This document shows positions 1 through 64,000 of a stretch of DNA of 64,000 bases, one piece after another (within the stretch, counting starts at the first letter, position 1; each line of letters starts with the position of its first letter). The notes beneath the pieces are model-generated. The model saw only the letters and a program-made list of their open reading frames with translations. It was not told the DNA's origin and ran no database searches. Made by a program: the position numbers and the translations under genes. This DNA comes from Marsupella aquatica (Eukaryota > Plantae > Marchantiophyta), in contig OZ316891.1 of the NCBI GenBank assembly GCA_973895155.1, positions 22,457,168 through 22,521,167 of the forward strand, read 5' to 3'.

Positions 1-262
1 ACATTTCCCGGGAAAAAACCCTTGCTGGCGACTGGAAGCTAAACGGAGAGATTCGAGACGCCTATATTCTGTACTGTACCGTCGGACTCAGTCGCTCATG
101 CGTCCGTCGACATCCATCCATCAAGCAACTATCCTTCCATCCACAGCTCCGTCGAACTTATCTCCGTCCGTGCTGCGCCGTGAGAATCATGAAAACTCCG
201 TGACGGCAGCGACGCGGCATGTGAACCGTCTGTCCTCCCTCGTTGTCTCTCTCTGTCTCATA

Positions 263-407
263 AAGAAACCACTCTTTGTCTCGGAAAGAAACCACTCTTT
301 GTCTCGGAAAGCAACCACTCTTTGTCTCGGAAAGAAACCACTCTTTGTCTCGGAAAGCAACCACTCTTTGTCTCGGAAAGAAACCACTCTTTGTCTCGGA
401 AAGAAAC
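263..407. repeat. 23-bp minisatellite, 6 copies plus partial
   Basis: Unit AAG(A/C)AACCACTCTTTGTCTCGGA repeated head to tail with no spacers. The overlapping ORFs 98-535 and others are by-products of it. Confidence 0.95.
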
Positions 408-2144
408 AACTCGATCGCGACTCACCGAATACTCGTGGTGGGTCCCCCCAACTCGCTACAGGGTCCAGGGAACCCGTCGGTCCTTGTCAAGACCGGTCTC
501 ATGCCGGTGACGTAATCTCACTGGTATACTGGTAATGGGTCGGTATGCTCACTGTACAGTGACATCGAATAATAATGAGGCGTTTGCACTATACTCGTGA
601 GTGACAGGCACTTTCATGATAAAATAATAGAATAATAAGGTGGGTTAAAAGCGGAGGTGGGGAGTCCATATGGCCACGAATTTGATGCTTGGATGGACAA
701 GCAATACTCTACTGGACCCAAATGGAACATTTTAACGTTACTTTTGTAGCACATTTTACAGTTTGGTATGGAGGATAAAAAGGCAACCATACATTTGTGA
801 CCATGGGAAATCCTAACGGCAACTGAATTCTTTTAATTTACTTGCATAGGACATTTTACATGAGTAAAGTTAGGGGTCACAAAAAGTGGAAGTAATATCT
901 AGAGTTCATACTTTTTGACAGTCAGTTTTGGGCCCATTTTAAGGGCCATCACAACATTGAACTCTGCCGATAAATCGTGAGCCAAGTTAAAGCCCTCATG
1001 TGCTCACTGTCACAGATCCAGTGTGCACTACTTGATAAATGCAACCCCCCTAAATTCTGCACTTATCAATAACTGTGCATGATTTGCATCCTTTTGCTAA
1101 ACCTGCAAGTGTTATCTGTCAGTGAGCAGTCTATTGAGTGACTCTTGACACGGATGGTACATCCTTGCCCTAATTCAGTGTCCCACTTGATAAGTGTGTT
1201 TATACTCTACTAAAAATGCACTTATCAATAAATGCAACTTGATGGGAAGGCTTGATTACCAACAAGTACAAATCACACTAATCGATGGCTTTTGCAATTA
1301 CAACTTTTAAGGTGACAGTACCTAAATGATTCGAGACCTGTTTGCACTAGAAAAGGTGCAAGATCCGAATAAACTAAAATGGAAGAACATAATTCCTCGC
1401 ACTTATCCAGGTTTTGTAGTTCTGGAGTTGCACTTACAGAGAGTCGAGTGTACAGGATTACATATTTGCTGTTTTCCTCGTCTGTCCGACTTTAGGAAGA
1501 AAGAAGGAAGTTGCTCTCTTTCTTTCGCTCGCGTTCTTGTTGCCTTTCGATAATCATGCCATTCCCCTTTTGTTCCCCTGCCTTGTTGACTGCGCGATGA
1601 TTGTGCTTTGACTCACCCACGCGACACTCCATCTTCTCGTCTGCGCTCTCTCTTTCGCTCTCTGTGGATTAGATTGATTCATATTGACGGTACCGAGACA
1701 ATACTACCGGTATGGTTGTACCCAAACAGACTTGGTGCTGAGTTTCTCCAACGAACCAAATCCGGTAGCTCTCGGTGTGGGTTCGGCGAAGATGCTGCAG
1801 GCGGGATTGTAACTCTTCCAGGTGACTCTAGATGTGCGCAGACTTGGCTTGCTTGCTTGATTGTGTTGCTTCGCTCACTGGTATTCTTCGTGGCCCCTTC
1901 TGGTCGGCGGCGTTGTGAGCATTGGAGGATTCTCTGGCCTCGGGTCGTTGGTTCATGTGTCGTGGAGAATTGAGTGACATTTGTTCCTGAATTTTTGTTT
2001 ACGCGGTGCTGCGAGGAAGAATTGATCGATTGGGCGTGATCGATTGGGGGGAGGCGGGGGGGTGTTGGGGTCGGTTTAATAAGACGGAGGTTGGTAGGAA
2101 ATTGAGGAATTTGCTTCGACGGTGGTGTGAGCACTGAGCAGAGC

Positions 2145-2408
2145 AATAATCAGCACATCAGCGGAGGAGTTGGAGGAGGATATTCATCGATCGAATGATC
2201 AATTGATCAATTGCTCAATTCGGATTTGGATTGAAATTGGACTCTGACTCTGGCTCTTATTCTGAGTCTACGGAAGAAGAAACAACAAAGAAGCGGCAGG
2301 AGCGGATAGTCAAAATAATCGGCACATAGGCGGAGGAGGAATATCCATCGATCGATTGATCAATACTGTGATCAATCTGGATTGGAATTGGGCCCTGGCG
2401 CTGGCTCC
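2145..2408 (+). repeat. Diverged ~100-bp direct repeat upstream of VPS60
   Basis: Segments starting at 2145 and 2314 share AATAATC.GCACAT..GCGGAGGAG...CATCGATCGA.TGATCAAT...GGATTG.AATTGG...CTGGCTC. Confidence 0.75.
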
Positions 2409-2544
2409 GGCTATTCCTTCAGAGGGCAGGGGGTTGATCCGGCTGTGGATTCGGGTCTGATCGTCTAACAGGAAATCTATCGAGCTTGTACAGTATTGGT
2501 GCGCTTAGGATATGTTTGTGTCGGACCGGGAGAGATAGAAAGAG

Positions 2545-3249
2545 ATGAAGCGCGTGTTCGGTGTGAAGAAGGACACGGCGCCTGCTCCCACGGTGGACGA
2601 GGCGACGCAGCGGATCAACAAGAGGGGCGATGGAATCGATGAGAAGATAAAAAAGCTTGAGGGGGAACTGGTGAAGTACCGCGAGCAAATCAAGCGGACA
2701 AGGCCGGGTCCTGCACAGGAGGCCATCAAGGCGCGAGCGATGCGAATTCTGAAGCAAAAGAAGATGTTGGAAGGGCAGAGGGATCAATTGTACAGCCAAA
2801 CGTTTAATTTGGAGCAAGTCTCCTTTGCCACCGAGGGGTTGAGAGACGCTAGAGAGACCATGTCGGCTATGCGAGCTGCTAACAAAGAACTTAAAGGAAC
2901 GATGAAGACGATGAAAATTGATGACATTGACAAAATGCAAGACGAGATGATGGATTTGGTGGACTACAGCAATGAGATCCAAGAATCACTCGGCCGCAGT
3001 TACAGCGTGCCTGACGATATTGATGAGGATGAACTCCTTGGAGAGCTTGAAGCTTTAGAAGACGATATGGGAAGTGAGGATGTGGCTGGTGGGGTCCCTT
3101 CGTACTTGCAGGCGGACACCGAACCAGAGGCCGAGCATTCTGATTTAAACCTACCTTCGGCACCGTCAGGACAGACTTCTCAACCTAACGCCACTCTTGT
3201 GGATGAGTTCGGATTTCCAAACCCTCCAAGGACTTCTGTAAGAACATGA
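2545..3249 (+). CDS. VPS60: ESCRT-III associated Snf7-family protein VPS60/CHMP5 (single coding exon)
   Basis: 234-aa ORF with MKRVFG N-terminus, PAQEAIKARAMRILKQKKM.E.QRDQLY.QTFNLEQ and EIQESLGRSY.VPDDIDEDEL.GEL.ALE motifs typical of plant VPS60. Confidence 0.95.
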   Translation: MKRVFGVKKDTAPAPTVDEATQRINKRGDGIDEKIKKLEGELVKYREQIKRTRPGPAQEAIKARAMRILKQKKMLEGQRDQLYSQTFNLEQVSFATEGLRDARETMSAMRAANKELKGTMKTMKIDDIDKMQDEMMDLVDYSNEIQESLGRSYSVPDDIDEDELLGELEALEDDMGSEDVAGGVPSYLQADTEPEAEHSDLNLPSAPSGQTSQPNATLVDEFGFPNPPRTSVRT

Positions 3250-4482
3250 TCTAGCCCATCGAATCGGCGGCACATCATTCTTCGGCAATTGACTGCTTTT
3301 ACAAGATCCGCAAATTGCGCAGATAAGTCTGTCCTCAATTCAAGTTGAGAGCGCTTAAGTTAGTCCTGGCATGGATTTTCCTTCCAACAGATATGAAGGG
3401 CGAGTACTTTAGAGAAGTTTTCTCATGGCGGAGTCGTCACCCACCTCCTGATTTCTGTCCTTATGTACTCTGTTGTGCCCCCTTCCTTAGTTCCTGTGTG
3501 GGACAAATATTATTTTTGGTAGTCGACTTGCTGACTAGTAGGTTAGCCATCTAGTCTTGATTGTGAGAATTGATACCAAGTTTTGGGTTTGGATTAGTTC
3601 TCCTCTCAAGGATATTCTCGTTTTCATTCGACAAGACTTTTGAGTCGAACTTGTGAACTAGTCAGTGTGTGAGACAATCTCAAGACATTCATGGACACCG
3701 AGAGCGCCCCTCGGACAGAATGGCCATTGAGGTATGTGCATAAACCCTTGGGGTTTCTTTGTATGTAAAATAAGTCACCCAAATGATAAAATCTCGCTAA
3801 TTTTGAAGAGTGTCTACCGATTTGGACCAGACCATGCCGACTGTTGTTCTATTATGATTTCTATACGGTCGCTGCATTGAGAAGGCAGATACCTTTGCAT
3901 CATTCGACCTTTGCATCATCCGAAGTGCAGATTTGATCGTCCGAGTCTTCATATCCGTGGCACACAAGGAGTAGGGATGTGATCTCGAAAATGAATGACG
4001 CATTCGATTCATCTTTGGCGAGTGTTTCCAATGAATGTTTGCTACATGATTTCACAATTTCAGTGTGTTGATGGTAGTAGGAACAATCTGTTAATGACAC
4101 GGACCGTTTCGGAACGACATCAGTCGACGATGTGGTCTAAAGAGCTGGAGCTGAAGCTCGTTATGCGCTGTGATTGGAAATCTCGTTCAGAGAACCCTTC
4201 CCTCTCTGTCGAATTGCTTCTTTACACTCTCTAGTGTTCTGAGTATGGAGGTCCCACAAAAGTGTGTCCATGTCGTGATCGGTGAGACGTTTCTAAATTT
4301 GAAAACTTCGGGCCTGTTCTTGCCTTCTACAGCGGATGCTGGCGTTCTGTGACATGACGGCAACTCCTCAGTACCTATCACACGTACCGACCAAACCCGC
4401 GAGTTTGTACACGATTGAATTCAACTGCGGGTCAAACTGTTAACATCGGATCACGTAGGTCCATTGAGGCAAGCTAGAGAGA

Positions 4483-4682
4483 AGAATTACACACACAACT
4501 GTGATACTTCGATAGTCTCGTGATCAAAACGCCGTCCTACTCAACAATAGCTCTATCTTTGTGCCTACTTCCTACCTAATTTAAGAATTACACATACATT
4601 TGTGATACTTTGGTAGTCCTTGATCGAAACGCTGTCCTACTCAGCAATAGCTCTATATTGCTGCCTACTCCGTACTTAATTT
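4483..4682. repeat. ~101-bp tandem duplication
   Basis: AGAATTACACA...TGTGATACTT...GTCCTACTCA.CAATAGCTCTAT...GCCTACT at 4483 and 4584. Confidence 0.85.
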
Positions 4683-5731
4683 CAGGGAATGGAAATCCTG
4701 CAGACGAAGAAGGTTTTCTCTGGCATGTACCTGCATTCGGGAGCTCTTGAGCTTCGATGAGATCACCCAAACAGTTCGAAAGTCCTCGGGTTTGTTCAAA
4801 GGTGTATACTGAAAGTGAGCCCATACATTTGGCGAGTGCTATAGAATAGTTAAAGCTTCACGTGTGCCATGTGTTACACTGCTCTGCTGGTGAGATTGTA
4901 TGTAATTATAAGCCTTGGGATTGTATAAAGCATTAAGCGACATGCGTAATTATTCCTGTAGGACAATTGCAGGCCATGTATTCCATTCCCATTCTGAAGT
5001 GTGAAGTGTTCCACTCACAGTCTATGAGGGATTGTTTAAACGGTGTATGCAATGCAATTCGCAACTTCGAGAGAAATTCTGGGAACGGTGTGTAGAAGAA
5101 GAGGACAATGTGCCTGTCAGCAAAACGTAACCCACCAAAGTGTAGTGCAAGCAATGAGCAACAAATGTCCATCCATAATACAGATCGCGCAAGAATTTGC
5201 AATCAAGAGCCGCAGTCCAATTCGGTGAAGTAAGAAAATTGCCCTTGCAATGAATTAACTACGCCATCCAATTTGGCAATTTACAAGACGTACAACTAAA
5301 CAACTTCCGTGATGGTGTCTCTGCAACACTCTATATGACCCCTACTTGATAAAAGAAATACAAATCGAGCAACCGTCTTCGATTCTGACCATCTATACAA
5401 GCCATTCACATCTACTTCGGACCTGCAAGCTTCCTCCGGCCTTTGCATCAAGGAGGCCTCCCATGAAAGAGTGGGACAATGGCCGGTGAGAGGTCTACTG
5501 CCATATTTACAAGTCATCAGATCAGCTTCCCCCTCCACTGCTAAAATGTGCGTATACTGCTGTAACACAAACTTAGTATGCTTAACCTTCAACCCTTCTC
5601 TAATAGAAAAGGCTGCTGAAGGTGCAGGTGAGTGCTACCGTCAATGACCAGATCGATAATCATCACCAGATTGCTGTCGAAAGATTTGAGTGACAGATCC
5701 GAGGGTCATACCAATAAGAAGTTGTCCAAGG

Positions 5732-7222
5732 CTAATCACCAATACCACTGCCGTAGCTACTATCCGACAACCCTCTCTTACTCAAAGTGGGATAAGGAGA
5801 AGGAGAAGCTGGTCCAAAGCCTGGAAGTAAATCCAACTCATCTTCGCGCTTAAAACTATCGACTCCAATCGGGACAGGAGGCAGATCAACGTGCCTTCTT
5901 CCGAATCCCAAGATTTCATCGGCACCCATTGCTCCTCCACCTTGCTGTCGTGACAGAGAGTCCTGCTGAGCAGCTTCCATCAACATGTCCAACTCAAAGG
6001 GATTCATAATGTCGAAACCTGCAAATGGAGGATTAGGGAGACGATTTGCAAAATCAGGACTCACGCCTACGTTCAGCTGAGTATTAACTCCACCTAGCAT
6101 GGACGAAGGCAATACAGCCGCCTGCTGGCCCATTTGATGCGCCTGTAGTTGAGCTAGCAAGCTTCGAGTACTTGCGTCACTTTGTGCTCCTGGCTCCTTT
6201 GTCATTTCACCGATGCTTGAACCTCCAGAATAAGTTTGAGGCACATTCACGACCTTGGCAGTAGACGCAGCGGCACCCCCTCTGCCACCTGGTTGAACAT
6301 GCATTGAACCTGCGAAGTTACTCCCCGGCGCTGCTAGAAACGTAGCGACTGGGTAGGGTTGAGTGTTGACGCCACTTAAGCGTTTCAGGTACTGTCGATA
6401 CTTCTGCAGATGGCTTGCCACATGCTCCCGCGAAAGGCCCTGCACATTCATAATCTCGAGAATTCTCTTCGGCATGGCTTTCTCAAACCCTAGCTGGTTC
6501 ACTGCATTGACGAACTGCTGGTGAAGCTCCACCGACCAAACGACTCGAGCTTTCTTCAAGCTGCTCACGTCGTCGACCAGCTGCGCCTCTTCCGCAGCTT
6601 CCTCATGCATTTCCTTCCTCTTCTTTGAGATGCTGTTGTCTGCCCCTTCAGTAACCGGGGACTCTAATCCTTGACCGCTTTCATCCCAATCCCCTGCTGA
6701 CTGCTCGTCCTTGATAGCCTCTCCCCTTCCTCCGCGTCGACGTATGACATGCTGCCAGATGTTCCGCAGCTCTTCAAGACGGACGGGCTTGAGAAGGTAG
6801 TCACATGCTCCGTGCGTAATCCCTTTCAGAACAACATCTGTTTCGCCATTTCCGGACATCATAATGACGGGCAAGTCCAGCTCCAGTCCAATGGCCTCGA
6901 GCAGCTTGAAGCCATCCATATCAGGCATGTACACATCGCTTATCACCAAGTCGAAGGCATTCCTATTTTCACGCAGTAGCGTCAATGCTCTCGCGGCGCG
7001 TTGACATACCGTAACGTTGTAGTTACATTGCTGCAACATTGCCTCCAAAATCATCAAACAGACTGGATCATCATCAACAACCAAGACCTTCATTCCGACA
7101 GGAGTGAACCCTTCGACCACCGGCGTCATTTTCTCGTTTGCGTTCTCACTAGCTAAATCCTCCCAAAAGGTTCCGGAAGAGGTTCTTCCCCTTCCAGAAA
7201 TGGATTTTTCCAGGGACTTCAT
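5732..7222 (-). CDS. Type-B response regulator (receiver + GARP/Myb DNA-binding domain), intronless CDS
   Basis: Receiver D-D-K motifs [17 protein letters not shown] and YLLKP. GARP motif [21 protein letters not shown]...ASHLQKYR. First ATG at 7222, just after a TGTAG acceptor, suggesting a 5' UTR intron. Confidence 0.95.
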
Positions 7223-8036
7223 TGATCGTTCATACGCTACAGGCCACAAGATACAACCCTCACAAGTTCATGTTTTTTCATGGCCAAAGAGTCTCAGACG
7301 ACAAGCAGCGTGACAATATCATCAAACTACGTATCCCTTTCCCAAAGTTCAGTGTTTCCACTAAAATCTTATCACCACAAATGACAGAAACCATCAGAGC
7401 GCAATTGCATGCCTTAATTAAACAGCTGGGTCTCCGCCCCGAAAACCACTTCGGTGACAATTCTGCTAGATGCAATCACTCACGCCGGTGGGGGTAACCT
7501 TTCCAGCAACACTGATCTGCGCATTTTGGGGCAAAGCCGATGGTATACTACGAGGCGTTCTTCCAACAGAAGCGAAACCTACTCCACGAAAACACGAGAC
7601 CGTCTTCCAAATAACCCAAACCCGCCGAGAAAAAACAGACGACCTTCTTCCAAATCAACCCGACTCGCTCTGCACGAGAGAAGTCGAGCTCCTCAAACTT
7701 CGTCCGACCCAGTAGAGCAATCGAGGCCTCCTCGTGACGAAAAGACCAGCTCCGTCCAAGCGAAGCAAAAACACTTTTCCGAATGAAGCGGAAACCCCCC
7801 TGAGCTTGACAGATCAACTTCCTCTTTTTTTTTTTCTGAACGAAAGGGAAACCTCCGGGACGAGAAGATCAACTTCTTCTTCGAGGCTGAACCGAACCTA
7901 CTGCTGTACTGTGCGTGACGAGAAGACGAACTCCACCACGGAACCACACTGTACCCTAAACACAATCTGTCAGCCAAAGCGGATGAAACGGAAAAGACGG
8001 GGGCCCCATTCCATCCACCTCGGACCACCTCAACCA

Positions 8037-8620
8037 TGCTGCAGGGCCTCGGCCGAGGAGACGAAAATTGCGTGCCTCAATTGGGCACTGCTGGAGAGGA
8101 GTAGACCAGGATTGAACCCAAGACCTACCTCGAAAGATCCGAAGACCTATCCTGAAAGATATATATATATAGCCTGCTGCAGGGCCTCGGCCAAGGAGAC
8201 GAAAATTGCGTGCCTCAATTGGGCACTGCTGGAGAGGAGTAGACCAGGATTGAACCCCAGACCTACCTCGAAAGATACGAAGACCTATCCTGAAAGATAT
8301 ATATGTATATATATATAGCCTGCTGCAGGGCCTCGGCCGAGGAGACGAAAATTACGCAATTGGGCACTGCTGGAGAGGAGTAGACCAGGATTGAACCCAA
8401 GACCTACCTCGAAAGATACGAAGACCTATCCTGAAAGATATATATATATATATATAGCCTGCTCAAGAGGACAGAAGTACTTCCGCCTCGGACCTGCAGG
8501 GCCTTGGCCGAGGAGAGAGACGAAAATTGCGTGCCTCAATTGGGCACTGCTGGAGAGGAGGAGACCAGGATTGAACCCAAGACCTATCTCGAAAGATATG
8601 TATACATTATTAGCCTGCTC
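8037..8620. repeat. Four ~140-170 bp tandem units, each carrying a tRNA 3'-half-like segment and most ending in (TA)n
   Basis: Units start at about 8037, 8175, 8321 and 8493 with CTGCAGGGCCT.GGCC.AGGAGA. Each contains ACCAGGATTGAAC, shared with the T-arm of the adjacent tRNA-Cys. Confidence 0.9.
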
Positions 8621-8749
8621 CAGAGGACAAAAGGACGAGTTTTTGGGACACCACGCAATATCTCAAGGCCTATATGTCGAAAGGTATTTATACCCGCTCC
8701 GGAGGAGAAAAATTACAGGACAGTTGCTGGTGAGATGAGCGTGGTGTGC

Positions 8750-8821
8750 AGGAGGCAACCAGGATTGAACTGATGACCTATCGGACTGCAGCCGATTGCT
8801 CTACCACTGAGCTATACCTCC
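8750..8821 (-). tRNA. tRNA-Cys(GCA), or a tRNA-Cys-derived SINE head
   Basis: Minus strand reads GGAGGTA TA GCTC AGTGGTA GAGC A ATCGG CTGCAGT CCGAT AGGTC ATCAG TTCAATC CTGGT TGCCTCC T. All four stems pair, the anticodon is GCA, the discriminator is U, and a T5 run lies about 40 nt downstream. Confidence 0.75.
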
Positions 8822-8937
8822 GTGGATGCCTTGACATTTCAAAGGATCTACATATTACTATATCAATAATATAGCTCCGATATTATTTCTCACCATGGAT
8901 CGAAGAGCAGAATCAGTACTTTTTTGCGTAGAACTAA

Positions 8938-8979
8938 CGGACTGCAGCCGATTGCTCTACCACTGAGCTACACCTCTCC
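8938..8979 (-). pseudogene. Isolated 5' half of tRNA-Cys(GCA)
   Basis: GGAGAGGTGTAGCTCAGTGGTAGAGCAATCGGCTGCAGTCCG contains the D arm and anticodon arm, then similarity stops. Confidence 0.8.
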
Positions 8980-10963
8980 CGGGTGCTTATAACCAACCCT
9001 ACCACCATTGCCAAATTTGGTGGATAGAGGTTATTAAAGTAAGTCAATAATATTCTCAAGAAAATAACAAAAAGAGCATTATTTTGCTCTCCCCAAACCC
9101 AGAGGACCAAGGCATTTTAAGAGATTGAAACTAGATATTGATATATCATGAATATAGCTCTACTATCAGCAAAGCAACATTTATTCTCACCATGCATTGA
9201 AGGGTAACCTTTATTTAGAAATAGCTAGTCCACAAACAGCATTACATGGCACCCACAAGGGGGATACGCCTATATCCTGGACACCTTTATTAAAACATAG
9301 AAAACGTCATCTGGACAATGTCTAGGAAGAAACTGCAATGGACATAGAACCTGGTACCCTAAGAGCATCCTCCCTGGTGAGGATATGTATATGGCCATAT
9401 TTTGGGCCCCTACATGGCCCATTGCATTTTCTTGGCTCTTAGATGGGACATTGTGAACTGTCCAATTTTGAACAATTGCCAGCACACGGTGGATTGCACT
9501 ATCTCATTAGACGATAGGGTAACAAAGGGTCATCATGGTCATTGAACTGATAGTTAAAGGTTGCCGGGCCTGGAAATTATAAATTACTTCCCATTCTAGA
9601 AACAAAAGCTGGATGGACCAATACATTGTCCCTGCCTATCCCCGTGGACTGTGTAAAGAGATCTTCACTTTATACCAAAAAGAAAAGGAACTGGTCACAC
9701 AGCAGTTGACTACTTTGATTAATTTGGGGAGAAAGTGGTCAAGAGGTCATGGTGATCCTGAGTAATGGCAGGATATCTTGCTGTCATTTAGGTTCAAGGC
9801 CGCCAAGTTATCAAGATACCAAGGAAACTGGCTCGACAATGTAATATAACCGACTGCAAACAGCGAGAAGACCGTTTACAGGTCACATTTCAATCAAGTG
9901 TAAATAGTGTTATCTGAGTCAGTTTAAATGTTCTGAGCAAGTCCATCCAAGATTTGCCAATCCATCTGGGCTTCAGAGACAAAGTGGAGGGTCCATCCGG
10001 GCTTTAGTTTCCCCCATTCTAAGAAATAAATTATTAAATATGGCCCACATAATCCACATGATTTCTTGAAATGAATAATAATTTCTTGTGAGATACTATC
10101 TCATAATCCTTGCGTTTCAGCATGTGCACTAGTTTGAGAGGCAATTATGGATAATGGCTTCGATGGGGAAGCCAAGCACACGAGGAGCTAAGTGTGGATA
10201 CATTTGGTATACAACCTCATATGTTTAATCCATCATTCACTATCATGACTACCCATGTACAGAAGGTTTAAATGGCTTGATCATGTGAACCTCTCACTTT
10301 GGATCTTGTTGGCCTTATGCTGGCCTTTCTTTATCCTTTCATGTTTCCGTACTCTCATAATTTTTTAATTTCCTTTTCTTCTCTTTTTAATTGTGCTAAC
10401 TGGGACCAAATGATATATTGTACTTTATTTGTAGGGGCCAAATAAAGTACAATAAAGTAAAAGCAAAAGAGGTCTGGAAAATAAAGTAAAAAGCAAAAGG
10501 GATCCTGAAGCGACATGAAATATTAAAAAAACTCAAATAAGATGCAAAAGCACCAAGATTCGGTTTGGCGACTTTTGTTCTTTTGCCGTGGCAGTGTTAC
10601 AGATACCAAGACTCCTCAACATCTGGAGCATCGCCATGGATTAACATGGCAAGCAAGGAAAGAATCAATTTCAACAAGAGTTGACAGATTTCTGAAAGGT
10701 ACCGTACTTTGTACTTCGAAACCAATTACTGAACCTAGTTTTTGCATTCATCGTAGTCCCTCTCACTAGCACCTCCGGGAGAGTGATCTTCCTGCCCGAA
10801 GTTGGGTAGGCTCACCTCATCCTCGTGATTGAATTACTGAGAAGCAAGTTCACCGACATCTTAGACTGGCTGATTACCATTCATGCAGAATATCAGATAC
10901 CATGAAATAGACGACGTAGATTGGTCCCCTATGTGGAAGTGACGATAATGGAGTAATATAGTT

Positions 10964-10967
<4 letters not shown>

Positions 10968-11006
<39 letters not shown>
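10968..11006. repeat. (CT)n microsatellite upstream of xylulose kinase
   Basis: Pure TC run ending about 50 bp before the ATG. Confidence 0.95.
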
Positions 11007-11011
<5 letters not shown>

Positions 11012-11055
11012 GAGAAGAAGGAAAGCATCCCAGGCGGAGACCCCTTGGAGTGAAG

Positions 11056-14000
11056 ATGGAGGAGGACATCCTATTTCTGGGATTCGATTGTTCAACGCAG
11101 TGAGTGATAATTTATGTACAAATGCCAATCCTCTCCCAGCGAGGAGACCCATATCATTCAACCAATTCTCTCTGTCTCTCAATTGGAATTTGGAGTTAGG
11201 AAGGAAATGTTAAATGTTCGTTTTATCTTCTCCTTCACTGAGCTCTCTGTGGTGTAAACTCATGCAGATCACTGAAAGTCACAGCACTGGACACCAAACT
11301 GAGACTGGTCGGCTATGAGAGTGTCCATTTCGACTCCGAGCTGCCTCATTATGGAACCAAGGATGGGGTTCACCGAGATTCATCATCATGTAGTGGAAGA
11401 GTTTCCTGTCCACCTCTCATGTGGGTGGAAGCCTTAGAACTGCTGCTGAATAAATTGGCAAACTCTAACAAGTTTCCTTTGGAGAAAGTGAGAGCCATGT
11501 CGGGTAGTGCTCAGCAACATGGGAGCGTTTATTGGAGACAGGGTGCCCACGAGATGCTGCAATCTCTGAACCCATCTCACACACTGACTTCTCAACTAGA
11601 GCATGCATTCTCTCTGAACAACACGCCTATCTGGATGGACAGCAGCTCTACTGCACAATGTAGGTACATTGAAGAAGCACTCGGAGGTCCAAAGGCTCTA
11701 ACTGAACTCACAGGGTCTCGTGCGCTGGAGAGGTATACTGGGCCACAAATCAAAAAGCTGTACCAGACCCAGGAGGATGTTTATAACAGGACTCAGAGAA
11801 TCTCATTGATCAGCTCTTTTATGACTTGCCTTCTGATAGGGGACTACGCCAACATTGACTACACTGATGGGGCTGGGATGAGTCTCATGGACTTGAGGAC
11901 TCACAAATGGGTGCCAACAGCTCTACAGGTCGATCAGGACTCGTAGGGTAGTCAGCCATCTTTGAAACATGTTCAAGTCCCTTGCCAGAAGAAAGATCCC
12001 TGTTTTGCTAGTCTACTTACGTAGGGTTCAAAGACGGTCCTCCTCTAGTTTGTCTCCGTGTATTGAAACGGTATGAAGTTCTTCAACTGTTGTTCAAAAG
12101 AGTAGTGATAAATTGAAAGCTCAAGGGAGGAGAACAACACAGAGCAATGGCTGAAAAGTGGATTGCGTTGAAATGTATGCTTGCTTTGTTCAATAGGCCA
12201 CGGCACCGAACCTAGAAGAGAAGCTGGGTAATTTGTCTGCTCCACATGCAGTAGCTGGCCGGCTTCACTCGTACTTCGTAAAAAAGTATGACTTCTGACA
12301 AATCGTGAACTTTCTAGGTGGATGGTATGAAATGTCAGCATTTATAACATTACTAACATTTCTCAGTCCGCGCCGATACGGGCGTTACAATTGTACGAAA
12401 AAAGAATGAAGAATGCACTCCAACTGCACTTTGAATGCAGGTACAAGTTCAGTGAGCAATGTCGGGTCATACAATGGTCGGGGGACAATCCGAATAGCCT
12501 GGCAGGTAGTCCGCAAGAGCTTTCTCTGACATCGACATAAGAATAGATCAAGGGATTGAAAGTTGATTGATATGCTTCAGGAACTTCCTGTTGTGACGCT
12601 TCTTGTATGTCACTTAATATCTTGATTTTGGGGATCTGCAGGATTGGCTTTGGAAAAGCCGGGAGATCTAGCAATAAGCTTGGGAACTAGCGACACAGTA
12701 AGTATTTGTGCAGCCCAGGAGTAAGAATTGGAGTACCATGTCGTTTAAAACAGTTAGGATCATTTGTGATGCTCTTTGATATAAGATCATTCCCTCACAC
12801 AAAGCTCTTCACTTTACGGTCAAAATAACAGGAAATTTGTGAGTGGTGTCACCGCGAGAAATTGTTAAAAAAAAGAGCGGACGGATACATCATGATTTGC
12901 ATTTGCTGCTGTGATTTAGCTCTTGTTAGCTGAGGGTGAAATTTTATCCTCCTCGTGATGCAGGTTTTCGGAGTTGTTAAGGATCCCCGGCCTGGATTCG
13001 ACAGTCATATATTTCCTAATCCAGTGGACCCGACAACCTTCATGTGCATGCTATGCTACAAAAATGGTTCACTTACACGGCAAGGTCAGATTCTCATGTT
13101 GATTTCACCCACGCATTCTCGTTCCTCACGCGTCTATCAGAAGATGTTGAAATCATGTCAGGTCCTTGGCAAAAATGTGTAATGACCTCTTTACGTATAC
13201 TGTAATCAGGGCTGTCTCCTGACTCGTCAAACAAATACGTGCAGTATACCAGATGGAGACCACCATGTTTTAACATGAATATTCGTTGATCTAGCAGACA
13301 TAAGGGATCGCTGTGCTGCTGGATCCTGGGAAAAATTCAATCATCTTCTGGATTGCAATCCTCCTCTAAATGGTACTGCTTAGTCCCAAAGACCGTAAGA
13401 TTGCGTTTCAGACCCAGGAAACGTGATCAAGTTTCTTTCATGTTTCATCAAACCTTCCTTGTATCATCTTATTACTGATGTGGCACACCTTCGTGAAATT
13501 TGTAGGAGGAAGAATCGGCTTCTACTTCAAAGAACCAGAAGCACTTCCTCCGATGCCAGGTCCAATAGCAACTTACCTTTATCTCTAGACTATAGCGTAG
13601 AGACTAAACCTTTCGTAGATTTGGGAACACAGAAGGTTCTAATTTTAGAATGCGAGACAAGATTTCATGATTCTCAATACTTCAAAGGAAGGACTGAGAA
13701 CCTGTCTATCAATTAAAATCTTGCGGTTGGTACACACCAACTTTCATGTGTTTCTTATTCATGAGAATTGAATCATACTCTGGAATGCGTGTTGGGCCAG
13801 TTGGTGCAGAGAGACTTTGGTAGGTAGGTATTAACCATGAGAGTTGAGATGTAAATTGAAGTACTTCTCTGTGTAGTGGGTGTCCATCGATTCTTTCTTG
13901 GCGGTCCTGAAGGGGAGCCTATCAAAGTGCCCGACTTCAATGACTCTACAGAGGTGAGGGTGTGTGATAATCTCAAAGACTCGCTCGAATGAACATGATA

Positions 14001-14636
14001 CGAAAATGACGCTGATTGCCATACCCGGAGATTGCTAATCAGGAACTTGGACAGTGATATTCATAATAGGTTCCTGGTGCAGGTGAGGGCTGTTGTTGAG
14101 GGCCAATTCCTCGCAATGAGAGCTCATGCCAACAGATGTGGAATGCCTCCTCCTGACCGAATCATTGCAACCGGGGGAGCGTCTGCTAATCTACACCTAC
14201 TGAGAGTTATGGCTGATGTTTTTGGATGTAATATTTACACAGCGGATAATCCAGGTATTTCGCATTCGTGCAGAGTGCTGTGAGTACATCTCCAGCGCTT
14301 CCAATTTATTATTCATGTATTGATTCCAACGGCGTTTGACATTTAAGTTTCCTAAACTCATCTTTCTCGCTAACCAGCGGGGTGACTGGATGATTTTGTG
14401 CTGCAGACTCGGCATCTCTTGGAGCGGCACTTCGAGCTGGTCATGGATACATCCATGGGAACGATCCAGAATTTACTTTTTCAAAGCTCTTGGGATACGC
14501 CACTGAGGAGAGCGCAACTCATTGTAGGCTCGCAGTACCTGCTACGAGAAATGGCTTGCAGAATCAGTATGGACTACTAGCAGCGAAACGACTGGCGCTA
14601 GAGAGCATGCTTTTGCAACAATACGGATACCGATGA
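11056..14636 (+). CDS. Xylulose kinase (FGGY carbohydrate kinase, XK-2/XYLB-like), multi-exon
   Basis: Spliced N-terminus MEEDILFLGFDCSTQSLKV. Motifs SGSAQQHGSVYW, PIWMDSSS, LTGSRALERYTGPQIKK, WSGDNPNSLAG, ISLGTSDT, CYKNGSLTR, VRAVVEGQF and IIATGGAS.N. GT-AG introns. Ends ...QQYGYR-TGA. Confidence 0.93.
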
Positions 14637-14998
14637 ATCGCTATCAAGTTATTCATAATAAGTAAATCTCAAATCTGGCCTGAGAGGAGAGCGCAATAGT
14701 AGATTACTACTGAAATAAATCAACGTGGATCTGAGTTGTATATGACCATCAAAAGTGACAACTGGTAATACGTTTTAGAATCATGATACGCTTTGTGTAA
14801 GTCAAAATTGGTAGTCAATATTGTTTCTGAATTGTGTATACCTTCATCATGCCACGCTTTGCTTTGTCACACAGAATATGCAAACGACGTAGAGGACTTG
14901 TCGAGAGTACCGGAAATTACCACACAACTGCATATTTACCCTACGCGGTACCAGGAATCTCTCCTCGATGGAAATGACTGATGAATGCCCCAGAGATA

Positions 14999-15400
14999 CC
15001 AATCATAAAGTGAAAACAGCTTTCCACCCTTCAGACGTCAGCTGCGGTCATAGACTCCTCTAAATCTGATAGACCCGAGAACTGATGTCACCAATCATAA
15101 AAGTGCAAACAGTTTGCCACCCCTTACGTGTCAGCTGAGGTCACAGATTCGTCTATTTCTTATAGGCCCGTGAACTGATGTCCAGTCAGAAATCTGTCAA
15201 AACGTTTCTTGGTGACAGGTGATTCTCAAGATTTCATGTTATTGTTTACAGTCGTCACTCCAAGTTGTCATATCTTCATCTTTCAGGAGCATCATGAAGA
15301 TTGGATGGATTTTCATCTCTTCTTCTTTCAACAGCATCGTGAAAGTTAGGAAGGGTTTCGATTTCTTCATCTTTCAGCAGCACCGAGAAAGATTGGATGG
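14999..15400. repeat. ~92-bp tandem duplication followed by ~48-bp diverged repeats between convergent genes
   Basis: CCAATCATAAA...GTCAGCTG.GGTCA.AGA...GGCCCG/GACCCG...GAACTGATGTC at 14999 and 15091. CATCTTTCAG.AGCA...AAGATTGGATGG recurs in 15270-15400. Confidence 0.7.
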
Positions 15401-15892
15401 TTGCGATTCTTCCTGCAGAAGCATTCATAGTTTCTAAGATAACATACACTGGCAGGAAGTCTCGCGCAGGTGACGGAGGTGGGGTTGACTAAAGCTCAGA
15501 AACATTTTGCGAATTCAAAGATCGTGTACTGGATACAGCCCTTTTCGCAGAACTTCGAGTTCATTTCGGGAAAATGCGCCCTGAATTGCTCGGATCAAAC
15601 TTCCAGTCAAATTTATGTTCTCATTACACTTCCAGAAGGTCACTCAGTTAAAAGACCATGCAGATGATGCGTATAATTCCTCGCCCTTGTGTGCATACAT
15701 TCTACATTTCTTTACCTTCCATGTAAAATATTGACGTTCTCCAAGATTTGCTGACGGATGTTTCTAAGACGTTCTATTGCCTTCATCAATAAATGGTCCC
15801 GAATACAGCAGAACTTGGTATTCTTTCAGTATACATTAGAATCACAAAATACTCAGGTCCATGTTCTCCTCGGTAGTAGGCAGCTCGCATCA

Positions 15893-18494
15893 TTACCAAA
15901 AGTCCCCACAAGAGCAAATGCCATCCTTGAAATGATGAAAACGGCTTGCATCTCTCACAATGATTTCTCTCTGCGTTAATTTTGCTATGAATTTGGTAGC
16001 ACTGTGACAATCACCACAAACCCTTAGATTTTTTATGATACGGATGGGAGTCCCGGGAGAGCTGTTCATAAGACCAAATGCGATGGCTAGTTTTTCGCTA
16101 TGTTGCCATAAGCGAGCTATCTTCTCTTCTTCCTCTATATCATATAATACGAAGGTGGTGTCTGGTACATACCCTGCCTCCTTCATCACACTTGACAATC
16201 GAGTTAGTTCTGCACGGATTTCAGTAATCTGAGGATGTTCTTGATCATTGGAGACAAATGAATGCATCTCTCTGTTGACCTCAATCCAGGTGCAGCCAGG
16301 CCCTTTCTTTACACCACTCTCTGACTTCATTTGTTGAATTTTCGCTCTGCTGTCCCACTTGCCAGCAGCAGCATAAATGTTTGATAGGGTAACATAGCCT
16401 GATGCATCTCTCGGTCCTGATTCAAGAGCTTGTTTTGCAATGCGCTCTGCCATTTCTACATTTCCATGAATTCTACAGGCACCTAGCAAAGATGACCATA
16501 CTGAAGGACTTGGCTCACACGACATAGTCTTGATCATATTTTCTGCCTCTTCCAGACGACCTGCACGGCCAAGAAGATCAACCATGCAGGCAAAGTGCTC
16601 TACTGTTGCTGGAATACCATGTACAAATTGCATGGCTTGAAAGCATTCCAAACCTTTCTCCACTAGACCTGCATGGCTACAAGCTGACAGAAGACAAACA
16701 AAAGTAACCATATCCATCTCCGCGCCTTCATGCTGCATCTGCTCAAAAAGCTCGAAAGCTTCCTTGGCACACCCATGCATGGCATATCCTCCAAGCATGG
16801 CACTCCAGGAGATCACATTACGAGTGATCATCTTGTCAAATACCCTCCTTGCCTCCTCTATACTACCACATTTGGCATACATGTCAACAAGGCTACTTGC
16901 AATAGAGATATCAGACTCAAAACCATGGAGCATGATCTGCTTGTGCACACTCCTGCCTTCTTCAAGAGCTGCTACACTGGCACAAGCACTGAGAGCCCCA
17001 AGAAAAGTCACCAAATTGGGATCAACTGGTTCTCCTTGCATCTCCCTATACAACTTCAAGGCTTTATGCCCTTGTCCACATTTCACAAGTCCCAGAATCA
17101 TGGCATTCCAAGCACTGGCGTCGCGTACTGGCATTTTGTTAAACACACTCCAGGCATCCTCTATGCTCCCACATTTGGTGTACATATCAACCAGGCTACT
17201 CCCCACAAAGAAATCAAACTCACAACCTCTTTCAATGGTCTGTGCATGTACCCGCCTGCCTTCTTTTAGAGCCAAAGCCCCAACACTGGCACATGCATTA
17301 AGCAACCCCACAAACGTCACAGGGGTTGGTTCGATTTTTTCCCTCTGCATAAGCCAAGAAAGTTGCAGGGCCTTCATCCCTTGCCGACATTTCACAAAAC
17401 CCACAATCATGGCAGTCCAAGAGACCACATTGCGAACAGGCATCTTGCTGAACACCTTCCATGCATCCTCTATGCTTCCACATTTGGCGTACATGTCCAC
17501 CAGGCTTGTCGCAACAAAGACATCGGATTCGTAACCACTTGTGATGATCTGTGCATGAAGCTGTCTGCCTTTCTCCAGAGATGCTAAACTGGCGCATGCA
17601 TTGAGCACAGGAACAAAGGTATACTTATCTGGGTTCATGCCCTCTTCTTGCATTTTTTGAAAAAGTCCCAGTGTCCTTTTGTACTCCCCGTCTTCCACAC
17701 ATTTTGAAAGCTTTGTATTCCAAGAAAAAGGATTCCGTTGAACAGTTCCTGGTGTAATACTAGACAGCTCTGCCTCCACCCATGGGGGATTCAATCTATG
17801 AGTGAGCCAGAGTGCAGCTTCTGTCTTCTTGTGCTTGAAATCTGGATAACTTCTGTTCATCTGGGGACCAAAAATTTAATTCATCTCATCAACGAGCAGT
17901 CTTAGCAGCATGGAATAATCAAGACTAGAAGAAATTTAACATAGTTCATCGAAACCAAACCCTGGCTTGATTACTGTCAATGGTTAAGGCTCTCGTGACA
18001 ATCTACCTTCTCTGACCTATGATCCCACCACTGCAAAGGATCTGAAAAGAACTCCCGCCAAAGGTTCTCAACATGTCTTTTCTGACCAACTTCTGCGCAC
18101 ACAATAAAGGAGCAAGCAGATTTAGGGTTGAAAGTAGCCCACATAAGGAATCTCAAGGGGAGGGCCATGTAACAAATTCGCTGTTCGTTACCTGACAAAT
18201 AATGAACTTTACAAAGTTATTACACATTGACATCGACTGGTGGTTGAACATTCCTTTCATTCATTCAAAGAACTAGAGCTGCTCCTCCGACACTAATTTC
18301 CAAGACGAACTTCCTTGAAATACCGGTCCACTCTCAAGGGGGAATTTTTTCCAGTCTACGACTCAGCCCACAGACAACAACTTCAATCCAGTGCAAATGT
18401 TACCTTTTGTCCTCATTGTGGAGTTTGATCTTGGGAAGCCCGCCTGTCCCCTTGAGAACATAGAAAATGTCCCATGCAACCTACCGGTAGCCAT
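15893..18494 (-). CDS. PLS-class PPR protein with E1-E2-DYW deaminase domain (organellar C-to-U editing factor), plus an N-terminal OSB-type PDF motif
   Basis: Main exon 17860-15893 has 12 PPR motifs ((P1-L1-S1)x3 then P2-L2-S2), E1/E2, PG box PGCTWIE, HSEKLA, CGDC and terminal CSCGDFW. Upstream exons 18092-18007 (CAG/GT bounded) and probably 18494-18404 join in frame. The first exon is less certain. Confidence 0.92.
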
Positions 18495-18790
18495 GGCAAT
18501 GTCAGGGACAAAGGCCCACCTCGCGTGCTCAATTAATGGCCAAAACAACGATGGAAGTGAAAGACGATTGACTAAAGACAAGATCCAGTAACATGAATCG
18601 GTACTGTACTGCATTCAGCGAGCACGAGGGAGAATTGGACCAGAAGGGTGGTGCACGAAAGCCCAAATTGCTAGCCAGCCAGAAAGCCTGCCAATTTGCC
18701 ACGAGGTGTCATGAGCTCCACCTATCAAATTTCTTTAAATTCAATTGCTTAATATATTGATACCTCAATCATCAGTACACGCCCGGCGAT

Positions 18791-18840
18791 CTTCCCTTCC
18801 CTTCCCTTCCCTTCCCTTCCCTTCCCTTCCCTTCCCTTCC
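18791..18840. repeat. (CTTCC)10 pentanucleotide microsatellite
   Basis: Direct reading of the sequence. Confidence 0.95.
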
Positions 18841-19245
18841 AAATGTTCACTTAATGTACCACTCCCGAAGAGTGCAGCAGAAACGCATAGAGCCGCAGCA
18901 GCAGCAGCAGCAGTGCTGCTATTGTTGTGGTGAATTATTCCACCACTGTAAAATATCATGAGTATCAGATACTGACATTTCCCTTAGGAAAGGGTTCACC
19001 CAAAAGATACAAGGCACTACATCAACTCTAAAAAACTGCTATTCAAAGACCTGTTTCTAAGGACGTGTCTGAGAACACGGACGAAAAACCCTATAATTGT
19101 AGAGTAACAACTAAGAAATCCGACAAATCTCAGAAAGCTAGAACAACACAGAAGTGAACAAACAGTTCAGGCCACAAACTGCAATGCCACCATAAGTGGC
19201 AGGGGAGACAAGTGAGTAGCCAGTTGTCGCCACAATGCCAACCAG

Positions 19246-19745
19246 TTACAAAATCAAAATTAATCCTAACACAGCGACATAAGAGTGTAAATGGTGGCAA
19301 TGACGACCGCAATGAGTATCAACGGACCAGAATGTCCACTCACCATCATCAACAGCAGTGGAACTGGGCCAACCCATGGGCATCACCACTGCCATAATCT
19401 CTCTTTCACTAGTCGGGTCCGACCAAGGACCAAATGACTTTTCGGGTTTCTTCCCAGTCCGGATGAATCCAAAACGAGCCCCCCGGAAAGAACGGTAACC
19501 AATCCGAACCAGCACTCTGAATGCGAATTTCTTTCAATGGCTGTTCTGTTCCGGTAACTGGGAGCACTGCTCTCAGCAGCAGCAGCAGCAGCCTCATCCA
19601 CGGTATCCTCCCTTCCGGATGATTTTCCCGAATAGCTCCGTTTGCTGCTGTTGCTCCATGGTAACCCTAAACTGCTAACCACTCTACTCTTGGCTAATGA
19701 GAGCCCACCACTGAATCTCCACAATCCCCGAGACCTTACTGCCAT
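19246..19745 (-). pseudogene. Frameshifted copy of an uncharacterised plant family with DWLPF.PG.S(F/Y)W and GWPSS motifs
   Basis: Transit-peptide-like MAVRSRGLWRFS.. in one frame, SDWLPFFPGGSFWIHP in a second and PTSEREIMAVVMPMGWPSS in a third. The family is recognised from memory of the motif pair. Confidence 0.55.
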
Positions 19746-22378
19746 CAGACTCCTCCACTCTTGCTGTTTTTTGCTTCTCTCCAATCCAATCCTCTGATGT
19801 CCCCTCCTCTTTCCTAGCCAACAGAAGCAGGACAGCCGATTAAACTTGCAGCTCGATTCCACTACACAAAAATTGCCTCATCCTTCACCAGATTCTCGGA
19901 ACCCCACACGATGGATTTTTCAATCCACTACTCTGATCCTCCTCCTATCCAACAACAGCCTCCTCCTAACAGGCGATCACTCCTCCAGCTCAAATCCATT
20001 ACCACATAAACTCCCTTGTCTTTCAGCAACTTCACATTTCCCAACACGATTGATTCTTCAGCTGATCCTGCCACCTTCCCTTCCTTGAGCATGCTGATCC
20101 TTTGGCCCAGACTTGAATTCCACCTCCGACTGCTTATTAGTACAAAACGATTCTCTATTCCCATTGCCCTCTGAAGCATTTGCACGAATTGGTAGAGTTA
20201 AGCTCTGTACCGAGACTCCATAAGCTGGTAGTGTGTTGCCGGTAGTCATCAAAACCATGGAACCTACTACTAGTGAAGTGGGAGGGGGGGACTGGATCAG
20301 GTAACGAACCCTCACATATCAGTCCTGGAACCTGAAGGCAATCCCAGTAACATCATGTTTTGCCTCTCAAACTGAACATTTTATTGAGCAAAAAATAGTC
20401 AAATAGTAGGCCTATGTGTGTGTGTGTGTGTTGGGGGGGGGGGGGGGGGGCGCAGGCATAGAGGGGCGTGGTAACTGCACATCAAAAAGCCACAGCCAGA
20501 TACACAGAAGGAACACCGCTCATTGATGTAAACAAACGACCAGGTTTATAGAGGTACTTGCCCCGACTACCCGTTCGTTGAACATGAATAGCCAAGAGAA
20601 CAATAAAAGTGTCACCAAAGTATATTTCCTATTCGCATTATTTGAATGTTGATGAAATGATGAAAAACTATCACGCATGTCATCATTTTAATAATCATAC
20701 ATAACATACCATTCTTCTCTCTATATACATTTCTCTTTCTATGCAAGTGTGTTATTTGAATGTAAATAGAAATCATAAGAGAAAGTGTGCATGATAATTA
20801 TCATTTGACATACATCATAGTCATAAGTTTTCCATTCACATGATGGGCCATGAAGTTACGATCTAGAGGCTTCACTCTAGAAGCCTAGCTCCCAACTCTA
20901 GCTTGTAGTTGGAGTTTTATAAGTAAGATGGAAAATACATTCACTTAGTGGGCACTTGCCACATTGCACAATACACTATATGCTGATGCTTTCTGACAAG
21001 TAATTAACACCAGACAAGCATAAAGCGTACCACTTTGGCTAGCATGGTGAAATCTGCCTAGCCACATCCTGCAGTGTCATCCTAGTTTGCACAAAAGATA
21101 AATAATTATTGATGTTTTTGGCATTTCTGATAAAATGTTTTGGGCTCCTTGAAAAGAAAATTCTAACTCTGGGTTGGGGTAGAGGAAAACAAATTCCTTC
21201 TTTATGTGCGTAGCCAAAGTTGAGATTTAAATTTTTATATGGGACTCAGTGCTTGCCAAATAGATGGGATTTCTCCCCCTCCATCTGTTTATTAATGAAG
21301 GCAAGGGAATGAGGCTTTTTTTTATCACAGTCTCATCATCGGCCCATTTTGACTGATTGCAATTGCAATGTAATTGCATGACTGTTCCTGCAGGGCACTA
21401 GTATTGATGCATGGGGGGAGGCCTAAATGCCCAATAACCCTTACATTGAGTAGGACTTTAAGGCTGGAACTTTCTAATCTCTACAACCAAATTATTCTCT
21501 TCCAAGTCCAGTTGTCCATGTTACTATTCGTCATTCATCTCATAGGTCCAATCATAGGACATGAGTCTTTCCATTTGAAGCGTTACCTCCCAAGGTGGAA
21601 GGTTGTCCCTTGTTAGGCCAATGTGCCTTGCTAATCACTTTCGGATGACATAAGTCTGGTTCCAGGAAAAATATTGCCCCTGACTAAACTCTGTCCTGTC
21701 TAGTCGTCTAGAGGAACCCAAGTGTATATTTTCAAACTTTCTTGGGGTTATAAGAATTTGGGGACTACCTATATAAAGCCAGGGAGTAACATTAAGTTTA
21801 GAGACGAGAGAAAATAAGTATGATGTATCATGATATGGAGTAATAACTCTGTGGGACTCATAAGCTGAGTTTTATATTGTGTGAGACCCTCAAGTTTTTG
21901 AGATTTTTCTATATTTGGGAGGGTCCTTATGTGGGCTCTGGTAATCATTGCTTAGAAATATGGGATGACTCTCAAAAGTAGATAATGACGGTCTCTGACT
22001 GGACTCTTCCAATAATGATGAGCGCAATTTATAATCCCTAAAAACGTTCCAATACAGTAATATAATTCAGAGTGACCTTCGAAGTTTAGGCCATCCATTT
22101 GGATATGACTCAGACCCATACCGCAGTCGCCCAAAAGAGTTGGGAGTTGTAGAAGCCTGCTACGGAAAGAGCATGATAGATTGCATGGCGGTGTCCTGTG
22201 TCAAGCATAATCGGTCCCATGTTTTTAAAAGAGCAAACCCACACAGAATTTCGGTTCTTGTAGAAGAATGGCACCTGGCCCCCGTGTAGAAACTTTTCAT
22301 AATAAACAACATAGAGGTTGAGCTTTAAAAATTCGGCTGTACAATAATGAAATCAGACTGTACAGTTTGAGCTAAAGC

Positions 22379-26239
<3,861 letters not shown>

Positions 26240-27533
26240 CTTTAACTGCAAAGCCAGCGTCGAGTTACTACTCCCGAGCAATTGAGGGCTCTAGAACCTG
26301 GGTTGCAGCCGTCTGCCGCGCAGCATCGGATCCGATTGACAGCACCGACGATCGTAGCTGAAACCGTGGCTATATCTGACGAACTGATAACAGATTCGCA
26401 ACCCCTGTGTGGCCTGCTCTGCTCTATTAATCTCTTCGTTTGCCTTCAAAATCAGAATTACCTCAACAAACAAGATAGGATCTGCTAAGCTTCTTGGCCG
26501 AAACCAAAGCCCCGTCGCTCTTCTGACTCTCTTGCTACAACTGTACGTTACATTTCAGCCCCAGCAAGCACATTCCGCTGTTTTCCAATCGTCCAGCTGA
26601 GATTTCTTCGTCCACCTAGAGGTACTTGTTTTCTCTTCCTAGCCCCGATGATTCGTCTTCTGGAGGTGTGACTAGAATAAAATGCTGAAGGACGGAAATC
26701 CCGAATGACGGTGTTGAGACGAGAGAAAACTCACCTACACAAGAAATTGCTGCAGGACGGAAATGCTGAAGGGCAGAGTTGTGACGAGATGAACCCGGCT
26801 CTCGGCTCCCATCACTGGGAGTGTCATACTCTCACCCCCATTTTTTTCTCCTTGGGAACCCCATTCATGAATAGAAAACCTTATGTGACACTCTTTTGAG
26901 GTGGACGTACATATCAAGATGTATTTCATGGCTTGGGCTTTGTTCCAAGTGTGAAAGGGGTGAGTGTCCCCAACAGTAGTAGCATAGTGTTTGGCTTGAA
27001 ATCATATAAATAGAAATATATATAATTGTGAGACCATATGTGTACATAAATCAAAATGTTTTTATTGAAAAAAAGTGGGTAACACGCGCTTAGAGCATCT
27101 CCAACGGTTTGGAGATTTTGCGCCGCTATCCCAATAGTATAGCGGATCATTTGGCGCCTGCGCAAAATGGAGAGTTGCCCCCTTCCACGCAATCCCCACC
27201 GGCGGACACCCCATTCTGACCCCCATCCCATGAAGCGTGCGTACGAGCTGGGGCCCACCTGGTCCAAAATAACGTGAAGTGGGTTGTGGCACACTGCCCG
27301 CTGTTTTGCGTGTGTTTTCTGTCCCTCTGGTTCTTGCAGACCTCGACTCCCGGTTCGCAAAATTGGAAGCCGCAGGAACCATGTCGATCCTACGATTTGA
27401 ATTTGTTGGGGTTGATTTGTGCTCTGTGCTTCCCTTCAGGTGTTCGCTTTCACTTTACGGCCAGCTTTACCTAGTTTTCATTGGGAAAAATTAATCAGTC
27501 TTCGCAAACCAGGCTGTGCTTCATCTATCGAAA

Positions 27534-28844
27534 ATGGACCTCGAAGGGTGGCTGGCAGATCTCGAGGAAGAATTGGATGAGGAGGAAGCTGATTGGGATG
27601 AGGAACAAAGATTTTGGGAGTTGATGATGTTCACGGGACCCCTTTCTATTCCAAATTTGGGCCAACAGTCAAGGAAAAGAAAGCATGGAGGGTCTAGACC
27701 AGGCAGGAGTGAGAATGTGGAGAGACGCAGAGAAAAAGGGGCAAAAGACCTATGGAATGATTATTTTTCTGATACACCAACCTATGATGAATTGAAATTC
27801 AGGAGGAGATTTAGAATGAGCAGCGGTTTGTTTAACAAAATACTTCTTGATGTCTGTGCTCATGACACTTATTTCTGTCTGAAGGTTGATGCTGCAGGAA
27901 AGGTAGGCTTGTCTCCACATCAAAAGTTGACAGCAGCATTGAGGCAGTTGGCTTATGGAATTGGGGCAGATGCTTTGGATGAGTATTGTAGAATTGCTGA
28001 AAGCACAGCATTGGAGTCTCTTTATAGATTTGTGAAAGCCATCAGGGAGTTGTATGAGGGTGAATACTTGAGGAAGCCAACAGCTGCAGATTTCACAAAT
28101 CAGCTGCAAATCAATGCAAACCGAGGTTTCCCAGGTATGTTTGGTTCATTGGATTGCATGCATTGGGCATGGAAGAATTGCCCTGTTGCTTGGCAGGGCC
28201 AATACACTGACAAGGACAAGAACAAGTCCATCATCCTGGAAGCAATTGCTGATCAAGAATTGTGGATTTGGCATGCCTTTTTTGGGCTGGCTGGGGGAAA
28301 TAATGACCTGAATGTGCTTGACCGATCACCACTTCTAAATGAATGGTTGCGCAATGATTCAGCCAATGTCAATTTCCATGTCAATGGTACAGAGTACAAA
28401 CGAGCTTATCTACTGGTGGATGGAATTTATCCTGAGTGGTCTATGTTCATATCCACTGTGCACATGCCACAATCTGATAAGTTGAAGCATTTTGCAAGAT
28501 GTCAGGAGGCAGCCAGAAAAGATGTGGAGAGGGCTTTTGGGGTCCTCCAAGCTAGATTTGAGATAGTCAAAAGGCCTGCTAGGTCCTGGTACGAAAAGAA
28601 CATTGTAAATATTTTGCTTGCATGTGTCATCCTCCACAATATGATTGTTGAGGATGAAAGAGATGACAATTTTCCTCCATATTTAAGGGTTCATGCTGCT
28701 AGAGTGAACAGGGGAAATCCGCCATGGTTGGAGTTCCTTGCTGCAACAGCTGAAATTAACAATAAGGCTAACCACTTTCGCTTGAGAAATGACATTGTTG
28801 ACCACCTTTGGAGTAGAAAGGGGTCTGGTGTTTCTGATCACTGA
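27534..28844 (+). CDS. Harbinger/Pong DDE transposase (Plant_tran type)
   Basis: FRRRFRMS, QKLTAALRQLAYG, RGFPGMFGSLDCMHWAWKNCP, NNDLNVLDRSP, YLLVDGIYPEW, QEAARKDVERAFGVLQARF and ACVILHNMIVEDE. Uninterrupted. Confidence 0.95.
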   Translation: MDLEGWLADLEEELDEEEADWDEEQRFWELMMFTGPLSIPNLGQQSRKRKHGGSRPGRSENVERRREKGAKDLWNDYFSDTPTYDELKFRRRFRMSSGLFNKILLDVCAHDTYFCLKVDAAGKVGLSPHQKLTAALRQLAYGIGADALDEYCRIAESTALESLYRFVKAIRELYEGEYLRKPTAADFTNQLQINANRGFPGMFGSLDCMHWAWKNCPVAWQGQYTDKDKNKSIILEAIADQELWIWHAFFGLAGGNNDLNVLDRSPLLNEWLRNDSANVNFHVNGTEYKRAYLLVDGIYPEWSMFISTVHMPQSDKLKHFARCQEAARKDVERAFGVLQARFEIVKRPARSWYEKNIVNILLACVILHNMIVEDERDDNFPPYLRVHAARVNRGNPPWLEFLAATAEINNKANHFRLRNDIVDHLWSRKGSGVSDH

Positions 28845-29858
28845 AATCCAGGTGAGTATAGTCAATCAGATTTTGCTGCCCATCTTTGCATTTATTTTAT
28901 TGACTGAAAGCTTCAAGCATGAGTTTTTAAGCTTGGGACTTGAGGGAATCAAGTCGCAGGTGTGACCTGATTTTCTGTTGGTACAGTGATGAGTACATTT
29001 GACTTGCTTCCACATTGACTCACACTTCAGTCCACCTGTTTCGAAGGTACATCCAGCTCGGGAGATATTGTCGAGGCAATGTGGAATGTACAGACCTGCC
29101 TTGCTAATGTGCGAACCTACTGAAAAACATTCGAAGCCTCCCGAAGTGCTTTGTGGTTAATTATGTGCTCTTGGACCTGCCCACAGTGTTCTGGCATTTC
29201 AAAAATGAGCTCGCTTTCACGTGGAAGTTCTAGTTCAAGTCTTGCATCCACAGCTGCAAGCAAATGGAATCCCAGTCCTTTGCCAAAGCAGGAGGACCCG
29301 AAGGAGCAAAAGATGAATACTGGGAACTCCAAGGCACTTCCAGCAAATGGGGGAAAACAGAGAAGCTCGAGAGCACCATTGGAGATGACGTTGATGGACT
29401 TCGAGCCTGAAAATTCGGAGGAGGCACAACTAATGGCAGAGATGGAGGATTTTGAAGATCAGGCATTTTCGGATCGTCTCAGCACCAACAGGTCTACCTC
29501 CAGTGACGACTGCTATGTGGTTTTCACAAAGCAGTCACGTAGCCCGAAGCGTAAACCTAGGGCTCATTGAGAGCTTCCGTTTTTGCACCTAGAAAGCTCA
29601 AGCGCAAGTTAAGCCATTTTGTGAAGCACCAAGCTAGGCCAAATATAGGTAGAATGCATACTGCAGACATGGTGGCTATCATGTGGCCATCTAGAACTTG
29701 GGGCCTGGCCTCCAATTTTGTAACCTCTTCTAATTTACTCGCTAATTTATGACATGGAATGGGAATTCCGTGAATTTGCAATGTACAATGTTTGCCAAAA
29801 CGTTTGAGCCAATTTTATTACAAAATGAGCATACAATGAATTGCATCGACTCTAGTGA

Positions 29859-30875
29859 CTACAACTGGCTAGCTAGCAAACCCTGGAACGAAAATCCAGG
29901 TTCACATGCCCGAAATTGGGTTTCCAAATCTACATGGTCCTCTGCTACCCCTGTGTTTTCATCCAGTTCAACTGTGCTGTCATCAAAAACCAGACTATCA
30001 ACTCTGGTCTCACGAAAAACAGGGAGTGGATTTTGTGGCGGATTTTGTGGAGGTTCTGTAGCCTGCATCCGAGCTTTCAATTTCCTGGCCTCTTCCAGCT
30101 TCCACTGTCGGACATAATCACGGAGCTCTGGTTCCATGTTGTCTGTAGGTAATGTCAGCAACTTCATCAACGAATTGTTCTGCAATGTCCTGACCCGATC
30201 TCGATTCGCAGCTGCCATCTCCCGTTGGGCATTCGCACTTACCTTCATTGCTTCTTGTTCAACCTTCATTCGCTTGTGATCTTCCTTGGCTCTCTTGTTT
30301 CCCTGAGGCCTCTTCCTTGCATCACAATCTTCGACAGGTTCTTGGTGCTGCCTATCGACACTTTCATTGTCACCATTCTCAATGATGATTGGACTCGGGC
30401 TAGAATGTTCATTCTCGATCGTGTCGGACCTGGATGATGTGGATTTCCTGCCCTTCCCTTTCGCCATATCGTCTGCTGGATTCCCCCACCGTGGACAATC
30501 TTTCAAAATCCAGAAGCAGGAATCGAAAGAAAAAGTTTTCACTTTGGGATGGTTCTGTTTGTATAATTCCTTCGCCTTCAGCACAGTGTCATCGACGTTG
30601 GTCCCCGAAATCTGAAGGTCCTCTACCTGCTGAAAACATCCGATGAATTTTGACACATCATGTTTAATATCAGACCACTTCCCTTCCAGAGATTTTCGGC
30701 CCCTCGACTCAGCTCCCTTCGGTTTGTGTTTCTCGTAATGCTCGGTCACCCGGTCCCAAAATCTCTCAGCCCTCTGCCCTGCACCAATGCAGGGATCTTG
30801 GGACACATGAAGAACACTGTAGCACAATTGTTTAAGCTCTTCTGCACCATAATTTTTCCCACGACTTGCTGCCAT
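29859..30875 (-). CDS. Harbinger/Pong ORF1 Myb/SANT-like DNA-binding protein with NAM-associated-like region
   Basis: RGKNY..EE..QLC.S.L.VSQDP..GAGQ...FW.RV...Y, R..KSL..KW..I...VSKF.GC, F.FDSCF.ILKDCPRW and RPQGNKRAK. Lies inside the TIRs. Confidence 0.9.
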   Translation of the reverse strand: MAASRGKNYGAEELKQLCYSVLHVSQDPCIGAGQRAERFWDRVTEHYEKHKPKGAESRGRKSLEGKWSDIKHDVSKFIGCFQQVEDLQISGTNVDDTVLKAKELYKQNHPKVKTFSFDSCFWILKDCPRWGNPADDMAKGKGRKSTSSRSDTIENEHSSPSPIIIENGDNESVDRQHQEPVEDCDARKRPQGNKRAKEDHKRMKVEQEAMKVSANAQREMAAANRDRVRTLQNNSLMKLLTLPTDNMEPELRDYVRQWKLEEARKLKARMQATEPPQNPPQNPLPVFRETRVDSLVFDDSTVELDENTGVAEDHVDLETQFRACEPGFSFQGLLASQL

Positions 30876-31299
30876 TGTCTCACAACTTTCAACTTTGTAC
30901 GCGCAATGTCACTGAAATTCTCGTGTGCAATGTCAGGTTTGCACGACAACTCCTGTGTCCCACAACAATCACTGTTCATGGAAAGTCGAAGCGGGAAATC
31001 TGGACACAATTCTGGCGCGAGTACTCCTTCGCATCGCGAGTGCCGCGTGGCTACTTGGCTGCCGTGGATTCATTTGGGGGATGGCGGAGGGGCTTGGAAT
31101 GGCGACCGCCTTCCTGCCCGAAAGTAGCGGCACACAGGCGAGAAAGTTAGCGGCTTTCTCCAAAAATTTACAGAAGCGGTCACCGTTGGACATGCTTTTC
31201 TCCAAAAAACAGCCGCTACTCCGGGGTTTGCGGGTTACGGAGCTCTTTGCAGGCACCGTTGGAGATGCTCTAGTTGTAAGTTTAGATGCCCATCCGTTG

Positions 31300-31700
31300 C
31301 ATAGAAGATGTCAAGGTGAGAAAAAGATGTCAAGGTCAGGAAATTATGTCAAGTAAACAAAAAGATATTGAGGTGAAGAAAAGATATTGATGACCAAAAA
31401 CTATGTCAAGGCAAGGCAAAGATGTCAATGTCAGAAAACTATGTTGAGGCAAGGCAAAGATTTGAGGCAAGAAAAGATGCGGGAAAAGATGTTCAAACAA
31501 GGAAAGATGTGGGGAAAGGTGTTCCAGCAAAAACAAATGTCAAGAGAACGCAAAGATGCTGAGGCAAAAGAAAATGTTCAGGCAAGGCAAAGATGTTGAA
31601 GTGTGGCAAAAAAAAGGTTTTGCTTGGTAGTTGTTGAGAATGTAATGCGTCATCGTGACCACATTGTTGTCGCGGCCATCTCAAGGTGAGGCAAAAATGT
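31300..31700. repeat. Degenerate purine-rich short-period repeat (AAAGATGT / CAAGGCAAGGCAAA)
   Basis: Many imperfect AAAGATGT and GAGGCAA units adjacent to the right TIR. Confidence 0.7.
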
Positions 31701-32799
31701 TCTGCATATTAAACGACAGTAATCAAATGGAAATAATTATGTTTTTGCTATACAAACTTAAACTTCAGGCTTTATGCTTACACATTATCCATCTGAAATG
31801 AAACTAATTAATCCAAAGCTGAAACCTTACATCCTAGTTACACACCCTAGAGACATGTACTAATGAGGGCACTCACGGATTCAACATTTGGACTCCACTT
31901 GTGAAAATAACACTTGAAGACCTTGACACTCCACTTGTATGTTCGCCATAAGATGTCACCATTTCATGTTGTCTCAGTCCACTTGGAGTAGCGTAAATAT
32001 CAGCCATAGGAACATCAGGTCATTAAGACATCAGTTCACTTGCAGACCAGACCTTCATCATTTACTCTCCTTTTAGATCAAATGTTATGACACTTGCGTT
32101 CAATAAGCATCAAATAGTCTGTGTAAAGTGAAGGTAGAATTGACACTAGTATGTGCGTGGGTACTGTAGTAGGTACCAAAGGTTGCTTCCATCATTGCTC
32201 TGTTATGATGGAATTTCTTCCACTATTGTTTTATGAGTGTAGGTTCTCGTTCATCCTGCTCTTTTGAAATTTGGGGTTACCAAGGTTAACCTTGAAGCTG
32301 GAGTGATAAGCTGGAGCGATTCAAAGTGGTATTCTTAGCAATAACTCTAGGCTGAATTCTTAGCGTTAAGAAGTACAAAACAGGATTGCTCTCCGTTAGA
32401 GATTGCCGATCATAGAAGATGCTTCTCTCGCAGTGTGCTAGTGCTCATTCACTCGGACATCATGCCTCCCGATCCGCAGGAACAACATCTGTCATACAAA
32501 AGGAGGATTTATGATTAGTTTGTTATGCTCAACAGCGGTACGTTGTGCGTTCCATTCACATCAAACAGAGCTAAATCTTAGCAATGGTTCCACAATAAGA
32601 ATAACTCAATCTCACATTAGCATTCGAGAATAACGAGTCAAAGTTGATAGACCTAGATGCCATGAGTGTCATGGCCAGAGGAACGTGCAAAAATTTCCGA
32701 TGTCTAATGCTTCCCGTATCGCTTCCACGAACAGGTGGAAGATCAGTCATCTCCAGCACGAACCAACAAGGCGAGGTTGATTGTTACCAAATGCAGCTA

Positions 32800-33304
32800 T
32801 ATGCATCTCTTTTCCTGGAATGGATTTTTTATAAATTTTAATACCGTGAAACCCCACGGATAGGGGGGCACAAAAAGGCCAAAACAACCAGAAGCAATCG
32901 ACAAAGCAGAGGGAACCCCCGGGGGCCGACAACACCCCCGAGGACCAACCACCCACTACCAGGGCACACCCACCGTGCCCAATGCAGAAAGCCCCATCAG
33001 AGCCCTAGAAATCAAAGGGACCACCCCACACACATCCAAATCCTAAATACGTCACACAACGCCCCTGTCAAAGCTATGCAGGCCAGCCCGAAACCAAGCC
33101 TTACGATGAACATCAAGCCACTCTTTGGCTTGGCAAACCCTGGCATGTTTCCTGCCAAGCAGAAAGCGACATCCCACAGCAAACAAGTGATCTGCCGTCT
33201 CAGTGAGGACCAGTCCAAAATCAAATTTCCGGCAACCACCCGCCTGGAACATATGTACATTACGAGCCTGCCAAATCATCCACAACACTTTATGCATCTC
33301 TTTT
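32800..33304 (-). mobile_element. 5'-truncated L1-like LINE 3' end with 14-bp target-site duplication
   Basis: ORF fragment VLWMIWQARNVHMF matches the W.IW..RN...F motif of plant L1 ORF2 C-termini. A-rich tail near 32825. TATGCATCTCTTTT occurs at 32800-32813 and 33291-33304. Confidence 0.75.
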
Positions 33305-34339
33305 AGTCATGACATTGGGCAAGTCTCCTAGACAGATGATGGAACATTGCCTTGAGTGTCTTCTTCATTTCTCAAAAGAGCTCAATCATCATAAGGAATA
33401 ACATCGATCTCTGCTCGAATGATAAATGCACTCTCATCTGTTGGGAGACAAGACTGGGAACACAAATTAGTGACAGGATTGGGAACAAAAATTGGAAGTT
33501 GCAACTAGGATCCCTAGTAGCATCTAGAGGGTTTATCTCGCACATAGAGTCCAAACTATTGTCTGAGAAGTGGACTAATTTAAATTGCTGCCTCTTATCA
33601 CACGAAAAGAAAGCTAGAAATACTAGGCCCAACAAACAAAGGTAAATTGCTGCAAGGCAATGATAGATCCATAGATTGAATCAGCTGGTTTGATGGTGTT
33701 TGCGGTCAGAAAACTGGCTAACTTTGCCAAAGCAAAGTGATCAAGAAATGAACGAGGGCCATCACTGACTATGTCCTGCGGCAAGTTTAAGTGTGTGAAA
33801 TGCCGTGGAGGGATTGATTGTACTTCCAAGATCGACGATTCTTGAACAGAGAAGAGTTTTGAATGTCAGCTCTGAATAGAAACTAGTGAGTGTCATCCCC
33901 TCCACTCCATCTAGCTAATGTGCCGCCCAATTTCAAAGTATTTCAAAATCATTGAACTAAGATTCACAAGCCAACGCACGATTCAAAAGCAATGCAGGTG
34001 CAAAGGTCCTCCCTCGGCGGGTGTTCTCCCGGGAAAGCTTGCAAGCACATGTATGTACGATACAGTAGCGGCTTTCTTTCCACGGTTGGCAAGAACGGAC
34101 ACACTTTTCCTTACGAGCAAACAAAGATGCAACTAATCTCAACCGTCTGTTTCCAAATTGGGCAGCCAAGCCAAGAACCGGGTAGATGCCAAGTACAACC
34201 TTTGTGACAAAGGCTTAAGGGCCTCTTTTGTATTCAAAATGCAGCTTCTAATGTGCAGTAGATGTAGTGGAGGAGCCACCTGAAGAATAAATGATGGGTG
34301 TATTACCTGTTGATACTATTGTAGCACCCGTATGGAGTA

Positions 34340-35690
34340 CTAGAGAGGAGAAGATATTCAAGGCTTAGTTGGTAGCCAAGGGGTTTACTCATCAAAAAGG
34401 TATAGACTACAATAAGGTTTTTCCACTTGTGACAAAGTCTCAACGGGGTATTCAACAAGATGGTTGCTATGTGCTCTTGTAGTTTTATTTGGTCTGGTTT
34501 AAGATCAAATGAATGTTGTCATGACATTCTTATACAGATTGTTGGATGAGTTGATTTACAGAGACAACCTCATATGCAGATTGCTCAAATCCTTATTTGG
34601 ATTAAGAGCCCAAGGTAGTGAAACAATATTTTAATGAATTCTTGAACTCACTTGGATTTGTGCAAAGGGTGTATGATCCATGTGTTTACATTAGGCATCT
34701 GAATAACACAGGGTTTAAATTTATCATCCTAGTGCTTTATGTGCAGGACATGCTCATTGCAGCAAAGGATAGGGGTTAAGTTGATAAAGTGAAGACCCAA
34801 CTTAGTTATGAGTTTAGCATGAAGGATCTAGGCACAACCAAGAGGATCCTAGACATGGAGATTGTCAGGAATATGAGCAAAACCAAGCTTTGGCTAATGT
34901 AGAAAAGATATGCAAAGGTGTTCTTAAAATTCAACATGGCAAATGCTAAGGCTGTGAGTGTTTCTTTGGCAAGATATTTTAATATTTTTGTAGCATTTTG
35001 TCCATCGGAGCAATAGAAAAAAGTTTTGATGTCCAAGTTTCTTATGAGATTGTTGTGGGTAGTTTAATGTATCTCATAATATGCACTCGACCAGACATAG
35101 CTTATGTTGTTGGTAAGATAAGCAAATACATGGCAAATCCAGGGAAAATTCATTGAAAAGCAATGAAGTGGATTTTGCGCTACATATGAGGTTCCACTTA
35201 GAAGGGTTTATTGTTTGATGAAAGTCAAACAATATGAAAATGCTTCAAGGTTATGTGGATGCAAACTATGCAGGTGATCTGTATAAAGGAGATCAACAAT
35301 TAAATATGAATTTACACTTGCTTGTGGATGCATTAGTTGGAGATCTACTCTCCAAAAATATGTTGTGCAACTATGGATGCTAAGTATGTTGTAGCAACAG
35401 ACGCAACATCAAAGACTATTTGGGTTAAAAGTTTGTCATTGAGACGGGTTCTGGGATGGATCTACCACAAGATCGTGTGTATTTTTATTCTGACAATCAA
35501 AGCGCAATTTAAATTGTCAAGAATTAGGTGATGGATGACATGGTAAAGCACATCGATGTCCGCTATATATCATTTCATCTGACAACCATTATCGGATGAT
35601 GAATTTGAGCTTGTCAAGATTAATGAAAAGTTTAATCCAATGGATGCTTTTACCAAAGTACTAGATTAAAGTAGTTTTTCAAGACATTGT
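34340..35690 (+). mobile_element. Degenerate Ty1/copia reverse transcriptase-RNase H relic
   Basis: Broken motifs LVAKGFT.QKGIDY, LVLYVQDMLIA, FSMKDLG, VGSLMYL..CTRPDIAY.VG, GYVDANYAGDL and KHIDVRY, with many stops and frameshifts. Confidence 0.9.
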
Positions 35691-36395
35691 AATTCATACA
35701 AATATTGTAAATATATAGTTAACCAAAAAATGTGTCTATATGATTACTCTATGCAATGGCTTTTTGGCTACAACCTAGTTCTAGTTAACCCTAGAGGGTT
35801 TTTTGTCCCTACTGTCTTGAACTTCTTGTGGAGGAAGTCATAAGGAAAAGACAATGCTATGAACAACACTTTTGGGGAGTTTGTAGAGGTGAACTCAATC
35901 TTGACTTGAATTACAATCAATATGTTAACTAGGGTTTACTCTAACCCTAAAAGAGATTTCTCCTTATGTCTCCAAGTTCTAAATGGTGAACTTACAGAGA
36001 GACGAGTGTAGTTCACTGATGTAGCGAAGGAGTGGAGGCGAGTAAGCAGAACCCAAACGAAGAAGAACCGAACCCTCACAACAGAACCGAAATTCGTCAT
36101 TCGTTCGGTATCGTGGCTATGGCCCCATACGATTGTTATGTTCTTTCGTTGTCCAGCAGTTGAGAAGGAAGAGGACAGAAAGGCGAAGACGGAGGACGAA
36201 GAAAGCGAAGGAAATGAAAAGAAAGGAAAGGGTCAAGGAAGGGAAGGCGCAAGAGTGGTAAGCTGGAGAACACCAAGATTGAGCAGAATCGGAAGAGGAA
36301 AGAGCATCAGGGTGACGGATTAGTAGAGTTGGGAGGCCCCGAGCGTAGGAGTTGGAGGAGTATGGCGGGGAGGACTCGTTTGCCATCGACGAGAG

Positions 36396-39300
36396 ATGGT
36401 GGAGGCCATGATCCCGTTGTACCGGGGAGAGCTGCATAAGGTTTCTGGCGTTCCCCGCCAATGGGCCATTCCGAAGACTCAAATTCCTCTGTCCGTTTTC
36501 CGAAACGCCTTACAAAAAAGAAATGCTGCGTTGACAGAGTTCCTGCAGCAGCAGTCGACAGCAGCAGAGACGACCCCGAGCAATAATGCTGAAGGCACGC
36601 CTCCGGTTGCCAATGGGGGCCCGGAAGATACTTCTGGCCTGGCGTCTGCGGACGGGTCGGGCGAGGTTGCAAAACGAGTCGGCGGGTCTGAAAATGATGG
36701 CGATAGTTCACCCGATGACAGGGCAGAAAATGGCGTTGGTTCGCCTGGGGGGGAGCCCTCGTCTAGTACAGACCAGTCTGAGAGGATTGAGGAGGAAACT
36801 CAGGGAAGGCGGGAGAGGAAGAGGAGGAGAGGGGAAGACTCTCGCGAGGAGAGTGGGAGATTTATTGACAGAAAGGACGACTCCGCTAGTAGAGACGGTA
36901 TAGAGTCGGAATTACCATCGAGAGGAAAATGTAAGGTTTCACACGAAGGATCGGATCCTATGGTTGTTGATGTTGTGGACCAGGCTGTGGCTATGGATTG
37001 CGATGTCAAAGACTCGGAGAAGGCAATTAGCGATGGGACCATGGCTGACCAAGTTAGGGTTAGGGTTAGTGACTTAGGAACGAGCTCTGAAATGGAAATT
37101 AAGCAGGGGTACACTGAATTAGGGGTGAAGCCTGCAACGGAGGCCAAGCAAAAGGATGCAGGAAACGTGCGGAAGAACGGGGAACTAACTCACACTTTAG
37201 TCACCGGCACGGCTGTCTCGAGTTTTGAGGACGCTAACAAGGTGGCACAAATTGTAAGTGTCTCTCTATTCAATTTTCTGCATGTTTCGACTTTGGTTGA
37301 ATGTTCGGTAGGATATGAAGATATAAAGGTTTGCAGACTTGTGCTGGTTCTGGTGCTTGAATAATCGATACTTCGCACTTCTGGCTGCGAACCAGTAATG
37401 TCTTTTGAAAAAATCTCAAAACAACTTCCCGACTTCCTGTCTATATACAAAGGCAAGAGATTACAGATCCGTACTTTTCCATTTTCGGAGAATAATATGA
37501 TTTAAGCTTACTGTACAGTCTTCTGGGTGGATGCATTAACTGCAGCAGTTACCAACCACCGCAGACGGCAATGCCACTGAATCCGGGTCTGCAGAATTGA
37601 GAGTGAAAGATGAAAAAAATAAGAAAAGGGAGGAATTGGAGGCCAAATTGGAGAAGTTAAGGGCCGTAAAACATCGGTTTGTGCTCAGACTGAAGCAGGT
37701 ATGCTCGTCTCTTCTTCTTTCCTTCCTTTAAAGTGGATGGTAGCAAGTAACAACGATGTTTGAAATTGTTGCGTGTCAACAAAGATCACACCTTTTCCCC
37801 TCGGTAAGAAGTGAAGTAATTATTGTCTAGCAGGTTTTGCACGAGGAGGAAATGAAGAAAAGAGGCTCTGTAGCTGGTGGGTCACCTGCTACAGCACACG
37901 GAGCTGTGGCGGGTGCGAATGAATCAACAGGAGTGTCCATTCATGTAGAGAAGCAAGGGATTGGAGCATCGCAAAAGTCTACAGACCTGGAGGATGGAGA
38001 ATTAGAATACGCACGCACACCAAGCCCGCCTTCACGGGCTATCCCAAATATACACGGCAGTGTTAGCAGCCACGGTACCTTGGGTCCCCATCCACTGGCT
38101 CCTGTCGTTGCACGACAAACTTCCTTGTCTCAACATCTATCTCAGGTGCCTTTGATTCGCAGTCCTGGGCTTCTCACTCCTTATTTATCTGTCTTGCATT
38201 GTGTACAGTTCATCTTGTTGCTCTAACCACAGGATAAAATTCTCCTTGATTAGAGCCATCAGTCTTTTGTGATTTTCGTAATGTAGATCTTTTACTTCCT
38301 GGATAGTTTTGTCAAGTCCCTCTTTTGGAAATAGATAAAATCATATGGGATGTGAGAACACCGTATTTTCCGGATCGGTGGCTTAGGTAGGCCCCATTCT
38401 GCTTCCATGTTCAGTGCGCTGGAAAAAACAAGGTCTACACTGCCTCTCCCATCTTAATTTATTTGGCTCCGTAAGGTATCCGACTCCTGCAGAGACAAGA
38501 CATTGGATATTTCGGCTGGCAAGTTCTGGTGGAATCTTTGCCTCAACATCAGTTGGTCTCTTGCACAATTCACGAAGTACAGTTTCTCCTGGGACACGGG
38601 TATATTGGCGGACATCCAATCCGTCTTCGTTTGATCAAGATGTAGCCATAATTCCATATATCGGTGTGCAGAGTGCATCTGGGAGGGGAGCATATTACGT
38701 ACCAGGTCTTGGTGTCCCCCCTCCATCAGAAGCACCTGGCATGTCAGGTGCTGCTCAATCTCCCGGGGCGGGCTTTATGGGGAATTTGACACCGCCTTTA
38801 AGCAGTCATTCTTATTCGCATACGGTATAAATCTCATCTTCATATGTAACATCTATTTTCTTTATGTATATACGGTCCATTATGAATCTTTGGCTTGCTA
38901 GATCAGACGAATGTTATCGGGATTAATAATATGGATCCCATCTATGTCAGTGCGAGTCAGATCTCCCTGGGATGCACAGTACAAGGTAGATGGGTTTGAG
39001 GTTTTTGTAGAATTAGCCTCCGATTTGTATTTCGTCATCCTCTCTCTAACTTCCCAAATATTTCAGTATGAGATGAAGGTCGCATGCCAAGAAAAGAGAG
39101 AAAAGAGAGAAGCTTACGTTTCTTCTGAATATATTGGGGCAGGCATACCAACACACTGCAGCAATTCATGCACAGAAGGTTACATCTGTTTCACATGGGC
39201 ATGGTCAATTTAGTCCCTCTCCCTCAAGTGGGGCCCCTCTAGGAGCTGGTCCGGGAGTTTCAAGTGGACCACCTGGATTCAGTGGCTATCCAATGTCTTC

Positions 39301-39466
39301 CTCTGTACATTCTCATCATTCTCACTTGTCTCAGCCAGTCACTTCCTCTTTGCCAAACATTGTCGGGCAACAGGGCGTCAGTTCATCCTCTCTTTTGACA
39401 ACTCCCAGGGGCCCACCAGGGTATCATGATATGCGTATGGGAGGTAGCACATGGATTCAGAGATGA
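36396..39466 (+). CDS. Uncharacterised plant protein (conserved N-terminal LYRG.LH.V..VPR.W..P motif, coiled coil, Pro/Ser/Gly-rich tail), multi-exon
   Basis: MVEAMIPLYRGELHKVSGVPRQWAIPK. Coiled-coil exon KREELEAKLEKLRAVKHRFVLRLKQ spliced to VLHEEE. DLEDGELE motif. Last exon ends ...GGSTWIQR-TGA. Internal exon borders approximate. Confidence 0.75.
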
Positions 39467-41399
39467 GTAGGGTTAGGTTACCTGTAATAGGGCAGGAGAT
39501 GGTTCACAATTGTTAAATGAGATGAGCCAGTCACCAAGTTACAAGCATGGCAGACGGGGGCGGTTTTCTTGTCCTTGTTATGTACTATATTAGGTTTCCA
39601 TCTTTTGCGTTTTGGTATCGGCTTTCATGAAGTTGCCTGTATAATGTAACTTTGATATCTGGGGCTGTATACTACTTCACGAAAATTCCAGTGGTAGCTT
39701 TGTCCACCCCTCGTTCAGGACAGTTAGTCTTCACCTTCGTTGCATTGGATCTTGCAACCCATGCGCAGAGGTGGTGCAAACTTGTTTTGCACGACCTTGA
39801 GCACTCGGTTACTACAGTTTCTTGGTGGATAGTCACCCGACGCCCCATATTCATAAATTTCCACGGCATAGGCTTTAACTTGGAATCAGGTATCTCTGTA
39901 GCTATAGTCACCTCAGTAAGCTGTTCACATTGAATTAGTCTTGTCGAGAGTTGTGTGGATGGCAACATCTTCAACTCCCAAAGATAAGGTGTAGACCTGA
40001 TAACCCTTCTCTTGGGTTCGAGACCAGCATTTAAACTGTGAATGCGCGTTGAATCGTCTTTACCCCTCTTCACGATCCTGCTGTTGATTAATACTGTCCA
40101 GTTGTTTGATTCTGGCAACACTAATCCGATGCAGTGTAAACACCGACTATGAATGGTCCCACCCATAATCCAAACTGGAAGCGAGGATGAGGCCAGAGTC
40201 TAGGATTGTAATTGAAAGAAAATAAAATGTAACAGGTTGTCCGGCATTTAATGGTGTATGAGATGTTTCCTTCAGGGCACCAGCACCGTTGTAATTCGTA
40301 AGGTTTACTATAGAGGTAGATGATCTTGTGAATAAGGTGAAGTGGAACACTTGGATTTCCCTTAGTGCCAAAAAGTTCCTCGACAGCCAGGTCTTTGGTT
40401 CATGATGACCAGAACTTCACTGGCGGAAGAAATTGTCTTTTTGGAAGCTTTTCTTTGTCTTGGACCTCTCATTGGATCATTGCATGTGACTACGAAGTCC
40501 CGTCTTGTGAAAGCTGGATGGTGTTGACTAAGGCTTTCTTTCTTACTTGTGGCATTAGCCGATCTGTCTACTGTAGTGGGTTAAGTGATGTGCGGCTGAG
40601 AAGAAGGGACTTGGTGATGGTCCACTTATTGATGACAATTGACATGTCAAACCATGAGCACTCTAGAGGCATAATCTTACAACGGGTACGATCAACATTA
40701 GTGTAGTGAAACCTAACCTTGCCCATAGGAGTGTGCTAACTTGCCCAATAAGACAAAAGTAAAACAGTTTCTGTAAGTTTGCTTAATTGAGACTAATTCT
40801 GTAAGCAATTTAAGCTTTCTTGTAAGCATGGTGAGAAAAATTCACTAATGCTGAACTGGAGGAAGGTGAAACATCCCATGGACAGCATATTTAGTTTACA
40901 CCGAGAGATTACCCGGAGATGAAAATAGAATGGATGGCCCGGAGATGAGGAATGTCTGTTTTGAGGAATGAATTGCGGTTCTATGCAGTGTTGGGCACCA
41001 CTCTTGACAATTCTCTGGTCATGTGTGGGAGGATACAGCAATGCTTGGATTAACATTGGAAAGAACTCGAACGTTCACACAACATCATGAAATGGCACAC
41101 AGTTCCTTTAGAGTCCTGTAGGACGCCAGGGTCATCTATATCATTCACTGAAGACAATCGTAGACAGATGATGAATCTTAGTCAGGAAGATGAATTCTGT
41201 CATGAGTATCTTGGCACAAGGCAGAGCTAATTATATGGATTCCTTAGGAAATTGCTTGATTCTTGTGGTGGCAGATTTGTGTTGCATCGCTCTAATGTAC
41301 CCAACTTTGGTATTTCTACAATAGATGCATGTGAAAGTCAAGGCCCACCAAAAGGTCAGCTCCAAACAAGCAAATAATGACGATTAGAATTCAGATGAA

Positions 41400-41885
41400 C
41401 CACTGAGATAGCATTGACTACTAATCTTTGGATCAATTGAATGAACTTGGTGGCAAGCCTTCCTTAGCGGCCCAAAGAAACGAACTGATGGTCAACTTTG
41501 TTGTAAGCCTTTGCAAAATCAAGTTTCATGGTGGGTTGCTTAGAGGACTTGGCAAATTCATGTCCAACTTTGAAAGCCAGCATGTTGTCAATGATGCTTC
41601 TGCCCCTGATCTCACCCAACAAGGTACCAGAATTTCGCCCTGTTAGTATACAGGAGCTTCGTAGCTAGCTTATGTGTAATAGAAAACATCAGAAGAGGAT
41701 GCAAGTTTGTCAGAATTTGCTTTTTATCATTCTTAGGGATTACCTTGAAAACACCAGTCATTGCTTTAGATGTCAACTGCCCATCATCCCATAGTGCTTG
41801 CATCATTGCCATGCCTATCATCTTTCATCCAACTCCAGCAATATTGGAGAACCTCAGTCATAACCACCAAGATCATCATGAGATT
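41400..41885 (-). mobile_element. Degenerate LINE reverse transcriptase fragment
   Basis: GVFKVIPKNDKKQILTNLHPLLMFSITHKLATKLL and MKLDFAKAYNKVDHQFLW correspond to the non-LTR RT IPK...RP and KLDF.KAYD motifs. Frameshifted. Confidence 0.8.
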
Positions 41886-41904
41886 TCTCCTTAGGGTAGT
41901 TCAT

Positions 41905-43290
41905 AACGATAATCTTGTCTTCAGTTGGGTCTGCCCAGTTCCGCTCGGCGCAGTACTTCCAGGGGTGGGGGTGGCGTCGGTTGGGGCCGAGGTGGCCATA
42001 TTCTTCCCTTTGGTCTCACGCCGCTGTTTGTACCAGCCTAGGATGGTCACGATGTGACTCCCCAGGTAAGTCTTCCCTCCGATAGGCATGCCTGTCTGAG
42101 CTCGCTTGAGCTCTCCCAAAAACCAACGGCTAAAGAATTGGGCCCAGTTCTGCCGCTTGTACTGCTCCACCTACACAATCGTGCAAAGGCAAATCTCGGA
42201 TTGAGGTTCCATCATGTGCAGAGTAGTCCGTATGAAGTTTAGTCGCTCCATACAGACTAAGTTGGTACATGACCCATGCTTGTACCCGTTGTCCGTTTTG
42301 CCCTCTAGTTTGAAGTGCTTGGGCGTGTACTCCTTATCCCTAATCCGGAGTTCAACTGACACTTGGTCCGGTTGGCAGACAAAAGATCTGGGCTGCCTAA
42401 CGGGTCTCCGTGAGGGACAGAGTTTGCCCCCATACCTTGGTGGCAGGCGTGTCAATATCAAAATTGGAGATGAACTCGTACACCTCCCTCGCCTCTGAGG
42501 TGGTAGGCCTCCAGTTTAAATGACCAAATTGCTCCAACTGATGCTCCTTAAGATAGTCTGCGTGTGTTGGGTTCTTGATCGCGGTCCAAACCACCTCAGG
42601 GACGCGGATTACTTGCAGCATGTTTGGCTGTTGGGTGGTAGGCCCGGTGATAGGGCCCCTTCGGGACTGGGTATTGGCGGACGGGTTTCTCGGGGTTGGA
42701 GTTGGTATAGGAGCGGGAGTAGTCCGCATAGTCGGTTTCGGGCCGGCCGTCCTAGTGCGCTTCCTGGAGCGTTGCTCCAGTCTCGGACTAACAATTCCAC
42801 CTGAGTCCGACAAACACTCGGTGTTGTTAACCGGATGTACCTAGGTCTGACTTGGTGATATGTGCTTGGCCGAGACGATAGGTCGAGTGGCGGTGGGTGC
42901 GGGCGGAGTAGCCATATCCTAGTTAAAGACGTTGGAGCTTTCTCCGAGAAATGTTAGATTGTGTGCTGCCTCTTGCTGACTGTTGATGTCCTCCTCTCGC
43001 TTCTCGGCCGCGATCTGCTGGTCGATATAACTCGGTATCTTATCAAACTCCGCTTGAGTCAGCCTCTGGCAACCCTTCAATCTAAAGTACTTCGTTGGGA
43101 CTTTGAGAATCACCTCAGCTACCGATCTCAATCCTTCTTCGTTGATGTACAGCTCGGTAATGTAGTCCCACAATTTGTTGCATTTTGAGTCCTTGGTGAG
43201 CGCTGCCTTCTCGCAGTTAATCTGTGCTACCTTGATCACCAATTTCGCATACCTTTGTTCGTAGGAGGCCTTCTCAGGGAAGAGTACTAG
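41905..43290 (-). pseudogene. Decayed ~460-codon ORF, probably a retrotransposon accessory ORF
   Basis: ORFs 43242-42919 and 42813-42397 are co-frame across TAG stops. After one frameshift, 42461-42171 and 42170-41901 continue. Contains EVYEFISNF...V.GQTLSLT...IFCLP and NWAQFF...YLGSHIVTIL. Confidence 0.55.
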
Positions 43291-44499
43291 TATGTTTTAG
43301 AGAGCTTAGCGCTACCTCCCCAAACAGGGTCCAAAATCCAAGGGCGATAAGGGTCATACTAACCTTCGCCGTCCTCTTGGTCGAGTCCGCCCCCCTTACT
43401 CCCTAATTATCGTAGCACCGCAGGTCCGCAATCCCTCATGAATACTTCTCCTGCCCCGAGAGCTACCCCGACTAAATCTCACCACAATGCGCATTCAATC
43501 TTCGATTTCCTTTGATAAAAACGAGCTCGATCCAATGTGGCTAATGTGTGAGAGCAAACCAATGACGTTCCAGTAATCGGAGAGGCGTAAAGCGGCAAAT
43601 GGGCTGTCACGCCACCGACTGGGCTCTTATAGGGGCTCTTGGGCGAGCTCGGGCGTGAGGGCAACGAAGGCCGTTATCCGCCACCACTTAATTTGAGTTG
43701 ATAGTCTCAGTCCAAGCGTGATCCGCCATATCAAGCTTTTACTCCGTCGCCGCCACAGTACCGCGGACGATCAAAATAGTGCGCATCGTAATCAGTACTC
43801 ATAAGTTGACTAACCTATTCCTAGTCTAATCATAATTGCAAAAACTGCTACTCGTACCATCCTATCTGTACAGATACGGTCCTAATGACTGTATACGTCC
43901 TAATCTGATACTTGTGCCATGTTAAGTGACACACTGCCCGTGTCACAAGGGCAAACACGACAGTCATAGCTGGGAGGCGAATTGGGAGTCTTGTTGTCCA
44001 AACACCTGCCCGAAAGTTGGCAAATTGATTTCACACTCAGGTCAAACGTAACACTTGCTCACAATCCAAACTCTTGATTGAAATGAAGGTAACTGTGCTC
44101 TACATAGCTATGGTTGCAGGGACTCAATTAGGGCGGCCAGCACTAGATCAACGGAAGCCCTACGCGGCGCTGTAGGAACCTTTGTCAAAGCGCACGAAGG
44201 TTTGTAATCTGAAAATACGAGGGCAAAAATGCAAAACCAGGGCCAAAAAAAGCAGCAAAAACAAGGGCAAAAGAACACAGACTTTGATGCGTTGTTGTGC
44301 GTAAACTTGAGTTTTGCCTACAGTAAATTGTGGAAGGTTGAAGCGCCGCATAGTTGAAAGCCAAGCTCACCTAAAAACCCAAGCACACGAGAACTTCAAA
44401 TGCGAATGTGTAACCATTCGTGACCTTTTTTTGTGTGCAAAAACGAGGTGTCTTTATGTGCACACTTCCCTACGTTTTCTTGAGTACAACGCAGGTCAA

Positions 44500-44880
44500 A
44501 AAATGTCAGGGCTTGGTGAAGGGAAAGTCAAGCGTGTTAGGTATTGCCTCTACCTTGTACTTGGCTAACTGCGGTTAGAATTAGCTCTAGTTAGACACTA
44601 GCACAGTTTGTGGAGTGACTCACTCGAGTAGGCAATTAACCTTAGAGAGTTCCAGTGTGGAACTCATTCTACATGGTGAGGTCTTTGGTGAAAGACCTAG
44701 AGAGGAGATACTCCTTAGAGCTCCGCAGAGGAGGCTATGGTGGACCATATATGATTTGATCATTAGTGATTTCCTCAACGACAGTGGACGTAGCCCATCC
44801 GGGTGAACCACTTAATTATATGCTGTGTAGTCTCATGGCGAATGTGCATGAGTTGTTGGCGTGCGCATCATTGATGTGAC
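44500..44880 (+). mobile_element. Possible LTR remnant (copia-like U5 motif)
   Basis: GTGGACGTAGCCC..CCGGGTGAACCACTTAAT at about 44784 resembles the GTGGA.GTAG...GAACCAC.TAAAT motif of many plant LTRs. No paired LTR or boundaries found. Confidence 0.3.
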
Positions 44881-45142
44881 TCTTGTGCCGATCCTGGACA
44901 AGGGTCTTTCCCAACAAAGCGTAGGGTGGCTCGACTTTGGTGTTTCCGGGTCTGCTGGATGGCCTATGATGGGGCAAAGGAGGCGGGGAAGGGCGGTCCA
45001 GCTGGGGTTCCCGGGTTTGCTGGAAAGCCTGGGCTGGTTAGCAACTTCCAATTGTGACAGCAGGAACCCAATGGTGGGTTAAATCTAGTCCATGTACCAA
45101 AAGGAGGGCAGGTTGACAAATAAAATTGTTTAGGGCCCGATA

Positions 45143-45236
45143 GGAAAACGGATAATGCTAGTCCGTCTTATTAGCAACGTGGAAAACGGATAATGCTAAT
45201 CGGCATTATTAGCATCGAGAATCCGCATTATTAGCG
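45143..45236 (+). promoter_or_regulatory. Repeated AACGG-containing elements (candidate MSA/MYB3R sites) upstream of CAP-G
   Basis: GGAAAACGGATAATGCTA at 45143 and 45181, plus three TTATTAGC motifs. Confidence 0.4.
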
Positions 45237-45497
45237 TCAAGACATCCGATGCCTTGTTCTCCAGAGAAACGGGCGAAGTTCTTGTATGTGAAGGAACTTG
45301 CACCGGAGGAACGGGTCCAGTTCTCCCGCGCTTGTGCGTTTGAACCTGTGTGGAGAGAGAGAACACGCTCGACATGCAGCACTAGGGCCTCGAGCTCGAT
45401 GAGGCGTCGGATGCCTGAATAGAACGCACTGTGTGCTCGATTTCGGATGTACACTGGTGAGACGGAAGGCTGGATGCAGAAGCTGTGGGCTTGGATT

Positions 45498-46268
45498 GAG
45501 CGGAAATCGATGCCCAATTGGTAATCTTCAAACCGATTCCTGTGCGCGTTGGGTCTCTCTTTGCTTTTGTGCTGTGCTGTTGTTTGTGATGTGAGAATCG
45601 GGCGGAGGACCACGGAATTTTGGTCGACGGAAGCCATTTGCGTTTCGGAGTTGGATGTCTGGCTTCTTACGTCCTTGTCGTAGGCGGATTCTTGCCCTCG
45701 TGTGGACGAAGGTGGCGTTGGGTGGAATTTTTATGTCCCCTCAGTTTGTTTGTTGCAGGGTGAAGCGCAGAGAAGACCTTGCATTTGGTGGTCAGCTAAT
45801 AGCAGGCAAATTACATATTCTCAAGTAGATGGCGGAGCAGTTTCTTCATCTTCGACAGTGCACCAGGGAGAAGATGAGGATGACGGTGGTACCCGGCAAC
45901 CTATCTGAACCCCCCGCTAGCAAAGCAAATTTACTCGTTCGACTTGGATAGTTTCGGGACCATTAGGTGAAGTCAGCTGGGTGCAACCCCTCGTAGAAGG
46001 GAGAGAACACGATGACAAGGAATGCCTTGCAAAGGTCGGTTGGTTGCTGGATGTTTCTCTAGTAGCAAAAGTACTAAACCGTGCTCAAAGAAAGCGGAAG
46101 CTAAGTCCAACCCAACTATAGGAAAGGCAAATTCTCGTAAAGGAGAGAAGCATCAGGGCGAATCATGCCGATAGCTTCACACCACTGCAGACAGGGATTT
46201 GGACCTGTATGATGCAGCAGGGGAATGCCTGGGCCCTTTGAAGGAGGGCGATAGGGCAGTGGAAAGAT
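45498..46268 (+). repeat. Duplicated 5' leader, copy 1 (upstream of CAP-G)
   Basis: Collinear similarity to 54845-55813 in many blocks. Confidence 0.9.
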
Positions 46269-46278
46269 AGTAGGGAGG

Positions 46279-49200
46279 ATGGGGAGGGTGAGGAAGGAGA
46301 CGCGACCCCCGGCGGCTGCAGCGATCCTAATTCCGAGTTTACTTGTCGAGTGTGAGAAATCACAAGCCTGTCATCCGAGAGCGATCAAGCAGCTAGCGGA
46401 GTGTCGTAAGAACGATATTGTTGATTTTCTGGAGGTTTGGATACGCACTCTCCAGCCTTTGTTCGTGGTCTCGAAAAGGGAGCCGGCTGTCGAGCGCCTT
46501 GTGAGCTTCGCTTCTTCTTTCACGGCATTCTGGGATGAAGAGTTTTCCAAAGACTGCGAGACGTTCTTCGAATTGTTTCTGTCGACTCTACTTGATTGGG
46601 CTGAGGCGGCTCACAAGAGCGTTCGCTTTCGTGCCTGTCAAATGATATCAGAAGTACGTTTCTCCGAGGCTTTTGATTTGCTCATTTCCGTATCTAGGTT
46701 TTGTTGAAGCTGCCCTCACCGCTGACTGTTTGGGACGCTTGGGCAGGTGTTCTTGAAACTGGATGTCCAAATCTCGGTAAACCCGCAATTGTGGGATAGA
46801 ACTACTGAAACAATGCGGACGCGTATACAAGACAAGCACGCAAACGTGCGAGCGTTCGCCGCAAGTGCTCTCTCGAGGCTTTTCAACTCGGACGACATCG
46901 AGAATGATCTCACTGTGCAGGCTTATCGAAACGCACTGGCATCTGATCCGAGTGCCGTAAGTTTCTCCTTGAATTCTCGAATCTGCATTGCCAATGTCTT
47001 TATGAGGCACGGAGCTTGATCTCATTCGGCCAATTGCACCCAATTTCCTGAAAGCTGCACAACATATTTTCGTGAGAATGGACTTTTCTGATCGCCCCTG
47101 ATTTATATTTGCGAAGTGGAATCTCCGTAGTTCATTAGACTAAACCTGGAAACAAATGTTTTAGAAGTTCGCAGAGGCGTATGCCTTGAACACCCAAGGA
47201 ACCACAGCTGCGGCGGCCTGACTAGATTTTCCTAACGAATAATGGTGCATGGTCCAGGAAGTCAGAAAGGTGGTGGTTAAATCCATGCCTGCCGCGACTG
47301 CCACAGTTTCCGATATCGTCCAACGAATTGCGGACGTCACTGCCTCAGTCCGAAAAGCTTCCTATCAGAACATTGGCGAAAGACTACGACCTGCCAGTTG
47401 CTTGAGGTAAGCTCTTCTGAAAACAAAATCATGTCCTGGGAAATTGGTAACCCCTTCTCCAGTGTCTTTTAAAACGACAGACTATACCGGAGATATGCTC
47501 TGGTTTAGGCACATCCATTGTTAACTATTGAAAGATGTTCCGGTGTAATGTGCATCTAGCATCACTCAGCGGGCCATGACAATTGAAAGAGGACTAGCCG
47601 AGAGAGATCCTGCGGTGCGGGAGGAATGTGAAAAGCTACTGGAACTGTGGTTGCGTGAAGATTGTGACAATGATCCTCTAATGCTGTTGAGATATTTGGA
47701 CGTGGAGACACACGAGAAAGTGGGTGAGACAGCCATGTTGGAGTTGCTGAGTAAAAATCTCATCAAGTTCAGTGACACTGGTCTCCGAAAATTTCTAGAC
47801 AGTTCAGGTAACCCGACTATTCGATCCCTCTTTTGGCTTGAACCTTTATCTCAAAACATCTTGACAAATTCAAGCCTTCTTCTAGAATGGGTTTTTTCAG
47901 ACTGGATTGGAAACTTTAAAATACTTTTGATCCAACATTCACTGCTTCAACGTGTCTTGGCAGGGAACGAACAATTCCTGATGAGCCCAGAAGAAGCATT
48001 GTTCTGGCGCGTAGTTTGTACTCATATTCATTCGGAGGCAAAGGTAAGAGGTCACGACGAGTTACCTCGAGGTCTTCACGACACGATAATGAGCTTAATC
48101 TACAAATGTGGAGTCTAGAGATGCAACATTTTATGGTGAGGCTGTAAATAGATTTCAGTAGACCGATACAAGTTTTCCGCAGAAGCTTCATAGCATATCG
48201 TAGCCTCTAAGTATAGCTGTTGTCCTGTTGTGTTCCTGTACACAGGCAAAAGCCTCTGAAGCTGCTAATACCGGTGGTGCGGAGGCAGCTGTCAATGCGG
48301 CTGTGGCTGTCGAACAGAATGAGTATCTCGAGAGCATCCTGCCGCTTACTGTCGCTGATTTTGTGCGACTTGTTGAAATTCACCTGCACAAAGGTACTAG
48401 CTCCACATTCTTTGCCTTGTGCCATATATCCCACCTTCGCTAACAATACTATTCCAGTTAATCACTCCGTTGTGATGCATCTCCTATGAAGTACAGCCAG
48501 ATATGCGAGGGTTCTCCATTGTGTTCTTCCTTCAAATCACGCTCCTGCTAACAGGAATGTCTTGATCATTCAACATTTTGTACACATGGAGCTGCTTCGT
48601 GACTCCTGAATCTCCTCTTGCGACCCTCGTGTGATGTAATAGTATAATGTGTGTTCAGGGTCAGTTGCTTGGTTCGCAGCACGACAGCTACTTTTGATAG
48701 CCAAATTGATGGATTTCACTGATTCAACAAGTCGCAAACATGCCGGGCTCCTTCTGCAAAGACTATTGAGAGAGACAGCACCGTTAGAAGAAGAAAGTGA
48801 GTCTGATGACCTTACCTCTCACGGATGGGTGGGAGATGGCGTTAGTCTTGGTGGAGAAGAAAGTTGGGCAAATGCTGTTGCAGAGTTTGCCCGTCATGTA
48901 CATGCTTCAGCTGGCGAGTTTGAAGAAGTTTTAGCAGCTGCTGTTGCTGAAGTTGGTAGACCTTGTAGAGAAGGGGGAGCCGATGAAAGACAGTGGCTGC
49001 AGGGCCTCGCCGTCGCCGGACTTCTTCTTGAGAATATCACATCTCTAGATGTTCTTGCTGGACGAGCTATAGAACCTGAAGAAATAATTCATTCGCTGCT
49101 TCTACCTGCAGTAAGCTCTCTTCCGTAGTTCTTCAATTCATACGGTGACTTAGAGGGGGATGCCAGTCATTGCCTGTCTGATCAATCAATTTATTTGAAT

Positions 49201-51885
49201 AGAAAGTTATAAGATATGAAGTGGGAAGGATCTCGATGTTGATCCCCCTTGACGAGCCCAAAACCCGCTGTCCTAAATTTGACTGCACTTTGGAATCTAC
49301 TCTGTATATGGTTGTCATCTCCATTTTTGGGGTTTGTATCAATTCGCAAAGGTCCTTTACAGGTCTAAGACTGTCGTGTATTAAGATCCTCTCGTTGACA
49401 CTCACGTGAGCATGGCTGTTGCCGTTATAGGTGAAACATCTCCATCCCGAAATACAAAGAGCCGGAGTCAGGTGCTTGGGCATGTTTTGTGGGTTAGAAC
49501 GAAGTCCGAGCCCACGAGCACTGGAGCAGCTGCGAGTTTGCGTCCACAGGGGTCGTCCCCAAGTGCAAAAGATGGCTTTGAAGGCGATGTTTGATTTGAT
49601 TCTTTGCCACGGAGCTGCTCTGATAGATAAAGTCTCCATTGCGGAACTTGATCTCGGACTACCAACTCCACGTCCTCGTCCTCCGGGAGTTCACATTCCT
49701 GATTTTACTGGCACAGCAGCTCAGCAGATGGAACATAGCGTTGAGAGGGGATCGCGTTTGCCAATACTAGAGATCTTAGAAGAGTGTCTCCATGGGGAGT
49801 TTTTGGTGGAAGATGGTCAGGATCAAACGGAGTACATCAATTCCATAATTGGCGTCGCTGCTGAGGGATTCGCAAAAGTTCTCTTACAGAATAAGCGTTT
49901 CCCAGACGTTAGGCAGATTCAGGAGAGGATCGTTGAAGAGCTACTCATGTTGTACTTCAGTGATAGCACCTTGCACTCCCCCAGGTTCGTAAGTCATCAC
50001 TAGGCCACTCCCAGCTTCTTTCCCTCTCAAGTGTATTTTCGTGCTACGCTGCTTTCTTGCTAAAGTGTCATGAATGCTGATTGCAGGTTGAAACAATGTT
50101 TAGCGGTGTTCTTCCGCATCTGGTGTTCTCTCTCTGCTTCCAATAAGGTACATCAGCACTCGACTTTATATTTTCTTACTTGTGTTGGGTCGAGCATGAA
50201 CGAGCACTGGTCTCAAGCCATTTATATAATCCCCAATTAACAAAGATGATCATTGGATAATTTGTGGACGCTATGTTGGGAGATAAAAGTCTATCTGATA
50301 TCCGAATTTTCCCGCAGAGATGCATTTCAGCTGTATTCATACCGGTTTTGCGCAAAAAGTGGCCCGGCATCGATGAGAAACGAGAAAAGCCAGGCACAGT
50401 CTTGGTCGCCCGAAAACATGCAACGCAAGTTGCCCATTTCATGCTGCACTTACTTCACTTGCCATTAGTTTCGATGGCAAATCGGGGAACAAATCAGAAA
50501 ACACCTGACCGCGGCGATGCTGGTGCCGCATGTCATGAAGATGCTTTCGATGAAGGGCTGGAGACGCTGGGTATCCGAATTTGTGTAGAGGTTAGATATC
50601 ACTTGTTCCATATGTATTCGTTCTCGCAATTAGTTGAAAAGTTCCTGGTGAGGACTAGACTTTGATATCGAAGAATTCATTGCGCTGATGCTGCCGCTGG
50701 TTGTCTGCAGGTCAAGGGAGATGCCAGAAAATTTACGTCTTTTTCTATGGCAAAAAAGACATACGCAGCGATGCTCTGCCGAGTGGTAACTTTACTGCGA
50801 TTCAGCCCAGTTCCGCAGGAGAAGATCAAGGCCCTATTGTGGTGGATTCCAAGGTATCTTTAGGTTGCAGTAAAGATAGGATGGGTACTCTTTCCCAGTG
50901 ATGATGTTTTCGTCGGAAGGTGACAGTCCCAAGTTTGCCTGGTGATTATTATTTTTGCCTTACAGCACTGTATGTATTCCGTAAATAAACGCAGCATAAA
51001 CACTGGTGACTTTTCTTTGACTAAGTTCATGACAATTGTGCGTTACTTGCAGGGTGATTGAGTGGCTGCCGACCAGCGAGAAGGCGTCGTTAAGGGCCCT
51101 TGAGGAGGCTTCGGCACGTTTGAAGGAAATGGACGAGTCCCCTGACAATGGCCTCACAGACGAAGAGTTGGAACTCTTCATGGGTAAGAACCAAACTGCG
51201 CATGGGATAGTTGGTCCTTGATCATATTGGGTCCTTGACTATCGGGTCCTTGACTAGGTAACTGGTTCAGAACTAGCTGCGAATTTGTTCTATAACTTCC
51301 ACTTCAATTTTGCCCTCTTGATACTTCTGTAAGGTTGTGGTTTGTTCTTATGAACCAGTGCGGATGGGTTTCCACGAGTACTTCAAGGAGTCTACCCCCA
51401 ACCCAATTACTCCTGAGCCTCAAAGCGTATCCAGGACTGGAGGTATGGCTTAATTTTGCTCATTCCCTTGCATAACGGAGTCCATCTCGTGTAATCGTCT
51501 ATGTCCTGCATTGAGCAGGGAAGGCAGTGGAGACCAATTCATCTAGAAAATCCGACTGCGCAATTCCCATGCTTAATGCAGGCCTTGCATTTCCCTTACT
51601 CCACAATTCTAAGTGTGTCTCCGATTTTCTTCTTCAGGAAGAAGAAGAGCTTCAAGTGCGTCACGAACATCGGAAAATTCCGTCGCTTCTATTCCGGCCT
51701 CCACACGATCTCTACGGACCACAACGGTAGTGCAAAAAGTGCAGAGTCAAAGTAGATTGAAACCAGGTGTCACAAAGAACACCACGAGGAAAAATCTCAG
51801 TTCCGTTTACGAGAGCGCGAGCGACGAGTCAGACTATTCGACAATTTCCAGTGCTTCGGAGGATAGTGATAGAGAAGCAGAGTAA
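46279..51885 (+). CDS. CAP-G: Condensin I subunit CAP-G (HEAT repeat; NCAPG/Ycg1/Cnd3), multi-exon
   Basis: KREPAVERLV.F, KSVRFRACQMISE, RIQDKHANVRAFA..ALSRL, DPSAEVRK, RGLAERDPAVREEC.KL...WL, LLRYLDV, MSPEEALFWR, AAEGFAKVLL and RLKQCLAVFF. Acidic tail ends at TAA 51885. Confidence 0.92.
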
Positions 51886-53682
51886 ACTCTTCTGACAGTT
51901 CCGTTCAATTTTTGTTGAATTTTGAGGAACCTGGCTTACAATGTAAATATTAGTTGTGTACAGATGCAGACATCAGTGTCGGCACTTGTTGAGTTGAATT
52001 TGAGCAGTAAAGATTCATCCAGAAGCTTGAGATATTGAAGAACCGTAGAACCAGTTAACCATTTCATCGAGTATGAAGAGGCATTCTACTTTCTCATCGA
52101 CATACTGAAAAACATAATGCGCTTGTAAATCTTCTTACTTGGGCCGACGAAGATTTTATGAAAACCTGGAAAATGTTGTTGAGAGTGCTCACTATGTTAC
52201 CTGCATAAGTCACCCTTCATACACATCTGGCCGGTTTTCAATTGTGCCTCATAATCTTTCCTGCACAGCTACCACAAAATAGCACAATTCCCACAAAATA
52301 CTGTAGGTCATTTTTTTAACCATATTCACAGAAAGAGTGTCTTCTGTTCGACTCCGCACTACTGTATCTCACTGCAAAGAGCTAACAATTTTCTGACAGA
52401 AGGGAGACCGAGCTTTTCGTCATGAGGACATGTTCTGTGCATGATATGCAATCAGACCATTGTGGATGATTCGACGGAGCAGTCCCACTTTCGCTCCGAT
52501 CCGAGAAGCTTGGAATAATTGTTATCTACTGTAGCTCCATGAATAGGTTACTCAACTATGGACTAGATGCTCAGCTTTCAATTTTAATTCTCGGGCGCCG
52601 TTTACCAACTACTTGATCTTCTGTTTCAGAAATAGAAATAAAAGTAAGTGAAAAATAAAAGTAAGTGAAGGAGAGAAATATTTTGCAGAACATTCGATCA
52701 CCTTGAATTAGAGCTGTTTGTAAAGACATTAAACAACGAGGAAATGGATAAATAGCAAAAGAACGCAACTTCGTCATGATTCGTTTTACAGAGAAGACAT
52801 AATCCACTACTTGGTCACAGGATTTCGTGCAGTTTCTGTGAGAGCTTTGCTAATTCTCTTCTGCTCATTAGGGGGTCCCAAATATAGACCCATTTTTCTA
52901 TTCACTGGGATAGTGGCAGGTGGGTGAGTAGAGACTCGTTGGAGTTCTTGTTTCTTTGGTTTGCCTAATAGCAGGACATGGTGTGGGGAGATGGCCACAG
53001 AGAAACATTAAATTCCCTTAAACCACCAGCACCTATAAAGACCTTTCCCGTAGCTCTCATGTTAAAGTTCAGAGGTTCAGGAATGGGCTTGAGCTCCACA
53101 AAAGTCCTGAGTACATAACCTTTTTATTGGCAAATGCTCCACCTTTTATGGTGAGACACTCTTGACCAAGGGATCAGAATGAGGAGTAGTGAGAGAGGAA
53201 TGAGGCTTTTAATGGGGGCAGGTGTGGTTTAATAGAAGTGTGGCACATTGTTTGGCAACATCTCTCCAAACCTAACACTGACTGCTGTGAAACTCCAGGC
53301 TGGTTATATTTGTGAAGTGGGACTAGTGCATAAAACTATGATAAACACAAATAAAATATGTTTGAGGCAAAATGAGATAGAAAGAAGATCCACCTCTCTT
53401 GTTATATTTGAAACCATGAGAGTCAAATTTCCAAGGTCTGCAAGCCTTGTTTGGGCTATCTAATTCACTCAGTGATTCTGTCACATTAAGGTTAACCAGG
53501 GGGTTAATTGAAAACCTGGCTCCGGTCAATTCTCACTAGAGTTGCAGGAAATGATCTCTTGACCTCCCAAAAACACTGTGGGAGCCAAAAGCAGGACACT
53601 GACGTTCTCCGTTTGGGCCTGTCCTGCACAGTTTTGGCCGCTGGAAAAAGGCCCCGTCTGGTAGGTTTGAGATGCCCTATTA

Positions 53683-53967
53683 GGGTGTCTCAAACTATAA
53701 GAGATGCGTGCTTTTAGTCGGTCCGAGACTTTGCAGTGCGGGACGCGGATTTAAAATGTGCGGACTTAAAATGACCACACATTTTTTCCCTGCTTATTTG
53801 CACACGGCAGGCTGATTCGCTACGAGCCCTCTCAAAGTTCACCTCGCCTTGGTTACACATGCCCCAAAACCATGTCCCGATTGTAGTTTTGGCCACTGTT
53901 TGTTGCGGTCAGTAACCCGGAGTACAAATGAGAAGCACAAAGATTGGGACACCTGTTTGAGACCCCC
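53683..53967. mobile_element. Tourist-like MITE (285 bp) with TIRs related to the Pong element
   Basis: GGGTGTCTCAAAC ... GTTTGAGACCCCC (13 bp, 1 mismatch), TA on both flanks. An orphan right TIR GTTTGAGATGCCC ends at 53677, just upstream. Confidence 0.6.
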
Positions 53968-54844
53968 TACTATAGCATAAACTCAAAAACCTACCCCAAC
54001 TCGAAGGTTCTCATAGCATGGGCATTACTCTTCACAACCCGACTCATGCAAGTTTTCTTTACGCACTAAACAGACTGAGAACACACTTGGATTGCACAAA
54101 CCAATGAAGTCTTGCTTGGCTTCTGTCAATCACATGCTTGCCCGTCTTTCAGGTTTACTAAACCGCGCGTTAAATCTATGTCAGTCTTAAACCACAACTG
54201 CCCTTCAAAAGCTACGGGTTACCCTTAGTTATCATTAAAAAGAGACTTTTTCTCAAATTGTGGAGCAAACTGGCATGCTAGAGGAGAAAGTGATTGAAAT
54301 GTGGAAAAAGGGGGAGCTCTTGGACACTTCCCCTTATATAGGGCAAGTTGTGGTCCAGAACATAAACTAAAACATATGTACTTCAAATTAATTGGTTTGT
54401 GGATCATAAATGTAATATAGGGGTTTATATTCTGGTCTACTGAGCGCATTAACTTGATTTAACCACAAGTGTTCACAAACACGACTCCGACTGACTTCTA
54501 GAGAGCCCACAAACGAGTCTCTAAAAGTGTCTGCGACAAAGAATCTATATAAGGAACTCGTCCTCGCCCCGTTGGATTCCCATGTTTGTAGGGCCCACCG
54601 CCGCCATGTTTAGCGGGACCGCTATTCTTTCTCCCCTTTGTTTGTTTTAGCTTCGTCGTCGAGGCTTTGAAGCTCTAGCTTTTAGGTCTTTGCCACCTCT
54701 ACAGTCATCCGATTCGGGAGAAGTTGAGAGAGAGCAACAGCGAGGGCGGAAGGTGGAGTCGTCTCGAGAGATCGTTGCTCGGGGAAGACGACGAGCGGAG
54801 CAATTCGAGAGGCTGCTCCGAGCTCGGCAGAATGACCGTCTGGC

Positions 54845-55813
54845 GAGCGGAATTGGTGCACAATTGGTAATCTTCGAACTGATTCTCTGTGTGTGGGGTC
54901 TCGTTTTGCTTCTGTGCCCTCGTTGTGATGTGTAAATCGGACCACGGGATTTGGTCGACGGAAGGAAATTGCGTTTCGCAGTAGGACGTCTGCCCTCGTA
55001 CTCGTTGTCGTAGGCAGAACCCTATTGTGGACGGAGACGGCGTTGTGTGGACTGTGGAGAAGGAGAGGTCGTGTTCTTGGCGGAGACGGGAATTCCCTTA
55101 CTCCTCATCACCTGTCACTGAAATGCACGGGAATCACTCCTAAACCCCTAGAAAGAATGATGGAAGATTCCACTTGTTTGTTAGTTTGCTCGGGTTCAGC
55201 AATTTGGGCGTGCCTGTCCATAAGAGATATAAATAGCACCTTAATAGATTTCCCCTCCCCTCATTTTCTTGCTGCAGGGTGAAGCAGAGAGAAGACCTCG
55301 GTTTCGGTGGTCGCCTGATAACAGGCAAATTACATTTTCTCAGGAAGATGTCGGGGGAGTTTCTTCATCTTCTTCGGTGCACCAGTGAGAAGATGGGGAT
55401 GACGGTGGTGCCCACCTAGCTGCTAGCAAGGCAAATGTTCTCCTTCGATGTGGCATAAGTTCCGCATCACGAGGTGAAGTCAGCTGGATGCAATCCCTCA
55501 TAGGAGGAGCAGAACACGATGACGAGGAATACCTGGCAAGGGTCAGTTGGTTTCAGGATGGTTATTTATTAGCAGAACTACTAAACCGTGCTCAAAGAAA
55601 GCTGGTCATTGAATTTTCAACCCAATTATAGGAGAGCGCCAAATTGTCTTAGAGAAGAGAGGCATCATGTATCACGCCGATAGCTTCGCACCACTGCAGA
55701 CATGGAGATTTATATGCGCCAGAGAACGGTGGCTGAAGGCGTTTGTATCTGTATGATGCAGTTGGTGAATGTCTGGGCCCTTTGACGGAGAGCAATTCGG
55801 CAGTGGAAAAGAT
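54845..55813 (+). repeat. Duplicated 5' leader, copy 2 (upstream of the ALKBH gene)
   Basis: Shares CAATTGGTAATCTTC, GGACCACGG..TT(T)GGTCGACGGAAG, TGCAGGGTGAAGC, ACTAAACCGTGCTCAAAGAAAGC, GCCGATAGCTTC.CACCACTGCAGACA and GCAGTGGAAA with copy 1. Confidence 0.9.
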
Positions 55814-55981
55814 TTTAGGGGTGGATGAATATGCAGGAATCATATAGTTCATGGGGACCTCAAGTTTTCGGGCAATTGCTCTGTACAGTTCACTAATCCT
55901 CTCAGATTACAAATTTTCTGTGGGAAAGCCAAAGCAGCTGACAAGAGGGGAGGGCACCACATTGTTGCCATAGACCATCAA

Positions 55982-58695
55982 ATGGAGACATTTGTGGATA
56001 CAGTTGAAGGGGGAGCAGAGGACACTCCTGCACCTGTACACGTCTGTTCTCTTGCCAATCATGGACAGAATTCAACGCAGAGCGTCCACAACGTCAGCCC
56101 CTCGGCTCGAGAGGAGCCAATTGAGCCGCCGCCAGTGAGCTCCGAAGTGGAAGTGCTCAATGTCACTCCCCCTGCCCCTGCCCAACCGCCTCGAAGGCCG
56201 CGCGAGATGGCCGAAAGCTCCCATGCGGAATTGCATAGGGCTGGAGCGATTTTATTGAAGTATGATAAAGATGTATTCGAGGGCTTGTGTGCGCAATGCA
56301 GGCCCATTGTCCATCGACTTCTGGCCAACCTCGGTCTTTTTGACGATCCTGAGGATACCGTAAACCACGCTGCCGTAGAGGATGACTTTGTAAATCTTTC
56401 TGTGGTAGAGGATAACACCGTAAACCACTCGGTAGTAGAGGATGACATTCGAAACGATTTCAATTCAGAGGTTGAGACCCGGTCGACCGTTATCAACGCT
56501 GTGGTGGAGGGTTACTTTGTAAATCACCCTGTCGTTGAGGATGGCATTGTGAACCACTCGGTAGAAGAGGATGGCATTAGAAACCATTCCGGGTCAGAGG
56601 TTGAGACTCCGTCGACCGAAATTAATAACAACGACGCAGATACGGCCTCTGAGAGCCTTGTAAAAGGCTACTCGCAGCCGGGGCCTGTAAAAGGTGAAAG
56701 GATTGTCGATGACACTGCATCAAGCGGGGAGATTCTTGAACATGACAGCCGCCAACGGGAGACAGTGGGAAGTCAAGGGAAACTAAGGCTTTGGAGTGAG
56801 GAGCAGTCATCCGGCTCCGAGGTTGACGAGGAGCTTCGAATTCCATCTGAGGATCACGAGGCTGGTGAAATTGCCCCCCCTCAAATTCCATCTGTCGCAG
56901 CTCCGGATGCAGCTGTCATCAGGGTCTTCAAAACAGCTGTAGGTAGTCAGAGCAGCATTTCAGACAGTGGCCGAACGCTGGCTTTCCACGGTAGAAATGG
57001 CATATCGAATTTTGCTTGGGCGAATGCCACTCTTCCCAGCCCCAAGCGAGTTGGTGACGATGAGGAGGATGAGGAGTCGTCGTCGGTCAGCAGCACTCCC
57101 ACTGAGCCCCCATCAGACCAGAGCGGTGGGCAAGTTGAGTCACAGTCTACAGCGGCGAAGAGAACAAGGTTGGAGCAGGAGGCACGCCGGATGCAAGCTG
57201 TGGTGCGCAAGAAGGATTTTAAATGCATTGAGCGTATCCGCGGGAGACTCGTCAACGTTGTGGAGGGCTTGGAACTGCATGAAAAGGCGTTCAACAAAGT
57301 CGAAATGCAGAAACTGATCGACATGGTTTACAAACTTCAAGAGATGGGACGAAATGGGTTGCTGCGTGGTAAGCATCCCTGATTTTGACAATGTCTCAAG
57401 GGTCTTTCAGGTGTTAACTGAGTATTTCTGTTAGAAGAAACCCTAAACCTCTTCTCATTGTTGTCGTTATACCGAAGACTAGTCATCGACTGTGTGCCCG
57501 AGGAAGCTAACCCAAGTATTTGTTTATTTTAGATCATTTCACATGAACGATAGAATTGCGCCGTCTTTCTGTTTGATTGCAGCTGAGATTGAGGGATTGG
57601 GAGTCCACAGGTACAGTTTGTCGTAGCTTAGCAGATGATTAGAAGATCTACCTTATCATATCTGTAAGTTACGGGCGTTCTAAGATATTTTTTTAAATTT
57701 GACTGAAATCCAGAGCGGACGTATTCTGAACCGAGGAAGTGGATGCCTGGGAAGGGGAGGGTGACGATGCAATTTGGGTGCTGTTACAATTATGCACAGG
57801 TAAGTCATAAACTTTGAAATCAGTTGTTGCAAGTTTGTATGCTAGCTGATTGTGATTCTTCCGATATAGTTTGCAATTGATCGGATAACCGTCAATCTTT
57901 ATGTTGCAGGATAGGAATGGAAATCCACCAGGGATCATGCATGAAGAAATAGTTGATGACATGCCGGATTTGCTGAAGACTACCATCCGCCGCCTCGTCA
58001 GGTGGGGCGTGTTACCTGAGACCTGCATACCAGACAGCTGCATAATTAATATATATGACGTTGGGGACTGCATACCGCCTCATATCGACCACCATGACTT
58101 CGTGCGACCCTTCTCCACACTCTCGCTTCTTAGCGAGTGCAACATTCTCTTTGGCTCAAAATTGAGTATTGTGGGTGACGGGAAGTTCGATGGCCCAATG
58201 TCCATACCTTTGCCTGTTGGGTACGTCTTATGTAACCATGGACTTTCTATACGTGACTGGCAGCTGGAACTTCTTGCTCGTGTATGGTATCTCGATGGCT
58301 CAGCCTCACAGTGATATAATTGTTTTTGGCTGGCAGAACGGATTCATATTGTGGATGATGATCTCATATGTGTGCGGTTGATTCTTTTGACCTTTACAGA
58401 TCAGTACTGGTTCTTAAAGGGAATGGGGCAGATTTTGCTAAGCATGCTGTGCCAGGAGTTCCAACCAAACGGTAAGTCTCTCACCAGCCTAAAGCGTATC
58501 TCCAAATTTACGAAGATTAGATTTCTGAGGCTTGTCTTGTCGCTATAGTCGGGATTGACTGAGGGTATTGTGATTACTTCCTTGTTTCGCAGGATATCAA
58601 TCACTTTCCGGAAGATGGATCCATCGAAGGTACCGAGAGGTTATGAGTTGCCAAAGGATCTCAGAGGTATCAGGACAGCGCCTCACCTCAGGTAA
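55982..58695 (+). CDS. AlkB-family 2OG-Fe(II) RNA m6A demethylase, ALKBH9/10-like, five exons
   Basis: RKKDFKCIERIRGRLVNVVEGLELH, RTYSEPRKWMPGKGRVTMQFGCCYNYA, PDSCIINIY..GDCIPPHIDHHDFVRPF (HxD) and KHAVPGVPTKRISITFRKM (distal His, RxxxxxR). Long acidic N-terminus. Confidence 0.93.
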
Positions 58696-61600
58696 TGGAG
58701 GCTGTTTGACAACAGACTTCGCTTCTCCCGATTTCCACCTGCATCATGGTAGGCCCTGAACCTGTGGGGCAGGAAAATTACCGCCATGACCTACACTCTT
58801 GTACATCGTTCTTTGAATATCGTTAGAGTTCCTTCATTAGCTTGACATGCCTTTTTATTCTGGGCTTCAATTGGGGCAATACCATGTTAATAGACACGAC
58901 TTTACTCACAGTTTCTTATTACCGTTGTCATTCTGAGGAGCTGAAATAGGATAGTTGAAGCCTTCCATACGGGTTTGAGAGTAGGAACCTGGAGTTCCCT
59001 CAAGTGCTGTCTTGTACTTTCACGAGCATCCCACCACCATTGTTGTCACCAGTTTACAACGCCTGTCTTCAGTTTGTTGTAATGTATCCATCTTCTTCAA
59101 AGGTGTGTGCTTAAATGAACTAATCTTCAAGTCCCACAAATTCCCTTGAATGAAGTAGACACCAAATTGGGTAATGGGGTTATCAATATTTATAGAAGTT
59201 TATTAAATTGTGCTTCACTAAGTCTTAGACCTTTCTGTTAGTCGAACCTTTCTGACCAGATGCTCTGATTCGCACCCTCCAAAATCACTGGAATGGCAAA
59301 GGCGTTACTCTTTGATTTCGATTACGCCTATTTGGTAGTCTGTTCCATTTCCACAAGTTGATTGAGCTCCGTCCGGAAGGAACGAGAGCCCTATAACCAT
59401 CTAGCAAGGTGAGAGTGCGATGCATGTTTTAAACGAAGTGTTTGTAATGACAAGATTTTACTTCAATAGATCGTATGATGATGGATCTTTCCCCGCATTC
59501 ACAGGGGCGCTGTGTGTTAGTCACAAGCTTTGTAATACACTTCTTGTTCAACACATGGACCCACAGGAAAATTTTGAACCACCAAGCAAATTCTTGCCCT
59601 CACCCAGCTCACATTGATTGCCCTTGCTTTCTTATGCATTCATCCTCGTGACCCTGTCCCTCGCTTGCTGTGCCCCCAATTCCTTTTTTTATGTCCGTGT
59701 CTCCATAACTAGCGTCCTTCAGTTCTCAATTCGAAAAAAGAACGTAGTGAATGCTTCCTCTGCGTGTCTGCTCTTGGATCGATGACATTCTCATGTACGT
59801 CTATTTTCTATACCATGACATTCTACTCTTCGAGAAGATCTGCAATTCCAACACGAGTCTTTTTCATAATACAACCAAACAAAAACCAAATAAAAGGAGA
59901 AGCTCCAACCTATAGCTCCAACGTGATGTTACATCTCAAATTCAAATTTGCCCCTTTGATTTGAGTTGGATACATGGGGGTTAATCTGGAACCACTGTGG
60001 AAGACGTAAGGGGAAACTCCACCAATAGTCAGTCAAGAACGTCATTTAGTTCAACTAGGAAATGGAGTCAGACACTTGCAAGCGCTCTTTGTTGCTGAGT
60101 AATAATGGATGTTTGGAGTAGGCTGTGAAGCAAACTAGGTGCATTATAGTCTGTTCAACGAACTACTATGGTGGATCGTAATAAATGATTAAGTTTTCGC
60201 TTCTGGGGCTTATGCACTAGATTGCCTCTTGTGCAGATTACCTCCTGGATTACTGGTGCATAAGCCCTAAGTAGAGTTCAACTCAAGCTCAACCACTGTG
60301 AGCTTTGATGGATCAGTTTTGCCCAAGAGCAGTCCCTGCATGTACATTGATGAAGCTAAGTGCTGGAATCACATTGACACAACAGAGGAGGTTTGAATTT
60401 GTGATTTATGGGCGTGGTAAGACTGCTCTTAGTTCACATGTAGCACAATTGCAAACTGCCTGTTAGTCTTGATTATGACGATGTTAGATTTGTTCCACAA
60501 GAGACAATGGTACCCAAGGAAAACGAAGGCCATCAACATAAAGGCGAAGAGGACATATCTAACACTATAATAGGCAATCCCGCCCATTTGGCCACTTTCG
60601 TCCGTCATCCTGTTATGAATTTGAATATCAGCGGGAATGAAACTGAACCGTCAGATTAAAGCATCTCTTTTTTCGTATCCGTCCGATCGTTTAACAAGAC
60701 ACGCATGCCAGGAACGACGCACGCAGGCAAGCACAGGCCCACGTAATTGCTCCCTTCCGTGCATAGGGCTTCGGGCCCTGCCTCGCCACGCCTCCCTTCC
60801 GTGCATAGGGCTTTGTGCCCTCCTGGCTGCCTGCCTCGCTCGCCTCCCTTCCCACGTTTACATTCCATGCGCTTTCTCCCTATGGGACCGGCCCTCCTTG
60901 CACAGTGCAACGCACTGGCATTGGGCTCGTTAACCATAAGAATAATAATCGTCTTTTCCCACATACACCCCATGATCCGTACACCCAGCTGCCTTTATCA
61001 TAAGTTTTGAATGGATCTTCATCTAATCACAGACTATCACAAGAAGTTTGTGACACGAGAAAATGGATTTTCTTCTAGGTTAGGTGGTCTATAATCTGAA
61101 GAGGCACATAAAAAGGTCATGCCTGCCCACTAACAATGGTATTTAAACAAGCCAGGAGTTAGGGCTCTATAGGCCTCCATCCAAATGATGGTAGTCTAAG
61201 AGAACAAATTACACCAGTAACAAAGAAACTATATTTTGCCTCCTTGCTTGGATGTTAACGGGTGTGCAGAACTCCATCGTTGCTTTACAACCAAAACTCT
61301 ACACACTATGTACAACTTGAGCATACACAACCATATCTAGCCCATTCTAGATTTTGCCTTTAAACCTGGGTTTATAACCCTCAACATCGTCCATGATTCT
61401 TTATGACAGGCAAGACAAAAATATTCTACATACAAGTACTGCTGTAGTTGAAGGAGGAGGCCATGCCCACATTTAGATGATGAGATTGTTTGTGTTCTGT
61501 TAAAATTCTGTGGCATTTATACCCAATTCACACTTGGGAAGTTTCAAACATGATTGATTATATCCAAACATTCTTTTCAATCACTTCAAACTATCAACTA

Positions 61601-62569
61601 TAGTAAGCTCAGACTTACATAAAAATGACCTCTCTAAGTGTTATGATCAGCATGCAAAATGTCGCAAAGATCAGGAATCTGCAATGGGCTTTGGATGTTT
61701 CAACATGTATTAGTTACAGTTTGCTGCGAAAAAGGTGGGTTCAGACACACAGAATTGCCCTTTGCCCTGCCAGCCATGACAAGACCATTAAAGGCTAAAC
61801 TGTAAACCCTATGAAGAGACCACTGATTGTGCATCAAACCAAATCTCCTTGGTCCACAAGTGGCCCTCCCCACTGGGCCACTCATCCTACCCTAACACTC
61901 ACCTCGGAAACCTTGTTACCTTGCCATTTTCCATCTCTCTACACCATCATCATTTTTTCTGATTCGGAAATATGTGAGGTAAAGAGCTTGCACGAGTCAT
62001 AAGCTTGGAAAGGATCTCAAATCCAAACTCTTGTTAACTCAGATGGCATACCAAAGTGTTGTTTAAATCAAATCAAAGTTTTCCACTCTAAATTTATCGG
62101 GCAATTTATGTACTCTTAGAAATCCCACGTGAGCAAAACGTTTGAGATGAGGATCTAATCTAATCTCAGCTTATAGCTGAGTTTGCCACCGGCAGCCTTT
62201 TTATTCAGTCTACATCCATATCACCCTAGTTGGAATGCATGTTTCAGTGGATCCCTTTCAAAAATATAGAAAACTAATGGAAGAAAACAGCTCGGAAAAC
62301 TGTTTGGGATGGGGACCCTATCCAAGCTTATAGCTCTGCTTGCACATCAGCAAGAGCATCTCCGACCCTTACTGGAAAGCCTTGTTGTAACTGAGTGTTG
62401 ACTCAGCAACAAAAATGCAAAAAATCATCATGTCCCTAACCTCTTCACTCTAATGCTATTGAATTTTCAGGCACTGGGTTTTTGGGTTACTAGATCTGTA
62501 CATGGAAAAACCAATTATATAGTTTTGACTTTTTTTAGTTTCTGCTGGGTTAGTTGCTAGGTCTCAAGA

Positions 62570-63180
62570 TTGTAATCTAGGTGATGTGAAGCTCATTTCT
62601 AGTGTGGAGTGATATTATACACCAAGGATTAGGGCTAGGTTTCATTTGACTATGACTAGTATTTGTAATCTAGGGTGATGTGAAGCTACTATCTAGTGTG
62701 GAGTGAAACTATACACCAAGGGTTGGGGCTAAGTTGCATTTGACCATGACTAGTCCTTAGAGTAAACTAAGAAAAGGGGGTTGGCAGACTCGGTATTATT
62801 CTACTTATAACCCTTGGACATGGTTGTAGAGCTCAGCTAGTGCATGAGGTCCACAGCACAGTCATCACCCAGCTGGGAAATGGGTGAGATAACTAGCTAG
62901 TGCATCAACTGCTCCATAGCAAGGTCATCAGCCAGCTTCCATAACACAGTCATCACCCAACTGGGAGATAGGTGAGATAAAGAGCTAGCGCATCAACTGC
63001 TCCATAGCAAGGTCATCATCCAGCTTAATATTATTGTTTTACCTTGAAAGCCCAAAGCAGACCCATCCAACAGACCATAGTTGTTCTGCATGGTCCAGAG
63101 GATGCAATTATGTTTTCTAGCCACAAAGGGGGCAATACCCTGGTCCAGAGGATGCAATTATGTTTTCTAGCCACAAACTC
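62570..63180. repeat. Three successive short tandem duplications (~90, ~87 and ~36 bp units)
   Basis: TTGTAATCTAGG(G)TGATGTGAAGCT...ATGACTAGT x2; CACAGTCATCACCCA.CTGGGA...CCAGCTT x2; TGGTCCAGAGGATGCAATTATGTTTTCTAGCCACAAA x2. Confidence 0.85.
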
Positions 63181-63570
63181 GGGGGGTTGACTATCAAAAA
63201 TCTTGGGAACCACGTGCGATCCAAAATAGGTAATTTTGATAGAAATTAACTAAATTTTTAAAAAGCGTAGGAGGCAAAAGAAGGTATTATAAACTCATGT
63301 TTTTAGAATATTCTATAATATATACTTTTTATAAAGTAAAATAGATTATTAATATTAAAAATAAAGAATATTCTTGGAAAATTTTCTTTATAAAATAGGT
63401 CTATCTATATTAAGCTAGGATCACATGTGGTACCCCAAAATATACACTTAGTTAACCCCCCAGGCCACAAAGGGGGCAATACCCAGGGATCCAAAAGGGA
63501 CCAGCCAGGGGCTGAAGAGTACTCAATACTCCCACCACTACAGCCCACCCACATATACCCTCCACACCCC

Positions 63571-63571
<1 letters not shown>

Positions 63572-63601
<30 letters not shown>
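63572..63601. repeat. (TG)n microsatellite
   Basis: Direct reading. A similar (TG)n plus G-run occurs at 20414-20450. Confidence 0.95.
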
Positions 63602-64000
63602 GGGGGAGGGGGGAATTGGAACTCAAAACTCTAGGTTAATCCAGGGGCCAACTGACCTCTGCCAGTTGCTTTCCAGCTTAAAGCGCCACTGTCCCTAAAC
63701 CTGGTGGACCAGGTTACTAAAGTAAACCAAAAATGGACTCAAAACAGTAAAAAAAAGTGTTCTATTTTGTACTTTTCCAACCTGGTGGAGAGTGGTGGCC
63801 ACAACTGCCCCTTCGTAAAGACTTTTATGACTTTTCTCTCTGTATATTTGAGTGCATTAATTTTCCATAATGCACCCTTTTTTTTGAGGAGGGGATTATA
63901 CAAAAACCATAAATATAATAAAAATAAAAATTAAATATAGTTTTACCACACAAAAAAATAATTAAATTTAGTCAAGATCTGAAGATGATAACCAAATCTT

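Follow-up and report, generated by a model that had tools for sequence, protein, structure and literature searches.

An OSB-type PDF domain ahead of the PPR tract of a PPR-DYW protein in the liverwort Marsupella aquatica and its relatives in seed-free plants

A minus-strand gene in a 64,000-nt stretch of the Marsupella aquatica genome (hereafter, the window) encodes a PPR-DYW protein with a PDF domain, otherwise familiar from plant OSB proteins, at its N terminus. This PDF-PPR-DYW combination is a real and conserved architecture of a known enzyme class, is widespread in seed-free plants and is apparently undescribed.

Gene model and domain architecture

Joined by coordinates, the three exons (18494-18404, 18092-18007 and 17860-15893) give 2,145 nt encoding 714 amino acids with no internal stops. 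Coding exon 1 (18404..18494, minus strand like all features of the gene; 91 nt) supplies the start codon, ATG 18494 in the context GCCATGG, and a 30-residue presequence-like segment that on inspection is basic and rich in S/T (aa 1–30: 5 R/K, 8 S/T, no D/E); by comparison with known families, the protein would be imported into an organelle. The exon ends at a GTAAC donor, and paralogous contigs span 18404-18594. Intron 1 (18093..18403, 311 nt, GT..AG, phase 1) is followed by exon 2 (18007..18092, 86 nt, bounded by CAG and GTAGAT), which encodes the first half of the PDF domain (a helix and WWDxR). Intron 2 (17861..18006, 146 nt, GT..AG, phase 0) lies within that domain. Exon 3 (15893..17860) encodes the second half of the domain, a linker, the PPR tract, E1, E2, DYW and the stop, as delimited by the open reading frame and domain matches.

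Evidence for splicing comes from sequencing run X1, taken by guess to be RNA, of a related organism; most of its contigs are less than 95% alike to the window. One X1 contig (depth 48) joins 17860 to 18007 with CT..AC ends and skips exactly the 146-nt intron, with 5 differences from the window in 88 letters of exon 2. In another (depth 53), 17848 and 18006 are connected through 11 letters of different sequence, amounting to four different codons. Fourteen X1 contigs lie on exon 2, while those inside the introns have depths of 4–7 (about 7 in intron 1, against 140–360 on exons). No joint across intron 1 was found among the listed contigs of the runs. At 18404, run X3 has a loose end in which 27 of 30 letters agree, by eye, with the start of exon 2 (window 18063-18092); since X3 could be DNA, this sequence may derive from an intron-less paralog, in which the junction would still be marked. 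The spliced model and its 18007/17860 junction, proposed in the first-pass annotation from the sequence alone, are thus upheld by the X1 joint, by GT..AG ends in phase 0 and by a 714-residue frame without stops, the spliced reads being those of the related organism's probable RNA.

Two other starts were considered. ATG 17860 was rejected, as it sits immediately 3' of a CAG acceptor and cuts the PDF domain; annotation by open reading frame only starts PDF-PPR proteins at a false mid-domain ATG and loses the presequence. The upstream in-frame ATG 18614 was disfavoured because of a frame-breaking 2-nt deletion at 18522 in runs X4 and X5.

The PDF domain (aa 39–94, 17756..18069, split by intron 2) is followed by an 8-residue linker (aa 95–102, 17732..17755), the length of which is fixed in bryophyte members. 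Pfam matches and alignment then delimit 12 PLS-class PPR motifs (aa 103–510, 16508..17731), the number first reported, arranged as three P-L-S triplets and P2-L2-S2. E1 and E2 (aa 511–578, 16304..16507; PF20431, E = 3e-16) and a DYW deaminase domain (aa 579–714, 15896..16303; PF14432 positions 1-93 of 93, E = 3e-45) complete the protein. The DYW domain has a PG box, HSE (646), CxxC (674), an HHF/CSC second zinc site and a terminal DFW. Its zinc motifs are intact, as had been claimed. Compared with the consensus of 41 relatives, four conserved positions of the domain carry another residue (Y632 for H, I634 for V, S679 for T and F713 for Y); H632Y, Y713F and S679 are absent from the Calypogeia ortholog. 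The closest solved sequence, the 612-aa synthetic PPR-DYW protein 9kfx, matches aa 44-655 of exon 3 (E = 1.6e-246).

All sequence features of a PLS-DYW editor are therefore present, as defined in the available text of PMC7611903. P-L-S, P2-L2-S2, E1, E2, the PG box, HxE(x)nCxxC and the second zinc site are shared with PLS-class PPR-DYW editors such as Physcomitrium PPR56 and PPR65 and Arabidopsis OTP86 (structures 9kfx, 7o4e and 7w86). Judged by these families, the protein is very probably a C-to-U RNA-editing factor. It differs from them in the N-terminal PDF domain between presequence and first repeat.

To score this domain we used a hidden Markov model (HMM) of OSB proteins only, trained on 55 PDF segments taken from 18 OSB-type proteins, of which 16 have a Pfam SSB match at E ≤ 0.01 and 2 are named OSB. 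Residues 39–94 scored 72.7 bits, against a maximum of 13.8 for 1,000 shuffles, and among the 1,681 six-frame open reading frames of the window only the two exon frames reached E < 0.1. The OSB proteins had been retrieved with exon 2 as the query (a Pfam SSB match in 17 of 52 scanned; two clusters named OSB2/OSB3-like), which makes the 29.0 bits of exon 2 alone circular; the exon-3 half, not part of the query, scored 34.4 bits alone. The assignment to the OSB-type PDF motif, initially made by eye, is thereby confirmed. Near-invariant residues of the domain (W5, W15, D17, R19, K22, P28-D29-F30, K33, L39, W40 and W47) stand at 94–100% in OSB PDFs (W47, 92%) and 97–100% in 117 PPR-fused copies, and all are kept in this gene. 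R19, K22, K31, H32 and K33 stand at 86–100% in PPR-fused PDFs. Mean net charge is 0.0 in the fusions versus +1.1 in OSBs; that of the window copy is −2.

In the ESM Atlas, the domain of the Calypogeia ortholog aligned to three PPR clusters (57, 127 and 63 members; TM 0.83–0.92) and to an SSB cluster (TM 0.83), all labelled PF30937, the Pfam 38.1 label for the PDF domain, which the ortholog also carries. An Atlas feature search gave no usable match for the domain. AlphaFold2 models it as helix, short strands, helix, with a pLDDT of 90–96 in a short relative and 69–90 in the full-length Calypogeia ortholog, and the domain is predicted from these models to fold independently. Against solved structures, the best sequence match had E = 0.45, Foldseek gave none at E ≤ 0.001 and the best VIA-align Z was 3.8, which is not proof of a new fold; BFVD held no match.

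Pfam gave no PF00436 match in the exon-2 or exon-3 frames, in line with the earlier statement that no SSB-like domain is visible, and only 38 residues lie ahead of the PDF domain. The protein thus shares with OSBs the PDF domain (72.7 bits; Atlas TM 0.83 to the SSB-family cluster, both PF30937) and an intron position, but it is not an OSB, because it has no OB-fold and its single PDF is N-terminal (aa 39–94 of 714) rather than C-terminal.

The surroundings of the gene are ordinary. A Snf7 gene (2539-3249, plus strand), a response regulator with a Myb domain in one long open reading frame (5732-7267, minus), an FGGY sugar kinase that ends tail-to-tail with the PPR gene (11242-14636, plus) and a Cnd3 condensin subunit (46255-50003, plus) are its neighbours. 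About 750 nt upstream, a gene-like stretch over three frames (19246-19877, minus) has a transit-peptide-like start, no Pfam match and a DWLPFFPG..FW motif that we take to mark an uncharacterised plant family; it is possibly a frameshifted pseudogene. A tandem GGAAG run (18785-18846) also lies upstream of the PPR gene, with CTG runs near 18900 and 19580. The tail-to-tail pair at 27495-28844 (plus) and 29859-30908 (minus), with Plant_tran/DDE_Tnp_4 and NAM-associated domains, presumably has the layout of a PIF/Harbinger transposon.

Family, selection and origin of the PDF domain

Although it had been presented as a single oddity, the protein is one member of a large PDF-PPR family in seed-free plants. 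A profile search gave 212 matches among 7,996 candidates scored, with PPR families in all 120 matches listed; the PDF profile included a few first-repeat columns, which favours PPR fusions among matches. These 120 homologs (58 Sphagnum, 27 Diphasiastrum, 12 Calypogeia fissa and 23 without a taxon name) are 90% clusters that include isoforms and orthologs, and are not gene counts. With the OSB-only HMM the PDF was found in all 120, full-length in 116 and with half the motif missing in 4. CxxC of the DYW domain is present in 50 of the 120, some of the others being fragments or E-type. PDF, PPR and DYW thus co-occur in Sphagnum, Calypogeia and Diphasiastrum proteins, and every named PDF-PPR protein among the matches listed belongs to a seed-free plant. 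In the one fern match, Adiantum capillus-veneris P0037, two PDF copies precede a PPR tract that is short and degenerate; either a separate fusion or an artefact of the gene model could account for it. According to the available text of PMC6865856, organellar RNA editing occurs in non-marchantioid liverworts and parallels their PLS-PPR diversity.

The ortholog is Calypogeia fissa CAM6085395.1 (P0001; 83% identity, tree support 100/99), with 84% identity in the PDF and 83% in the PPR and DYW parts; as annotated, its motif is in one piece. Sphagnum, Calypogeia and Diphasiastrum PDF-PPR(-DYW) proteins share architecture, linker and intron with the window protein. Most clubmoss members carry two or three PDF copies (22 of 27 Diphasiastrum), whereas the window protein, with one, is of the liverwort type. 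The spacing between the last tryptophan of the PDF and the first of the PPR tract is exactly 20 residues in 92 of 94 sequences from outside the clubmosses. Only 9 of 27 Diphasiastrum members show it, most of the other 18 having a longer Gly/Ser-rich linker. An unrooted C-terminal tree of 42 rows is star-like and mixes Sphagnum, Calypogeia and Diphasiastrum sequences; with no outgroup, it does not tell ancient duplication from horizontal transfer. The last 285 residues of Diphasiastrum P0003 are 76% identical to Sphagnum and 73% to Calypogeia, versus at most 70% to other Diphasiastrum members, an affinity for which slow evolution, old paralogy and transfer are candidate causes.

For selection analysis, 73 metagenome loci were reduced by dropping 21 that were short or had stops and by dereplication at 95%, leaving 28. 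The PDF had a pooled dN/dS of 0.14 (0.22 in the exon-3 half alone), compared with 0.30 in the first PPR triplet and 0.33 in the linker. Of the two PDF values, 0.22 is the fairer guide, given that exon-2 patterns determined which loci entered and that dS approaches saturation. Stops occurred within 150 codons in 16 of the 73 loci, 7 of them inside the PDF, and all of these were dropped beforehand. These ratios indicate that the PDF domain is under purifying selection, and it is very probably present and selected in the mature protein.

Intron 2 bears on where the domain came from. At 15 of 80 metagenome loci, a GT..AG intron of 138–159 nt lies at the same codon, in six distinct donor/length types; of the other 65, 57 are uninterrupted, 7 fall outside the pattern used and 1 is unresolved. 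The PDF is also uninterrupted in relatives from runs X2, X4 and X5 (window 17862-18404). Long contigs carry some of these uninterrupted copies, a hint of intron-less (retroposed) paralogs; some of the 57 loci may be transcript assemblies. In Victoria cruziana, two isoforms of an SSB-domain (OSB-type) protein are identical up to the lysine after WWDNR, the site of intron 2; beyond it, one isoform reads on into the PDF and the other runs out. The Victoria gene therefore appears to have a retained intron at the intron 2 position. Because the two positions match, the PDF domain was likely captured from an OSB-type gene. A FastTree phylogeny of the PDF separates all fused copies from the OSB copies, with a single long-branch OSB copy as the exception, but 55 columns are too short to prove one origin.

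Beyond plants, a degenerate DNA pattern for the motif core, chosen by us, matched 48 viral loci (L001–L048), all with the plant spacing and in most near positions 1501-1544; in frame, 44 read PDF and 4 PDL. The phage core, WDNR-x4-NPK-x-PDF, mostly sits C-terminal to an ERF or Rad52 domain: the 44 in-frame cases comprise 38 with an ERF domain (37 above the cut-off), 1 with Rad52 and 5 with neither (2 of them cut short). These ERF and Rad52/Sak annealing proteins thus have the same central motif as the plant domain, with identical spacing. Most matches are near-copies, with the core in a cysteine-pair (zinc-ribbon-like) frame scoring 21–30 bits, the cysteine pairs standing in place of the helices. 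The exception, L028:1419-1898 (minus), is a full plant-type helical PDF (54.7 bits) near a DnaB-like helicase gene. PHROGs, tblastn of named phages and a viral-contig locus search (54 candidates, 0 confirmed) returned no phage relative. Shared motif and spacing suggest common ancestry of the plant PDF and the phage core, a link that hints at where the plant domain came from. SSB-like OSBs and phage ERF/Rad52 proteins, the named PDF carriers outside PPR fusions, handle ssDNA, which bears on the role of the PDF through guilt by association only.

Possible roles of the PDF domain

We tentatively favour, with a probability of about 0.4, a weak ssDNA tether, which would gather the editor at nucleoids, as the job of the PDF domain; a tether had also been proposed in the first-pass annotation, and it gains indirect support. 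The PPR repeats would read one transcript site and the DYW domain would deaminate the cytidine, while the N-terminal PDF, by weakly binding single-stranded organelle DNA, would keep the editor on the nucleoid and close to new transcripts. We conjecture that such binding would place editing during or soon after transcription. The preference rests on ssDNA being the only ligand reported for the PDF in the available texts of PMC6963530 and PMC13393729, the former describing the OSB1 PDF as sufficient for ssDNA binding. It also draws on the retention of basic and aromatic OSB residues in the fusions, on the low PDF dN/dS (0.14–0.22) together with the identity to the ortholog, and on the tandem PDFs of clubmoss members, which recall the several copies of OSBs (available text of PMC13393729). 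The ssDNA-related functions of the other named carriers, the predicted independent fold and the OSB-matching intron position point the same way.

Several observations temper this preference. One PDF copy may bind little, because fused PDFs are less basic than those of OSBs and the nanomolar affinity of OSB2 is that of a tetramer (available text of PMC6963530). A tether needs no fixed geometry, so the fixed spacing better fits a rigid cap or a grip on RNA. Physcomitrium editors need no cofactors to function in E. coli and human cells (available text of PMC11094755), which, with the lower basicity, argues against an essential role. The evidence from conservation is weakened by the loci with stops inside the PDF, the exon-2-based choice and near-saturated dS, and that from phages by the near-copies, the zinc-ribbon-like flanks and our choice of pattern. 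A more ambitious version is a large clade of seed-free-plant editors whose PDF, borrowed from OSBs and of phage-recombination ancestry, would seat them on displaced strands (R-loops and transcription bubbles) to edit nascent transcripts; we judge such functional coupling of editing to R-loops or bubbles unlikely. In the strongest form, if true, the DNA strand would itself be a substrate for some members, and RNA editing would be tied to organelle C-to-T mutation.

The constant spacing in 92 of 94 non-clubmoss sequences raises another possibility, that the PDF is a sequence-independent grip on the 5' flank of the target RNA, raising affinity or keeping the site unfolded as MORFs do in seed plants. 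PPR tracts bind N-to-C along RNA 5'-to-3' (PMC13041630), which would place the PDF on that flank, the linker is conserved (8 of 9 positions identical to the ortholog; dN/dS 0.33), and MORFs are absent from seed-free plants (available text of PMC11094755), the group to which all named PDF-PPRs among the matches listed belong. Yet RNA binding by a PDF is not reported in the available portions of the literature surveyed, 18 of 27 Diphasiastrum members depart from the spacing, and Physcomitrium editors need neither MORF nor PDF (available text of PMC11094755). We place this reading close behind the tether, though as still improbable. The same fixed spacing, with a neutral to acidic net charge and many invariant Trp, Phe and Pro residues as in a folding core, would suit a PDF without nucleic-acid binding, whose role would be to cap or stabilise the first PPR repeat or to bind another protein. 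Some phage annealing proteins have C-terminal domains that bind partner proteins. Designer PPRs, moreover, require N-terminal caps for stability (available text of PMC11094755). The basic residues R19, K22, K31, H32 and K33, kept at 86–100% in fusions, speak against such a role, and tandem Diphasiastrum copies are hard to explain as a cap; we consider it quite unlikely.

The shared intron, which points to capture from an OSB-type gene, would suit a passenger, in which a founder PPR gene took the front or middle of such a gene and the family then grew for other reasons. Broken copies (7 of 73 with a stop inside the PDF; half the motif missing in 4 of 120) are in keeping with this, but the dN/dS of 0.14–0.22 and the full-length motif in 116 of 120 homologs of liverwort, moss and clubmoss already disfavour it, and we regard it as very improbable. 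More remote again is a second activity on single-stranded organelle DNA, in which the PDF would load the protein on displaced strands for cytidine deamination. Designer PPR tracts do read ssDNA by the same code at lower affinity (PMC13041630, PMC12733224), and a bacterial DYW-like deaminase serves as a DNA base editor (available text of PMC11789416). The PPR-E1-E2-DYW part, however, is that of an ordinary editor (9kfx match) with no DNA-specific feature seen in its sequence, and editing the DNA would presumably abolish the site served by the editor.

Novelty and significance

Full-text literature searches, judged mostly by titles and the starts of abstracts, found no paper on a PDF-PPR fusion, and an earlier mention is possible, for instance in the PF30937 entry. 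The 2026 OSB survey required PDF and OB-fold domains together for inclusion, and 'PPR' is absent from its available main text (PMC13393729). 'OSB' is absent from the 2026 PPR structure review (PMC13041630), and 'PDF' from bioRxiv 10.64898/2026.10.24.761589 and PMC8330923. A review of the extra domains of Physcomitrium PPRs names RRM, LAGLIDADG, SMR, NYN, CBS and SAP, with no 'PDF' in its text. The initial impression that no protein of this architecture had been characterised therefore stands as regards papers, within the parts of the literature available, but homologs are in databases and the domain bears a label (PF30937) in Pfam 38.1.

A separately folding, conserved extra domain on a large family of editors offers a clean deletion test, in E. 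coli and in planta. If the PDF raises editing efficiency, it would be a natural part for designer PPR editors. For the plants themselves, PDF editors touch on how editing factors reach their transcripts, whether editing is coupled to transcription and how seed-free plants serve many editing sites without MORFs.
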